Shown: positions 1-64,000 of the stretch, in pieces
Position numbering within the stretch: the stretch's first letter is position 1
Layout of the letters: each line of letters begins with the position of its first letter
Assembly: GCA_963816185.1 (NCBI GenBank)
Contig: CAWFJJ010000028.1
Location: 288,001-352,000, forward strand
Origin: Thermoanaerobaculia bacterium
GTDB taxonomy: Bacteria; Acidobacteriota; Thermoanaerobaculia; UBA5066
Direction: 5' to 3'
DNA length: 64,000 nucleotides
Translations under genes and position numbers: made by a program
Notes under the pieces: model-generated
Seen by the model: only the letters and a program-made list of their open reading frames with translations
Told to the model about the DNA's origin: nothing
Database searches by the model: none

Positions 1-761
1 CGGAGAGCGGATTCCTGCCTACGATGGGAAGGGTACGACGAGGCGCTGCTGCTGTACGTGCTCGCGCTCGGCTCGCCGACGCACGCGCTCCCGGCGCACA
101 GCTACGCGGAGTGGGCGACGACGTACTCGTGGAAGAAGATCTACGGCCACGAGTACCTCTACGCGGGACCGCTGTTCATCCACCAGCTGTCGCACGTGTG
201 GATCGACTTTCGGAGGCATCCAGGACGCTTCATGCGCGAGCGCGGGATCGACTACTTCGAGAACAGCCGGCGGGCGACGCTCGTGCACCAGCAGTACGCG
301 ATCCGCAACCCGCTCGGCTCACGCCTTGTACGGCGAGTGCTGCTGGGGGCTCACGGCGATGCGACGGCCCGGGCGACGACCACGCTCGTCGTGGACGGCG
401 TCGAACGGCGTTTCTACGATTACTCGCGCGTGGCGCGCCGTTCGGGCCGGACGACGGCACGATCGCGCCGTGGGCGGTCGTCGCGTCGCTGCCGTTCGCG
501 CCGGAGATCGTGCTGCCGACGATTCGCCACTTCATCGAGAAGCTCCACCTCAGGACGACCATCCCTACGGCTTCAAGGCGACGTTCAACGCGACCTACCC
601 GGGCGACAGGACGGCCGACCACGGGTGGATCTCGCCCTGGCACCTACGGCATCAACCAGGGGCCGATCGTGCTGATGATCGAGAACTACCGGTCGGGCTT
701 CTTCTGGGACCTCATGAAACGCTGTCCGCCGATCCGCGAGGGCTTGCGCCGTGCTGGATGA
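1..761 (+). CDS. Glucoamylase-family / GH144-like (beta-1,2-glucanase-like) glycoside hydrolase, C-terminal part; frameshifted, 5' end outside window
   Basis: Pieces across frames: LALGSPTH, YAGPLFIHQLSHVWIDFR, DYFENSRRAT, PDDGTIAPWA, YGFK, GINQGPIVLMIENYRSG, typical of this family. Confidence 0.85.
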   Translation, partial: ESGFLPTMGRVRRGAAAVRARARLADARAPGAQLRGVGDDVLVEEDLRPRVPLRGTAVHPPAVARVDRLSEASRTLHARARDRLLREQPAGDARAPAVRDPQPARLTPCTASAAGGSRRCDGPGDDHARRGRRRTAFLRLLARGAPFGPDDGTIAPWAVVASLPFAPEIVLPTIRHFIEKLHLRTTIPTASRRRSTRPTRATGRPTTGGSRPGTYGINQGPIVLMIENYRSGFFWDLMKRCPPIREGLRRAG

Positions 762-1075
762 TCGGTGGATGGCTGTCGAACGACGGTCGACGCGATGAGA
801 GCGGGCGGCAGAAGAGGAAGCGCGCGGCCAAGCGGGTGTCCAATCCCGTCGGCTCGGTGCTCGAGCCGATCGCCGAGGGTGTAGTGCTTTCTGTCGATCG
901 GCAAATCTTGCACGGGGACCGGCCACACGGCCGGGGCTGTGACGCAGCGAGCGAACCGTCCGACTGCCGAAACGAGCCGGCTGGTGCAGCTGGGCGATGT
1001 CCGCGGTATGGCGTCAATTATGCGTAAGTGTCTATACGGTTTCGAACGGGACCGCGAAGTGGCGAGGAAATAGCC

Positions 1076-1876
1076 GTGCTGCGCAGCCTGAAAGATCTCG
1101 AAGGGTACACGGTGAGCGCCACCGACGGCGACATCGGAAGGGTCGTGGATTTCCTTCTGGACGACGAGCGCTGGATCGTCCGCTATCTGGTCGTCGAGAC
1201 CGGTGGCTTCTTCGATGGGCGCCGGGTGCTCATCTCGCCCATCTCATTCCGCAAGGCCGAGTGGTCGACCCGCCGCTTTCACCTGGCGTTGACGAGGGAC
1301 AAGGTCAAGAACAGCCCGAGCGTCGACGTGGACAAGCCCGTCTCCCGCCAGCACGAGCTGGACTACTTCGGCTACTACGGATATCCCCGCTACTGGGGGT
1401 ACTCGGGACTCTGGGGCATGGGTGCCTACCCGGGCTTGCTCGCGGCCGGCAGGTCGGAACGAGAGCGCCTGCCGAGCATTCCGAGACTGTCCGGCGACGT
1501 CCATTTGCGGAGCGCCAAGGAGGTCCGCGGATACCACGATCCAGGGAACCGACGAAGCGATCGGCCACGTCGACGACTTCATCATCGACGATGAGACCTG
1601 GGAAGTCCGCTATCTGGTGATCGACACCAGCAACTGGTGGTTCGGCAAGAAGGTGCTGGTTGCGCCGCACTGGGCAAACCGCGTCAGCTGGGAGGAAAGC
1701 AAGGTCTACGTGGACATGTCTCGACAGGACGATCAAGAACAGCCCCGAGTGGAACCCGACCGCGGCCATCAACCGCGAGTACGAAGCACGCCTCTACGAC
1801 TATTACGGACGCCCGGTGGGACAGCGACCATCCGGACGAGGCGCAGCTGGTGCACCATGTGGGGCGACCGGAGTGA
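1076..1876 (+). CDS. Tandem PRC-barrel domain protein (frameshifted)
   Basis: GTG start after GAGG; ATDGDIGRVVDFLLDDERWIVRYLVVETG and a second barrel GHVDDFIIDDETWEVRYLVIDTSNWWFGKKVL; ends REYEARLYDYYGRP. Confidence 0.85.
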
Positions 1877-1911
1877 TCTCGAATCCGTACGCGCCGTCCT
1901 CGCGGGACGCC

Positions 1912-3595
1912 ATGAAGATCAGCCCTCTGGCGGGCAAGCCGCCGCCGCCGTCGATGCTGGTCGACGTGCCCCAGGCTGGTCACCGCCTACTACACGCGAG
2001 AAGCCCGATCCCGCGGTGCCCGGCGCAGCGCGTCGCCTTCGGCACCTCCGGGCATCGCGGCTCGGCGTTCGACGGGTCCTTCAACGAGGGGCACATCCTG
2101 GCGATCAGCGCAGGCGATCTGCCTCTACCGCCGGCGCAGGGGCATCGACGGGCCGCTGTTCCTCGGCATCGACACGCACGCGCTGTCGGCGCCGGCGTGC
2201 GCCAGCCGCGCTCGAGGTGCTGGCGGCCAACGGGGTCGACGTCGATGCTCGCCGCGCGCGACGAATACACGCCGACGCCGGTGGTGTCCCACGCGATCCT
2301 CACCTACAATCGCGGGCGCAAGGCCGGGCTCGCCGACGGCATCGTCATCACCCCGTCGCACAACCCGCCTGACGAAGGCGGCTTCAAGTACAACCCGCCG
2401 AAGGGCGGGCCGGCCGACACCGAGGTCACCGAGCTGGATCGAAGCGCAGGGCCAACGCGCTCCTCGAGCGCGGCCTGCGACGGGCGTGAAGCGGATTCCG
2501 ATCGAGCGAGGCGCTGCGCGCCGCAACGACGCACCGCCACGACTATCTCAACGCCTACGTCGGCGACCTCGGCGACGTCATCGACATGGAGGCGATCCGC
2601 GGCGCGGGCCTGCGTCTCGGCGTCGGATCCGCTGGGCGGCGCCGGCGTCCACTACTGGGGGCCCGATCGCCGAGCGCTACGGGCTCGACCTGACGGTCGT
2701 GAACGACGCCGTCGATCCGACCTTTCGCTTCATGACCGTCGATTGGGACGGGCAGCATCCGCATGGACCCCTCGTCGCCCTACGCGATGCAGCGGCTGAT
2801 CGGTCTGAAGGATCGCTTCGACATCGCCTTCGCCTGCGACACCGACGACGACCGGCACGGCATCGTCACCCGCAGCGCCGGGCCTGCTGCCGCCCAACCA
2901 CTATCTGGCGGTCGCCATCCACTACCTCTTCCAGCATCGGCCGAGCTGGCGCCCGGAAGCGGCGGTCGGCAAGACGGTGGTGAGCAGCAGGATGATCGAC
3001 CGCGTCACCGCGAAGCTGGGCCGCAGGCTCTACGAGGTGCCGGTCGGGTTCAAGTGGTTCGTCGACGGCTTGCTCGACGGCTCGCTCGGCTTCGGCGGCG
3101 AGGAGAGCGCCGGGCGCTTCCTTTCTGCGCCGCGACGGCGACGGTGTGGACGACCGACAAGGACGGCATCGTGCCGGCGCTGCTCGCGGCGGAAATCACC
3201 GCGCGCACGGGCCGCGATCCCGGCGAGCTCTACGCGGAGCTGACGCACGAGCTCGGCGAGCCGGCCTACGAGCGCATCGACGCGCCGGCGACCGCCGGAG
3301 CAGAAGCAGCTGCTCGCGGCGCTCTCGCCGCAGCAGGTGCGATGCGCACGAGCTGGCCGGCGAGACGATCCAGAGCATCCTCACGCAGCGCGCCGGGCAA
3401 CGGCGCGCCGATCGGCGGGCTGAAGGTCAGTCGCCGAGAGCGGCTGGTTCGCCGCGCGCCCCTCCGGCACCGAGGACATCTACAAGATCTACGCCGAGAG
3501 CTTTCGCGGGCCGAGCCACCTGCGTCGCATCGTGGAGGAGGCGCAGGCGATCGTGGACGACGCGCTTGGGGGGCGCGGGCGCGAAGAAGATGTGA
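1912..3595 (+). CDS. pgm: Phosphoglucomutase (frameshifted)
   Basis: [18 protein letters not shown], catalytic TPSHNPP, metal loop [32 protein letters not shown] spread over several frames. Confidence 0.92.
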
Positions 3596-4200
3596 AATGA
3601 TGTATGTGGTATGAGTAAGAAGGAGGAGAAGAAGAGGGAGAGGAAGGGAGGGAATGAAGGTATGAGAGGTGAGGGGAGAGAGGGGGGGTGAGAAGGAAGG
3701 AGGAGTGGGAGGAGGGAGATAGAGAGTAGAAGGGTGTGATGAGAAGGAGGGGATAAGTAGGGGAGAGATGGGTGAAAAATAGGGCGAGAAAGAAAGGAGG
3801 GAAATGGGGGGTGAGGAGGAAAAAAAGGAAGCAGAGAGAGGAGAGGGAGGGAAGAGCTCTCAGAGAAAAGGAGGAGAGATGGGAAGGTCCGATGGGGTAA
3901 GGCAGGGGAAGACGCGAAAGGAGGAGAAAAGAAGAAAGGAGGAGAGATAAAAAGGCGAAAGAGTAGAGAAAGGCAAGAAGGGAAAGGTGCAGAGGAGATG
4001 AAAAGCGAAAGGTGAGGTGAGGAGAGTGTGAGGTGCCAAGGAAAGGATGAAGAGTAAAGGCAAAAAGATAGACTTAGAGATGGAAGAACAGATAGACTCT
4101 AGATAGGAGGAGGAGATTAGGAAGAGGCTATAAAGGGAGGGAAGAAGATGATAAGATAGAGCAATGAGTGGAGAAGAGGTAGAGGCTCTTCTGGGATATC
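3596..4200. other. Purine-rich (A/G), almost C-free low-complexity tract; probable basecalling/consensus artefact
   Basis: Abrupt switch from GC-rich coding sequence to aperiodic GA-rich sequence that grades back into coding-like sequence at about 4200. Confidence 0.7.
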
Positions 4201-4535
4201 TCGGGACGCTCGCGGGATTGACGGCGACGGAGCGGGCTAGGATGCTCGGCCCACAGTCGGCGCCCGCGACGGAGAGCACCCGACAAGGGAACGTGTCACG
4301 TATGAACGAGCGACCGGCCGGGCGGAGGACACAAGGCATGAGGTCCGGCGTCGTCAGTCGCTGGAGAGCTTCACGGCAGGAGTCTGTCGACTCGGTCGTC
4401 CGACAGGTGCAGTACGGATCGTCGGGAATGATGCAGATGATGGGAGGTTCACAAATGCCGACGTTCACGTACTTGACCAAAGAGGAGGTGGCGGCGGGCT
4501 ACTTCTATCTCGCGCAATACACTCCGAAGATATGA
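4164..4535 (+). CDS. C-terminal part of a probable c-type cytochrome, sequence degraded
   Basis: EEVEALLGYL and MPTFTYLTKEEVAAGYFYL resemble class I cytochrome c C-terminal helices with the axial-Met MP motif; out-of-frame relic T-C-H-V-stop at 4291-4305 resembles CxxCH. Confidence 0.45.
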   Translation: MSGEEVEALLGYLGTLAGLTATERARMLGPQSAPATESTRQGNVSRMNERPAGRRTQGMRSGVVSRWRASRQESVDSVVRQVQYGSSGMMQMMGGSQMPTFTYLTKEEVAAGYFYLAQYTPKI

Positions 4536-5972
4536 GCAGAAGCAGCACAGTTCCATGAACCCGCGTCGTCCGACGCCCTGGTGCTGTTCGGCGTGACGGG
4601 CGACCTCGCCCACAAGATGATCTTCCCGGCGCTCTACGCGATGGTGAAGCGGGGCGTCCTCAACGTCCCGGTGGTCGGCGTCGCCTTCTCGCGATGGAGC
4701 CTGGCGCGGCTGCGCAAGCGCGCCGCGGACGGGATCACGGAAGGCGGGCCGGATCGACGATCCGCGGGCCCTGCGCCACCTGCTCTCCCTGCTCCGGTAC
4801 GTGGACGGCGACTACAACGCCCCGGCGACCTTCGCGGCGCTCAAGCAGGCGCTGGGCGGTGCCCGGCGCCCGGCGCACTACCTCGCCATCCCGCCGTCGC
4901 TCTTCGCGACGGTCATCAAGGGGCTCGGCGCCGCGGGCCTCGCGGACCGACGCGCGCGTCATCGTCGAGAAGCCGTTCGGCCGCGACCTGGCTTCCGCGC
5001 GCAAGCTCAATCGCGTCGCGCGCTCGGTGTTCCCGGAGGACTGCGATCTTCCGCATCGATCACTTCCTCGGGAAGGAAGCGATCATGAACATCCTCTATT
5101 TCCGCTTCGCCAATTCGTTCCTGGAGCCGATCTGGAACCGCAACTACGTGGCCAGCGTCCAGGTGACCCTCGCCGAGGACTTCGGCGTGAACGGGCGCGG
5201 CGCGTTCTACGAGACGGCCGGCTGCCTGCGCGACGTGATCCAGAACCACCTCTTCCAGATCGTCGCCCTCCTGGCCATGGAGCCGCCGGCCTACCGGGGC
5301 TACGGCGCCGTGCAGAGCGAGAAGGCGGCCGTCTTCCAGGCCATGCGGCCACTGCGGACCGCCGACGTGGTCCGCGGCCAGTATGCCGGCTACCGCAGGG
5401 AGCCGGACGTGGCGCGCGACTCCGACGTCGAGACGTTCTGCGCCGTGCGGCTCTTCATCGACTCCTGGCGCTGGGAGGGCGTGCCGTGGTACCTGCGCTC
5501 CGGCAAGCTGCTGCCCGAGACGGCCGCCGAGGTGCGTCGTCCAGCTGAAGCCGCCGCCGCAACGGCTCTTCGCCGACTCGGCGCCGGCGGCCGGCCGGGC
5601 CAACTACCTGCGCTTCCGGCTGTCCCCCAACTACGCCGTCGCCCTCGCCGCTCGCGTCAAGCGCGTCGGCAAGGAGTTCGTCGGCGACCAGCGGGAGCTC
5701 GCCCTCCTCGATCATCAGCCGGGAGAGGAGGCGCCGTACGAGCGGCTCCTGACCGACGCGATGGCCGGCGACGGAGCGCTCTTCACCCGGGAGGACGCGG
5801 TCGAGGCCGCCTGGGCGGCGGTCGATCGGGTCCTGAAGCACCCACCGTCGCGTCCGTCCCTACAAGCGCGGGAAGCTGGGGGCCCAAGGAGGCGGACGCG
5901 CTCATCGCGGCGGACGGCGGCTGGCACAACCCCATGCTCGACGAGGCAGACCGCCTGACGGGGCGCTGCTAA
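4532..5972 (+). CDS. zwf: Glucose-6-phosphate 1-dehydrogenase (frameshifted; start approximate)
   Basis: [50 protein letters not shown]. Confidence 0.92.
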
Positions 5973-5973
5973 G

Positions 5974-6165
5974 ATGAACGGAGGCTCGTCGAGCGTGAGG
6001 TTTCTCGGCATCGCGCTGCACCACGGGCGCAACGCGAAGAACGCCGCGCTGATCTCGCGGGACGCCGGGCGCGTGAAGGTACGGGTCATCCGCACGGACG
6101 AGGAACTGATGATCGCGAGGTCGGTCTGCCGCGTCCTCGAACTCGGCTCATTACGGGAGGGGTAG
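5974..6165 (+). pseudogene. ackA: Acetate kinase C-terminal remnant (63 aa)
   Basis: FLGI..N...IS...RVKVRVIRTDEELMIARS matches the AckA C-terminus; N-terminal ~330 aa absent; lies between zwf and xfp. Confidence 0.75.
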
Positions 6166-6168
6166 ACG

Positions 6169-8543
6169 ATGAGAACCCCCGCACTCACGCCGGAACTGCT
6201 CCACAGGATGGACGCCTACTGGCGCGCCGCCAACTACCTGTCGGTCGGCCAGATCTATCTCTACGACAATCCGCTGCTGAAGCGGCCGCTGACGCTCGCC
6301 GACGTGAAGCACATGCTGCTCGGGCACTGGGGCACGACCCCCGGGCAGAACTTCATCTACGTGCACCTGAACCGGGTCATCAAGAAGTACGACCTCGACA
6401 TGATCTACGTCTCCGGCCCCGGGCACGGCGGCCCGGCCGTCGTCGCCAACACCTACCTCGAGGGCACGTACAGCGAGATCTATCCCGACATCAGCCAGGA
6501 CGAGGCCGGGCTGCGCAAGCTGTTTCTTCAGTTCTCGTTTCCCGGCGGCATCCCCAGCCACGCCTCGCCGGAGTGCCCGGGCTCGATCCACGAGGGCGGC
6601 GAGCTCGGCTATTCGCTCAGCCATTCGTTCGGGGCGGTGTTCGACAATCCCGATCTCGATCGTCGCCTGCGTCGTCGGCGACGGCGAGGCGGAGACCGGT
6701 CCGCTGGCCACCGCGTGGCATTCGAACAAGTTCCTCGATCCGGCCACCGACGGCGCGGTGCTGCCGATCCTGCACCTCAACGGCTACAAGATCTCCAACC
6801 CGACGGTCCTCGCCCGCATCAGCACGAGGAGCTGGAGCAGTTCCTGCGCGGCTGCGGCTGGACGCCCATCTTCGTCGAGGGCCACGAGCCCGAGCTGATG
6901 CACGAGGCCATGGCCGCGACGCTCGACGCGGCGATGGAGCAGATCCAGCAGCATCCAGCACGACGCCCGCGTCCACGGCAACCTCACGCGTCCGCGCTGG
7001 CCGATGATCGTCCTCAATTCGCCCAAGGGCTGGACCGGGCCGAAGATGGTCGATGGCCTGCAGATCGAAGGCACGTTCCGGGCGCACCAGGTGCCGCTCG
7101 CCGATCCCGCCGACGCATCCCGAGCACCTCAAGCTGCTGGAAGACTGGCTCAGGAGCTACCGGCCAGAGGAACTGTTCGACGAGCAGGGCCGCCTGAAGC
7201 CGGAGCTGGCCGAGCTCGCGCCCAAGGGCGAGCGGCGCATGGGCGCGAATCCCCACGCCAACGGCGGCATGCTGCTGCGCGACCTGCGGATGCCGGACTT
7301 CCGCGACTACGCGGTCGACGTGCCCGCGCCCGGGCGCTGCGCGGCATCGGCGACACGCACGTGCTGGGCCGTTTCCTGCGCGACGTGGCGAAGCTGAACG
7401 CCGAGCAGCGCAATTTCCGGGTCTTCGGCCCCGACGAGACGCTCTCGAACGGCCTGGAAGCCCTCTTCGAAGCGACCAACCGCCAGTGGGACGCCGCGAC
7501 CGTGCCGAACGACGAATTCCTCGCGCCCGCCGGGCGCGTGATGGAGATGCTCAGCGAGCACCAGTGCGAGGGCTGGCTCGAGGGCTACCTGCTCACCGGG
7601 CGGCATGGCACTCTTCAACTGCTACGAGGCGTTCATCCACATCGTCGATTCGATGTTCAACCAGCACGCCAAGTGGCTGAAGGTCACGGCGCACCTGCCG
7701 TGGCGGCGGAAGATCGCGTCGCTGAACTACCTGCTGGCCTCGCACGTCTGGCGGCAGGACCACAACGGCTTCACGCACCAGGATCCCGGCTTCATCGACC
7801 ACGTCGTGAACAAGAAGGCCGAGATCGTGCGCGTCTACCTTCCGCCGGATGCCAACTGCCTGCTGTCGGTGATGGACCACTGCCTGCGCAGCCGCCACTA
7901 CGTCAACGTCGTGATCGCGGGCAAGCACCCGGCGCCGCAGTGGCTGACGATGGACGCGGCCGTCAAGCACTGCACCGAGGGCATCGGCATCTGGCAGTGG
8001 GCCAGCAACGACCAGGGCGTCGCGCCCGACGTGGTCATGGCCTGCTGCGGCGACGTGCCCACGCTGGAGACGCTGGCCGCCGTCTCCATCCTGCGCGAGC
8101 ACCTGCCCGACCTGAAGATCCGGGTGGTCAACGTCGTCGACCTCATGAAGCTGCAGCCGCAGACCGAGCACCCGCACGGGCTCAGCGACACGGACTTCGA
8201 CGAGCTCTTCACCAGGGACAAGCCGGTCATCTTCGCCTTCCACGGCTACCCGTGGCTGATCCACCGGCTGACCTACCGCCGCACCAACCACGACAACATC
8301 CACGTCCGCGGCTACAAGGAAGAGGGCACGATCACGACGCCCTTCGACATGACGGTGCTGAACGACCTGGACCGCTTCCACCTCGTGATGGACACCATCG
8401 ACCGCCTGCCGCAGACCGGCGACAAGGGCGTCTACCTGAAGCAGCAGCTCAAGGACAAGCTCATCGAGCACAAGCAGTACATCGACAAGCACGGCCAGGA
8501 CATGCCGGAGATCCGGAACTGGAAGTGGGGCCACCTGAAATGA
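6169..8543 (+). CDS. xfp: Xylulose-5-phosphate/fructose-6-phosphate phosphoketolase (frameshifted)
   Basis: [64 protein letters not shown]. Confidence 0.95.
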
Positions 8544-11156
8544 ACGCCAATATCAACCAGCCCAGGGACTCCCGGACGACCGCGGCATCGAAGCCCGATG
8601 CGAAGGACGATCTGAAGTCCCTGCCCATGGCGGAAGTGGAGGCGAAGTTGGGGTCGTCGCCGGACGGCCTCAGCCAGGCCGAGGCGCAGAAACGGCTGAC
8701 CCAATACGGGCCGAACGAGATCGAAGAGAAGAAGACCAATCCGTTCCTGAAGTTCCTCACCTATTTCTGGGGTCCCATCCCGTGGATGATCGAAGCGGCG
8801 GTGATCCTGTCGGCGGTGGCCCGGCATTGGCCGGACTTCTGGCATCATCCTCGTTCTGCTTCTGGCCAACGCCGTGGTCGGATTCTGGGAAGAACGCCAG
8901 GCGGGCAACGCCATCGACGGCGCTGAAGGCCAAGCTGGCGATCAAGGCCCGGGTGAAACGCGACGGAAAGTGGATCACCCCGGCGGCGCGTGAGCTGGTG
9001 CCGGGCGACGTCATCCGCTTGCGCCTGGGCGACATCGTGCCGGCGGACGCGCGCCTGCTCGCGGGCGACCCGGTGGAGGTGGATCAGTCCGCGCTGACCG
9101 GCGAGTCGTTGCCCGCCACGCGCAAACCCGGCGAGGCGGTGTTCTCCGGGTCGATCATCCGCCAGGGCGAGATCGGCGCGCTGGTCTATGCCACCGGCGC
9201 GAACACCTACTTCGGCAAGACGGCGCAACTGGTGCAGGAGGCGCACACCGTCAGCCATTCCAACGCGCGGTGCTGAAGATCGGCAACTACCTGATCATCC
9301 TCGCGGTGGCTCTGGTGGCGGTGATCATCACCGTCGCGATCTTCCGCGGCGACCCGATCCTCACCACGCTGCAGTTCGCCCTGGTGCTGACCGTGGCCGC
9401 GATTCCCGTGGCGATGCCGACGGTCTTGTCGGTGACGATGGCGGTCGGCGCGCGCCTGCTCGCCAAGAAGGAGGCGATCGTGAGCCGGCTGGTGGCGATC
9501 GAGGAACTGGCGGGCGTGGACGTGCTGTGCGCGGACAAGACCGGCACCCTGACCCAGAACAAGCTGACGCTGGGCGATCCGTTCAGCGTGAACGACGTCC
9601 CGCGCCGAGCAGGTCATCCTCTGATGCCGCGCTGGCGTCGCGCGCGGACGACAACGACACCATCGACCTGGCCGTGCTGGGCGGCCTGAAAGACAAGGAC
9701 GCCTTGAAGGGCTACCAGGTGGTCCATTTCCAGCCGTTCGACCCGGTGCACAAGCGCACCGAGGCCACCGTCAAGGCCGCGGACGGAAAGACGTTCAAGG
9801 TGACGAAGGGCGCGCCGCAGGTGATCCTGGCAGTTGTCGGCCAATGCCGGGCAGGTGAAGCCCGCCGTCGAGAAGGCGGTCGACGAATTCGCGGCGCGCG
9901 GCTTTCGTTCGCTGGGCGTGGCGCGGGCCGAGGGCGACGGCCCATGGCAGTTCCTGGGCGTGCTGCCCCTGTTCGATCCGCCGCGCGAAGACGCCAAGGC
10001 AACCATCGCGACCGCGCGGCAGATGGGCGTGAAGGTCAAGATGGTGACGGGCGATGCACTGGCCATCGCCAAGGAGACCGCCAAGAAGCTGGGCATGGGC
10101 ACGAACATCCTCGATGCCGCCGGCCTGGGCGACGTCGAAGCAGCAGGAGACCGCGGCGACGGCCGAGTCCATCGAGAAGGCCGACGGTTTCGCCCAGGTG
10201 TTCCCCGAGCACAAGTTCCACATCGTGGATGTCCTGCAGAAGCGCGGCCACATCGTCGGCATGACCGGCGACGGGGTGAACGACGCCCCCGCGCTGAAGA
10301 AGGCCGACTGCGGCATCGCCGTCTCGGGCGCGACGGACGCGGCGCGGGCTGCGGCCTCCATCGTGCTGATGACGCCCGGCCTGTCGGTGATCATCGACGC
10401 GATCAAGGAGAGCCGCCGCATCTTCCAGCGGATGAACAGCTACGCGATCTACCGCATCGCCGAGACGCTGCGCGTGCTGTTCTTCATGACGCTGGCGATC
10501 CTGGTCTTCAACTTCTATCCGGTGACCGCGGTGATGATCGTGATGCTGGCGCTGCTCAACGACGGCGCCATCCTGTCCATCGCCTACGACAACGTTCATT
10601 ACAAGGATCAGCCCGAGGCGTGGAACATGCGCCTGGTGCTGGGGATCGCCACGGTGCTGGGCGTCATCGGGGTCGTCTCCGCCTTCGGCTTGTTCTATCT
10701 CGGCGAGCGCGTCTTTCACCTCGACCGCGACGCACATCCAGACGCTGATGTACCTGAAGCTGTCCGTGGCGGGACACCTGACGATCTTCCTCACGCGCAC
10801 GCGCGGCCCGTTCTGGTCCATCCGCCCCGCGCGGATCCTGTGGGTGGCGGTGGTCGGCACGCAGATCGTGGCGACGTTGATCGCGGTCTATGGACTGTTC
10901 ATGACACCCCTCGGGTGGGGTTGGGCACTCTTCGTCTGGGGCTATGCGCTGGTGTGGTTCCTCGTGAACGACCGCGTGAAACTGCTCGCATATCGGATGT
11001 TCGATCCTGCCAAAGCCGGTACCCCGTCCGATTTGACGCCGCAGATCGCCAAGAGAGCCTATGAACTCTACGAGCAGGGAGGCCGCCGGAACGGTCGAGC
11101 GTGTTCAGGACTGGAATCGTGCGGAGGAAGAGATTCGGAACAGGGAAACACGATGA
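8540..11156 (+). CDS. Plasma-membrane proton-efflux P-type ATPase (P3A) with C-terminal DUF2934-like tail (frameshifted)
   Basis: ATGA overlap with xfp stop; [49 protein letters not shown]; tail [24 protein letters not shown]. Confidence 0.9.
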
Positions 11157-11199
11157 ATAGTCGTGCGGGGGAGCGCCGCCCAGGCGTCCTGTAGTGCGC

Positions 11200-12405
11200 T
11201 TACGCGCAGAGGGCGAGATCCGACAGGAGGCCGACCGCGAACGCCGCGAGGCACGTCGTGACGACGCCCGGCCATCCGAAGGCCTGCCACGCGTAACCCG
11301 GCAGGATGGAGCCGAACGTCGCCCCGAGATAGTAGAAGGTCGTATAGAGCGCGCCGGCGCCGCCCTTCGCCTCCCGGGCGGTCGTGTTCACGAATGCGGG
11401 GGCCGTGCCCTGGACGAAGAACATCCCGACGCAGAGGACGACGAGCGACACGATCACGACCGGAAGGGACCGGACGAGGCTCAGGGTCGCGGCCCCCGCG
11501 GCGACGAGGAATCCCGTCGCCATCAGGGCTCTCCGCCCGAAGCGTCCCGACATTCTTCCCACGACGATGGACGTCAGGACGCCGGCGCCGTAGACGAGAT
11601 AGATCGCGGAAATCGAAGCGGTCGACAGGCCGAATGGTGCGGCGGTGAGGTAGTAGGGAAGGTACGTGAAGATCCCGATGAAACCGAAGAAGACCGAACC
11701 TCCAATGAGGAAACCCCCCACGAGGCGGCGGTCGCGGAGGTGCCCGACCATCTCGCGAAATGCCACGCCGATCGAGACCGGTCCGCCGCGCGGAGACGGG
11801 GGAAGCAGCCGGGCCATTCCCAGAGCGCCGGCGAGCGTCAGGACGCCGAAGACGAGGAACGGCGCCCGCCAGCTCAGGTGGCTCGCGATCCAGCCGCTCA
11901 CCACGCGTCCCGTCAGGCCGCCCGTCACGGATGCTCCGACCCATGCCCCCACGGCCGGCCCCAGCTTCTCGCCCGCGAACTGGTCGCCGAGGTAAGCCAC
12001 GGCGATCGCCGTGACGCCGGGCAGGAGGATCCCCTGCAGGGCGCGGAAAAAAACGAGCGCCGAGAGGGTCGGTGCACCGGCGCACAAGAGCGTCGGGAGG
12101 GCGAGCAGCGCGCAGCTCCAGACCATCACCTTTTTGCGGCCGAAGGTGTCCGCGAGCGGGCCCCACGCGTTCGAGACGAGAGCGATCATGAGGACGACGA
12201 CCGAGATCGTAAGGGCCGCCGTCGGAGCCGGGACGCCGAACTCGCGGGAGAGCAGCGGCAGGATCGGCTGCGTGATGTAGACGTCCGCAAAAACCGTGAC
12301 CGTCGCGAAGAGAAGGGCGGGGAGGCCGAGGCGAGATGCAGCCTCACGGCCAGGCGAGCGTCGTCCCGAAGCGCGCCAGCCCGACAATCCGCCGCTCTTA
12401 CTCAT
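11200..12405 (-). CDS. MFS transporter (YnfM-like)
   Basis: Intact hydrophobic 401-aa ORF; DVYITQPILP, GPLADTFGRK motif A, YYLGATFGS. Confidence 0.85.
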   Translation of the reverse strand: MSKSGGLSGWRASGRRSPGREAASRLGLPALLFATVTVFADVYITQPILPLLSREFGVPAPTAALTISVVVLMIALVSNAWGPLADTFGRKKVMVWSCALLALPTLLCAGAPTLSALVFFRALQGILLPGVTAIAVAYLGDQFAGEKLGPAVGAWVGASVTGGLTGRVVSGWIASHLSWRAPFLVFGVLTLAGALGMARLLPPSPRGGPVSIGVAFREMVGHLRDRRLVGGFLIGGSVFFGFIGIFTYLPYYLTAAPFGLSTASISAIYLVYGAGVLTSIVVGRMSGRFGRRALMATGFLVAAGAATLSLVRSLPVVIVSLVVLCVGMFFVQGTAPAFVNTTAREAKGGAGALYTTFYYLGATFGSILPGYAWQAFGWPGVVTTCLAAFAVGLLSDLALCA

Positions 12406-12439
12406 TCTCAGAAAATCTTATTCTTCGTCCCATCGCCCT
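12393..12439 (+). repeat. Direct repeat copy 1 (27 bp + 14 bp identical to 17525-17574)
   Basis: cgctcttactcattctcagaaaatctt (12393-12419) and cgtcccatcgccct (12426-12439) both recur at 17525-17551 and 17561-17574. Confidence 0.9.
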
Positions 12440-12440
12440 C

Positions 12441-14000
12441 TTAGAGCCCGAGGTAGGCCTGCCGGATGCGCGGGTCGTCCAGGAGCTCGGCGGCGGACCC
12501 GGTCTGGACGACGCGGCCCGTTTCGAGGACGTAGGCTCGGTGGGCGTGCTCGAGGGCGACCTGCACGTCCTGTTCCACGAGGAGCACGGTCGTCCCCTCC
12601 TGATTGATCTGGGTGACGAGGTCGAGCAGGTGGTCCACGACGAGAGGCGCCAGCCCGAGCGACAGCTCGTCGATCAGGAGGAGACGCGGCCGGCTCATGA
12701 GCCCGCGTCCGATCGCGCACATCTGCTGCTCGCCGCCCGAAAGACGTCCCGCGAGCTGGCTCGCGCGCTCCTTGAGGCGGGGGAGCAGCGCGAAGACGCG
12801 CTCGAGATCCTGCTCGATGCGCTCGGCGTCTCGGCGCAAGTAGACGCCCTGCAGGAGGTTCTCCTTGACCGTCAACCCGGCGAACAGCCGCCGGCCCTGG
12901 GGCACCTGAATGACTCCCGCGGCGACCACGTCCTCCGGCCGGGCGGCGGTGAAGTCGCGTCCCGCGAAGCGCACGGAGCCCCCCATGGGGCGGAGAAGCC
13001 GGGAGATGGTCCAGAGAAGCGTCGTCTTGCCGGCGCCGTTCGCGCCGATCAACGCGACGATCTCCTTCGTTTTCACCTCGAGAGAGACGTCCCTGAGGAT
13101 CTGGACGTCGCCGTAGCCGGACGACAGGTTCTTCACCTCCAGGAGCGTGTCTCCCGCCGGGGCGGGGGGCGCCTTGCGGAACGTGCCCGGCTCGATGAGG
13201 GCGTCCTCGATTCCGGCGACCTCCGCGCGGCGCGCGAACCGCTCGCCGAGATAGGCCTCGATGACGGCCGGGCTCTCGACGATCTCTTTCGGATTGCCTT
13301 CGGCGATCTTGCGGCCGAAGTGCAGCACGACGAGGCGGTCCGAGATCCCCATGATGGCCTTCATGACGTGCTCGATCACGAAGAGCGTCACCCCGCTCCG
13401 ATTGATCGACAGGATGAGCTCCATCGCCTTTTCAATCTCGGACTGGTTCAGGCCCGCCATGACCTCGTCGAGGAAGAGGAGCTGGGGGTCCATGGCGAGC
13501 GCCTTGGCGAGCTCGAGGCGCTTCAGGTCGGGGATCGTCAGCTCCGTCGCCGTTCGGTTCCGCATGTCGGCGAGGCCGATGCGTTCGAGGACCTCGTCGG
13601 CCGCGCGTCGCGCCTGCGCCGCGGTGCGCCCCTTTCCGCGGGCGCCGAACATCGCGCCCGTCGCGACGTTCTCGCGCACGGTGAGCTGCCGGAGCGGCTT
13701 GACGACCTGGAACGTCCGCGCCATGCCGAGGTGCCCGATGCGATAGCTCGGCGTCTTCGTGATCTCCTGCCCGTTAAAGACGATCGTGCCCGACGTCGGC
13801 TTGTCGAGACCCGTCATGCAGTTCACGAACGTGGTCTTGCCGGCCCCGTTCGGGCCGATGACGCCGAGGATCTCGCCCTTTCGGATCGTGAGATCGATGC
13901 CATCGACGGCGGCGAGCCCGCCGAACTTCTTCGTGATCCCGCGAGCCTCGAGGATGGCGGGACCCGGGATCCGCGCGGCGGCAGTGGGAAGCGCGCTCAT
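12441..14000 (-). CDS. Branched-chain amino acid ABC ATPase, LivG-LivF fusion
   Basis: Two Walker A motifs (GPNGAGKTT, GANGAGKTT), LDEVMAGL and LSGGEQQM in one continuous frame. Confidence 0.88.
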   Translation of the reverse strand: MSALPTAAARIPGPAILEARGITKKFGGLAAVDGIDLTIRKGEILGVIGPNGAGKTTFVNCMTGLDKPTSGTIVFNGQEITKTPSYRIGHLGMARTFQVVKPLRQLTVRENVATGAMFGARGKGRTAAQARRAADEVLERIGLADMRNRTATELTIPDLKRLELAKALAMDPQLLFLDEVMAGLNQSEIEKAMELILSINRSGVTLFVIEHVMKAIMGISDRLVVLHFGRKIAEGNPKEIVESPAVIEAYLGERFARRAEVAGIEDALIEPGTFRKAPPAPAGDTLLEVKNLSSGYGDVQILRDVSLEVKTKEIVALIGANGAGKTTLLWTISRLLRPMGGSVRFAGRDFTAARPEDVVAAGVIQVPQGRRLFAGLTVKENLLQGVYLRRDAERIEQDLERVFALLPRLKERASQLAGRLSGGEQQMCAIGRGLMSRPRLLLIDELSLGLAPLVVDHLLDLVTQINQEGTTVLLVEQDVQVALEHAHRAYVLETGRVVQTGSAAELLDDPRIRQAYLGL

Positions 14001-14974
14001 CACGTCACGCGGTGCGCGCGTACGTTCGCGAGGAGGTCCGACAATCGGAACGGGCGCTCCCCACGCACGCGCTTGCGGGCGAGAACCGTCATGAGGCCGC
14101 GAGGCAGGAACACGATGAAGAGCACGATGATCAGGCCGAGAACCGTCGGATGGAGCTCGAGGAACCTGCTCCAGACGTAAGTCGAGAGAAGCTGGTAGAC
14201 CGCAGCGCCCAGGACGGGGCCGAGAACCGTTCCGGCGCCGCCGATGATCGTCGCGATGATCATCTGGAGCGTGTAATCGATCTTGAAGAAGTCGCCCGCC
14301 GTCACGTGGATGTTTTGGTACGCGGTCAGGCCGCCGGCGAGGGATGCGAAGACCGCCGAGAGCGCGTACGCGGCGACCTTGAAGAGGGTCGTATTGATCC
14401 CGAGCATGCGCGCAGCGTCCTGGTCCTCCCGGATGGCCACGCATCCGTTCCCGAGCTTGGAGCGGGAGAAGGCCCACGTGAGGACGAGGCCGCCGATCAC
14501 GAGCGCGAGCGCCGTGTAGTAGAAGAACACGCCTTCGGTCTTGAGGGGCAGGTCGATGCCCGTCGATCCCTCCGTCACGCTGTCCCAGGTGTCGGCGACC
14601 TGGGACAGGGCTTCGGCCACGCCGAGCGTCGCGATGGCGAAGTAGTGCCCCTTCAGGCGCAGGATGGGGAGCCCGAGGAGGATCGCGACGAGCGCCGAAA
14701 GGAGCGCGCCCGCGGCGAGCGCGGGGAAGAACGGGACGTGCCACTTCCCGATCATCAGGAGCCCCGTCGTGTAGGCGCCGATCCCGAAATACGCCACGTT
14801 GCCGAACGCCGCGTACCCCGTGTATCCCCCGATGAAATTCCAGCCCTGTGCCATGAGCGCGAGGACGAGGAAGCGCGTGTACGTCAGGAGCTTGTAGCTC
14901 GAGACGAGCTTCGGCAGGGCGACGAGGAGCGCCAGGAGGAGGACGAAGGCCGCGACCGCTACGCCTCTCTTCAA
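14000..14974 (-). CDS. livM: Branched-chain amino acid ABC permease (LivM-like)
   Basis: GYTGYAAFG, LRLKGHYFAIATL, AIREDQDAA, IIGGAGTVLGP; TTG start overlaps the livH stop. Confidence 0.85.
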   Translation of the reverse strand: MKRGVAVAAFVLLLALLVALPKLVSSYKLLTYTRFLVLALMAQGWNFIGGYTGYAAFGNVAYFGIGAYTTGLLMIGKWHVPFFPALAAGALLSALVAILLGLPILRLKGHYFAIATLGVAEALSQVADTWDSVTEGSTGIDLPLKTEGVFFYYTALALVIGGLVLTWAFSRSKLGNGCVAIREDQDAARMLGINTTLFKVAAYALSAVFASLAGGLTAYQNIHVTAGDFFKIDYTLQMIIATIIGGAGTVLGPVLGAAVYQLLSTYVWSRFLELHPTVLGLIIVLFIVFLPRGLMTVLARKRVRGERPFRLSDLLANVRAHRVT

Positions 14975-15838
14975 ACGCTCTTTCCGGCGATGCCTTGCGG
15001 GCGCAGGATGAGAAGAAGCACGAGGATTCCGAACGTCACGGCGCGCGACAGCGAAGGCAGGCGGGCCCCGACGAAGACGTCCACGAACGCGAAGATCGCG
15101 GCTCCGATGACGACGTTCGCGACGTTCCCGAGGCCCCCGAGGACGCAGATCGCGAAGGCTCTCTGGGTATAGGTCCCGCCGAGCGTAGGGTCGAACGGGC
15201 ACGATCATGGAGAGGAGCGACCCGGCGGCGCCCGCCATGGCGGCGCCGATCGCGAACGTCGCGGCGTAGATGGTGGCGACCTTCACGCCCGTCAGGCGCG
15301 CGGCGTCGAGGTCCATTCCGGTCGCGCGGATCGCGCGGCCCGTGCGCGTGGCCTTCAGGTACCAGGCGAGGCCCGCGACGAGGACGAGGGACACCGCGAG
15401 CGCGCCGAGGCGGATGTAGGGAACGCGCACCGGCCCGAGCGTGAAGCCCGTCCCGCTGTAGGAGGTCGTGACGGAGCGCAAGTCGGCCTTGAAGAAGAAG
15501 TTGATGAGGTTGACGATCAGGAGCTCGAGCCCGAAGGTCAGGAGGAACGTCGCGAGAAGCGGCGCCCGGATGATCTCGTTGATGAGCCTGCGCTGGATGC
15601 CCCAGCCCAGCGCGAACAGCGCGAGCATCGCGACGGGGATGGACAGGAACGGGTCGATTCCGAAGAGCTCGTGCAGAAAGAACGTGATGTACGCGCCGAG
15701 CACGATGAACGCCCCGTGTGCGAGGTTCACGATGTTCATGATTCCCCAGACGAGCGAGAACCCCAGCGCGACGAGCGCCAGGATTCCGCTCAGGAGAACG
15801 GCGTTGACGAAGATCTGGCCGAGCTCGGCCCCTCCCAC
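14971..15838 (-). CDS. livH: Branched-chain amino acid ABC permease (LivH-like; one frameshift near 15190)
   Basis: ALGFSLVWGIMNIVNLAHG, TRTGRAIRA, then shifted AFAICVLGGLGN and RPQGIAG. Confidence 0.85.
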
Positions 15839-15842
15839 GCGC

Positions 15843-17063
15843 CTACTTCCGCTTGTCCCACGCCGGCATCGGGTAGAGGGCGTCCTTTTCGGCGACGGAC
15901 GACGGGAAGACGGTGTATTTGCGGCCGTCCGGCTGGAGCTGTTCGATCGCCATCGGCTTGAACGTGTTGATGCCGCGGCTGTCGAACTTGATCCGGCCGT
16001 AGAACGTCATGATGTCGAGGGCGGCGATCGCGTCGCGGACCTTCGCGGGGTCGAGCGTGCCCGCGTTCTCGATCGCCCGGCAGAACGCGATGACGGCGGC
16101 CGAGGACTCGGCGATCTGGTAGGGGATGTCGTGGAACGCCGGATTCTTGGCCCGGAAGGCATCCGCATAGCCCTTCGGCGTCTTCCACGGGTCGGTGCCG
16201 TTGTACTTGAGAGCCTCGGTCCACTGAGTGGCGCCGAAGATGTAGTCGGCGTTCTTCTTCAGGTTCGCGCGAAACTCCGGCGAGGACGGCCCGACCGAGA
16301 AGCCCATCGCCTTCGGCGAGACGCCGAGGTCCTTCGCCTGCTTCACGATGAGGAGCGAGTCCTGCAGGTGCCCGGCGCCGAGGACGATATCCGGGTTCTT
16401 GCCTTTGATCTCCGTCAGCAACGCGCTCACGTCCTGCGTGAGTGTCGGGTAGAGCTCCTGGTAGACGACCTTGAGGCCCTTCTCTCGCGCGTAGTCCGCG
16501 GCGCCGCCCGCGACCTCCTTCGAAAACGGCTCGTTCTCGCCGAGCACCGCCACGGTCTTGACGCTCTTGTCCTTCGACATCACGAGGTCGATGAGACCCT
16601 TGAGGTAGAGCTTGGCGGGGGAGAGCACCGCGAACGTGTACCTGTAGCCCTTGCTGAAGATCGACTCGGCCGAACCGTTCGCCTCGATCATCGGGATCCT
16701 GTACTTCTCGCAGATCGGCGCGGCCGTGCCCGAGGGCGCCGAACCGTACGGGCCGAGAATGAAGGTGACCTTGTCCTCGTTGATCAGCTTCTCGATGAGC
16801 TGGGCCGTGCTCTCGGACTTGGACTCGTCGTCGTAGTACTTCACGGCGATCTTGTACTTCTTCCCGCCCACGGCGATGCCGCCCTCGGCGTTGATGGTCC
16901 CGACGGCGAAGTCGTAGCCGTCGCGCGTGTATTCGCCCTCCTTGGCGGTCTTCCCGGTGAGCGAAACGGCGGCTCCGAACGTGATGGTGTCCTCGGCGAA
17001 CGCGGGAAACGTCCCGAACGCGAGTACGAATGCGGGCAAGGCGACCAGCGCGGTACGCTTCAT
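15843..17063 (-). CDS. Amino acid ABC substrate-binding protein (LivJ/K family)
   Basis: Signal peptide, SLTGK, INAEGG, LGPYGS, FYGRIKFD. Confidence 0.88.
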   Translation of the reverse strand: MKRTALVALPAFVLAFGTFPAFAEDTITFGAAVSLTGKTAKEGEYTRDGYDFAVGTINAEGGIAVGGKKYKIAVKYYDDESKSESTAQLIEKLINEDKVTFILGPYGSAPSGTAAPICEKYRIPMIEANGSAESIFSKGYRYTFAVLSPAKLYLKGLIDLVMSKDKSVKTVAVLGENEPFSKEVAGGAADYAREKGLKVVYQELYPTLTQDVSALLTEIKGKNPDIVLGAGHLQDSLLIVKQAKDLGVSPKAMGFSVGPSSPEFRANLKKNADYIFGATQWTEALKYNGTDPWKTPKGYADAFRAKNPAFHDIPYQIAESSAAVIAFCRAIENAGTLDPAKVRDAIAALDIMTFYGRIKFDSRGINTFKPMAIEQLQPDGRKYTVFPSSVAEKDALYPMPAWDKRK

Positions 17064-17143
17064 GGGATGCCTCCTGTGACCATCGTCCTCAAGTGTGTGC
17101 GCGAACTATACCCGAGGGACCTTTACGCCAGGAGATGGCGGTC

Positions 17144-17647
17144 GTGACGGACAGGCGGCGGTTCGTCGGCGTGTGGGAGCTGGAGGGAATAGAAGAAGGA
17201 GATTTCTTAGAAAGTAAGAGGGGAACGCCGGAGATCGGAGGAACTGGAGATTTCTTAGAAGGGAAGAGGGGGCCCGTCCCGGGTTTCGAGCGGCCGGTGG
17301 GGCTGCTGATCTACCTCGCGTCGGGCTTCATGTCGGTCAATTTCGCGGGGACGTCGCGCGTCCCCTTTCTAAGAGAATTCTCCCCGTCCCCCTCGGAGCT
17401 CGCTGCGGCCGGAGCGGCGTACGGCGGGTACGCGGGGCGGTGGGAGCTGGAGAGAGGCGCCCCGGTGGTCGTCCACTTGCCGGAAGTCTCCTTCGTGCCG
17501 AACCGCGTCGGTGCGCGCCTTCGGCGCTCTTACTCATTCTCAGAAAATCTTCTTTCCCTCCGTCCCATCGCCCTTTCGCCCGGCGAGGCGACCCCCGATC
17601 GTGTCCTGAGATGGCGCCGGTGCGTGGCGAGGAAGCTCGGAACGTAG
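17144..17647 (+). CDS. Lipocalin-like domain protein (alternative ATG at 17135)
   Basis: FVGVWEL, PVGLLIY..SGFMSV, YGGYAGRWE, VVH, terminal L.WRR pattern; carries four copies of the TTCTNAGAA-type motif. Confidence 0.7.
   Translation: MTDRRRFVGVWELEGIEEGDFLESKRGTPEIGGTGDFLEGKRGPVPGFERPVGLLIYLASGFMSVNFAGTSRVPFLREFSPSPSELAAAGAAYGGYAGRWELERGAPVVVHLPEVSFVPNRVGARLRRSYSFSENLLSLRPIALSPGEATPDRVLRWRRCVARKLGT
17198..17270 (+). repeat. Duplicated 15-mer ggagatttcttagaa, 48 bp apart, in frame
   Basis: Copies at 17198-17212 and 17246-17260, encoding GDFLESKRG and GDFLEGKRG. Confidence 0.9.
17525..17574 (+). repeat. Direct repeat copy 2 (see 12393-12439)
   Basis: Exact 27-bp and 14-bp blocks shared with copy 1. 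Confidence 0.9.
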
Positions 17648-17659
17648 CCGGGAGCGCCC

Positions 17660-18112
17660 TCAGGTCCGGTCGATCGCGTCGAGGATCGCCCGGGCGACCT
17701 CCTCGACGGCCTCGCCGACGGCGGGGGTGACGTCGTCTCCGGGGTCGACGTGCTCGGCCTCGATGCCGTAGACGGTGAGGGAGACCGGCAGCCGCCCGAG
17801 AGCGCGCGCGGTCTCGATTCCCTCGGCGACCCCGGGCGAGTGGGAGGAGATCCAGCCCGCGTCGCAGGGCACCGGACCCTCCGTCGCCTCGAAGCGAAAG
17901 ATCGTGCCGGGTGCGTGGCCGGAGACAGAGCGCGTCGACGACGACGACGTGGTCGAGGGCCGCCAGCGCTCCATCAGGGAGAGCCCGTCTCCGCAGTGTG
18001 CTCGACGGTGCGGACTCGCGAGGAGCCTCGCAGTCGGCGGGCCGCGAGGAGGCCCGCGGCGTCGTCGCCACGGAAGTCGTTCCCGACGCCGATGACGAGC
18101 GAGCGGCGCCAC
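17660..18112 (-). CDS. Hydrogenase maturation protease (frameshifted)
   Basis: LVIGVGNDFRGDDAAG, VVVDA, ALGRLP...VYGIE. Confidence 0.85.
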   Translation of the reverse strand: MAPLARHRRRERLPWRRRRGPPRGPPTARLLASPHRRAHCGDGLSLMERWRPSTTSSSSTRSVSGHAPGTIFRFEATEGPVPCDAGWISSHSPGVAEGIETARALGRLPVSLTVYGIEAEHVDPGDDVTPAVGEAVEEVARAILDAIDRT

Positions 18113-18113
18113 G

Positions 18114-19427
18114 TCAGTCCCTCTCGATCCGGAGCTTCAAGGAAGTGCGTGGCGCAGGAGATGCACGGGTCGTGGTTGCGGACGACCTGCTCGCACAGCC
18201 AGCGTGAGCCGCTCCTGCGGCGAGGTCGAGGTGGGCCTCGCACGAATCGCGCCCAGGTCGGCCTCGATCGCCCGCAGGTTCTGGGCCGTCGGGCGGGACG
18301 ATCCGCGCGTCCTCGGATGAGCCCGTCCGCGCCGATCCGGTAGCGATGGTAGAGGAGCCCGCGCGGCGCCTCGGTGGCGGCGGCTCCCGTCGCGGCGCGC
18401 GGCGCCACCTCGACGAAGGACGGCTCGGGGGGCTCGTACGATCGCGAGGATCCGCAGGGCTTCGTCGACGGCGTAGAGCGTCTCGATCGCAGCGGACGAG
18501 GATGCTTCTGAAGGGATTCCGGCACGACGGTCCCGAGCCCCGCTTCCTTCGCGGCGGCCTGGATCGGCGCGGGCAGGCGGTCGAAGTTCAGGCTGTAGCG
18601 GGCGAGCGGACCGACCTGGATGATGCCGCCGCCCTTGCGCCGGCGAGTGGAGCGCGTTCGAGCGCTGGACGTGCTCTTCCTCGAAGTGCTTCTCGTAGTC
18701 CGCGGCGGGGATGTCGAGGCCCTCGCTCGAGACGATCCGCCCCTCGTTCATGGGGTACTCGAGACGGGTGCCGGAGCGAGACGAACTCGTGGTCGGAGGT
18801 CGAGGTCGGGGAAGTCGAAGCCCGAGGCCCAGCGCAGGAGCTCGACCGCCTCGCCGCGCGCCCTTTCGAGCTCTCGGCACGAGCGGAGCCAGCTCCGCGG
18901 CCGACGGCGCGCGGTAGAAGCCGCCGACGCGGACGTTCACGGGGTGGATCTCGCGCCCGCCGACGGCGGTCACGATCTCGTTGCCGGCCTTCTTCAGCGC
19001 GAAGGCTCGAGCGTGACGAGCCTCGGGGTGATCCTTCGCCATGTGGAGAGCGCTCTCGTAGCCGAGGAAGTCGGGCGCGTGGAGCATCGCGACGTGCAGG
19101 ACGTGGCTCTCGATCCACTCGCCGCAGTAGAGGAGCCGGCGCAGCTGCGCGGATGCGCGGCCCGACGTCAGCGCCGCAAGCCGCCTCCATCGCATGGACC
19201 GAGCTCATCTGGTACGCGACGGGGCAGATCCCGCAGATGCGCGCCGTGAGATCGGGAGCCTCGCCGAACGCGCGACCGCGCAGGAAGGCCTCGAAGAAGC
19301 GCGGCGGCTCGTAGATGTCGAGCTCGCACCTCCTGCGACCTTACCCGCGCGGACGCGCACCTTGAGCGCCGCCCTCGCCTTCGACGCGCGCGAGCGCGCT
19401 CACCGTGATCGTCCGGACCTCACTCAT
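18114..19427 (-). CDS. Group 3b NiFe hydrogenase large (alpha) subunit (frameshifted)
   Basis: [19 protein letters not shown] (L1), [21 protein letters not shown] (L2) followed by a short C-terminal extension. Confidence 0.9.
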
Positions 19428-20204
19428 GGAGCTCGCTCTCCTTCCGGAAAGCCTCGGCGCACGCGTTGAACGATCGGAACGCCCGGCCGATATACGGCCG
19501 GAGAGACGCCAAGCCCGCTCCAGAGCGCGGCGAGCGACGCGGTGTTCGGCGATCTCCATCGGCCCGAAGCACGCGTAGCAGCCGCGGGCGATACGACGGG
19601 GCAGAGCGCGCCGCACCCCGCCTGCGTGACCGGTCCGAGGCACGGCGTGCCGCGGGCCACCATGACGCAGGGAGTGCCCTCCCGCTTGCACTCGAGGCAG
19701 ACGCTCGACGCCGGCGTCACGGGCTTGCGGCCCGACGAGGAAGGCGCTCAGCGACCTCGAGGAGCTGCTCCTTGCGGATCGGGCAACCGCGCAGCTCGAA
19801 GTCGACGAAGACGTGGTCGCGGATGGGAGTGGACTTGCCGAGCACCTCGAGATACTGCGGCGAGGCGTAGACCGCCCGGGCGAACTCCGCCACGTACGGC
19901 GAAGTTGCGAAGGGCCTGGATCCCTCCGGCCGTCGCGCACGCGCCGATCGTGACGAGGAACCGCGGCACGCCGCCGGATGCGGTGGATCCGCTCGGCGTC
20001 GTGCGGCGTCGTGATGGAGCCCTCGACGAGGACGAGGTCCCACGGGCCCCTTCCCGACGGCGCGGGAGGCCTCGAGGAAGTTGTCGATCGAAGACGGCGC
20101 CGGCGACGGCGAGGAGCTCGTCCTCGCAGTCGAGGAGAGAGAGCTGGCAGCCGTCGCAGGACGCGAACTTGAAGACGGCGAGCTTAGGCTTCTGCGTCCG
20201 CCAT
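19424..20204 (-). CDS. Group 3b hydrogenase small (delta) subunit (frameshifted)
   Basis: [58 protein letters not shown]. Confidence 0.88.
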
Positions 20205-21042
20205 TCAAAGCTCCCGCCGGGACATGAGGTCCCAGACGTCGGCGCAGGGGAAGACCGGACCGTCCCGGCAGACGAACTTCGGCCCGCACTGGCAGTGCCC
20301 GCACAGGCCGACGCCGCACTTCATGTTCCGCTCGAGGGAGAGCCACACCTGTCGCGGCGGGCACCCCGCGGCGCTCCAGCTCCAGGACGGTGAACCGCAT
20401 CATCGTCTCGGGGCCGCAGACCATCGCGACCGTGTTGTGCGGGTCGAACGGAACGCGCGGGATGAGCGTCGTGACGACGCCGACGTTCCCGCGCCAGGCG
20501 CTCGTCGCGCGGTCGACCGTGACGTGGACGTCGAGGTCGAAATCTCCTCGCCAGAGGTGGAGCCGCCGGCGGTAGAGGATGTCGTCCGGCGTGCGCGCCC
20601 GTAGAGGAGAACGACACGGCCGTAACGATCGCGATGCGAGAGGATCTCGCAGAGAGCCGGGCGAAGCGGCGCGAGTCCGATGCCGCCCGCCACGACGACG
20701 ACGTCGCGGCCGGCCGCCTCCTCGACCGGCCAGGTCGTTCCGAAAGGACCACGGACTCCGATCGCGTCGCCGCGCTTCAGGGCTGCCCATCCCGCGCGTC
20801 ACGGCGCCGACGACGCGCGTCGTGTGGACGAGGCTCCGCGGGAATCGCCGGATCGCCGCTGATCGAGATCGGGACCTCGCCGATGCCGAAGACGTAGAGC
20901 ATGTTGAACTGGCCCGGGCCGAACGCGGAACGCCGCCGCCGCCCCTGGGGCGGAGCTCGAGCGTGAACGTGTCGGCCGTCTCGCGCTGTTTCCGCTCGAC
21001 GACGAAGGGGACCGGCAGCATCGGGTCGGGCGCCGCCCTCAC
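20205..21042 (-). CDS. Group 3b hydrogenase gamma subunit (FAD/NAD(P)-binding, 2Fe-2S; frameshifted)
   Basis: [48 protein letters not shown]. Confidence 0.88.
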
Positions 21043-21561
21043 AGCGGCGGCCGCTCCGGACGCGCCTCGACGGCCTGCGTCACCGGTGTCTCCGGGCCGG
21101 CTCGGCGGCGTAGAGATCGAGGAGCTGCAGGCGAGTGGCGTCGAGGCGCTGCCCGACGATGTCGGCGAAGCGCTTCAGGAGCTCGTAGCCGAGGTCGTGG
21201 TCCTCCTCGCACTTCTCGCCGAAGGCACCGCGCCATCGAGGGTGAACGCGCGCGTCGAGGTCCTTGGCCAGAGCGCGTGAAGCGCCACCGGTAGGGAGGG
21301 ATGAGCCACGACCATCCGAGGATGTCGCCGTCCGTCACGGTTTGGATCGTGACGGGCCCGTGGGGCGGAGCGCCGACCTCGACGGCGACTCTCCCGTGCC
21401 GCAGGATGAAGAACTGGTTCGCCTCTTCGCCCTCGCGGAAGAGGAACCTGGCCCGGCTCGAAGCGCTCGTTCTTCGCGCAGCCGGCGACGGTCGCGATCT
21501 GGGAGGGCGACAGGTCCTTGAGGAAGGGGTGTTCGGCGAGCAGGGGGTAGAGGGTTTCCAT
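21039..21561 (-). CDS. Cyclic nucleotide-binding domain protein inside the hydrogenase operon (frameshifted)
   Basis: [41 protein letters not shown]. Confidence 0.82.
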
Positions 21562-21573
21562 CGGTCTCCTCCG

Positions 21574-22734
21574 TCAGGCGGCCGGCGCGCGCCGGTCCTC
21601 CTGGAGTACCGCGGGCCTCTTCCGTGAGGTCGATTCCCGCCGGGCACCACGTGATGCAGCGGCCGCAGCCGACGCAGCCGGTCTCGCCGAACTGGTCGAC
21701 CCATGTGCCGAGCTTGTGCGTCATCCATTGGCGGTAGCGCGCGGAGACGCTCCTTCGGATGCTGCCGCCGTGGATGTAGGAGAAGTCGAGCGTGTGGCAC
21801 GAGTCCCACCGCCGCCAGCGTTCCGCGGACTCGCCCGGCGAGGTCCGAGAAGCGTCCTCGACGGTCGTGCAGAAGCACGTGGGGCACACCATCGTGCAGT
21901 TCGCGCAGGAGAGGCACCGGCTCGCGATCTCCTCCCACCGCGGGCTCTCGGCGCTGCGCCTCGAGGAGCTCCTTCAGGTCCGGTGACCTCGAGCGTGCGC
22001 CCCATCGCGCTTTCGGCCTTTCGCGTCGCGGCGTGGGCGGCCGCGAGGTCCTCCGGGCAGGGCCGGGCGGGAGTCGATCCGCGCGAGGAGCGCTCCTCCG
22101 CGCGCCGATGCCGACCTCCACGAGGAATTCGTGACGGCCCTCGGCGAGGAGCTCCGTGAGTGCGAGATCGAACCCCGCGTGCGCGCGCGGTCCGGTCCCG
22201 AGGGAGGCGCAGAAGCACGTGACCTCGGCCTCGCCGCACTGGACGACGACGATCAGGGCCGCCTCGCGCCGGGCGCGATACGCGGAGTCGACGTAGGCAC
22301 CGCCGAGGAAGACGCGGTCCTGGCGCGCGATGGCGGCGAGATCGCACGGCCGGACGCCGAGGAAGGCGAGCGGGGCGCGAGTCCGCCGTGTCCCGCTCCA
22401 CACGAAGGGTCCGCTTCTCCGCGCGAGGCGCCGAAGAGGCGTAGCGAGGCGGGAGAAGAGGAACCGCTTCCACGCGTGAGGGCCGACCGTGTATCCGAAG
22501 AGAGCGCCGTCGCCGCGCGCCCTGAGCCGGTAGCGTCCGTTAGACTGTTCCTGCCCGACTCCGGCCGGAAGCTGGGCCGCGGAGGCGATCTCGTCGTAGA
22601 CGATCGCTCCGTCCCTCACCGTCGGCCCGAGAACGCGATAACCCGATTCGAGAATGGCGTCGAGCAGGGCGGAAAGCTCGTTCCGCCGCGATCACGTGGG
22701 GCAAGGCGCGGGACGCCTCCTCGGAGGCTTTCAT
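21574..22734 (-). CDS. Group 3b hydrogenase beta subunit (4Fe-4S; frameshifted)
   Basis: [56 protein letters not shown]. Confidence 0.88.
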
Positions 22735-22851
22735 TCAAGACCTCTCTCTAAAGAGATGGGGCGGCTCACGTACCGAGTGTCAAGGGAGCAAGACGGCTCA
22801 TGGCCGCCGCTCCGCGGTTCTATGATCGAAGCGGGCCTCGGGAGGACTTGA

Positions 22852-23322
22852 ATGAAAGACTCCATCTCATTCCGGCTCAATGGGAAATCGATCCGGCTCG
22901 ACGTCGACGGCGACCGCTCGCTCCTGTGGGTTCTGCGCACCGACCTCAGCCTCACGGGAACGAAGTTCGGGTGCGGCGCGAGCCTCTGCGGCGCATGCAC
23001 CGTGGTCGTCGGCAAAGAGGCGGTCCGCTCGTGCCTGCTGCCCGTCAAGGCCGTCCGCGGCAAGGATGTCACGACAATCGAGGGGCTGGAGAGGGACGGA
23101 AGGCTCCATCCTCTCCAGGAGGCCTTCGCGGACACCGGAGGGCTGCAGTGCGGCTTCTGCACGCCCGGGATGATCATGAACGCCTACGCCCTCCTGCTGA
23201 AGAACCCGAAGCCCTCCCGGCCCCAGATCGTCGCGGGGATGGAGGACAACCTCTGCCGCTGCGCGGCCCACCACCGGATCGTCCAGGCCATCGAGCGCGC
23301 CGCCGCGGGAGGCGCGGCGTGA
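22852..23322 (+). CDS. (2Fe-2S) small subunit of a xanthine-dehydrogenase-family Mo-hydroxylase (IorA/CoxS-like)
   Basis: GTKFGCG..LCGACTV, TTIEGL, QCGFCTPG, NLCRC. Confidence 0.92.
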   Translation: MKDSISFRLNGKSIRLDVDGDRSLLWVLRTDLSLTGTKFGCGASLCGACTVVVGKEAVRSCLLPVKAVRGKDVTTIEGLERDGRLHPLQEAFADTGGLQCGFCTPGMIMNAYALLLKNPKPSRPQIVAGMEDNLCRCAAHHRIVQAIERAAAGGAA

Positions 23323-25457
23323 GCGCCGTCGCCTCTCCCCTGAGCCGCCGCGACTTCGTCCGGCTCCTCGGTGGCGGAATCATCGTGCTCTTCAACGTCG
23401 ACGTGTCGGACCTCATGGGGCAGGAGGCCCGCACGAGGGGCTACCCGACCGACTTCAACGCCTACCTGAGGATCGCGGCAGACGGCCGCGTCACGGTCTA
23501 CTCCGGGAAGATCGAGATGGGGCAGGGCATCGTCACGTCGCTCGCGCAGATGGCCGCGGACGAGCTCTCCGTGTCCCTGGATTCCATCGACATGGTCATG
23601 GGGGACACGGCCCTCTGCCCGTTCGACAACGGAACGTACGGCTCCATGTCCACCCGTTTCTTCGGCCCGGCCCTGCGCGCGGCGGCGGCCGAGGCGAAGG
23701 CCGTCCTGCTCACGCTCGCCTCCGAGCGACTCGGGACGCCTCGCGCTGCGCTTCGCGTCGAGGACGGCGTGGTGTTCGTGGCCTCGAGCCCGAAGGTCCG
23801 CGTCACATTCGGCCGGCTCGCGAACGGCCGGAAGATCGTCCGCAAGCTGGATGGCAAGGCGGCGACGAAGTCCGTCTCCGAGTTCCGCGTGATGGGAAGG
23901 CCGGAGAAGCGGCGCGACGCGCGCGCGAAGGTGACGGGCAAGGCCCTGTATGCCGGGGACGTCCGCCTGCCGGGGATGTTGTACGCGAAGGTCCTCCGCC
24001 CGCCGGCCCACGGCGCCGCGCTGAAGAGAGTCGACACGTCCGCGGCCTCGCGCGTGCCGGGCGTCGTGGTCGTGCACGAGGGCGGGATGGTCGCCGCGCT
24101 GGCCCCCGATCCCGAGACCGCCGAGAAGGCCCTCGGCCTCGTGAAGTCCGACTGGGACGTCCCGAAGCCCGCCTTCGACGACCGGACCGTCTTCGCGCAC
24201 CTCCTCTCGGTGGCGGGCGTTGGCGAGGAGAGGGAGAAGAAGGGGAGTCTCGCCGACGGCGAGAAGGCGTCCGCCGCGCTCTTCGAGGAGCAGTACGTGA
24301 ACGGCTACGGCGCGCACGCGGCCATCGAGACGCACACTGCGCTCGCCCGCCTCGAGGGGGGGACGATGACGGTCTGGGCCTCGACGCAGACGCCGTTCCC
24401 GAACCAGCAGGCGATCGCGCAGGCCATCGGCTTTGCGAAGGAGAACGTCCGCGTCATCACCCCCTTCGTGGGCGGCGCTTTCGGCGGCAAGAGCGGCGGC
24501 GGCCAGCAGGCGATCGAGGCGGCGACGCTCGCGAAGGCGACCGGCAAACCGGTCCAGGTGTGCTGGAGCCGGGCCGAGGAGTTCTTCCTCGACGCGTTCC
24601 GGCCGGCGGCGGTCGTGAGGATCCGATCGGGACTCGACGGCGCGGGGCGGATCTCCCTGTGGGACTACCAGGTCTACGCCGCGGGATCGCGCGGCGCCGA
24701 GCAGTTCTACGACGTCCCGCACAACCTCGTCCGCACGTACGGGCGCTGGGGAGGCGACACGCCGAAGATGCACCTGTTCGCCACCGGTCCGTGGCGCGCG
24801 CCCGGCGCCAACCTCAATGTCTTCGCGCGGGAATCGCACCTCGACGTCATGGCGGCGAAGGCCAAGGTGGATCCGCTCGAGTTCCGGCTGAACAACACGT
24901 CCGACAAACGCATGCGGCGCGTGCTTGAAACGGTCGCCAGCCGGTTCGGCTGGAAGAAGGCAGCGGGGCCGAGCGGCCGCGGCGTCGGGGTGGCCTGCGG
25001 GATCGACGCCGGAACGTACGTCGCCCTGATGGCCGAGGTGAAGGTCGACGCCGCGACCGGACGCATCCGCGTCGCGCGGATTGCCTGCGCACAGGACATG
25101 GGCGTCGTGATCAACCCCGACGGCGCGTCGATGCAGATGGAAGGCTGCATCATGATGGGCCTCGGGTACGCGCTCTCGGAGGAGGTCCGCTTCGACGGCG
25201 GACGGATCCTCACGCGGAACTTCGACACCTACGAGCTGCCGCGGTTCTCCGGAATGCCCCCGCTCGACACCGTCCTCGTGAAGAACGACGAGCTGACGCC
25301 GCAGGGAGGCGGCGAGCCGGCCATCGTCCCGGTCGGGGCGGTCGTCGCGAACGCGGTGTTCGACGCCACCGGCGCCCGCCTGAACGAGATGCCGATGACC
25401 GCCGAGCGGGTCAAGAAAGCGCTGGACGAGGTCAGATCCCCAGGTAAGCCTTCTTGA
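23319..25457 (+). CDS. Molybdopterin-binding large subunit (IorB-like)
   Basis: GTG overlaps small-subunit stop; Tat-like SRRDFV, GKIEMGQG, GGAFGGK, WRAPG, GGGEP, ANAVFDATG. Confidence 0.9.
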   Translation: MSAVASPLSRRDFVRLLGGGIIVLFNVDVSDLMGQEARTRGYPTDFNAYLRIAADGRVTVYSGKIEMGQGIVTSLAQMAADELSVSLDSIDMVMGDTALCPFDNGTYGSMSTRFFGPALRAAAAEAKAVLLTLASERLGTPRAALRVEDGVVFVASSPKVRVTFGRLANGRKIVRKLDGKAATKSVSEFRVMGRPEKRRDARAKVTGKALYAGDVRLPGMLYAKVLRPPAHGAALKRVDTSAASRVPGVVVVHEGGMVAALAPDPETAEKALGLVKSDWDVPKPAFDDRTVFAHLLSVAGVGEEREKKGSLADGEKASAALFEEQYVNGYGAHAAIETHTALARLEGGTMTVWASTQTPFPNQQAIAQAIGFAKENVRVITPFVGGAFGGKSGGGQQAIEAATLAKATGKPVQVCWSRAEEFFLDAFRPAAVVRIRSGLDGAGRISLWDYQVYAAGSRGAEQFYDVPHNLVRTYGRWGGDTPKMHLFATGPWRAPGANLNVFARESHLDVMAAKAKVDPLEFRLNNTSDKRMRRVLETVASRFGWKKAAGPSGRGVGVACGIDAGTYVALMAEVKVDAATGRIRVARIACAQDMGVVINPDGASMQMEGCIMMGLGYALSEEVRFDGGRILTRNFDTYELPRFSGMPPLDTVLVKNDELTPQGGGEPAIVPVGAVVANAVFDATGARLNEMPMTAERVKKALDEVRSPGKPS

Positions 25458-26136
25458 CGTGCTCGTCGTTGAGGAGATCCTTGCCCTTGCCTTCGAGCAC
25501 GATGCGCCCGTTGCCGAGCACGTACGCCCGGTCCGCGACCTGGAGCGTCTTGAAGACGTTCTGCTCGACGAGGAGGACCGTCACGCCCGCGTCGTGCACG
25601 TCCTTGATGACCTTGAAGATGTCGGCGACGAGGATCGGGGAGAGGCCGAGGGACGGCTCGTCCAGCATGAGGAGGCGCGGCTTCGACATGAGCCCGCGGG
25701 CGATCGCGGCCATCTGCTGCTCGCCGCCCGAGAGCGTGCCCGCATGCTGCTTCTCGCGCTCCTTGAGGCGCGGGAAGATCGTGAAGACTTTCTCCAGCAT
25801 CTCGGGCCGCGTCTTCTTCGCCTCGGGCGACAGCGCTCCGAGGAGCAGGTTCTCCTTCACGGTCATCTCCGGGAACAGCCGGCGCGCCTCGGGCACGTGC
25901 GCGATGCCGAGAGACACGAGCTCGTGGGGCGCCCGCGTGTGGATCGGGGCCCCCTCGTAGTAGACGCCGCCTTTTCGCGGCTTCAGGAGGCTCGAGATCG
26001 TCGCGAGCGTCGTGCTCTTGCCCGATCCGTTGGCGCCGATGAGAGCGACGATCTCGCCCTGTTTCACCTCGAAGGACACGTCCCAGAGGACCTGCACGTC
26101 GCCGTATGCGACGTCGATCCCCCGGACCTCAAGCAT
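25432..26136 (-). CDS. livF: Branched-chain amino acid ABC ATPase
   Basis: GANGSGKST, LSGGEQQM, LDEPSLGL, LLVEQN, AYLG. Confidence 0.92.
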   Translation of the reverse strand: MLEVRGIDVAYGDVQVLWDVSFEVKQGEIVALIGANGSGKSTTLATISSLLKPRKGGVYYEGAPIHTRAPHELVSLGIAHVPEARRLFPEMTVKENLLLGALSPEAKKTRPEMLEKVFTIFPRLKEREKQHAGTLSGGEQQMAAIARGLMSKPRLLMLDEPSLGLSPILVADIFKVIKDVHDAGVTVLLVEQNVFKTLQVADRAYVLGNGRIVLEGKGKDLLNDEHVKKAYLGI

Positions 26137-26848
26137 TCGCCACTCCCAGGTACGCGTCGATGACCTGCTGGTTGTCGGCCACCTCGCGCGGCGTGCCCTC
26201 GGCGATCTTCTCGCCGTAGTTGATGCAGACGATCCGGTGCGAGATTGCCATGATGACGCGCATGTTGTGCTCGATGACGAGGATCGTGATGCCGGTCTCG
26301 TGGATCTTCTTCACGATCGCGATCGTCTTCTCGACTTCCGACGGGTTCAGGCCGGCGAAGTTCTCGTCGAGGAGCAGGATGTCCGGCTTCGTCGCGAGGG
26401 CGCGGGCCATTTCGAGGCGCTTTCGCATCCCGAGCGGCAGGCTCCCGGCGATGCGGTCGCGCCACGCATCCATCTCCGTGAAGCCGATCGCTTCCAGAGC
26501 CATGGTGCGTGCTTCCTCGCGGCGGTCGGTGCGGCAGAACGCGGAGACCATGACGTTCTCGAGGACCGTCAGTCGGGCCAGCGGCTTGACGACCTGGAAG
26601 GTGCGTGCGAGTCCGCGCCGGCAGATGGTGTGCGGCCTCAAACCGTCGATCCTCTTTCCCTTGAAGAGGATCGTCCCGCCGGTCGGAGCGTAGTAGCCGT
26701 TGATCAGGTTGAAGATCGTCGTCTTTCCGGCGCCGTTCGGTCCGATGAGGCCGAGGATCTCGCCTCCCGCGATCGCGAAGCTCATGTGTCCGACGGCCTG
26801 AAGGCCGCCGAATCGCTTCGTCACGTCCTTCAGCTCCAGGAGGCTCAC
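26129..26848 (-). CDS. livG: Branched-chain amino acid ABC ATPase
   Basis: KRFGGL, GPNGAGKTT, ARTFQ, IEHNM. Confidence 0.9.
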   Translation of the reverse strand: MSLLELKDVTKRFGGLQAVGHMSFAIAGGEILGLIGPNGAGKTTIFNLINGYYAPTGGTILFKGKRIDGLRPHTICRRGLARTFQVVKPLARLTVLENVMVSAFCRTDRREEARTMALEAIGFTEMDAWRDRIAGSLPLGMRKRLEMARALATKPDILLLDENFAGLNPSEVEKTIAIVKKIHETGITILVIEHNMRVIMAISHRIVCINYGEKIAEGTPREVADNQQVIDAYLGVANA

Positions 26849-27795
26849 GTCGTTTCCGCGCCTGCCGGCTCGCGCCGGCGGCTTCTTCGCGCGACCCGCT
26901 CGTTCCAGGTCCCGACGATCCCGTTCGGAAAGAAGACGATGAGGATGATGATGAGAATGCCGAAGAAAACGAGATGTCCCGACTTCAGCCACACGCGGAA
27001 GATCTCGGAGACGAGGATGTAGAGAACCGCTCCGACGGCGGGTCCCGACGCGGTCGCGACGCCTCCCAGCATCGTGACGAGAATCATCATGATCGAGATG
27101 TCGTGGATCGAGAACACGATGCCGGGATCGATGAAGCCGAGATAATTCATGTAGAAGGCGCCCGCGACGCCCGTGAAGAAGGCGCTGATCAGAAGCGAGT
27201 AGAGCTTGTATCGCGTCGGATCGATTCCGAGCGACTCGGCGGCGTCCTGGTCCTCGCGGATCGCGAGGAAGTAATAGCCGAGCCTGCTCCGCATGACGTA
27301 ATGAATGACCGCGAAATTCAGGACGGCGATGGCGAGGATGATGTAGTAGTAGTAGGCCTTGGTGTTGAAGGCCGGGATCAGCAGGATCCCTTCGGCGCCG
27401 TTCGTGAGCTCCTTCCAGTTCACGGCGACGAGCCTCAGAACCTCCGCCAGAGCCAGGACCGACAGCGCGAAGTACGGGCCTCGGAGCCGGAAGCAGATCC
27501 AGCCGATCAGGGCCGCGGCGATCGCAGCCGTCAAGCCGCCCAGAAAGAGGCCTGCCCACGCGGTGGCGGGCGGCGCGCCTCCCTTGATCAGGATTCCCGC
27601 CGTGTACGCGCCGATTCCGAAGAACGCGGCATGCCCGAAAGAGACCTGCCCGGTGTACCCGCCGAGGAGATTCCAGCTCTGGCCGAGGACCACCCACATG
27701 AGGACCAGGATCAGCATGTGAAGGATGTAGGGATTTCGCGTCGCCAACGGGACGAGGAGGACCGCCGCGGCCCCGAGGATCCGGACCGCCTTCAC
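26845..27795 (-). CDS. livM: Branched-chain amino acid ABC permease
   Basis: GYTGQVSFGH, RLRGPYFA, AIREDQDAA. Confidence 0.9.
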   Translation of the reverse strand: MKAVRILGAAAVLLVPLATRNPYILHMLILVLMWVVLGQSWNLLGGYTGQVSFGHAAFFGIGAYTAGILIKGGAPPATAWAGLFLGGLTAAIAAALIGWICFRLRGPYFALSVLALAEVLRLVAVNWKELTNGAEGILLIPAFNTKAYYYYIILAIAVLNFAVIHYVMRSRLGYYFLAIREDQDAAESLGIDPTRYKLYSLLISAFFTGVAGAFYMNYLGFIDPGIVFSIHDISIMMILVTMLGGVATASGPAVGAVLYILVSEIFRVWLKSGHLVFFGILIIILIVFFPNGIVGTWNERVARRSRRREPAGAETT

Positions 27796-28715
27796 GCGCG
27801 CCCCTTTCCGAGCAGGCCCTTCGGAAGGAAGATCAGAACGAGGACGAAGATGATGAAGCCGAACGCGTCCTTGTACCCGAGGCTGATGTAGACCGAGCCG
27901 AGCGACTCGGCGAGCCCGAGAACCACGCCGCCGAGGACGGCTCCCGGGATGTTTCCCATCCCGCCGAGGACCGTGATGATGAAAGCTTTCAGCGTGAACG
28001 GGCCGCCGATCTGCGGGAACAGGTAGTACACGGGGACGAGCAGGGCGCCAGCCGCGCCGACGAGCGCGGATCCCAGCCCGAACGTGACGTAGGTCATCCG
28101 CTTCGTGTTGACACCCATCAGGGCGGCGGCACGCTTGTCCTGGGCCGTCGCCCGGATCATCCGGCCGAGGTCCGTCCGCCCGAGGAACAGGAACAGCGCC
28201 GAGCCGAGAGCGAGGGCGATGCCGAACGCCACGAACATCGGCACGCTGAAGGACAGAGAGATCGTCTGCCCGCCCAGCTTCAGGTCCCAGTAGATCGTCT
28301 TGTCCGCATAGGACACGGGGACCGACCGGTAGTTCGCGCTGAAGAAGAGGAGAGCGAGGTTGGACAGGACCATGCCGATGCCGACCGTCAGCAGCACCTG
28401 GTTCTCCGGAAGGATGGAGTCGACCTCCATGACGGGGGCGACGAGGTACTTCTGCAGGAGAGCGCCGAGGAAGAACAGGGCCGGGAAGACGATCAGGATC
28501 GAGACGTACGGATCCAGCTTCAGCAGCGTGAACGCCCAGAAGGTGATGTACATCCCGACCATCATCAGCTCGCCGTGGGCGAGGTTGATGATCTTCATCA
28601 CGCCCATGATCAGGGACATTCCGAGCCCGATCAGGGCGTAGAGCCCTCCCAGGAGAACTCCCGAGATCAACACCTGCAGGAGGAGCTCTATTTGCCCGGC
28701 GACCTGAGGCGACAT
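27792..28715 (-). CDS. livH: Branched-chain amino acid ABC permease
   Basis: GVMKIINLAHGE, TDLGRMIRA, VLGGMG, PKGLLG. Confidence 0.9.
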   Translation of the reverse strand: MSPQVAGQIELLLQVLISGVLLGGLYALIGLGMSLIMGVMKIINLAHGELMMVGMYITFWAFTLLKLDPYVSILIVFPALFFLGALLQKYLVAPVMEVDSILPENQVLLTVGIGMVLSNLALLFFSANYRSVPVSYADKTIYWDLKLGGQTISLSFSVPMFVAFGIALALGSALFLFLGRTDLGRMIRATAQDKRAAALMGVNTKRMTYVTFGLGSALVGAAGALLVPVYYLFPQIGGPFTLKAFIITVLGGMGNIPGAVLGGVVLGLAESLGSVYISLGYKDAFGFIIFVLVLIFLPKGLLGKGRA

Positions 28716-28724
28716 CGAGGGCTT

Positions 28725-29927
28725 CTATTTCCGATCGCGCCAGTGAGGAACGGGGAAGACGAACTTCGCGGAGGCGCCCTCTTTCGGCCAGATCGTCTCG
28801 AACTTCCTGTGGATGACCTGGAGGAGGAGCGTATCCATCTTGTTCTGGTTCGTGAACTTGTCCCAGGAGACGAACTTCACCGGGCCGAACGCGGTCGTGA
28901 TGTTCGTCGCGGCCAGCGCGGCGCGCAGGTCGTCGGGGGTCCAGGACTTCGCCCGCTTCAGCGTGTCGGCGAGGACGTAGGCGGCGGCATACGCTTCCGC
29001 GCCGTGGTAGTCAGGCTCCTTCCCGAACTTCTTCTTGAAGTTGTCGAAGAACTCCTTCGCGCCCGGGTACTTCGCCTGGGGAGTCCAAAGCGTGCCCGAC
29101 ATGACGTCTTCGGACGCATCCCCCGCGTTCTGCAGGAACTCGGGGAGCGTGAAGCCGGCCGCGCCGCCGATGAAGGCCTGCGGGTTGATGTCGAGCTCCT
29201 TGGACTGCCGCATGAGGAGCGAGGCGTCCATCAGGTACGAAACCATGTAGATGATGTCGGGCCGGAGGGACTTGACCTTCTGGAGGATCGGCTTGAAGTC
29301 CACGGCGCCGGCCTGGTAGCCCTCGTAGAGGAGGACCTTGATCCCTTTGGCGTCGGCGTACTCCTTCATCGCCTTCGAGGTGGAGGTCCCGAAATCGGTG
29401 TTCTCGTACAGGAGGGCGATGCTCTTGGGCTTGGCCACCTGCTCGAAGAAGCTGAAGATCCCCATGTTGTAAAGGCTCGACGGCGGGTTGAGGCGATAGA
29501 CGTACTTCCAGCCCTGCTGCGTGATCTTGTCTGCGGCGCCCGTCACGACGAGGTAGGGCACCTTGTACTTCTCGGCGATTCCCGCCACGGCGTAGCTGCA
29601 CTGGCTCGAGTACTCACCGACGACGATCGGGTACTTGTCGATCGTGATGAACTTCTCGACGATCGCGGTGGCCGTCTCGGGCTTTCCGCCCGAGTCCTGG
29701 ATGTCGAGGGCCAGCTTCGTGCCCTTCGCGCCGGCCTTCGCGTTGATCTCGTCCACGGCCATCTCGTAGGCCTGCTTCTCCATCTCGCCGAACTTGGCTT
29801 CCGCGCCCGTCAGCGGCAGGGGCACGCCGACCTTGAAGGTCTTGCCCTGGGCGAGCAGGGGAGAGGCGCTCAGTCCCGCGACGAGGAGCGCGAGCGTCCC
29901 GAGTTGCATGGAGCGTTTCGTCATCAT
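28725..29927 (-). CDS. Amino acid ABC substrate-binding protein (LivJ/K family)
   Basis: Signal peptide, PLTG, GEYSS, YENTDFG, FGPVKF. Confidence 0.88.
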   Translation of the reverse strand: MMTKRSMQLGTLALLVAGLSASPLLAQGKTFKVGVPLPLTGAEAKFGEMEKQAYEMAVDEINAKAGAKGTKLALDIQDSGGKPETATAIVEKFITIDKYPIVVGEYSSQCSYAVAGIAEKYKVPYLVVTGAADKITQQGWKYVYRLNPPSSLYNMGIFSFFEQVAKPKSIALLYENTDFGTSTSKAMKEYADAKGIKVLLYEGYQAGAVDFKPILQKVKSLRPDIIYMVSYLMDASLLMRQSKELDINPQAFIGGAAGFTLPEFLQNAGDASEDVMSGTLWTPQAKYPGAKEFFDNFKKKFGKEPDYHGAEAYAAAYVLADTLKRAKSWTPDDLRAALAATNITTAFGPVKFVSWDKFTNQNKMDTLLLQVIHRKFETIWPKEGASAKFVFPVPHWRDRK

Positions 29928-30029
29928 CCACCTCCATTAGTCAGTTTCGTACGTGTGGGCATCTTTGGCCGGTGGGACGTGACTCTTGCGATGATTCGGA
30001 TGAACTAATCTCGGGTGGAGGTGGCTTTC

Positions 30030-30839
30030 ATGCTGTCCGACAAGCGTATCGCGATCATCGGATCCGGGACCATGGGACGGACCATCGCCTCCGGACTGCT
30101 GAAGTCCGGGAAAGTGAAACCCTCCCAGGTGCGCGCGACGGCGCGGACGAGGGCGAGCGCCGAGAAGCTCGCAATGGAGCTCTCCGTCGACTGCACGACC
30201 GTGAATGCCGAGGCCGTCGAGGGGGCCGATCTCGTGATCCTCTGCGTCAAGCCGAAGGACGTCGCGAAGGCCGCCGACAGCCTCCGCGGCCGCGGGAGCC
30301 ACGCGCTTGTTCTCTCGATCGCGGCCGGGATCAGCACGGCTTTCCTGGAAGGGCTGTTCGAGGCCGGAACGCCCGTGCTCCGGGCCATGCCGAACACGCC
30401 GTGCCTCATCGGAAAAGGCATGACGGTCCTCGCGAAAGGGAGTCATGCCACCGACGACCACATCGCGCTCGCCACGGAAGTCTTCGCGCCCCTGGGCCGC
30501 GTGCTGGAGCTGGAGGAGAAGCACATGGACACCGTGACGGGCCTCTCGGCGAGCGGCCCGGCCTTCATCTACATCATCATCGAAGCGCTCGCGGACGGCG
30601 GCGTCATGCGCGGGCTGCCGCGGAACGTCGCGACGACCCTCGTCGCCCAGATGACGCTCGGCGCGGCGGAGATGGTTCTGACGACGGGCCGTCATCCCGC
30701 GGCGCTCAAGGACGACGTCACGACTCCGGCCGGGTGCACGATCGCCGGCATCCTCGCGCTCGAAGACGGGCGCATCCGGTCGGTCCTCGCGCGCGGCGTC
30801 GAGACCGCGGCGCGGGTCGCCGGGGAGCTTGGAAAGTAG
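30030..30839 (+). CDS. proC: Pyrroline-5-carboxylate reductase
   Basis: IIGSGTMG, LCVKP, SIAAG, RAMPNTP, SASGPAF, VTTPAGCT. Confidence 0.93.
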   Translation: MLSDKRIAIIGSGTMGRTIASGLLKSGKVKPSQVRATARTRASAEKLAMELSVDCTTVNAEAVEGADLVILCVKPKDVAKAADSLRGRGSHALVLSIAAGISTAFLEGLFEAGTPVLRAMPNTPCLIGKGMTVLAKGSHATDDHIALATEVFAPLGRVLELEEKHMDTVTGLSASGPAFIYIIIEALADGGVMRGLPRNVATTLVAQMTLGAAEMVLTTGRHPAALKDDVTTPAGCTIAGILALEDGRIRSVLARGVETAARVAGELGK

Positions 30840-30842
30840 GAC

Positions 30843-31490
30843 CTAGTCCGTCTCGACGGCGACGCCGCTCCAGACCTTCAGGAGCTCGGCCCGGAGGACC
30901 TCGGGAACGGGGCCCTCGACGCGCATGACGAGCTCGCGCTTCCCCGGCGGGACCTTCGAGGTCGACGACAAGATCGAGAAGATCGTTCCGCCCTGCGCGC
31001 GGATCGCATCGGCGACCTCGCGGATGCTGCCCGCCCGGTCGGGGATCACGAGGTTCACGCGCGTGCGCTTCTTCGAGGCGCCCGTGATGTCGACGAGCGC
31101 GCGAAACACGTCGCCCTCGGTCAGGATTCCGACGAGGTTTCCCTTGCCGTCGAGCACGGGCAGGCCCTCCACTCGTTTCTCGAGCATGAGCCCCGCGGCG
31201 TTTTCGATGGGGGTCTCGGGTGCGACGGTCCAGGGCTTCTTCGTCATGATGTCGGCGATCTTCAGCTTGTCGAGCACCGCATGAAGCTCCCAGATGTCGA
31301 GCGTCGTCGCCCGCGAGGGCGAGACGTCCTTCAGGTCACGGTCGGAGACGATCCCCACGAGCTTTCCGTTCCCGTTCACGATCGGGATGCGGCGGATGCG
31401 TTTCTCCTTCATGAGGTGGATCGCGGTCGAGATCGAGTCGGTCGGCTGGAGGGTGAAGACCTTCGGGGACATCCACTTCGAGACGCGCAT
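30843..31490 (-). CDS. CBS-pair plus ACT domain protein (AcuB-like)
   Basis: KLVGIVSDRDLK.VSPS.ATTL, GILTEGD, PDRAG ACT start; GGAGG RBS. Confidence 0.85.
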   Translation of the reverse strand: MRVSKWMSPKVFTLQPTDSISTAIHLMKEKRIRRIPIVNGNGKLVGIVSDRDLKDVSPSRATTLDIWELHAVLDKLKIADIMTKKPWTVAPETPIENAAGLMLEKRVEGLPVLDGKGNLVGILTEGDVFRALVDITGASKKRTRVNLVIPDRAGSIREVADAIRAQGGTIFSILSSTSKVPPGKRELVMRVEGPVPEVLRAELLKVWSGVAVETD

Positions 31491-31564
31491 GGCGAACCTC
31501 CGTCGGCTCGTGAATTCAACCGGGAACGCGCGCACCGAGCGATGATTCCCCTGAATCAGGCGCC

Positions 31565-34022
31565 TTACCCGGTCACGTGTCCCGGCTCGGCTCCGGCGCG
31601 CCGGACGCCGAGTCCGAGCGCAGGCTCGACCTCTTCGGCGGGAGCAGGCCGGCCGAAGAGGAAGCCCTGGACGTCCGGGCAGCCCAGCGCGGCGAGGAGC
31701 GTGGCCTGCTCTTCCGTCTCGACGCCCTCGGCCGTCACGTCGAGGCCGAGGTTGGCCGCGATCGAGATGATCGTCGCCACGATGGCCTTGTCTTTGTCGT
31801 CATGGGTCATCCCGGCCACGAAGGACTGGTCGATCTTCAAGCGCCGGATGGGAAAGTGCTTGAGGTAGTTCAGCGAGGAGTGGCCGGTTCCGAAGTCGTC
31901 CATCGAAATCTGGACGCCGAATTCGGTCAGTTCGGTGAGGATCCGGCCCGTGTGCGTCAGGTCCTGCATGGCGATGCTCTCCGTGATCTCGAGCTCCAGC
32001 GAAGCCGGCGGGAGGCCCGTCTCCTCGACGATGAGCCGGACTGCCGCGGCGAAGTCGCGCTGGTGAAACTGGCGTGCCGACACGTTCACGGAGATGCGGA
32101 GCTTCGGGACCCCGCGAGCCTGCCACGACCGCGCCTGTTCGCACGCACGTCTCAGGACCCACTCACCCACGCGGCCGATGAGGCCGACATCCTCGGCGAG
32201 CGGAATGAACTCGCGAGGCGACAAAATGCCCCTCTCGGGGTGCTGCCAGCGGACGAGCGCTTCCACGCCGATGGGCGCCCGCGTGGCGAGGCACAGGATC
32301 GGCTGGTAATGAAGCACGAACTCGCCCCGGGGCAGGGCGCGCCTCAGCCCGCTCTCCATCGCGGCACGCTGCTGTGACTGCTCCTGCATCTTCCGTGTGA
32401 AGAACTGGAAGGTGTTGCGGCCGGTCTCCTTCGCGCGGTACATCGCGGTGTCCACGTTCGCCACGAGCATCTCGGCGTCTTCGCCGTCACCGGGGTAGAG
32501 GCCGATCCCGATGGACGCCTCGATGAACAGCTCGCGCTTCTGGATCAGGAACGGCTCGGACAGGACCTCCAGAATCTTGCGCGCCATGGTGGCGGCGTCG
32601 TTCTCCCGCGCGATGCCGTTCAGGAGAAGCAGAAACTCGTCCCCGCCCACGCGTGCCACGGTGTCGTCCGCCCGTATGCAGCGACGGAGACGGTCGGCGG
32701 CCTTGACGAGGAGCTCGTCGCCGGCCGAATGGCCGAGCGTGTCGTTCACGCGCTTGAAATGATCGAGGTCCAGGAACATCACCGCGAGCGACTGTCGCCG
32801 GCGGTGCGCGTGCAGGATCGCGAGGGAGAGCCGGTCGTTGAACAGCACCCGGTTCGGCAGGTCGGTCAGCGCATCATGATTCGCCTGGTGCCACCGCTGC
32901 TGCTCGGCGCGCTTACGGTCTGTGATGTCGATGAGGCTGCCTTCCATAACACTCTCGCCCCCGCCTTCCGGCTCGAGGAGGCTCTCGTTCGCGAGGACCC
33001 ATACCGTCGTGCCGTCCCGGCGCTTCAGGCAGAGCTCGAAATTGACGAGGACCCTCTGGTGCGAAAGCCGGGCCAGGAAGGACGCCCGATCGGAGGGCTC
33101 GGCATAAAGGTCGAGCGCGGAAACCTTGAGGACGTCCTCGCGGGAGGGATAGCCGAGGATCCGGGCGAAGGCTGAGTTGCAATCGAGGATCCTGCCGTCG
33201 AGAGTCGTCCGGAAAAGACCGGCCAGGTTTCGCTCGAAGAGCAGGCGGTAACGCTGTTCGGAGGAGCGGAGCGCCTCGTCGCGCCGGCGAAGCAGCCGCG
33301 CGATCAAGGCCGACGCGCCCACCGAAAGGGCCCCCAGAAGGCACGTCATGACCAGGATTGCGACGATCAGCCGGCCGCGAGCCCAGCGCGTGGTCTGACC
33401 GACGGCCGCGGAGAAGGCGTCCTCGAGGACGGTGGCGCGCTCGTTGAGGCGGTCGATCTCCCTCGCGAACGCCGCATGATCTGCCGGCGAGAGCGGCGCC
33501 TGCGCGCCGTGAATCCGCGTACCGAGGTCGAGCATCTCGTCGACGAGAAGGTCGCCGCGCTCCCAGGCTTCGATCGCGCGAGCGAACGCCGCAATGCCCT
33601 GGTAGCGGAGGAAGAGCCGGGCCATCTCGTCCACGCTGGACACGCTTGTTGCCGCCTTCGAGGAAGCCCTGCTGGGCGGCGTGCACGTCCGGCGAAGGTT
33701 GCTGCAGAGCGAGGCGTGCCTTCCGATCGCCGAGCGGCACGGCGAGCCGGCCGAGGAAACGGCGGTAATCGGCCTCGTCGCCGGAATCGAGGTAGCGCGA
33801 GAGCGCAAGAGAGGCGTCTTTCTGGCCTTTCGACCAGTGGGACTCGGCGCTCACGAACGCCTGAAGGCCGGCCAGGATGTTCAGTCCGGAGGTACCCAGC
33901 GCCACGAGGGAGCCGATGACGATCAGGAACAGAACGACCAGGATCGCGATCCAGCGCGTTACGGGGAGCGGCGCTTCGGGAGCGGCGCCCGCCCCCTTGC
34001 GACCCCGGGTCAAGATCGGCAC
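31565..34022 (-). CDS. Membrane-anchored PAS-GGDEF-EAL diguanylate cyclase/phosphodiesterase (one frameshift near 33640)
   Basis: Two TM segments around WSKGQKDA sensor region, PAS, HDALTDLPNR, RVGGDEF, VEALVRW, DDFGTG, EGVET. Confidence 0.9.
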
Positions 34023-34027
34023 GGGCA

Positions 34028-34033
34028 ATTATA
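34028..34033 (-). promoter_or_regulatory. Perfect TATAAT -10 box overlapping the ubiE stop, 5 nt upstream of the GGDEF-EAL GTG
   Basis: Minus strand reads tataat-tgccc-gtg with no Shine-Dalgarno. Confidence 0.5.
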
Positions 34034-34775
34034 GGGACGGGGGCGCCGGCGGCGCCTCGGCGACGTTCAGGCCCATGGTGCCGAGGAGCCGACTCTCGTA
34101 GCGTGCGCCGTCGAGCCCCGCCTCACGCATGAGCGCCTGTACGCCTCGCTGGGCCGGATAGCGCTCGAGCGACTCCGGAATGTAGAGGTAGGTCTCGGCA
34201 TCGCCGTGGAAGAGCCAGCCCACGAACGGCATCATCGTCCGGAGAAAGGCCCGATAGACGAGGCCGGCGGCGCGGCTGTCGGGCTTGCCGAAGTCGAGGA
34301 CGACGACGCGCCCCCGGGGCGCGAGCACGCGACGCATCTCCCGCAGGGCCGCGAGCGGGTCGGCGATGTTGCGCAGGCCGTAGCCCACCGTCACGATCTC
34401 GAAGGCTCGGTTCGGGAACGGCAGGCGCAGGGCGTCGCCCTGCACGAACGCGCTCCGGCTCCGCGCGGCGGAACGGCGGCGGGCCGCGACGCCGAGCATG
34501 GGCAGCGTGAAATCGAGGCCCGTGATCCTGGACTCGGGCCCGGCGTTCGCTTCGGCGAGGAACGAGAGGTCGCCCGTTCCGCAGCACAGGTCGAGGACGC
34601 GGACCGGGCCCGAGCGTCCTTCGAGGGCGAGCCGGATCGTGTCCTTCTTCCAACGCCGGTGGAGCCCGAAGCTCATGACGTCGTTGACGACGTCGTAACG
34701 GCCCGCGAGACGCGAGAACATCGCGCGCACCTTCGGCGCCCGCTGGTCGTCGTACGAGAGATACTTGTTCCCCAC
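34029..34775 (-). CDS. ubiE: Ubiquinone/menaquinone biosynthesis C-methyltransferase
   Basis: VRAMF.RLAGRYD..NDVMSFGLHRRWK, VLDLCCGTGD, GDALRLPF, YGLRN, YLYIPES. Confidence 0.88.
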   Translation of the reverse strand: MGNKYLSYDDQRAPKVRAMFSRLAGRYDVVNDVMSFGLHRRWKKDTIRLALEGRSGPVRVLDLCCGTGDLSFLAEANAGPESRITGLDFTLPMLGVAARRRSAARSRSAFVQGDALRLPFPNRAFEIVTVGYGLRNIADPLAALREMRRVLAPRGRVVVLDFGKPDSRAAGLVYRAFLRTMMPFVGWLFHGDAETYLYIPESLERYPAQRGVQALMREAGLDGARYESRLLGTMGLNVAEAPPAPPSL

Positions 34776-34788
34776 GGAGCGATTGTAG

Positions 34789-35439
34789 GTGGAGCGGTTT
34801 CTGTTCGACGGCCCGGCGCGCGCCCTGCGCACGCTCGTTCTCGCGCACGGTGCGGGAGCCCCGATGGATTCTCCCTTCCTGGAGACGATCGCGAAGGGGA
34901 TCTCTTCCGCCGGCTTCCGCGTCGCGCGCTTCGAGTTCCCGTACATGCGCGGTCGCCGCGAGGAGGGCAAGAGACGCCCGCCGGACCGTGGCCCCGTCCT
35001 CTCCGAAAGCTGGCGGGAGGCGATCCGCGATCTCTCGGGGGAGGACGGCCCGGGCGCCCTCGTCATCGGGGGGAAATCGATGGGAGGACGCATCGCGAGC
35101 ATGGTCGCCGACGAAGCGGACGTCGCCGGCCTCGTCTGCCTCGGATACCCTTTCCATCCGCCCGGAAAGCCGGACAAGCTCCGCGTCGCGCACCTCGAAA
35201 ACCTGAGGACTCCCGCGCTGATCGTCCAGGGCGAGCGCGACGCTTTCGGAACGCGCGAGGAGGTCGCCCGCTATCGCCTTTCGAAGAACATCCGGATTCT
35301 CTTCCTGAAGGACGGCGACCACTCGTTCAAGCCGCGGGCGTCCTCGGGCCGCACGGAGGCTCAGAACCTCCAGGAGGCCGTTGCGCACGTCACGGCTTTC
35401 CTCGAGAAGGAGTCGCGCGGGTCTCCCCGATCCGCATGA
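34789..35439 (+). CDS. Alpha/beta hydrolase family protein
   Basis: LAHGAGAPMDS, GGKSMGGR nucleophile elbow, YPFHPPGK, QGERD, GDHSF. Confidence 0.88.
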   Translation: MERFLFDGPARALRTLVLAHGAGAPMDSPFLETIAKGISSAGFRVARFEFPYMRGRREEGKRRPPDRGPVLSESWREAIRDLSGEDGPGALVIGGKSMGGRIASMVADEADVAGLVCLGYPFHPPGKPDKLRVAHLENLRTPALIVQGERDAFGTREEVARYRLSKNIRILFLKDGDHSFKPRASSGRTEAQNLQEAVAHVTAFLEKESRGSPRSA

Positions 35440-36406
35440 TCCACGCGCGTCCGTCCGGAATTCCCGCGCGGCTCGCGGCGGCCCGGAAGCGGCCCGGCGG
35501 CTCGAAGGCCGGCTCGTCTGTCAGGACGACCGTACCCCAGTGCATCGCGACGAGCGTGTGCGCACCGAGATCGCGGCCGACGGAGACGGCCTCCTCGGGG
35601 TTGCAGTGCACCGGCTGCATGATCGACTTGGGCTCGTAGGCGCCGATCGGCACGAGCGCGATGTCGAACGGGCCGATGCGGCGGCCGATCTCGCCGAAGA
35701 CCGGGCCGTAGCCGGTGTCGCCCGCGAAGAAGACCTTGCGCCCCGCGGACTCGATCGACCAGGAGCACCAAAGGGTGGCATTGCGGTCGAACGGCGTGCG
35801 CCCCGAGAAGTGGATGCAGGGAAGACAGGAGAAAGAAACCGGGGAGAAAGAAGAAGATTTTCTTAGAAGGGTGCCCTCTCCCCACGTCAGCTCGCGGACA
35901 TCTGAGTACCGCCGCGACGAAAAGAACGGCCCGAGGCCGGAGGGTACGACGGCCACAGGCGCCCCTCTTCCTTTCAGGGAAATCTCCTCTACGGACCTCG
36001 CATCGAGGTGATCGTAGTGATTGTGGGAGATCACGATCGCGTCGATCGGAGGCAGCTCCCGGAGCGGCAGACCGGGCGGGACGAAACGCTTCGGGCCGAA
36101 GCCCGCCGTGGGGCTCGCGCGGTCGGAAAGGAAAGGATCCGTCAGAACGGTCAGGCCGCCCGTCCGGAGGAGGAACGAAGCGTGTCCGAGCCACGTGAGG
36201 GACTCCGGGCCTGCTGTCCGGAGCATCTCCCTGGCCTCGGGAAGGGGCACGACGTGGCCTGTCGGAACAGGGGGCGGGAGCCGGTCCCGCAACCGGCGCA
36301 GGAAGAACGGCGCGAATTCCACGAGCCCCGCGGTCCGGGGGAGGCTTCCTTCTGGGTTGCGAAACCGCACGCGGGAAGAGGATAGCGGAGGCGAGCGCGG
36401 TACCAT
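35390..36406 (-). CDS. MBL-fold metallohydrolase (NAPE-PLD/RomA-like); alternative GTG start at 36370
   Basis: TWLGHAS, LTDP, SHNHYDHLD, FAGDTGY, PIGAYEP, MHWGT. Confidence 0.88.
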   Translation of the reverse strand: MVPRSPPLSSSRVRFRNPEGSLPRTAGLVEFAPFFLRRLRDRLPPPVPTGHVVPLPEAREMLRTAGPESLTWLGHASFLLRTGGLTVLTDPFLSDRASPTAGFGPKRFVPPGLPLRELPPIDAIVISHNHYDHLDARSVEEISLKGRGAPVAVVPSGLGPFFSSRRYSDVRELTWGEGTLLRKSSSFSPVSFSCLPCIHFSGRTPFDRNATLWCSWSIESAGRKVFFAGDTGYGPVFGEIGRRIGPFDIALVPIGAYEPKSIMQPVHCNPEEAVSVGRDLGAHTLVAMHWGTVVLTDEPAFEPPGRFRAAASRAGIPDGRAWIMRIGETRATPSRGKP

Positions 36407-36418
36407 CCGCGCGTCGTG

Positions 36419-37510
36419 ATGCCGCTTGCCCTCGTCCTCCTCGCCGCACCACGGCCCCCATCCCTCACTCCGGTGTTCGACGAGACCGCCGCCGAGCGAT
36501 TCGCGAATCTCGCGCTCGCGTGCGTGGCCCGCGAATACCCGAACAAGATCGCGCACACGCTGGAAAGCGACCGGGACGCGAGGCCCCCGCGCCTCCTGAC
36601 GCCTGTTTTCTTCGGGTGCTACGACTGGCACTCTTCGGTGCACGCTCACTGGCTTCTCGCGCGCCTCGCGAGCCGGTACCCGACCGCCCGATTCGTTCTG
36701 CGCGCGAGAGTCGCTCTGGGAGCGTCCTTTACGAAGGAGAAGGTGGCGGGGGAGGTCGCATATCTCGAAGGAGTCGGCCGCGCCACGTTCGAAAGGCCTT
36801 ACGGCCTCGCGTGGCTCCTGCAGCTCGCCGCCGAGCTCAGGGCGTGGGACGACCCTGAAGCACGTGCCTGGTCGGCGACGCTCGCGCCGCTCGAAAGAGC
36901 GGCTGCGTCCCGTCTCGCCGACTGGCTGCCCAAGCTCGCCTACCCGATCCGCGAGGGCGAGCACGGACAAACCGCGTTCGCCTTCGGGCTCGTCCTCGAT
37001 TGGGCCCGAGCGGCGAAGGACGTGCGGATGGAGAAGCTCGTGTCGGCGAAGACACGCGATCTCTATTCCACGGATCGGGACTGTCCGACGGCGTACGAAC
37101 CGTCCGGGCAGGACTTTCTCTCGCCCTGCCTCGCGGAGGCCGATCTGATGCGCCGGGTGCTCGCGCCGCCCGCGTTCTCTTCGTGGCTTCGGGCGTTCAT
37201 GCCCGGAATCCCCGAAGAAGCTGCGCCCTGGATGAAGGTCGCGACCGTCACGGATCCTTCCGATGGAAAGCTCGCTCATCTCGATGGATTGAATCTCTCC
37301 CGCGCCTGGATGCTGGAGGGCATCGCGGCCTCCCTGCCGCCGAACGACCCGCGGTTGCCCGCCCTCCGCTCCGCCGCAGCGGAGCACCGGTCGTCCGGTC
37401 TCGCGTCCGTAACCGGCGCGCACTACGAAGGCGGCCACTGGCTCGGCACGTTCGCGGTCTACCTCGTCACGGGGGCCGGCCTTCCCAAATCGCCGGGCGC
37501 GGCGCCGTGA
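36419..37510 (+). CDS. DUF2891 family protein
   Basis: EYPNK, FFGCYDWHSSVH, FERPYG.AWLL, EPSGQDFLSP, HLDGLNLSRAW, YEGGHWL. Confidence 0.85.
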   Translation: MPLALVLLAAPRPPSLTPVFDETAAERFANLALACVAREYPNKIAHTLESDRDARPPRLLTPVFFGCYDWHSSVHAHWLLARLASRYPTARFVLRARVALGASFTKEKVAGEVAYLEGVGRATFERPYGLAWLLQLAAELRAWDDPEARAWSATLAPLERAAASRLADWLPKLAYPIREGEHGQTAFAFGLVLDWARAAKDVRMEKLVSAKTRDLYSTDRDCPTAYEPSGQDFLSPCLAEADLMRRVLAPPAFSSWLRAFMPGIPEEAAPWMKVATVTDPSDGKLAHLDGLNLSRAWMLEGIAASLPPNDPRLPALRSAAAEHRSSGLASVTGAHYEGGHWLGTFAVYLVTGAGLPKSPGAAP

Positions 37511-38265
37511 CGGCCACGCGGATCGCCCTTCTCGTGGGCTCGGCGATCACAGCCGGGATCATGAACGCGCTCGCGGGCGGCGGGACGATCCTGACGTTTC
37601 CCGCTCTCCTCCTCGTGGGCGTGCCCGCGATCCAGGCGAACGCGACCTCGACCGTGGCCCTCGTCCCCGGCGCGTTCTCGAGCCTTGCCGGCTATCGGCG
37701 CGAGGTGGGCACTCACCGCCAGTGGCTCACGCGCCTCCTCGTCCCGAGCCTCCTCGGCGGCGCCCTCGGTTCGGTCCTGCTTCTCAGGACGCCGGAGAAG
37801 ATCTTCGCGTCTCTCGCACCGTATCTCGTGCTCTTCGCGACGCTCCTGTTTCTCTTCCAGATCTTCTGGGCACGGCGGGCTCCGGCCGGCGGTGGCGGCG
37901 AGCACACTTCATGGACGTTCGCGTCTCTCGTGCAGTTCTTCGCCGCGATCTATGGCGGTTACTTCGGCGCCGGCGTGGGCATCGTGATGCTCGTGATCCT
38001 GGGCTCCCTCGGTCTGACCGACATCCACGCCATGAACGGCCTGAAGAATTTCTTCGGGATCTGCATCAACGCCGTCGCGTCCGCCTGGTTCATCTTCAAC
38101 GGCGTCGTGATCTGGCCGCTCGCTCTCCTCATGATGACCGGGGCGATCGCGGGGGGATGGGCGGGTGCCGGGTTCGCGCGCCGGATCGGAAAGGACAAGG
38201 CGCGTGTCGCGGTCGTTGTGATCGGTTTCGGCATCACGGTCGTGCTATTTCTCCAGCGCTCGTGA
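37507..38265 (+). CDS. Sulfite exporter TauE/SafE family membrane protein
   Basis: NALAGGG, ANATSTV, YGGYFGAGVG, NGLKN. Confidence 0.88.
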   Translation: MTATRIALLVGSAITAGIMNALAGGGTILTFPALLLVGVPAIQANATSTVALVPGAFSSLAGYRREVGTHRQWLTRLLVPSLLGGALGSVLLLRTPEKIFASLAPYLVLFATLLFLFQIFWARRAPAGGGGEHTSWTFASLVQFFAAIYGGYFGAGVGIVMLVILGSLGLTDIHAMNGLKNFFGICINAVASAWFIFNGVVIWPLALLMMTGAIAGGWAGAGFARRIGKDKARVAVVVIGFGITVVLFLQRS

Positions 38266-38385
38266 GGCAGAGACCCGAAATGCCGGGCGCTTCGCGCCGT
38301 GCTTAGAATTGGAGGAGAAGAAAACCAAAACGCGTGCGCTGCGTATCCGGAGATCAGGTCGATTGGAATAAGGAGGAGAACGAAA

Positions 38386-39057
38386 ATGAAGCGCTTCCGA
38401 ATCTCCGCTCGTACTTTCTCAGCAGCTCTTTCTCTCGTAGGTCTTACGCTTCTCATACCCTCCTTGGCGCTCGGCGACGAGAAGCCCAAGGAAGCCACGA
38501 AGGCGGCGGCGCCCGCCTCGAAGGCCGGCGCGCCGGCACATCTGCCCAGTCCGGAAGAGATGACGAAGGCCTGGATGGCGGCCGGGACGCCCGGCGAGGC
38601 CCACAAGAAGCTCGAGCCGATGGTCGGCTCGTTCACCGTCGCCACGAAGATGTGGATGGATCCGAAGAAGCCCCCGGAGGAGACGACGGGCACGACGGAG
38701 AGCAAATGGGTGCTCGGCGGCCGTTTCGTCGAGGAACGCGTGGAGGGAACGGCGATGGGTCAGCCTTTCAGCGGCATCGGGCTCACGGGCTACGACAACT
38801 ACAAGAAGAAGTACGTCGGGTCGTGGGCGGACAGCATGGGGACGATGATCATGACGTCCACCGGGACGGCGGACGCCTCCGGTAAGAAGTTCACGTTCTG
38901 GTCCACGATCGACGACGTCGTCATGAAGAAGCCCACGAAGGTCAAGGGAGTCCTGACGGTGGTCGACGACGACCACCACACTTACGAGATGTGGGGCACC
39001 GGGCCGAACGGCAAGATGTTCAAATCGCTCGAAATCCAGTACACGCGGAAGAAGTAG
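38386..39057 (+). CDS. Secreted DUF1579 family protein
   Basis: AGGAGG RBS, signal peptide, TPGEAHKKL, LGGRF, GYDNYKKKYVGSW.DSMGT, YTR. Confidence 0.82.
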   Translation: MKRFRISARTFSAALSLVGLTLLIPSLALGDEKPKEATKAAAPASKAGAPAHLPSPEEMTKAWMAAGTPGEAHKKLEPMVGSFTVATKMWMDPKKPPEETTGTTESKWVLGGRFVEERVEGTAMGQPFSGIGLTGYDNYKKKYVGSWADSMGTMIMTSTGTADASGKKFTFWSTIDDVVMKKPTKVKGVLTVVDDDHHTYEMWGTGPNGKMFKSLEIQYTRKK

Positions 39058-39058
39058 C

Positions 39059-40885
39059 TCAGAGCCTCTTCAGCGCCTCCATCGCTTTTTTCAGCGACTG
39101 CCGGCTCCGGAAGAACCCGGCCCACGGGTCGGGCTTCCGGAGCCGCTCGGCGAAGTTGCCGATGTTGAAATCGGCCGCCTTCAGAGACGTCTTCACCTCG
39201 GACCATTCGAGCGGCGTCGAGACGGGAGCGTGCGGGCGGCGTCGCACGGAGTAGGGTGTGACAACCGTCTGCCCGAGCGCGTTTCGGAAGGAGTCGAGGA
39301 AGACGCGGCCCTTCCGCGCCGCGATGCGCATCTCCACGGTCAGCTCCTTCGGGTACGCCGCGCTGAGGCGCGTCCCGAGCTCCTTCGCGAACCACGTGAC
39401 CTCTTTCGTGTCGGGGCCGGGCCTGATCGGCAGGAAGATGTGCAGGCCCTTTCCCCCCGACGTCTTCACGAAGGCCTTGAGGCCGAGCGCGTCCAGAGCC
39501 TGCTTCACTTTCAGCGCCGCGTTCACGGCGTCGACCATCTCGCCCGAGTCCGGGTCGAGATCGAAGCAGACCCAGTCGGGCCGGTCGAGATCGTCGACCC
39601 GGCTGTTCCAGACGTGAACGGCGATGCATCCGAGATTCGCGAGGGCGAGCTGCGTCTCGAGTTTTCCTCCCACGACCGTGTTCGTGACGCCGCGGCCGTG
39701 CTTCACGGGGATCGTCGGCGTGTCCTTCGGCATTCCGGCGGGCTTCTCCTTCTGGTAGAAGCACTCACCTCCCAGCCCGTCCGGACAGCGCTCCAGGGAA
39801 AGCGGGCGCTCGTCGACGAAGGGCTTCAGGCTCGGGAAGATCCCCTGATAGAACGCGACGAGATCCGCCTTCGTGTAGCCCTCCTCGGGCCAGAAGACCT
39901 TGTCGGGGTTCGAGACGGGGACGGGGAAAGAAGGATTTGAGGGAGACGAAGAGGAAGACGAAGACGAAAACGAAGAGGAAGATCTCTTAGAAAGGGTCTT
40001 GGTTTTCGATGCGCGCGATGAGGGCCCGCCGCCTTGTGGTGCGGGAGACCGACCGGGGGATTTCTTAGAAGGGGGCGTTGCTTTCGATGCGCGGGTCGAC
40101 TTTTCGCCGCGCGTCGGCGATGCCTCCGCCGTCTTCACTTTCAAAGAAATCTTCTCTTCGTGCTCTTCGGAGCTCACATTTTCGGCGGCAGTCTTGTTCG
40201 AATGCCAGACCGCGGGGACCTTTTTCCGCGCGCGCTCGAGGTTCTTCGGGTTCGCCAGGAGCTTTTCCACGTCGGCCACGGGGTCGCCGGTCGAAGCTTT
40301 CTCGACGTCGCCGCCCTCGTCGATCGCGATCTCGGTCAGGAGCCGATTCGACACGGCGGAGCGTGGCCGGGTATCCGCGATGTCCTCGCCCGAGGCGAAG
40401 TCGTCGCGGTGCTTGATGAGGAGCCATGTGGGCTTGGACGAACCGCCCCAGCCCTTCGTGCGCACGAGGACCCACGAGCCCTTGAGCTTGTCGCCCTGCA
40501 GGGTGAATTTGAGGTCGCCCTTCTCGAGCGCCGCATCGACGTCGGGTGAGTCAGGGCTCCATGTGCCGTTGTCCCAGATCATCACGGTCCCGCCGCCGTA
40601 TTCGCCCGCCGGGATGATCCCCTCGAAGCTCGCGTATTCGATCGGGTGATCCTCCACGTGAGTGGCGAAGCGTTTCACCGAGGGGTCGAGCGAGGGCCCC
40701 TTCGGGACGGCCCACGACAGAAGGACCCCATTCCATTCGAGGCGGAAGTCGTAGTGCAACGCGGTCGCGCGGTGCTTCTGGATGACGTAGGCGAGCCCCC
40801 CTTTTCGCGTTTTCGGCGCCCTGCCGCCCGCGGGCTCGTTCGTGACGTGGAAGCGGCGCTTTTTCCGATACTCCTCGAGCGGCAT
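39059..40885 (-). CDS. ligD: LigD 3'-phosphoesterase plus LigD primase-polymerase fusion, no ligase domain
   Basis: EYRKKR, IQKH.A..LHYDFRLE, SWAVPKGPS, EDHP.EY, GEYGGG (PE); SNPDKV, RCPDG, FYQK, FDLDP, KTSGGKGLH, PYSVR (Pol); S/K-rich linker between them. Confidence 0.85.
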   Translation of the reverse strand: MPLEEYRKKRRFHVTNEPAGGRAPKTRKGGLAYVIQKHRATALHYDFRLEWNGVLLSWAVPKGPSLDPSVKRFATHVEDHPIEYASFEGIIPAGEYGGGTVMIWDNGTWSPDSPDVDAALEKGDLKFTLQGDKLKGSWVLVRTKGWGGSSKPTWLLIKHRDDFASGEDIADTRPRSAVSNRLLTEIAIDEGGDVEKASTGDPVADVEKLLANPKNLERARKKVPAVWHSNKTAAENVSSEEHEEKISLKVKTAEASPTRGEKSTRASKATPPSKKSPGRSPAPQGGGPSSRASKTKTLSKRSSSSFSSSSSSSSPSNPSFPVPVSNPDKVFWPEEGYTKADLVAFYQGIFPSLKPFVDERPLSLERCPDGLGGECFYQKEKPAGMPKDTPTIPVKHGRGVTNTVVGGKLETQLALANLGCIAVHVWNSRVDDLDRPDWVCFDLDPDSGEMVDAVNAALKVKQALDALGLKAFVKTSGGKGLHIFLPIRPGPDTKEVTWFAKELGTRLSAAYPKELTVEMRIAARKGRVFLDSFRNALGQTVVTPYSVRRRPHAPVSTPLEWSEVKTSLKAADFNIGNFAERLRKPDPWAGFFRSRQSLKKAMEALKRL

Positions 40886-41037
40886 GTCAAGACGATAGTG
40901 GCCGAGGCGAGAGAAGCCAAGCGAGCGCGGGAACGCCTCTCGGTCGAACGAGAAGCGGGTCCGGCGCGTGCTACGATCGATGCGTTTCGAGGTCATCGCG
41001 GAGCTCCGATGCCTCGGCGACGGAAGGCCTCGGGGGA

Positions 41038-43632
41038 GTGTTTTCCAGCGTGTCGAGGGAAGAGGACCAGCAACCGCTCAATCCGGACGTCCGCGAGGCG
41101 CTCTACGAGCTCCAGCGCTACCTGTCCGACACTTTGGCGCCGCTGATGGTCGCCGATTCCGTCAATCTTCTGCTCGACTATCCCGCCGACCTCGCCGCGA
41201 ACGAGATCCAAGCGTGGACGACCGCGCAATTTCGGAGCGCAAAGCCGGCGCCGGTTTCGGATTACCTTTATCACGCCGTGGAAAAGCTGCACGCGATGGG
41301 GCAGTACCAGCTCGTACCGAAGGACTCGCTTCAGCGGTACCTCGATGACCTCAAGCCCCTCGTCCTCGAGCTGTGTCCGGCCGCGGACCGCACCCTTCTT
41401 GCCCAGAACCTGGGCCGCCTCGGCAACACGGAAAGCGTCTTGTCGGCCCCCGTGGAGTTCCTGAGACGACAAGGCGGGCTCGCGGCCGGAGGCGGCCCCA
41501 CGTCGAGCGGTCTGAGGAGCGAGGACGGGCTTCCGGATACCGCGCCGCACTTGCGCGAGCTTTCATTCCTCATCGAGCGCCTCGGCCCGATGCTCGCGGC
41601 GGGCGCAACGTCCGCCCTCGGCGAGCCGAGCGGGCGCCAGGGCCCGGGCGGGCCGGCTGGATCGCGAGGCGCTGCGGCCGCGGCTGGCGCGGCTCTCGTA
41701 GGGGGGGCGGCGGCGGCCGCACTTCCGGGGGCGAGCGCGGAGCGGCGCGACGTCCTTCTGTCGCAGATTCTCTCGGTCGCGGCGATGGCCGCCCGTACCG
41801 ACGCCGAGCTGCACGCCGCTCTCGACAAGCTCCGGATCATCGGAGTCGACGTCCCGACCGCGGAGATCTTTCGTTCGCTTGGTCGCTCGGTTCCGCCGTG
41901 GTCCGTGTCGGCTCCGTCCGCACCCATCGAGCAGGCTCTCATGGCCGCGAAGAGGGCGCCGACTGCGGCGATGCGCCGTGTCGTCACCCTGCCCGAGAAT
42001 CCCGAGGAGATCGGCCGCCGCTTCAACGAGATGATCGCGGCCGCCATCGAGCAGCTCAATCAAGGCTCACTCCCTCGGGCGGCGCGGATGTTCGCCGTCG
42101 CCGAGAAGCTCGTCGCCGAGAGGCGGGTCGATCCCCGGATGACCGAGAGCGCGCGTCTCAGGGGGAAGGAAAGGGTGGACCTCGAGCGCGTCCGCTCGCT
42201 CGGAGAGGATTCCCGGAATCACGAGCCCCTCGCCCGGATCCTGTCGTTCTTCCCCGACCTGACGGCGATGAAGCTCATGGACGATCTTCGGGGCGAGGAG
42301 AAGCGCGAGCGCCGGCGCCTGCTGCTCTCCCTTCTCGAAATCCACGGCGCCGAGGCGCGCGCGACGGCGCTCGACCTCCTGGCCCGTCCCGATGAGGGCG
42401 AAACCGCGTACGACTGGCACTTCAAACGCAATCTCCTCTATCTGCTGAGGCGCATTCCACGCGCAACGGAGGAGCCGGCCAGCGCCGAGCTCGACGTCCT
42501 CATCTCGTTCGCCGACCCCTCGCTGCCGCCTGCTCTCGTGAAGGAGGCGATCGCGGGGCTCGGCACCGCGCGGCACGAGAGGTCCGAGGCGGCGCTCGTC
42601 TCGATCGTCCAGGGGCTCGAGTCCATGCTCGCGAAAAAGGCCGACGCTCCCTTCGACGAAGCCGAGCTGGCGCCGCTTCTCGACCGCGCCGTCTCGGCAC
42701 TCGCCCGCTTCGGAAGCGGGACATCGCGACGGGTCGTCGTGGAGCACGGACTGCGCCGAAAAGGAGGGCTCGGGGACGCCCGGGCGCGCCTCACGGAGCT
42801 CGCGGGTCAGGATCTCTCGGACGACCCAGAGCTCGTAGGCGTTCTTCTGAGAGGGCTGAAGGCCGAGCTGCCGTTCAGGGTCTTCGGGCTCACGCTCAAG
42901 AAGCGTGACGACAAGATCGGCCCGATCATCGACGCCCTTTCCTCCACGCCTCTGCCTCAAGTGAAGAGTGCGTTCGAGGAGATCGTGGAGCGTCACCCCG
43001 GCACCGAGTTCGCGAAGGCCGCTGCGCATGCGCTCGCGGCCTTCGCGGCGCCCAAACCCGACGAGAGCGCGCCGGTCGCGAGCCTCTCGGGCGACCTCGC
43101 GATCTTCGAGCTACCCGCTCTTCTCCAGAGCCTCGCGGCCTCGGAGGTGACGGGAACGCTGACGCTCAAGAACTCGTCCAACGCCGTCATGGGACGACTG
43201 CTCCTCGAATCCGGCCGGATCCGGGCCGCCGAGTGCGGAGCCCTTCGCGGTGACGAGGCGTGTTACCAGTTCTTCGAACGCCCGGGCGGCGCGACGTTCG
43301 CCTTCGTCCGGCAGGCGAACCTTGCGCCCCGGACCGGAGACGAGGCGCCGCCCCGCGAAGTCGTGTCGGTCCTCCTCGAGGGAATGCGCCGGTACGACGA
43401 GCTCCAGCGCTGTTCGGCCCTCGCGCCGGATGACGCGGTCTTCAAGCAGACGAGCTCGAAGCCGTCGGCCGAGCCCGAGGAACCCGACGCCGCCTTTCAG
43501 CAGGCAGTCTTCTCGAAGGCGGTTTCAGGCCTCAATTCGCGCGCCATCGAAGGCGCGGTCGCCGCGGACTCGTTCCGAGTCCGGAGGTTGCTCGCGCGCT
43601 GGGTCGAAGACGGGAGCTTGAGGGCGGCCTGA
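41038..43632 (+). CDS. Large helical (HEAT-like) protein with C-terminal DUF4388 domain
   Basis: Intact 864-aa ORF; LSGDL..FELP.LLQ.L....TGTL.L DUF4388 pattern and LLEGMRRYDE; WHFKRNLLYLL repeat-like helix. Confidence 0.7.
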   Translation: MFSSVSREEDQQPLNPDVREALYELQRYLSDTLAPLMVADSVNLLLDYPADLAANEIQAWTTAQFRSAKPAPVSDYLYHAVEKLHAMGQYQLVPKDSLQRYLDDLKPLVLELCPAADRTLLAQNLGRLGNTESVLSAPVEFLRRQGGLAAGGGPTSSGLRSEDGLPDTAPHLRELSFLIERLGPMLAAGATSALGEPSGRQGPGGPAGSRGAAAAAGAALVGGAAAAALPGASAERRDVLLSQILSVAAMAARTDAELHAALDKLRIIGVDVPTAEIFRSLGRSVPPWSVSAPSAPIEQALMAAKRAPTAAMRRVVTLPENPEEIGRRFNEMIAAAIEQLNQGSLPRAARMFAVAEKLVAERRVDPRMTESARLRGKERVDLERVRSLGEDSRNHEPLARILSFFPDLTAMKLMDDLRGEEKRERRRLLLSLLEIHGAEARATALDLLARPDEGETAYDWHFKRNLLYLLRRIPRATEEPASAELDVLISFADPSLPPALVKEAIAGLGTARHERSEAALVSIVQGLESMLAKKADAPFDEAELAPLLDRAVSALARFGSGTSRRVVVEHGLRRKGGLGDARARLTELAGQDLSDDPELVGVLLRGLKAELPFRVFGLTLKKRDDKIGPIIDALSSTPLPQVKSAFEEIVERHPGTEFAKAAAHALAAFAAPKPDESAPVASLSGDLAIFELPALLQSLAASEVTGTLTLKNSSNAVMGRLLLESGRIRAAECGALRGDEACYQFFERPGGATFAFVRQANLAPRTGDEAPPREVVSVLLEGMRRYDELQRCSALAPDDAVFKQTSSKPSAEPEEPDAAFQQAVFSKAVSGLNSRAIEGAVAADSFRVRRLLARWVEDGSLRAA

Positions 43633-43644
43633 GGGCCGCCCCCG

Positions 43645-43678
43645 GGCTCCCGCGGGGCGCAGAGCGCCCCGCGGAGCC
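43645..43678. terminator. GC hairpin between convergent genes, probable bidirectional terminator
   Basis: ccgcggggcgc-aga-gcgccccgcgg perfect 11-bp stem, extendable by ggct/agcc; no long U tract. Confidence 0.6.
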
Positions 43679-43692
43679 GCACGAGAAAGGGA

Positions 43693-44832
43693 TTAGTAGT
43701 AGAAGACCTGGAACTGGACGGTGTACTCGTTCGTCGAGGCCACGTTCTTGTTGTCCGGGGCATCCGTCCGCGTGAAGCCGGCCTTGATGTTGAAGTTCGC
43801 GCCGTAGGGGTACCAGCCGAGGCCGCCCTGGTACTTGGTCCGGTTGAGCCCCTTGTTCACGTCGTCCGAGTAACGCTGTTGCTCGTAGCGTATGAACGGC
43901 ATGACCTTGGCCGAGCCGATGTAGACGCCGGCTTCGCCGTAGAGGTCGTCCTGCTTGAGGAGCGCCGCCGTGTTGAACGTGACGCCGCCGTCGTAATGAA
44001 TGTAATCGGCCTGCACCGTGATGCCGTTGCCCGTCCCGACGGGATAGTCGAAGAAGAGGTCGCCGGCGTAGGCGGTGTAATCGCTCTGCGTGTCGTAGCC
44101 CCCGCCGATCGCGAGGATCTTCTTCTTTCCGAAATACGTCCCCGCGTAGAACTGGCCCTTCTCGACGTCGAACACGTCGTACTGGAGGCGCCCGGCGAAC
44201 CGGAACGAGTTCTTCACGCCGGGAGCGCGGAAGCCGGAATAGACGCCCGCGCGGTACTCGAGGTGGTCGTCCGCGAGGTAGCCCTTCGCCTGGAAGCCCG
44301 TGTCACGTCCGACCGAGGACTGCGTCGAGGCGCTCTCCTGGAACGACCAGGTGCCGTAGTCCATCGTGAGGAGGGTCACGGCGCTCGTGTTGCAGTTGCG
44401 GCAGAGCGGAATCAGGATGAGGCCGGCGTCGATCGTGAACTCGTTCGCGATCTTCCAGTCGAGGAACGCGTCCTGGACGATGAAGCCCGTGCCCGGCGCC
44501 TTGCCGCCTGCGCCGCCGGCCACCGTCTGCGTCGACTTGCCGAGGTTCGGGTTGTCGGTCATGAAGAAGAACGTGACGTCCTTCGCGACCTGACCGCCAA
44601 GGAAGAACCTGGCCCGCCGCAGGAACAGGTTCTGCTGGAACCCGGCCGTCTCCCCCGTGGCGTTGGACACGCCGTTCCAGTCGCCCCAGGCCTGCATCAG
44701 GAGTCCGAGCCGGAAGTTGACGGTATCGTTTACCTTGACGATGGCCTGCGCGTTCGCGACTGCCGGTAGCAGCGCGATGAGCAGGGCAAGGGAGACGAGG
44801 GCGAATCGATTCGAAAGAATCTTTGAACGCAC
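43693..44832 (-). CDS. Outer-membrane porin (OprO/OprP-like beta-barrel)
   Basis: Signal peptide ending ANA, FLRRARF..GG, GRDTG, amphipathic strands, C-terminal aromatic QFQVFYY. Confidence 0.8.
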   Translation of the reverse strand: MRSKILSNRFALVSLALLIALLPAVANAQAIVKVNDTVNFRLGLLMQAWGDWNGVSNATGETAGFQQNLFLRRARFFLGGQVAKDVTFFFMTDNPNLGKSTQTVAGGAGGKAPGTGFIVQDAFLDWKIANEFTIDAGLILIPLCRNCNTSAVTLLTMDYGTWSFQESASTQSSVGRDTGFQAKGYLADDHLEYRAGVYSGFRAPGVKNSFRFAGRLQYDVFDVEKGQFYAGTYFGKKKILAIGGGYDTQSDYTAYAGDLFFDYPVGTGNGITVQADYIHYDGGVTFNTAALLKQDDLYGEAGVYIGSAKVMPFIRYEQQRYSDDVNKGLNRTKYQGGLGWYPYGANFNIKAGFTRTDAPDNKNVASTNEYTVQFQVFYY

Positions 44833-44894
44833 ACCTTCCTCCTTAAAGTCAGCACGCCGACGAACGGCACGACAGGAACACATCTGTGCTCAAA

Positions 44895-44924
44895 ATGATA
44901 GACACTCAGCAGAATGCGCGTCAA
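44895..44924 (-). promoter_or_regulatory. Sigma70-type promoter for the porin
   Basis: Minus strand TTGACG-18 nt-TATCAT. Confidence 0.6.
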
Positions 44925-44959
44925 CAGGAATCTCCCGGCCGTGAGTAATGCATCTGCAC

Positions 44960-45077
44960 TAGCGCAGCGGCAGCATTTCGCTTGACATCGAGCGTGAGAG
45001 TGAAAGACTCGCCGCCAGATTTGTTTGAGGTGAACTCAGCTAATGGAGTCCGCTCCGCACGATAGCGCAGCGGCAGC
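44960..45077 (+). repeat. Exact 15-bp direct repeat tagcgcagcggcagc flanking a TTGACA box; candidate operator pair
   Basis: Copies at 44960-44974 and 45063-45077; TTGACA at 44982-44987. Confidence 0.7.
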
Positions 45078-45252
45078 CCGGCTTTACGTGAAGCGGGTGC
45101 CGCCTGCTCGAAGAACCGGGCGCACTCCCCGTCTTGTGCGTTAACGCGGAACAAATTTTCGGATCGAACTGGAAAAGAAGACCCTGAGCGAGATCGTCGT
45201 TGTTTCCCTAGGTCCTGGAATGCCATGAACCGAAAGGAAGGGAGGCTCTAAT

Positions 45253-46524
45253 ATGTCAAGTGCTGCTGGAACTCCGGGGGCTGCTGCCGTGCCACGTGGG
45301 GACGTAGGTTTGAATCGATGGTGGCGCGTGGTGGGCGGGCTCCTGATGAACCTGGCCCTGGGCTCGCTTTACGCCTGGAGCGTCTTCGTCGCGCCCCTGG
45401 AGAAGGAGTTCGGCTGGAAGCGGGCGGACACGTCTGCGGTGTTCACATGGGCCGTCGTCGTCTTTGCCATCGCCTTCATCGTCGCGGGGCGCCTCCAGGA
45501 CAAGCTCGGGCCTTTCATGGTCTCGATCATCGGCTGCATCTTGCTGACGGCAGGCTTCATTCTCTGCATGTGGACGAGCAGCCTCACGTACCTGATCGTC
45601 TGCTTCGGGATTCTCGTCGGCATCGGTAACGGATTCGGCTACGCGACGCCGATTCCGGTCATGTCCAAATGGTTCCCGGACAAGCGCGGCCTGGCCGTCG
45701 GTCTGGCCGTCGCGGGTTACGGCGGCGGTTCGGCCATCTTCGGACCCCTGGCGAACCTGTGGCTGATCCCGGCCTACGGCTGGCGGGCCACATTCGCCAT
45801 CCTCGGCGTCATTTTCTTCTTCATGACCCTCGTCGGAGCTTTACTGCTGAAGAACCCTCCGGCCGGATACCAGGTGCCGGGCTGGGTGCCCGCTTCAAAA
45901 CCGAAGTCCCTGGCGACAACCTACGAGTTCACTCCCGGGGAAATGTGGCGCACCCCGGCGGCGTACTTCATGTGGATCGCCTACTGCCTGGGCTGCGCTG
46001 CCGGCCTCATGGTCATCAGCCAGCTGATCCCGTTCGCCAAGAGCGAGGGGATTCCCGGCGCAGCTCTTCCCGTCATCGGGCTCGTCATAGGCGCGGCCGG
46101 GAACGCCTCCGGTCGAATCCTGTCGGGCTGGATGTCGGATGCCATGGGACGTCTCAATGTCCTGCGTCTGATGATCGCGATCTCGGCCATCTCCATGCCG
46201 ATCCTCTACCTCACCGGAAGCAACGTCGCGATGCTCTACGTGATGGTCTTCATCGTCTACTGGTGCTACGGCACGCAGCTCTCGGTGAACGCCTCGACGA
46301 CGGCCGACTTCTGGGGCACGAAGAACGTCGGCATCAACTACGGCATTCTGTTCACCGCCTGGGGTGTCGCAGGCTTCATCGGACCCCGGATCGGCGGCGT
46401 GCTCTTCGACAAGTACAAGAACTACCAGGCAGCCTTCTACACCGCGGCCGCCCTGGCGGTAGTCGCGCTCATCTGCGAGTTCCTGGCGAAGAAGCCGAAC
46501 CCGCCCGTGGGGGCGCACGCTTAG
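45253..46524 (+). CDS. OFA-family MFS transporter (YhjX/monocarboxylate-like)
   Basis: GSLYAWSVF, WFPDKRGLA.G, GYGGGS, NASGRI, NYGILFTAWG. Confidence 0.88.
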   Translation: MSSAAGTPGAAAVPRGDVGLNRWWRVVGGLLMNLALGSLYAWSVFVAPLEKEFGWKRADTSAVFTWAVVVFAIAFIVAGRLQDKLGPFMVSIIGCILLTAGFILCMWTSSLTYLIVCFGILVGIGNGFGYATPIPVMSKWFPDKRGLAVGLAVAGYGGGSAIFGPLANLWLIPAYGWRATFAILGVIFFFMTLVGALLLKNPPAGYQVPGWVPASKPKSLATTYEFTPGEMWRTPAAYFMWIAYCLGCAAGLMVISQLIPFAKSEGIPGAALPVIGLVIGAAGNASGRILSGWMSDAMGRLNVLRLMIAISAISMPILYLTGSNVAMLYVMVFIVYWCYGTQLSVNASTTADFWGTKNVGINYGILFTAWGVAGFIGPRIGGVLFDKYKNYQAAFYTAAALAVVALICEFLAKKPNPPVGAHA

Positions 46525-46580
46525 GGGGCCGGCGCGGGTCTTGACACCGAAACTCTTTCGACAACGGACAGGAGAAGAGA

Positions 46581-47996
46581 ATGGCTGACAGCACGTTTCC
46601 CAAACACAAGGTCCTGCCTTGGCCGGCGGTTCCGATCCCGACCCCCGACGAGGTGTACGCGGGTCTTACGGATCAGGCCAAGGAATATCCCCTCTCACTC
46701 GAGAAGCAGCTCAGACAGAGCGAGAACTTCAAGAAGCCCGAGAACCTGACGACGGTGCGGGTCCTCGACCTGAGCAAGGGGATGATCATCGGCAACTGGT
46801 GTTCCTCGATGCTCTCGGAGCTCGGCTCGGACACCATCAAGTGCGAGCCGCCCGACGGCGACCCCTTGCGGTGGCAGACGCCGTTCGGACGCAAGGAGTA
46901 CATGATCAAGGATGCCGAGACCGGCGAGCCGATCGGCCTGCACTTCCTCCACGAGATGAGGAACAAACAGTCGATCACGCTCAATCTCGAGAAGCCGGAG
47001 GGACGCGAGCTCCTCAAGAAGCTCGCCGTCCACTGCGATGTCCTCATCGAGAACTACCCGCCGGGGCAGTTCGACGCATGGGGGATCGGCTATCGGCAGC
47101 TGAAGGAGATCAACCCGCGACTCGTCTACTGCTGGGTGGGGCAGAAGGGCCAGTGGGGCCCGTCGAAAGACAAGCCGGGGAACCTGGACCCGACCGCTCA
47201 GGCGGCGTGCGGATTCATACACGGCACCGGCCTCCCGAAGGAGTTCGGCGGACGGCCCACGCGCTCGGCCATGTGGATGGCGGACCAGGTCGGCGGGACG
47301 TCGGCGGCCATCGGGATTCTCGCCGCGCTCCTTTATCGCGACAAGGTCTCGGGTAAGGGTCAGTTCATCGAGGCGACGGCGGCCGAGGCCATCATCCGGA
47401 TCCTGGACTACAACTGGGGCTGGTACGGGTTCGACGGGAGCATCCGCCCCCGCTACGGGAACTGGGACCTCGCGATCAACATCTACGCCGTCAACCCGTG
47501 CAAGGACGGGTACTTCATGGTGGGCGGCGGACACGATCGCCTCTGGTACCGGATCTGGCGGACGGTGGGGCAGTCACGTCCCGACCTCGAGGACGAGATT
47601 CTCGACGACAAGAGCCTCCGGGTCGTCACGGCGCGGCTTCCGCACCTGAAGCAGGTGAAAACCTACACGGTTCTCGCCGACTGGCAGAAGGACCATTCCC
47701 GGGCGGACGCCATGCACCAGCTCCTCGCCCAGCAGGTCGCGTCCGGCGGCGTCAACTACGTCGACGAGGTGGCCGAAGACCCGCATTTCAAGTACCGCGG
47801 ACACGTCGACGAGTTCGACGATCGGCTCTACGGAAAAGTCCTCTACGGCACGTCGCCCTTGCTCGAGGACAAGGCTCCCGCGCGCCTGAAGTGGATCGGC
47901 CGGCCCTTGGGATACGACAACGAAGAGATTTATCTGAAGCTCCTCGGGCTTGGTCCGGCCGAGGTTGCCGCGCTCAAGAAGCGCGGAGTGGTTTAG
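46581..47996 (+). CDS. Family III (CaiB/BaiF) CoA-transferase, subunit 1
   Basis: VRVLDLS, KCEPP.GD.LR, RNKQSITLNL, DVLIENY.PG, INPRLVY, ADQVGG, GKGQFI. Confidence 0.88.
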   Translation: MADSTFPKHKVLPWPAVPIPTPDEVYAGLTDQAKEYPLSLEKQLRQSENFKKPENLTTVRVLDLSKGMIIGNWCSSMLSELGSDTIKCEPPDGDPLRWQTPFGRKEYMIKDAETGEPIGLHFLHEMRNKQSITLNLEKPEGRELLKKLAVHCDVLIENYPPGQFDAWGIGYRQLKEINPRLVYCWVGQKGQWGPSKDKPGNLDPTAQAACGFIHGTGLPKEFGGRPTRSAMWMADQVGGTSAAIGILAALLYRDKVSGKGQFIEATAAEAIIRILDYNWGWYGFDGSIRPRYGNWDLAINIYAVNPCKDGYFMVGGGHDRLWYRIWRTVGQSRPDLEDEILDDKSLRVVTARLPHLKQVKTYTVLADWQKDHSRADAMHQLLAQQVASGGVNYVDEVAEDPHFKYRGHVDEFDDRLYGKVLYGTSPLLEDKAPARLKWIGRPLGYDNEEIYLKLLGLGPAEVAALKKRGVV

Positions 47997-48015
47997 GTCA
48001 GAGGAGGCAGCGAAG

Positions 48016-49361
48016 ATGGCCACACCCGATTTCGAAACCTACTGTCAGCAGCTCTTCGACCACAAGACGGCTGCCGGAAAGCCTGAGGTCCTGAAGGGCT
48101 ATCGCGTTCTTTCCTGCACGCAGTACATCCTTGGTCCTTCCACCGCGGCGTATCTGGCCGAACTGGGAGCCGAGGTCATCAAGATCGAGACGCCGCGGCG
48201 CGGCGAGCCGATGCGTCACACGACCCCGTTCAACGAGCCCCTCCTCTACCCTCTCTCCCGCTGGGTGCCGGAGGCGGGGACGGGCCTGGGCTTCTTCGGC
48301 GCCAACGACAACGAGGAGTTCGTCAGCCTCGACTTCCACCGGCCGGAGGCGAGGCAGGCCATGCTGGAGCTGGCGGCCAAGTCGGACGTCATGGTCCAGA
48401 ACTTCCGGCCCGGAACATTCGACCGGTGGGGAATGGGCTATCAGCACTTTTCCAAGGTCAACCCCCGCCTCGTCTATCAGTGGCTGGGCGGGTTCGGCGG
48501 CTGGGGGCCCGGACGCGTGCGCGCCTCGTACGACATCCTGGGCCAGGCCATGGGCGGCGCCTTCGGGATCACTGGCGAAGCCGCTGACCGGGGCGGGACG
48601 CCGTCCAAGCACACGATCTGGCTGGCCGACTACTGGGGCGGCATGATGGCTGCGGTCGCGATCCTGGCGGCTCTCTATCGTCGGGACACGGTTTCAGGCG
48701 AGGGGTGCTTCATCGAGTACTCGCAGGTTCACGGCGTCACGCGGCAGCTCGAGTACGCTCTTCCGCTCTACGGGCGGTACGGCATCCGGCGTGAGCGCTG
48801 GGGCAACTGGGACACCGAGCTCTGCGCACACGGGATCGTCCAGTGCGGCAAGTCGTCCTATCCGGGCTCCAAGAACCCGCAGGAAGCCGAGGTGGGGTAC
48901 ATCCTCGTCACGGCCCACACGGACGAGGACTTCAAGAAGCTGTGCGACGTGATCGGGCCGGAAGGACCTTGCCGACGTCACTCGGGAAACACGACGACCG
49001 CGTCAAGGCCGAGAATCAGGGCACCGTCTACGATGCCATCGAGGCCTGGGCGAAGGACAAGAGCAAGGAAGACGTGGCGAACCTTCTCGACAAGGCCGGC
49101 ATCAACAACCAGCCGGTGTGGAACGCGAAGGAGGTCTCCGAGCACCCTCACTGGAAGCTCCGCGGCGCGGTCCAGTGGATCGACGATCCGATCTTCGGCG
49201 ATCTGCACCATCAGGGTCCCGCCTTCATGATGTCCGAGACGCCTCCGCGCCTGAAGTGGGCGCTGAAGCCCGTGGGCGCCGACAACGAGCGGGTCTACGG
49301 ACGGCTCCTCGGGTGGACGAAATCGAAGCTCGCGAAGATGGAAGAGATGGAGGTGATCTGA
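48016..49361 (+). CDS. Family III CoA-transferase, subunit 2 (one frameshift near 48960)
   Basis: LKGYRVL, LGP, LGAEVIKIE, DVMVQNFRPG, NPRLVY, SYD, ADYWGG, MSETP. Confidence 0.88.
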
Positions 49362-49362
49362 G

Positions 49363-49785
49363 ATGGCCAGCGAGACGACCTCCGGCGTCATCAAACAGGG
49401 TCTGGTGCTCACGTGCGCCAAGTGCTCCACCAAGAACTTCCTCGACCCGTATCCGTTCTGGAACTTCAGCGGCAACACGAAATGTGCCGGCTGCGACGCC
49501 ATCTACGCCGTTAAGTTCGTCAAGGGCCAGCAGGAGAGCGGGCCGACGGCCACCTCCGGGAAAGCGGATCTTCTTCCGGGCTACGCCGAAGACAAGAACG
49601 GCGCCGCCATCACCGGGGAAGGAAAGATCCGCCCCGCCCCGCAGGCGCGGCCCGATCCCTTCACCGGGCAGCAGAAGCAGATCACGAAGAGCCTCCGGGG
49701 CAAGCCGGTCAGCGGCAGCCGTCTCAAGAAGGAAGATCTCGTGGGAAGCCGGCCCAAGTTCATCGTGGACTTGCGCAAGAGCTGA
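49363..49785 (+). CDS. Hypothetical zinc-ribbon-like protein (140 aa)
   Basis: GGAGG RBS, 1 nt after the previous stop; CAKC...CAGC pair. Confidence 0.75.
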   Translation: MASETTSGVIKQGLVLTCAKCSTKNFLDPYPFWNFSGNTKCAGCDAIYAVKFVKGQQESGPTATSGKADLLPGYAEDKNGAAITGEGKIRPAPQARPDPFTGQQKQITKSLRGKPVSGSRLKKEDLVGSRPKFIVDLRKS

Positions 49786-49801
49786 AGAAGGAGAAAAAGC
49801 C

Positions 49802-49996
49802 GTGGCACAGACCGAGAAGAAAAAGGAAACGTCGACTTACAAGTGCTGCGAGCACTTCGAGGCCGCGCTGGATCCGAACATCCTGAGGGCGTACGTCGGC
49901 TACTGCAAGGCGCGCGCATGGCCCTTCACGGTGATGGTCCCCATCGGCGGCCTGGAGGGTGAGTGTCCGAAGCCCCCGATCAAGAAGAAGGCCTAA
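49802..49996 (+). CDS. Small hypothetical Cys-rich protein (64 aa)
   Basis: AAGGAG RBS then GTG; VAQTEKKKETSTYKCCEHFEAALDPNILRAYVGYCKARAWPFTVMVPIGGLEGECPKPPIKKKA; coding-like codon use. Confidence 0.7.
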   Translation: MAQTEKKKETSTYKCCEHFEAALDPNILRAYVGYCKARAWPFTVMVPIGGLEGECPKPPIKKKA

Positions 49997-50013
49997 GACG
50001 GCCGGGAACAGGC

Positions 50014-50346
50014 ATGGCGAGCCTCCGAGAGGAGTTCGAGCAGCGGTACGGACGGCTCTGGTCCGGCGCGTCGTCACTCGAAATCGGGGGCGTCACCTAC
50101 GAGCTTGAAGAGGTGATGCACAAGATCGGCTTCGGCTTCGAGGGGCTCAAGCTCATCGACGCCCCTCGGGTCGAAGCCGGCCGCGCCGCCATCCGTTTCT
50201 TCGACGGCGAGGTTCGCTGCATCGTGTGCCTCGAGCTGGGGGAGGATCTTACGATTCTGGAAGAGCATCGCGTCCACATCGCCGAGTGGCTTGGGGATGC
50301 CTACTTCGAGACGGAATGGCAGGTGAACTGCCCCATGGATTTCTGA
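50014..50346 (+). CDS. Small acidic hypothetical protein (110 aa)
   Basis: MASLREEFEQRYG...HRVHIAEWLGDAYF...CPMDF; tight operon spacing. Confidence 0.7.
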   Translation: MASLREEFEQRYGRLWSGASSLEIGGVTYELEEVMHKIGFGFEGLKLIDAPRVEAGRAAIRFFDGEVRCIVCLELGEDLTILEEHRVHIAEWLGDAYFETEWQVNCPMDF

Positions 50347-50357
50347 GAGGAGACACC

Positions 50358-50783
50358 ATGAAAGTCAAGTTCTACTACTCCAGCAAGGACAAGCCGGGCG
50401 AGCAGTACCCGTGCAACATCGCGGCCTGCCTCGAGAAGGTCAAGAAATTGAAGGCGCAGGGATACGACGTCGAGGCGATCGACGTCGCCGGTGTGGCGGA
50501 TGTGTTCCGCTTCTACCATTCGGCCCTGACCGGTCCGCCCGCGACCGTCCGCGCCGTCTTCGGCATGAAGGGAGCGCTCGAGGCCGACTTCGGCCGTACG
50601 ACGCCCGCCGTCCTCGCCTTCGGCGATCCGAAGGACCGCTACCCGACCGACGCCTACCCGCGGCAGGATCAGGGCAGGGGCGGACTCGTCGGATGCGAGA
50701 AGGCTCTCGACGACCTCGCCAAGGAGCTCGCCAAGCTGCCGGCGACCGAGGACGAAGAGGAGGAGCAGGAGGCGAGTCGTTGA
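50358..50783 (+). CDS. Hypothetical protein (141 aa), possibly thioredoxin-like fold
   Basis: GAGGAG RBS; beta-alpha-beta N-terminus, TPAVL segment, three Cys, acidic tail; stop overlaps the ligase TTG. Confidence 0.7.
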   Translation: MKVKFYYSSKDKPGEQYPCNIAACLEKVKKLKAQGYDVEAIDVAGVADVFRFYHSALTGPPATVRAVFGMKGALEADFGRTTPAVLAFGDPKDRYPTDAYPRQDQGRGGLVGCEKALDDLAKELAKLPATEDEEEEQEASR

Positions 50784-52447
50784 GCACGATCCCCGCGGAT
50801 TACCTGCCCCCGAAGGAATATCAGCCCCAGCGGATCTACAAGCTCGAGGAGTTCGCGACCTATCCCGATCCGCTGAACAGCACCGAGGAGCTGCTCGACA
50901 AGCAGGTCGCGGCGGGGAGGGGCGACAGCCGCGCGATCCTCTTCGGTGACAAGATCATCACGTATAAGCAGCTCCTGGGGGCTGCCTGCAAGATCGGCAA
51001 TGCCCTCAGGAAGCTCGGCGTCGAGGAAGCGGACCGGGTCATGCTCCGGTCGCCGAACGTTCCGCCCGCCCTCTTCACGAACTTCGGCGTCCTGAGGCTC
51101 GGAGCCGTGATGGTCCCGACCTCGCACATGCTCTCTCCGAACGAGATCGCGCACATCGCGAACAACGCCGAGGCGAAAGTGATCATCGTGGCGGCGGCCT
51201 TCCTCGAGGGGGTCGTCAAGGCCCGGGCGAATCTCAAGACGGTCAAGCATGTCATCGTCTTCGGCGGGAACCCGGAGGAGCTGAAGACGCAGGGGCTGCT
51301 CTCCTACGAAGAGCTCGTCGCGAACGAGTCGCCGGCGCTCGAACCCGTTCGCCGTCCGCGCACCGCCGTCTCCGTCCTCCTCTATACGTCTGGAACGACG
51401 GGGATGCCCAAGGGAACGGCGCACTTCATGGAAGAGGCGCTGATCGTCCCGGACACCATGGGAAAGCACGGATGGAACGTGCAGCCCGAGGACATCCTCT
51501 GCGGCCCGGCCCCCATCTCGTTGGCCGGCGGGTACTCGACGGTGGCGACGATTCCCTTCAGGTTCGGCGCCGCGGCCTCCCTGATCCCGAAGTTCACCCC
51601 AGACGGGCTCTTCGAGCTGATCCAGAGCCACAAGGTGACGATCCTGAGCGCTCTCCCCACGGCGTATCGGAAGATGCTCGAGGTTTCGGGCGCCGAGAAG
51701 AAGTACGACCTGTCGAGCCTCCGCGTTCTGACGGGCGGCGGCGAATCGCTGACCGCAAAGACGTATCTGGATTGGAAAGCCCGCTTCGGCCAGGAGATCT
51801 ACGAGGGCCTCGGAACGACGGAGATGATGTACGTCTTCGTCTCCAGCGTCGTCACCCGCAAGGTGAAGCCGGGCGCGATCGGCACCGCGGTCCCCGGATA
51901 CGAGATCCAGGTCATAACGGAAGATGGCAAGGTCGCGAAGCCGGGAGAGCTGGGAAGGCTCTATGCACGCGGTCCCACGGGACCCCTTTACTGGCGTCCC
52001 CTCGAGGAGGGCGGAAGTCTTCTCGAGAAGCAAAAATCGCTCATCCGCGAAGGCTGGGCCCTGGTCGGCGACTTCTGCACGATGGACGAGGAGGGATACC
52101 TCAGCTTCGTCTCCCGCCAGGAGGATCTGATCAAGAGCTCCGGCTACCGCATCGGACCCGAGGAGATCGAGGATGCGCTCCTCAAACACCCCGCCGTGGC
52201 GGACGCGGGCGTGATCGGGATCCCGGATCCTGTCCGGGGACAGAACGTCAAGGCCGCCGTCATCCTGCGGCCCGGCTACACGCCGAGCGAGGAGCTGAAG
52301 CAGAAGCTCATCGACAGCTGTCGGGACCACATCGCGATTTACAAGCTGCCGCGCATCGTGGAGTTCGTCACGGAGCTGCCGCGAACGCTGCAGGGAAAGC
52401 TCCTTCGGCGGGTCCTGCGAGACAAGGAGGTCGTCGCCACGAGATAG
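50780..52447 (+). CDS. AMP-forming acyl-CoA ligase (benzoate/2-aminobenzoate-CoA ligase-like)
   Basis: YLPP..YP..LN..ELLD N-terminus, YTSGTTGMPKG, EGLGTTE, GD, IKSSGYRIGP.EIE, LPRT..GKL.R. Confidence 0.88.
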   Translation: MSTIPADYLPPKEYQPQRIYKLEEFATYPDPLNSTEELLDKQVAAGRGDSRAILFGDKIITYKQLLGAACKIGNALRKLGVEEADRVMLRSPNVPPALFTNFGVLRLGAVMVPTSHMLSPNEIAHIANNAEAKVIIVAAAFLEGVVKARANLKTVKHVIVFGGNPEELKTQGLLSYEELVANESPALEPVRRPRTAVSVLLYTSGTTGMPKGTAHFMEEALIVPDTMGKHGWNVQPEDILCGPAPISLAGGYSTVATIPFRFGAAASLIPKFTPDGLFELIQSHKVTILSALPTAYRKMLEVSGAEKKYDLSSLRVLTGGGESLTAKTYLDWKARFGQEIYEGLGTTEMMYVFVSSVVTRKVKPGAIGTAVPGYEIQVITEDGKVAKPGELGRLYARGPTGPLYWRPLEEGGSLLEKQKSLIREGWALVGDFCTMDEEGYLSFVSRQEDLIKSSGYRIGPEEIEDALLKHPAVADAGVIGIPDPVRGQNVKAAVILRPGYTPSEELKQKLIDSCRDHIAIYKLPRIVEFVTELPRTLQGKLLRRVLRDKEVVATR

Positions 52448-52502
52448 CGCATCACCCTAGGTCAAGACCGTCTCGCCGAATGACGGCACCTGAACGAAGG
52501 AT

Positions 52503-52913
52503 TCAGGCCGTGACCTTCTCGGGCAGGAGTCGTTGCAGAGTGTCGAGCAGATCGCTGACGGCGAAAGGCTTTGCAATATAGCCATCAGGCGGGGGCACGA
52601 TCTTGCGGTGGTGGATGAACTCCTTGAACTCCGGCTGAATGCCCGTGATCATCACGATGGGGATGCCCGCGAGTTGCAGGATCGTCACGTATCTCCCGAT
52701 AGACGCGAACGCCCGTGGGATCCGGCATCACGATGTCGAGGCAGATCAGATCCGGCAGATGCCGGCGTGCAAGAGCGAGTCCCTCTGTTCCGTCCGTCGC
52801 GCACAGAGGCTCGTACCCGTTGTCGCGCAGGATCGCTCTCCAGGTAGGTGACCACATCGAGATCGTCGTCTATGACGAGCACCTTTTTCGCGGGACTGTT
52901 GCGTGGTCATCAT
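52503..52913 (-). CDS. Single-domain response regulator (frameshifted)
   Basis: VLVIDDD, PDLICLDIVMP, IPIVMITG, YIAKP. Confidence 0.82.
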
Positions 52914-52951
52914 TGCCTCCCTTTGGTAAGGTCTCTGTTCCCCTTGCCGTC

Positions 52952-53501
52952 TCACCGCTTCTGTACCCTTTCCTGGCTCGCCCGCAGGCCTTCGAGGAGA
53001 CCCGCCAGGGTTTCCTCGTCCGCGCCGCGCAGAGCGGACTCCAGCTCCTTGCGCAGCTTGCCGGCGCGGTCCTCTTGTACGGGACCGGCGCCAAGCGCCA
53101 CGCCCAGAACGAGAGAGATCTGCTCCAGATAGTGCTGCGGCGTCACGGGCTTCTCGAGATACACGGAGGGTCCCGAGATCGAGCTGTCCTTCAGGACGTC
53201 GGCGAGATCCCTTTTGACCGCTTCGTCGCGGGCGTGGCCGGAGACGATGATGACGGGGATCCGCGACCACTCGGGGTGTTTGCGCAGCTCATGAAGAAGG
53301 CGGATGCCCGACTTGCCCGGCATGACCAGGTCCAGAGAGATGAGGTCGGGAGGGGCCTGGCGGATTCGGTCGAGCGCCTGGGCCCCGTCGTGAGCGGTGA
53401 CCACGTGCATGCCCGGCGTCCTCGAGGACCGTCCCGAGAAATGTGGTGATGTCGGGCTCGTCGTCGACGACGAGGACGGTGACGTCTTCGGGCTGGCGCA
53501 T
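52952..53501 (-). CDS. Response regulator receiver with short C-terminal extension (frameshifted)
   Basis: VLVVDDEPD, PDLISLDLVMPGKSG, IPVIIVSG, YLEKP. Confidence 0.82.
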
Positions 53502-53504
53502 GGC

Positions 53505-55378
53505 TCATTCCTCCGAAAGGGGAGAGCCGGGTGACGCGGCACGGTCCTGGCTTGGGCCGGGCGCCTCACGCGGCGAGCCGTCCTCCGGGCTTTCCAGCCG
53601 AGGCAATCTCTTTCGCGGGAAGCGGAGGCGGAAGACCGTCCCCGGCCGGACGTCGAGTCGAAGGTCACCGAGCCGCCGTGCTGCTGCACGATCTTGCGCG
53701 TCAGAAGGAGCCCCAGACCGGTCCCCCGGCTCCTTTGGTCGTGAAGAAGCTCGTGAACGCCTTCTGCTTCACTTCGTAGTCCATGCCGCACCCCGTGTCG
53801 ATCACCTCGAAGGTGATCACCTCGTTCTCCTCCACGAGTCGGACGGTGATGGAGCACGAGGGGGTGTGGCTCACGAGGCAGGCATCGATGGCGTTCGAGA
53901 TCAGGTTCGAGAGGCACGTGTGCAGCCCCTCGGCGTCCAGGGGCGCCGGTCGAACCTCCTCGGCGATCTCGGCCTTGATCGTGATGCCATGCTGCTCGGC
54001 GGCGTCGCGGAACAGGCCGACCACGTCGTGCACGATCGTCGCCGGTGAGACGAGCGCGACCCGCGGCTGCTCGCCGCGAGAGAACGCCAGGAGGCTTCGT
54101 ACCAAAGTCGAGATGCGGCCGACGTTTCGCTCGAGCATCTCCCATCCCTTTCGCACGCGGTCCTGTTCGCCCTTCTGGACGCCGACGGACGCGACGTACA
54201 TCCCGCCTTCGAGCCCGGTGAGGATGTTCTTGATGCCGTGAGCCAGCCCCGCGACGGTCTCACCCACCGCCGCGAGACGTTCCGCCTCGAGCTTCTCGCG
54301 CTGGAGCTGCCTCACTTCTCGAAGATCCTGAAACGTGAAAGCCGAACCGACCAAACGCCCCTCATGGCGCAATCGGACCCCGGCGAGCCGCACCGGGACG
54401 TCCTCGCCGGCGGCCGTCGTCACCTCGGTCTCCTGCAACACACCCGGGTCGTGCTCATCGCGGATGGGGCGCAGGAGGGCCTTCGGGACGAGGCCGGGCG
54501 GAGCCTTCCGGCCCAGCAGCTGCTTTCGTGCGTAGCCGAGAAGCGCCTCGGCCGCGCCGTTGAAGAGCTTGACGCAGCCGTGATTGTCGAGGACGACGAT
54601 GGCGTCCAGGGCGTGCTCGACGAGGGCCTCGCGCAGCATGTGGGCATGGCTCAGCTCCGGCCTCCAGGTGGCGGATCTCGGTCATGTCGAGCGCCATCTG
54701 GATGACGTGCGTCGTGTCTCCGTCCGCGTTCGGCACCGGGGCGGTGGAGACCACGTAGTGCATCGGCTCTCCCGCAGAGGTCACTCCCACCTCGCTTGCG
54801 GTGTGAATCCGGCCGTCCCGGAAGGTCTCCTCGGCGGGACAGTCGTCACATCGCTCGCGGCGTTGCTTGAACAACGCGTAGCAGTGCTCTCCTTTGGCGT
54901 CGCCGAAGGCGCGGCGGGACATCTCGTTGGACTTGACGACCCTCAGGTCGCGGTTGAGCACCGACACGTAGCACGGCACCTTCTCGAAGAGCGTCTGGTA
55001 CTCGCCCTGCAGCCTCTTGGAGGACGTGATGTCCGTGGTGGAGACCGCGACGAACGAGACCGGGCCGCCCGTCTCGAGGACGGGCGTGACCTGCACGAGA
55101 TAGTTCGCGGGCCGCCCGCCCCGGTCGCGGCCCGTCTGCTCCAGCACCCGAACCTGGGCGTCCGCGAACGTCTTCTCGACCGGGCAGCTCGGGCACGGAG
55201 CCGCGCGGTGTCGGGTCGCGGCGAAGCAAGGCCTGCCGCGCGCTTCGCCGAAGATCTCCGCAAAAGCGCCGTTGTGATCGACGATGTGAAGCGAACGGTC
55301 GATGACCGCGATCCCCGACGGGATCTCCTCGAAGAGCGCCGCCCGGCGCGCGCTGTCCCACGCGGCGGCGCGGCTCAT
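53505..55378 (-). CDS. Cytoplasmic triple-PAS sensor histidine kinase (frameshifted)
   Basis: Three PAS repeats, H-box LAHGIKN, NLISNAIDA, DTGCGM, FFTTKG, GTGLGL. Confidence 0.85.
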
Positions 55379-57417
55379 ATCCCAGGACCTCCGCCGACCC
55401 GACCCTCCCGCAGCCGGAGATCCTCGCCCAGGGACGAGGCGTCGCGATGGCAATTGGGACACCGGCTGAGAGTGAATTGGGTCACGGCGTTCTTCTGCTC
55501 GTGCTCGCGGTGACACGAAATGCACAGCCCGTGCATGGCGGCGCGATAGCCTGGGGCGACGCCCGGCTGCAGTCCGTCGCGCGTCTTCACCTGGAACCGT
55601 GCCGTCCGGCTCACGTCGCGGGCGTGACAGTCGTCGCAAGGTTTGGCCGCAGCGCGGGTCTTGGGCTCCTTCGGGCGACGATGGCAGCTTTCGCACGAGC
55701 CGTTGCGGCCGAGGGCGACGGACGTGCCGTTCGTGGTAGAACGTGTCCGTCGGCGGCGTAGAGGTCGCCGATGGCAGGCCGCGCACGACGTGGCGCGATC
55801 GACGCGGTAGATTGCGATGGTGGCACAGGACGCACGCAGGCAGCCGACTCCGCCGAGCCGCTGCTGGTGCGCCGTCGTGCTCGAAGAGGACGTACCGTCC
55901 CGGGCTCCGCGCCCCTCCGAGGAGCAACGCGGCGCTCCATCGCGGCCCGGCGCGGGGCGTCGCCGAGGCTCGGCGTGCGAAGAGCAGGTGAGAACGAGCC
56001 GATGGCCACCGGGCGTGCTTCCGGGACTCGGAGCGCGAAGGACCGCCTCCGCGCGAGGACGCTGCACCGGGCTCGGGCGCGAAGGCGAGCGCGACGGGCG
56101 ATCTCGCGCCTGCACGTGAGGCCGAGCGCCGAGAAGCGCCCCGACGGCGCAGGCCAGCGCGGAGCGCCGCGCACGCGTCCCAGCCAGGGCGCCCGCGTGA
56201 CGGACAGCGACGGAGACCGGGTCGATGAGACGCGGGGCGGAAGTGGTCGAGACCGGGGCCGGCGGCGACTCCCAGACGCGGAGGTGCTCGACGAAGAAGA
56301 GGAACACGAGCGCCATCGCGGCCACGACGCCGAGGCTGATCGGCGAGCTCGGTGAGGGCCGGAACGTAGGCGTCGCCCGCCGTCGCGGCGATGTGAGAGG
56401 TTCCGCCGGCGTCGGCCCGATAGAGGACGAAGCCGGCGACCGACCGAGGACCGCGCCCGGCGCCGAGGGCGCTGCCGGTCGGTTCGCCGGACGCTGGGCA
56501 GCGTGAAGAGGAGGAGGCGGGCCCACGGTGCTCGAAGAGCCAGCTCGAAGAGGAAGAGTCCACGCGGTCAGCCAGGAGCCCTGGAGAGCACGGCGCAGCT
56601 GGCCGCGCGCGCGCGAGGTCGCCGAGCCGCAGAACGCAGATAGACGCGCGAGCACGAGGCGCGGCGGCGCGGGTCGAGGCCCTGCAGAGGAGGTCCCACT
56701 CCGGCTCCCGGTGGAAAAGCCACGACGCTCGCGAGGCTCTCGACGGTCACCATGGAGAGGCCGAGGGCCACGGCCGAGACCAGGAAGAGCAGCGGAAGGA
56801 GCGGGGAGTACCAGAGAGGGTGGAGGCGGTGCGGGGCGATGACGAGGAGCGTCCCGAGCGAGGATTGGTGGAGGGTCGACAGCGCGATGCCGGCGATCGA
56901 CGAGAGGGCAGGGTGAAGCGGCGCAGGAACGTTGAACGACCTTGTTCGCAGGCGGAAGCCCTTCGAAGACCACGGGGGCGAACTCCAGCGCGAGCACGGT
57001 GAGATAGAGCATCACGCACCAGGCCACCTCGAAGAGCGCGGAGTGCGGCTGCCAGAAGAGCGTCGGGCGCCAGATGTTCCACGGGCTGGCCGAGATCGAC
57101 CAGCAGGCCGAGGACGACGGCGACATAGCCGAGGAACGCCGTCAGGACGGCGGGCCGCAGCAGGGCGCGGTAACGCTCGAGGTGGAAGACGTGGACGGCG
57201 GCCGGCGATCGACGAACCCGCCCGCGGCGAGGGCGACGCCGGCGAGGACGTCGAAGCCGATCCACAGGCCCCACGGGGTCCGGTCGCTGAGCGACCGTCG
57301 TCAGATCCGAGACCCAGGCAGGTAATCGGACGACGGCGACGGCGCCGGCGACGCCGACGAGCAGCCAGAGGACGATCTTCGTGACGGCCAGCCGGGACGC
57401 TCGGTCGGCTCGCTCAC
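55375..57417 (-). CDS. NrfD/HybB (HmcC-like) membrane subunit with C-terminal multiheme cytochrome c3-like domain (heavily frameshifted)
   Basis: PWGLWIGFD, LRPAVLTAFLGY, SALFEVAWCVMLY, LSTLHQSSLG, LHPLWYS; then CVLCH, CAACH, CESCH, CDDCH, CISCH, CPNCH. Confidence 0.75.
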
Positions 57418-58258
57418 GTTTCCGTCTTCCCTTCGCGGGCTCTTGCGTCTCAGGCTCGCGCCAAGGCCCCTCGCCCGCCGGCCAGGCGAGCTGCTGGCGG
57501 CGGTCGGATGATCCAGGCCAGCCCGAACGCCGCGGCGCCCACCCCCAGCGAACGTCCGGCGGGACTGACGTGCAGGGCCGGCCGGGTCAAGCGCCGGGTA
57601 AGAGTCCTGCCTGAGACGCAGCGGGCCAGCCCGCCGTCTCCAGGCTCGACGTCCGACACGTAGAGAACCGAGGTGCCGCCCACCTCGTTCTCGCCCCAGA
57701 CGTGGTTCAGATAGCGGTCCGGGGGGTCGCCGCGATGCGCGCTCTTCGCCTCGGCGAGGAGGGCTCGTCGCGCGTCGCCGAAGACCGTGGCCTTCATCGG
57801 GGCACGCTTTCGTGCAGGCCGGCTGGTCCAGCTCGCCGCGCCGTGACCTGCGGTCGTAGCAGAGCACGCACTTGCGGACGCGCGGCGCCGCGGACGACCA
57901 CTCGTAACGGGTCATCTGGAACGGGCAGGCGATCAGGCAGTAGCGGCACCCCATGCAGATGTCGGCGTCGTAGGCCACGAGCGCCCTTCGGGCGTGCGGT
58001 GCAAAGCGCTCCGACGGGGCAGGCCGAGGCGCAGGCAGGATCGAGGCAGTGCCGGCAGTGGAGGCGCACAGGTGCGACCCTTCGGCGCGCCGCGAACGAG
58101 CGTCGTCCAGCGGGTGGCGGAGAGGTCCGACGGCCGTCTCCCTGCCACGCGCCGCGGCGCGTCCTCTCCCGTCCCGTTCGTCCGCTGGCAGGCGAGCGAC
58201 GCACTCCTCGCAGCCGATGCAGCGGGTGACGTCGGTCAGGATCGCCCATGGAGGTCAT
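57414..58258 (-). CDS. 4Fe-4S ferredoxin subunit (HybA/HmcB-like) with C-terminal anchor (frameshifted)
   Basis: DVTRCIGC, CRHCLDPACASACPVGAL, CMGCRYCLIACPF, KCVLC, PACTKACP, GENEVGGTS. Confidence 0.82.
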
Positions 58259-58979
58259 ACCGTCTCGTCCTCCTTTCCGAGCGCGATCGCAACGTGCCGG
58301 CCGGTCTCGGCCGGGAAGTGCCAGCCCGAGCTCGAAGATGAGCTGGAGCGAAGGGGAACAGGATGCAGTGGGCGATCTTGGTCGTGGGCGTCAGGACGAG
58401 CGCAAGGTCGGCCAGCAGAAGGTGCGCGAGGAGGATCGACGCGGGCGTCGAACGGCGCAGAGAGCCGGATGTGCGGCGAGGAAGCCCGAGGCCGTCACGA
58501 AGAAGAGCGCCAGAAGGACGAGCAACGTCCTGGGCTTTCGTCAGGCCTCGCGTGAGACGCGAGACCGGATCCGGCCGATGAGGAGCCCCGCCAGGCCGCC
58601 AGGATCGCCGCGAGGGAGAGGACGTCGGCGGCGCGCGGCGTGCAGCACGGGCCACGGGATCCGGAGGTCTCGGTCTGCCAGAGCGCCACGTGCCCGAGCG
58701 AGAAGAGCGGCACGAGGAGGATGCCCGGCGTGGAAAAGGAAGGACGCGGCGCTCGTAAAGCGGGATGCGCGCGCATCAGCCGGACGCGGCAGGAGCCAGC
58801 GCGAGCGTGGAGCGCGCGATCGCCGCCGAGGGGCAGCACGCGGTCGCCGGCTCGGCGCCACGCCGAGGCGACGCTGGACAGGATCGTGCTCGCCGACCAG
58901 GTAGCCGAGCCCGAGCACGCAGACGGCAAGGGCAGAAGCGGAAGAGCGGCCCGCGCGCGAAGGCGATCCAGGCGTCCAT
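58255..58979 (-). CDS. NarI-like cytochrome b membrane subunit (HmcE/DsrM-like; frameshifted)
   Basis: MDAWIAFARGPLF, SFLFH.G.LLVPLF..GH, HLL.ADL...P.TKIAH. Confidence 0.72.
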
Positions 58980-60416
58980 CACGTGCTCGCCTTTCTGTCC
59001 GTCCGCCGCTGGAGAGCGAGCGGGGACGCGCATGCGCATGAACGCGGGAGGCGTGGATGCGCCAGGCAGCACGAGGTCGTGCAGCCCGACGACCTTGACG
59101 TGCCCGAGGCCGTTGTCGTCGCAGACCTCGCGGAGCTGCTTCTTGCAGTTGGCGCAGGGAGCGACCACGCAGTCGTCGCGCCGGTGCGCCGGATCTGCTC
59201 GGCCTTCGTCGCTCCGCCGACCCGCGTCCGAAACGGCCGGATCTCGTCGATCGAGACCGATGCCGCTGCCGCCGCCGCAGCAGTAGTTCTCTCGTCCGTT
59301 CGGGCGTCATGTCGACGAAGTCCCCGCAGATGGCTTCGCAGGATCTCGCGCGGCTGCTCGACGATCCACCCCGACCGGGCGATGTTGCACGGATCGTGGT
59401 AGGTGACGCGCGCCTCGATCGCGTCCGGCTTCAGCTGGAGCGTCCCGCGCGCAGCTCTCGGCAGGTGTACTCGCATGATGTTCACGACCTCGGGCGGCGC
59501 TCCCTGCCGCCCGCAGAAGGTCGGGACGAAGGCCTTGGCCGCCCGCGAGGCATGCCCGCACTCGCCGATCAGGATCTTCTTCGCGCGCTGCAGCCGCGTC
59601 ATCCTCGGCGACCTCGCATCGAGACGATGCGGTCGAGCATCCGGTCGGAGTAGAAGAGGCCGTAGTTGATCCCGTCGAAGTAGCGGGTGCCGATCGTCCA
59701 CGAGGCGCCGGTCGCCGTCATCACCGCGGCCACGCCCATGAGCGTGTCGGGCTCGAGCAGGTAGTCGCTGACGGCCGGGAAGAAGATGTACTCCGCAACC
59801 CTCGCACGTCGATCGGGAACAGCACGATCTTCATGTGATAGGTGTCGCGGCAGTCCTCCTCGAGGAACTCGCAGGTGTCCCGGAGGGCGGCCGCCGGGAT
59901 GGCGGAGGTGTTGTGGGTCTTCCCCTCGAGCTGCTCGCGGACCGCGACCCGAAGAGCCTTCGGGACGATCCCCACCTCCGCCAGGATCCAGCGGGCCGAG
60001 GTGGGTGATCATGCGCGTGGTCGATCCCGAACGGGCACTCGAGCTTGCAGCGCCGGCACGCCGTGCAGCGGTAGAAGCTCCTCGGCCATCGTGTTGATGT
60101 GGCTCCTCGGTCGAGGGTGAACGCGGACGAGAGAACCGCGCGCGCAGCATCCCGGCGGGGGTGAAATACCGCCGATAGACCGCAGCAGCAGCTCGGAGCG
60201 GTTGCAGGGGATGTCTCGCGCCTCGCCCGACTGGCTTGAAACACCTGGCAGGCCACGGAGCAACGCCCGCACCTGCGCCGCGGCCCGTGCGGCAAGCGTC
60301 CAGCGCCAGGAGCGTAGTTCGAGTGCTCGAGGATCGCCGCGAAGGCCTCGAGGAAGCGGCGCGGCAGGTCAGCCGGTGTCGACCGGTTCCAGATAGTACG
60401 AGCACTTGATCGCCAT
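58979..60416 (-). CDS. CCG-domain Fe-S oxidoreductase (HmcF/TmcB, HdrD-related; frameshifted)
   Basis: CGRC..AC, FYRCTACRRC..ECPFGID, FDGINYGLF, GECGHA, TYHDPCN.AR, NYCCGGG, APCANC. Confidence 0.82.
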
Positions 60417-60464
60417 CCCGTTTTTCTCCCCAGGCTGCGGCTGCCTCTGTCGGTTCTCCTAAGC

Positions 60465-60480
60465 GCAACACGTGTGCCGG
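60465..60480 (-). promoter_or_regulatory. Sigma54 -24/-12 promoter of the Hmc-like operon
   Basis: Minus strand CCGGCACACGTGTTGC with exact GG-N10-GC spacing, about 50 bp upstream of the start and next to a divergent sigma54 activator. Confidence 0.75.
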
Positions 60481-60578
60481 CAAAGCCAGGCCGAGTGTGT
60501 CGAGGCCGCAACCGCTCATTCGAAACTGGTTCCGATCGATTGCGCAAGAAATCGAGGAGCGGTCAAGGGCTGACCCAC

Positions 60579-60596
60579 TGTCTCGATTCCATGACA
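60579..60596. promoter_or_regulatory. Candidate upstream activator sequence TGTC-N10-GACA
   Basis: Dyad about 100 bp upstream of the -24 box. Confidence 0.4.
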
Positions 60597-60647
60597 CACA
60601 TCTCGAACATGTTGCGATTCCGAGAGCACATGATCCAGACTGATGGT

Positions 60648-61985
60648 ATGAGAAAGGCGCTACTCCTTCAGTACGCAGACGTCCTGTTCAACTCGATCCC
60701 GCACGCCATCTTCACCGTCGACGAGCGCTGTCAGATCACCCAATTCAACAAGACGGCCGAGCAGATAACAGGATGGAGATGTGAGGAAGTGCTCGGCCGC
60801 CGCTGCGCCGAGGTCCTGCGCAGCCAGAGCTGCGAACACGGCTGCGTGCTGCAGGACAGCATGAAGGGCGGCGAGAAGCACCGCGATGACGAGACGATGA
60901 TCCTGACCCGGGACGGACGGACCGTCGCCCATCGCCGTGAGCACCGCAGCGCTCCGGGACGGGGAGGGTCGCCTCATCGGCGGGGTGGAGATGTTCCGGG
61001 ATCTTTCCGAGGTCGCGGAGCTTCGACGAAAGCTCCTCGGGACCTACGTGTGCGAGGACATCATCACGAAGAGCAACGCCATGCAAGGCGTGCGTGAGAT
61101 CCTCCCGCTCGTGGCCCGGAGCGACAGCACCGTCCTCATCGAAGGGGAGCCGGGAACGGGAAAGGAGCTCGTGGCTCGGGCGATCCACAACCTCGGCCCG
61201 CGCCGAGAGCGTCCCTTCGTGGCGGTCAACTGCGGCGCCATCCCGGATACGCTCGTCGAGTCGGAGCTCTTCGGCCACCTGCAAGGCGCCTTCACGGACG
61301 CCAAGAGAGACAAGCCGGGCCGTTTCGCGGTCGCGGAAGGGGGAAGCCTCTCTGCTGGACGAGGTGGGCGAGCTGTCGCCGTCGGTCCAGGTCAAGCTCC
61401 TTCGCGTGCTGCAGGAGCGGAAGTACACGCCGCTGGGCGGGGTCGAGGCGATCAAGGCTGACGTCCGAGATCCTGGCGGCCACCAACCGGGACCTCTCGG
61501 CCGAGGTGCTGAAGGGGCGTTTCCGGCAGGACCTCTACTTCCGTCTCAACGTCGTCCGGGTCACGTTGCCGCCGCTGCGCAGCCGGACCGAGGACATCCC
61601 GCTCCTCGTGCAGCACTTCATCGCGCGCTTCAACGCCCTGCAGGGACGGAGAATCAAGGGGATTTCCGTGCACGCGATGGCTGCGCTTCTCGCCCATTCA
61701 TTTCCCGGCAACGTGAGGGAGCTGGAGAACGCCATCGAGCACGCCTTCGTCGTGTGTTGCTCGAATACGATCGAGGTCGGGGACCTCCCGCTGCACGTCG
61801 GGCGCGACACGGCCATCCCCCACACGCACGCGAAGGACGATCTCGCGCCGCTGGAACAAGCCGAGTGCCTCACCATTCGCGAGGCCCTGGACCGCCACCG
61901 GAGGAATCGGGGCGAAACGGCGAAGGATCTGGGGATCTCCCGAAACACCCTTTGGCGCAAGATGAAGGCCTATGGAATAGCATAA
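60648..61985 (+). CDS. PAS-containing sigma54-dependent activator (frameshifted)
   Basis: PAS, GEPGTGKE, NCGAIP..L.ESELFG, GAFTDA, LDEVGE, FRQDLYFRL, PGNVREL, Fis HTH LGISRNTLWRK. Confidence 0.9.
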
Positions 61986-62072
61986 GGGTCACTCGGCGGG
62001 ATCGCCCGGAACCTGGACCATCTGATCTGACGGTTGCGCGAATGGGGCCTGCCGGAGGCAAGGAGATCCCCG

Positions 62073-62885
62073 ATGGCGGTCGTGACCGTATCGCGCGGAG
62101 CGGGGAGCAAGGGCCAAGTCTTCGCGCAGGACCTCGCCGCCCGTCTCGACTACGAGATCGTGAGCCGCGAGGACGTGGTTCAGGAGGCTGCGAAGCACGG
62201 GGTCCCGGCCGAGAGGCTGCAGAAGGCGCTCCTCGAAGCTCCCGGCTTCTGGGACCGGCTCTCCCTGGACCGCAAGCGCTACCTGGCGTTCGTGCAGGAG
62301 GCTTTGGCGGAACGTGCGCGCAAGGACCGAATCGTCTACGAGGGAAACGCAGGCCACCTGCTGCTCCGCGGAATCTCGCACGTCGTGTGCATACGCCTCC
62401 TTGCTCCCCTCTCCCAGCGCGTCCAGACGGCGATGGAAAGCCTCGGGATGGACGACACCAACGCGCTCCGGTACATCGAAGACTCGGATCGCGAACGTGA
62501 GAATTGGACGCGCTTCCTTTACGGAGTCGACTGGCTCGATCCGACCCTGTATGACGTCACGCTCAACCTGAGGACCCTCGCGCTCGGGGGTGCCGTCGAT
62601 GCGGCGCTGGCGGTGGTCCAGCGTCCGGAGTTCGCTCCGACAGACGACAGCCGGCTCGCGATGGATAACCTCCTGCTCGAGAGCCGCGTTCGGGCTGCCC
62701 TGGCGGCGGAGGACGAGACCGCCGCAGCGGCCGTCCAGGTCCTTGCCAATCGGGGGGTCGTTTCGCTGCGCGGCCGGGTCCGCCCGAGCCGGATGGTCGA
62801 TGCCGTCGTCGGCGTCGTGCGCCATGTGGAGGGTGTGAGGCAGATCGACCAGCGAGACCTCGACGCCCCCGAGTACACCGTCTAG
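62073..62885 (+). CDS. Cytidylate-kinase-like protein with C-terminal BON domain
   Basis: VTVSRGAGSKG, LA.RL.Y, D.ER..W..FLYG.DW.DP..YD; BON-like GVVSLRG...VEGV. Confidence 0.78.
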   Translation: MAVVTVSRGAGSKGQVFAQDLAARLDYEIVSREDVVQEAAKHGVPAERLQKALLEAPGFWDRLSLDRKRYLAFVQEALAERARKDRIVYEGNAGHLLLRGISHVVCIRLLAPLSQRVQTAMESLGMDDTNALRYIEDSDRERENWTRFLYGVDWLDPTLYDVTLNLRTLALGGAVDAALAVVQRPEFAPTDDSRLAMDNLLLESRVRAALAAEDETAAAAVQVLANRGVVSLRGRVRPSRMVDAVVGVVRHVEGVRQIDQRDLDAPEYTV

Positions 62886-62925
62886 CCCCGCGACGCCTGC
62901 GCGGGAAGCGCTAGGGGCGGGACCG

Positions 62926-63303
62926 TCAGATTTGGAAGCCTCCGGTCAGGCTCACGATGAGGTCCCGCAGCTGGGTGATCTTGAACGGCTTGGGAATGAA
63001 CTCCGCGGCTCCGCTCCTCAGGGCTTCGCGGGCCGTCTCCACGGTGGCGAAGCCGGTGATGATGATCACCTTGGTCGCGGGGGCCTGCTCTCTCGCGAAC
63101 CGGAGGACGTCGATGCCGTCCGGCCCCTGCATCTTGAGATCCGTGACGAGGACGTCGAACTTCTTTTCCATGAGCCGGTCGATGGCCTTTTGGCTCTCGG
63201 TGTAGGTCTCCACCTCGAATCCGCTCTTTTCCAGGGCGGGCTTGAGCCTCTCGCACACGATGGGCTCGTCGTCGAGGATCAGGATCTGTCGTTTGCCCTT
63301 CAT
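62926..63303 (-). CDS. Single-domain response regulator
   Basis: ILILDDE, DVLVTDLKM, IITGFAT, FIPKPF. Confidence 0.9.
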   Translation of the reverse strand: MKGKRQILILDDEPIVCERLKPALEKSGFEVETYTESQKAIDRLMEKKFDVLVTDLKMQGPDGIDVLRFAREQAPATKVIIITGFATVETAREALRSGAAEFIPKPFKITQLRDLIVSLTGGFQI

Positions 63304-64000
63304 GACGGCTGTCGTCTCCTCTCCGCGCCGCCTCCGTCTCCTCGAGAGAATGCGAAGTACCGGCCCTCCATGAAGCTGTTCGCGTATTGCTCGACGAGGC
63401 GGTCGTCACGCAGGAGGACGTCGAGCTGTCTCGTGAAGCCGATCAACCGTCCGATCATCCGCAAACGCTCGATCGTGGCCTCATAAGGAATCTTGTTGAC
63501 CCTTCCGATCACGAGATCCCCCGATGCCTCCACGACGAAGTCGTGGGCCATGAGAATGCGCCTGAGGAGCGCAGCGCGCCGCGACCTGCGGGTCATTTCG
63601 GTGACCCCGCCGGCGAACCGAAAATAGATGTAATTGTCGTTCCGGACCTTGGAGACGAGGGCGTCCACGATGTTGAAGTGATACCCAAGACGGAGGCTCA
63701 GGTTGAGATAGTCGTCGGAGACGATGGCCACGTTCAACTCGGGACGCATGGCCAGCTCGTCGGTCAGCGCCTGGGAGCGCGTCAGGCTCGACATGAATCC
63801 ATCGAGGTCCATATCCGCCGGTCCGGTGGCCCAAACGCCTTCGGTCGTCATCCCTTCGATCACGGCCCGGAGCGGAAGAGACGCCACCTGATCCGGGCGC
63901 AGATGCGCCGTTTCCTCACTGCGTTCGACGCCTCCACCCAGATCGATGACGACGAGGTCGAGCGGCACCCGGAGATCCAGCCGGCGGACGTATCGGCCGC
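63300..64000 (-). CDS. C-terminus of a PEP/pyruvate-binding (PEP synthase/PPDK-like) domain protein; 5' end outside window
   Basis: VIDLGGG, YLNLSLRLGYHF, NYIYFRF.GG, RR.RR, TRQLD, a C-terminal pattern I associate with this family in anaerobes. Confidence 0.65.
   Translation of the reverse strand, partial: GRYVRRLDLRVPLDLVVIDLGGGVERSEETAHLRPDQVASLPLRAVIEGMTTEGVWATGPADMDLDGFMSSLTRSQALTDELAMRPELNVAIVSDDYLNLSLRLGYHFNIVDALVSKVRNDNYIYFRFAGGVTEMTRRSRRAALLRRILMAHDFVVEASGDLVIGRVNKIPYEATIERLRMIGRLIGFTRQLDVLLRDDRLVEQYANSFMEGRYFAFSRGDGGGAERRRQPS

Follow-up and report, generated by a model that had tools for sequence, protein, structure and literature searches.

Cai, Bai and Fld/Had are established examples of systems that prime with a ligase and then recycle CoA. 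In the carnitine system of Escherichia coli (CaiT–CaiB–CaiC), one operon encodes a transporter together with a family III CoA-transferase and a priming AMP-forming ligase; the Bai 7-alpha-dehydroxylation operon combines BaiG (MFS), BaiB (ligase), BaiF and BaiK (family III transferases) and the small proteins BaiE and BaiI; and in 2-hydroxyacyl-CoA dehydratase systems a family III transferase (FldA/HadA) is tied both physically and genetically to further subunits, with a ligase for priming. Bbs clusters encode the beta-oxidation enzymes that act on the CoA ester and are not known to contain a ligase or small orphan subunits. Citrate lyase comprises alpha, beta and gamma subunits plus CitC and, like malonate decarboxylase, uses a family I/II-type transferase and an ACP whose CoA-like prosthetic group comes from dedicated genes.

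The window (that is, the whole 64,000-nucleotide stretch of DNA analysed) holds an operon that we tentatively explain as a carboxylate uptake and CoA-activation (that is, CoA-cycling) machine with a six-gene core and new accessory subunits. The initial annotation described eight tightly packed, co-oriented genes beside a divergent porin, and open reading frames (ORFs) were found exactly where it placed them:

43693..44883, minus strand: outer-membrane porin (NCBIfam ExtI model, E 2.3e-30, 105.7 bits)
44884..45252, no strand: divergent intergenic region, presumed promoter/regulatory region
45253..46524, plus strand: MFS monocarboxylate transporter of the SfMCT/oxalate-formate-antiporter type (MFS_1, E 1.8e-45)
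46581..47996, plus strand: CoAT1, family III CoA-transferase, 471 aa (CoA_transf_3, E 5e-83)
48016..49361, plus strand: CoAT2, second family III CoA-transferase paralog (CoA_transf_3), two frames in the assembly
49363..49785, plus strand: O1, 140 aa, N-terminal CxxC...CxxC zinc ribbon and long tail
49802..49996, plus strand: O2, 64 aa, GTG start, fused to O4 in many lineages
50014..50346, plus strand: O3, 110 aa, lineage-specific operon insert; a paralog lies outside the operon
50358..50783, plus strand: O4, 141 aa, predicted thioredoxin-like fold, acidic tail
50780..52447, plus strand: AMP-forming acyl-CoA ligase of the medium-chain/aryl type (AMP-binding, E 4.7e-72, and AMP-binding_C), TTG start

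From the MFS gene through the ligase gene, all on the plus strand, the intergenic gaps are 56, 19, 1, 16, 17, 11 and -4 bp, with RBS-like purine-rich stretches upstream of most starts. This tight coupling (CoAT2 and O1 only 1 nt apart, and a 4-nt overlap between the O4 stop and the ligase start) is in keeping with a CoA-cycling machine. The whole gene set occurs in the same order in 8 related genomes, with protein identities of 77–98%. Because this order is kept in the 8 relatives and the core is kept across phyla, the ORFs are real genes rather than chance ORFs.

The porin call gained a match to the ExtI model, although at a score below its 150-bit cut-off, and no Pfam match; the protein has a likely signal peptide after an internal start, and a porin with 80–86% identity occupies the same divergent place in 4 relatives. 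The region between porin and operon has no Rfam match and no sigma-54-like site, and the sole sigma-70-like site in our scan faces the porin with a score not above that of shuffled sequences. The MFS protein exceeds the cut-off of the SfMCT L-lactate transporter model (NF049980; 392 bits, cut-off 320) and falls under those of the OFA family model (237 bits, cut-off 375) and the bile-salt MFS model (65 bits, cut-off 400). We suggest that a small organic acid would enter through the porin and then through this SfMCT-type carrier, the substrate most likely being a short monocarboxylate of the lactate or 2-substituted-acid type (the lactate call reflects one transporter model).

Activation would begin with the ligase, which may make the first acyl-CoA at the expense of ATP. 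It scores under all NCBIfam subfamily cut-offs, its closest solved structures are an anthranilate-CoA ligase (2.8e-79), an acetyl-CoA synthetase (1.2e-74) and benzoate-CoA ligases, and K540, within the C-terminal 'GK' motif, is invariant. After such priming, CoAT1 and CoAT2, probably as an interlocked heterodimer, would move CoA from the product thioester onto fresh substrate; since the transferases would hand the CoA on, we propose that ATP would not be spent on every turn.

CoAT1 carries an extension of about 55 aa at its N-terminus and lies far under the cut-offs of all NCBIfam equivalogs (CaiB model, 84.7 bits, cut-off 413). Its closest solved structure is formyl-CoA transferase (E 1.5e-37), the Asp of which aligns with that of CoAT1 'WMADQVGG', and this column is Asp in 114 of the 116 CoAT1/2-family sequences, covering both paralogs. 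CoAT2 is split into frames at 48016 to about 48966 (CoA_transf_3 positions 1–260) and 48969–49361 (positions 273–366), with the frame change near 48954–48975, and reads as a single frame in 8 relatives. Because two extra bases in the window, near 48954/48961 and 48973/48975, are missing from 4/4 aligned relatives and from the contigs of 3/3 public DNA runs covering the site, the gene is most likely intact in nature and the frameshift is probably an assembly error.

These transferases share a superfamily with racemases, and CoAT1 matches MCR structures at E 7e-18. Together with thioesterases beside the core in 26 of the 80 loci described below and a type II haloacid dehalogenase (234 bits, cut-off 125) in 12 of the 31 Terriglobia loci, this might be read as stereoinversion of 2-hydroxy-, 2-halo- or 2-methyl-acids, in which a family III 'transferase' would serve as a racemase of 2-substituted acyl-CoAs, working together with the ligase and a thioesterase on the pattern of the 2-arylpropionate inversion route (ligase, alpha-methylacyl-CoA racemase, thioesterase). 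We hold this to be the faintest of the explanations: both paralogs match transferases much better than racemases, and CoAT1 has 'GNLD' and CoAT2 'SYD' at what we take to be the position of the racemase Gly-His-Asp motif.

Conservation was assessed in 80 loci seeded on O4, which are not independent samples (31 are from Terriglobia and 21 are Thermoanaerobaculia-like). The core of CoAT1, CoAT2, O1, O2, O4 and ligase is complete in 58/80 and, wherever complete (58/58), colinear on one strand in the same order; most of the missing core genes lie beyond contig ends, and O1 is present in 77/80 and O2 detected in 76/80. As labelled in the records, the loci span at least eight phylum-level lineages, including Acidobacteriota (Thermoanaerobaculia, Terriglobia), Actinomycetota, Chloroflexota, Methylomirabilota/Rokubacteria, 'Deltaproteobacteria'/Deferrimicrobiaceae, Anaeromyxobacteraceae, Gemmatimonadota and Armatimonadota, and 3 loci of the Thermoanaerobaculia-like group carry labels of other taxa. 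The hosts, from many phyla, are soil bacteria not yet in culture, and few genomes carry the module (O1 in 4/301 Acidobacteriota genomes; O4 in 9/41 relatives). Given that O1, O2 and O4 stay beside both transferases and the ligase across phyla, we consider that these three small proteins are probably parts of a single enzyme system not yet described. The initial annotation treated the four orphans as one group and named a lack of co-conservation with the transferases as grounds against its reading. O1, O2 and O4 are co-conserved, so that this check does not refute it; O3 is lineage-specific, lying between O2 and O4 in only 20/80 loci, all of them Thermoanaerobaculia-like (L021–L041). O3-like genes elsewhere form part of a separate module with PAS, alpha/beta-hydrolase and small-protein genes, and the O3 paralog in the same genome lies at C28:374147-374494.

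None of O1–O4 has a Pfam or NCBIfam family, and searches of families, solved structures and the literature yielded no match and no described pathway for them. All four had been described as Cys-containing, which as a conserved trait applies only to O1 and in part to O2; no Cys is conserved in O3 or O4. O1 gives only a faint zinc-ribbon match (16/21 members weakly match Zn_ribbon_FGT1_1); among 21 sequences C41 and C44 show no variation, with C18 and C21 kept at 90% or more, the full invariant set being N25, D28, P29, F32, F35, G37, C41, A42, C44, P72, G73, A75, R112, G113, L121 and L126, and the tail bears the conserved linear motifs LPGxAE and RGxxxSGxPL...L.GS. In O2, A22, P25, I27, Y31, G33, P41, P47 and C55 are invariant and an N-terminal Cys is general. 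O2 and O4 share one open frame in 34/80 loci (fused proteins P0123, P0124, P0131, P0133 and P0139). The O4 family is small (57 clusters among 1.84 billion representatives); its AF2 model (pLDDT 86.6) places it in a thioredoxin-like fold that lacks redox cysteines and any CxxC, thioredoxins topping both fold searches (VIA-align Z 6.7, rmsd 3.0, 83 aligned; Foldseek best E 0.05), and its invariant polar residues include D42, R65, K71, R102 and D104. For O3, all 159 close homologs are annotated 'hypothetical', and the AF2 model (pLDDT 86.8) gave no convincing fold match in structure searches, SnoaL/NTF2-type proteins included; G18, I48, D49, R61, D64, V71, E84 and W92 are invariant, and H88 and E91 nearly so.

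Variants L090 and L098 retain O2–O4 and the ligase (64–66% identity), carry divergent transferases (28–37%) and lack O1. As these loci swap the transferases and lose O1, O1 appears tied to the transferase pair and O2–O4 to the ligase. In a CoA-cycling machine, O1 (zinc ribbon and conserved tail) and the O2–O4 unit (a small Cys-bearing domain and a thioredoxin-like domain without redox cysteines) would be non-enzymatic or accessory subunits, O1 partnering the specific transferase pair and O2–O4 partnering the ligase or bridging both enzymes. A search for O1 or O4 fused with either a transferase or a ligase found none, which counts as weak evidence against such a machine. The same retention of O2–O4 with the ligase, the invariant Cys of O2 and the resemblance of transferase, AMP-forming ligase and small subunits to citrate lyase could also suggest a carrier-protein system in the style of citrate lyase or malonate decarboxylase, in which a small protein (for example, O2 via Cys55) would bear the acyl group through a protein thioester bond after charging by the 'ligase', and the transferase paralogs would shift acyl groups between carrier and free acid. 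This is very unlikely, if slightly less so than stereoinversion, given that no CitG/CitX or MdcB/MdcG-type prosthetic-group genes occur in any annotated locus, that family III transferases are known to work with free CoA esters, and that the ligase keeps CoA-ligase features, with true CoA ligases as its nearest solved relatives.

Thioredoxin-like and zinc-ribbon domains are common among regulators and chaperones, and the small proteins may instead be regulators or assembly factors rather than stoichiometric subunits, for example gating the ligase or transferase by redox, metal or acyl-CoA level, or aiding heterodimer assembly. Distant O4-like proteins do occur in unrelated contexts without a nearby transferase (one has a distant ligase match at the locus edge), and the linked downstream region encodes a GNAT–ACD fusion and two Hist_deacetyl proteins, such that the pathway may be regulated post-translationally by acetylation and deacetylation. 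We nevertheless consider a regulatory role unlikely, as the fixed order and near-overlapping genes across phyla suggest equimolar co-production, regulators are seldom so strictly syntenic across such distances, and O4 has no conserved redox cysteines.

The initial annotation saw no enzyme in the operon that acts on the CoA ester, which is true of the window's operon as it stands (Pfam and NCBIfam searches), but such genes are attached in relatives and lie 20–39 kb downstream on the window's own contig (thioesterase, hydrolases, crotonase, three U32 genes, Amidohydro_2 and ADP-forming acyl-CoA synthetases). Downstream of the ligase, close relatives carry ABC-transporter genes, an FlK-type thioesterase and an alpha/beta hydrolase, and other lineages attach genes for U32 proteins, Amidohydro_2, a type II haloacid dehalogenase and a YbgC-type thioesterase. 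We suggest that these lineage-specific enzymes (thioesterase, alpha/beta hydrolases, crotonase, U32 and Amidohydro_2) would carry out the main CoA-ester chemistry. The accessory enzymes vary between lineages, however, and the core occurs with a transporter alone in L046 and L052 (Chloroflexota) and L042 (Actinomycetota) and without any recognised accessory family in L074 (Armatimonadota). Such loci count against a CoA-cycling machine and would fit a self-sufficient core in which the small proteins do the chemistry, that is, O1 and O2–O4 (with O3 in this lineage) acting by themselves or on the transferase pair as an enzyme not yet described, for isomerisation, (de)hydration, decarboxylation or substitution at C2. 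The strictly conserved polar residues of O1, O3 (D49, R61, D64 and E84) and O4, together with C55 of O2, would also suit active sites, and no known family contradicts such a role. We regard this explanation as possible yet doubtful: the proteins show no known enzyme-class fold or motif, O4 resembles thioredoxins minus their active-site cysteines, the zinc ribbon and motif-bearing tail of O1 read more like a clamp or adaptor, O3 lies outside the conserved core, and this genome encodes a thioesterase and hydrolases, as do the genes after the ligase in close relatives. The earlier interpretation is supported in part, by the co-conservation of O1, O2 and O4 and by the lack of any matching pathway, family or structure; as to its proposal that the orphans supply the missing catalysis, none of our findings shows the small proteins to be catalytic, and ester enzymes adjoin the core in relatives. 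The CoA-cycling machine is further favoured by the transporter, transferase and ligase families, the Asp of both paralogs, the co-conservation, the shared O2–O4 frame, L090/L098, the ester enzymes nearby and the lack of a conserved catalytic-looking Cys in O3 and O4.

Compared with known systems, the operon resembles Cai in its transporter, family III transferase and AMP-forming ligase and in the proposed handling of a CoA ester with CoA recycled by transfer, whereas Cai has one transferase (a homodimer), the CoA-ester enzymes CaiA and CaiD, and no known zinc-ribbon or thioredoxin-like small subunits. Like Bai, it groups small proteins in one orientation with an MFS importer, a CoA ligase and a pair of family III transferase paralogs; yet the Bai small proteins are SnoaL/NTF2-type enzymes of known families, which O1–O4 do not match, and the window's operon lacks oxidoreductases and a transporter that reaches the bile-salt model (65 bits against 400). 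The two adjacent family III paralogs, for which a heteromer is expected, recall BbsEF (benzylsuccinate CoA-transferase) and related heteromeric transferases, although the similarity of CoAT1 to the solved BbsEF subunits (E 3.9e-26 and 9.6e-26) is no closer than to formyl-CoA transferases. The 2-hydroxy-acid substrate class suggested by the lactate-type transporter is shared with Fld/Had, as would be priming by a ligase and the tie of a family III transferase to other subunits, but neither the operon nor the annotated accessory families include an HgdAB/FldBC-type dehydratase or an ATP-dependent activator. Finally, citrate lyase and malonate decarboxylase also combine an acyl transferase, small non-enzymatic subunit(s) and an AMP-forming activating ligase, and differ in the transferase family they use and in the prosthetic-group genes that the annotated loci lack.

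The operon lies on the forward strand next to a divergent porin, and the coordinates and description initially annotated for 43693–52447 proved correct by open reading frames, Pfam and NCBIfam:

43693–44883, − strand: porin, divergent from the operon
45253–52447, + strand: operon of eight co-oriented genes (in order, MFS carrier, the CoA-transferases CoAT1 and CoAT2, the small proteins O1, O2, O3 and O4, and ligase), with intergenic gaps of 56, 19, 1, 16, 17, 11 and −4 bp
within the operon, + strand: O1 (140 aa), O2 (64 aa, GTG start), O3 (110 aa) and O4 (141 aa), none with a Pfam or NCBIfam family

Purine-rich sites precede most of the operon's starts; promoter and terminator scans gave signals no higher than those of shuffles, no sigma-54-like site was found in the porin/MFS intergenic region and no Rfam match reached its gathering score. 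The MFS carrier passes the NCBIfam equivalog for the SfMCT L-lactate transporter (392 bits, cut-off 320), and this transporter model suggests a lactate-like monocarboxylate as the putative substrate of the operon. The porin is a relative of ExtI rather than a member of that family (105.7 bits, NCBIfam cut-off 150). Four relatives share, at 73–82% identity, the 864-aa protein encoded immediately upstream of the porin (41038–43632), which has DUF4388 as its C-terminal domain.

When one genome per species was scanned, 173 were found to encode a relative of O4, and the best 80 loci were kept. The initial annotation had listed four orphan proteins beside the paired transferases, and their co-conservation with these was a check set beforehand: in the best 80 loci, O1, O2 and O4 are kept with both transferases and the ligase (ligase in 78, O1 in 77, O2 in 76 and a CoAT2 ortholog in 72), and the missing partners mostly fall off contig ends. 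All six core genes (that is, CoAT1, CoAT2, O1, O2, O4 and ligase) are present in 58 of these 80 loci, and in all 58 they stand in identical order on one strand. O3 does not share this behaviour, as it is inside the operon in only 20 of the 80 (all in the Thermoanaerobaculia-like group, L021–L041), with an O3-like gene some kilobases off in 35 others; in Terriglobia it typically sits in a module of PAS, alpha/beta-hydrolase, 79-aa protein and O3. The notion of four orphans thus stands for three of them. As labelled, the best 80 loci come from Thermoanaerobaculia and Terriglobia (Acidobacteriota), Actinomycetota, Chloroflexota (Ardenticatenales), Methylomirabilota/Rokubacteria, 'Deltaproteobacteria'/Deferrimicrobiaceae, Anaeromyxobacteraceae, Gemmatimonadota and Armatimonadota (at least eight phylum-level lineages in total); they are not independent, with 31 from Terriglobia and 21 from the Thermoanaerobaculia-like group, and all are metagenome-assembled genomes, with no cultured carrier among them. 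The families are rare: O4 forms only 57 clusters in 1.84 billion representative proteins and occurs in 9 of 41 relatives (the present genome counted), and the O1 profile matches 4 genomes in an even sample of 301 from the phylum. Identity across phyla is nevertheless high (60–77% for the transferases and 51–65% for the ligase), and this combination of rarity and identity points to a six-gene core that would spread horizontally as a unit; plasmids yielded no relative of O1. O3 has 159 detectable homologs, every one annotated as 'hypothetical'.

The enzymes at the two ends of the core belong to known superfamilies and reach the cut-off of no named subfamily. With 243.3 bits to AMP-binding and 78.5 bits to AMP-binding_C in Pfam, the ligase is an AMP-forming acyl-CoA ligase of the ANL superfamily, and K540 in its 'TLQGK' motif, which we take to be the C-terminal catalytic lysine, is invariant in 13 orthologs. 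It reaches no NCBIfam subfamily cut-off (in bits, score against cut-off: acetate 349/476, benzoate 324/729, long-chain 294/375 and malonyl-CoA 246/558), and its nearest solved structures are anthranilate-, acetyl- and benzoate-CoA ligases and medium-chain synthetases. Both transferases are members of family III by the Pfam model CoA_transf_3 (cut-off 23.3 bits), CoAT1 with 279.7 bits and CoAT2 with 233.3 bits in its N-terminal and 46.1 bits in its C-terminal part. The Asp in the 'WMADQVGG' motif of CoAT1 aligns with an Asp of a solved formyl-CoA transferase, and 114 of 116 sequences of the CoAT1 and CoAT2 families have D in this column, so that both paralogs keep the residue, which presumably is the catalytic one that forms the acyl-aspartyl anhydride in family III transferases. 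None of the named family III equivalogs in NCBIfam was reached or approached (best score against cut-off, in bits: formyl-CoA 162/750, succinate-glutarate 148/442, succinyl-CoA:mesaconate 148/700, oxalate 91/522 and carnitine 85/413). No oxalyl-CoA decarboxylase encoded in the genome passes the cut-off (best 176.8 bits, cut-off 739.4), which makes the canonical oxalate route improbable. The nearest solved structures to CoAT1, all at modest E-values, are formyl-CoA transferases, SUGCT and the heteromeric benzylsuccinate transferase BbsEF. A stereoinversion module, in which one paralog would be of the racemase type, is the least probable of the explanations that we weighed: racemase structures match CoAT1 less well than transferases do (7e-18 against 1.5e-37), and the sequences of the two paralogs, read by themselves, show no His at the motif position that we assume for the His-Asp pair of alpha-methylacyl-CoA racemase.

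CoAT2 spans two frames in the window, with two extra bases within about 20 nt relative to four aligned relatives, and it is a single frame in all eight relatives examined. Contigs of the public DNA runs X1 and X2 lack a base at both sites, and those of a third run, X3, lack one at the single site that they cover. The break is therefore most likely a flaw of the assembly, not of the gene. A heptamer suited to slippage (G GGA AAC, 48984–48990) lies just past the break and in frame for a −1 slip; we regard it as coincidence and reject programmed frameshifting, which is unnecessary because the relatives and the read-derived contigs do not have the two bases upstream of it. Genes downstream of the operon (52585–56563 and 60937–61985) also look as if split into adjacent pieces, namely response-regulator and histidine-kinase fragments and a sigma-54 activator in two open reading frames of 174 and 159 aa; together with the CoAT2 indels, they suggest that residual single-base errors may occur throughout the assembly. 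Contigs of the RNA run X15 also cover CoAT2, mostly at 90–99% identity, and were not counted as a sign of expression, as they derive from relatives and may include DNA.

In 21 sequences of O1, the cysteines of one CxxC pair (C41 and C44) never vary and those of another (C18 and C21) are kept in at least 90%, so that O1 is a predicted zinc ribbon with two such knuckles; at E ≤ 1, a Pfam model of the zinc ribbon picks up 16 of the 21, with 5e-05 as the best value. C-terminal to the knuckles is a long tail with the short conserved motifs LPGxAE and RGxxxSGxPL...L.GS. In the ESM Atlas, O1 matched 'hypothetical' clusters and, at 0.91, one cluster with OapC on 12% of its members, a relationship that we dropped as generic zinc-ribbon likeness; the Atlas gave nothing usable for O3. 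O2 has an invariant Cys55 and a generally present N-terminal Cys. O2 and O4 are predicted to act together, because they share one open frame in 34 of the best 80 loci and fused proteins were directly seen. In a 240-aa database protein (P0127), about 54 residues from the start of a CoAT1-like N terminus are joined to the C-terminal half of O2 and to O4, probably through a deletion or by chimeric assembly. The confidently predicted fold of O4 (pLDDT 86.6) appears thioredoxin-like, and thioredoxin-fold proteins fill most of the top rows of the fold search at middling quality (VIA-align Z 6.7, rmsd 3.0 over 83 residues; Foldseek best E 0.05). O4 keeps no redox-active CxxC (or CxxS) motif, as no Cys column is conserved in 19 members, in which Y53 and P101 are the invariant residues; closer alignment revealed a conserved basic loop, with R65, K71 and R102 invariant and R80 nearly so. 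O3, also confidently modelled (pLDDT 86.8), was assigned no fold (Foldseek best E 0.12, VIA-align best Z 4.8); its D49, R61, D64, E84 and W92 are invariant, no Cys is conserved and member-wise Pfam scans gave no match. Profiles of O1, O3 and O2–O4 found nothing below E 0.1 among PDB sequences, and no longer or fused forms of O4 and O1 turned up, which is weak evidence. Member-wise Pfam scans of O4 gave a sub-threshold C-terminal likeness to HTH_63 in 4 of 19 distant members. We consider a role of the small proteins as regulators or assembly factors improbable.

Two loci that are natural variants, L090 and L098, separate the parts of the core: they keep O2–O4 and the ligase at 64–66% identity, their two transferase genes are only 28–37% identical to CoAT1 and CoAT2, and O1 is missing where there is no room for its loss to a contig end. 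Because these loci swap the transferases and drop O1 at once, O1 appears tied to the particular transferase pair and O2–O4 to the ligase, and the close spacing of CoAT2 and O1 (1 nt) and of O4 and the ligase (overlapping by 4 nt) agrees with this pairing. Complex prediction with the ligase as partner of O2 and O4 returned ipSAE values of 0.00 and 0.00 and a mark of 0.32, and was given no weight in either direction. The pairing of O2–O4 with the ligase would also suit a carrier-protein system of the citrate lyase-like kind, which we hold to be very improbable. Distant O4-like proteins keep other company: none of their 80 metagenome loci (L105–L184) adjoins a transferase, and the one ligase match, at L118, is distant (34% identity), on the opposite strand and about 6 kb off at the locus edge; this branch offers no lead on the role of O4. 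This distant branch has the motif DVYPH, a PIN-domain gene in 9 of the 80 loci (mostly directly downstream of the O4-like gene) and, in some, BrxA/BrxB, a cytosine methylase or a transposase; its context may be that of toxin–antitoxin systems or defence islands.

As initially annotated, the operon held no recognisable enzyme acting on the CoA ester, and Pfam and NCBIfam recognise none between 45253 and 52447; the statement holds for the operon itself and not for its wider setting, given that candidates lie beside the core in relatives and 20–39 kb downstream here. In close relatives, ABC-transporter genes follow the ligase directly in seven loci, an FlK-type thioesterase is nearby in five and an alpha/beta hydrolase in four, and a divergent ADP-forming acyl-CoA synthetase is present too. 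In Terriglobia, the core belongs to a cluster in which up to 18 genes share one orientation and which runs from three U32 genes, a small protein and Amidohydro_2 through the core to PAS, two alpha/beta hydrolases, the 79-aa protein, O3, a type II haloacid dehalogenase (234 bits, cut-off 125), O3 again and an FlK-type thioesterase. Methylomirabilota and similar unclassified loci have IclR plus three U32 genes, and Delta/Deferrimicrobiaceae loci have YbgC-type thioesterases, one U32 gene and a 465-aa protein. Across the best 80 loci, thioesterases occur in at least 26, one hydrolase family in at least 28, PAS in at least 29 and U32 in at least 14, all of them lower bounds owing to the picking of open reading frames. 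The families that adjoin the core in Terriglobia are found in the present genome on the same contig (C28), outside the window and 20–39 kb past the ligase:

C28:360675–379734 (8.7–27.7 kb past the window's end; L101, L102), accessory region
contents: FlK-like thioesterase, alpha/beta hydrolase and ADP-forming acyl-CoA synthetases (one a GNAT-ACD fusion)
also: two genes of the histone-deacetylase family accompanied by CBS proteins, three U32 genes in tandem and MarR
further: crotonase, O3 paralog, 79-aa protein, hydrolase, PAS and Amidohydro_2

The three tandem peptidase-U32-family genes that recur beside the core in Terriglobia and Methylomirabilota loci (for example, L048:1526–4581 and L097:13099–16018) are most like TrhP and UbiU in NCBIfam, below cut-off. 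The soluble 465-aa protein (L081:4546–5943 and relatives; cluster c24, 8 of the 80 loci) has no Pfam or NCBIfam match; it is directly upstream of the core in Delta/Deferrimicrobiaceae and Gemmatimonadota, mostly after an O3-like gene, and nearby on the opposite strand in Methylomirabilota loci.

Because the enzymes beside the core vary with lineage in relatives and lie downstream in the present genome, we think the core is best described as a module for activation, with downstream enzymes that differ from lineage to lineage. We tentatively favour, at somewhat less than an even chance, a CoA-cycling activation machine in which the small proteins are accessory: the ligase would prime the cycle and the putatively heteromeric transferase would then recycle CoA, with O1 as a clamp or adaptor on the transferases, O2–O4 as an accessory part that sits on the ligase or beside it, and most of the chemistry supplied by the linked, lineage-specific enzymes. 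The initial annotation had proposed instead that the orphans, alone or with the transferase pair, supply an undescribed catalytic or activation step for a carboxylic acid. Its catalytic idea stays alive because some loci show a nearly bare core, with a transporter alone in L042, L046 and L052 and with no recognised accessory family in L074; we think it rather unlikely that the small proteins are a new catalytic unit. We are similarly doubtful that O1 and O2–O4 form a new kind of enzyme complex for CoA esters, physically integrated with a heteromeric family III transferase and encoded by a module that horizontal transfer has carried into uncultured bacteria from many phyla in soil and groundwater; such a complex would either catalyse an undescribed type of step on a short 2-substituted acyl-CoA or be a protein-bound acyl carrier charged by the ligase.

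Searches of Pfam, NCBIfam and PDB sequences found no family or structure that covers O1–O4 or this gene set, and full-text literature searches (at the level of abstracts) found no such cluster. Three families for which Pfam, NCBIfam and solved structures offer no relative are locked in constant order between transferases and ligase in at least eight phylum-level lineages of abundant, uncultured bacteria of soil, peat and groundwater, a conservation that marks a functional unit invisible to current annotation and offers six defined proteins to express. Should the small ones turn out to be subunits or catalysts, they would represent families not described before and probably reveal a new way in which short organic acids are handled in soils.

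Comparison systems include Cai, Bai, Fld/Had, Bbs, citrate lyase and the 2-arylpropionate inversion route, and 'CoA cycling' by a ligase and a transferase is a recurrent and cheap way for anaerobes to transform organic acids; to our knowledge, the described cases all use recognisable partner enzymes. Operons of the Cai, Bai and Fld/Had type combine a transporter, a priming ligase and a family III transferase, as here; they also encode a recognisable enzyme that transforms the CoA ester, which the window's operon does not. We rate it a minority prospect that the small proteins are of a truly new kind; the logic of ligase and family III transferase is already known, and what is new relative to these systems is the three conserved extra subunits.
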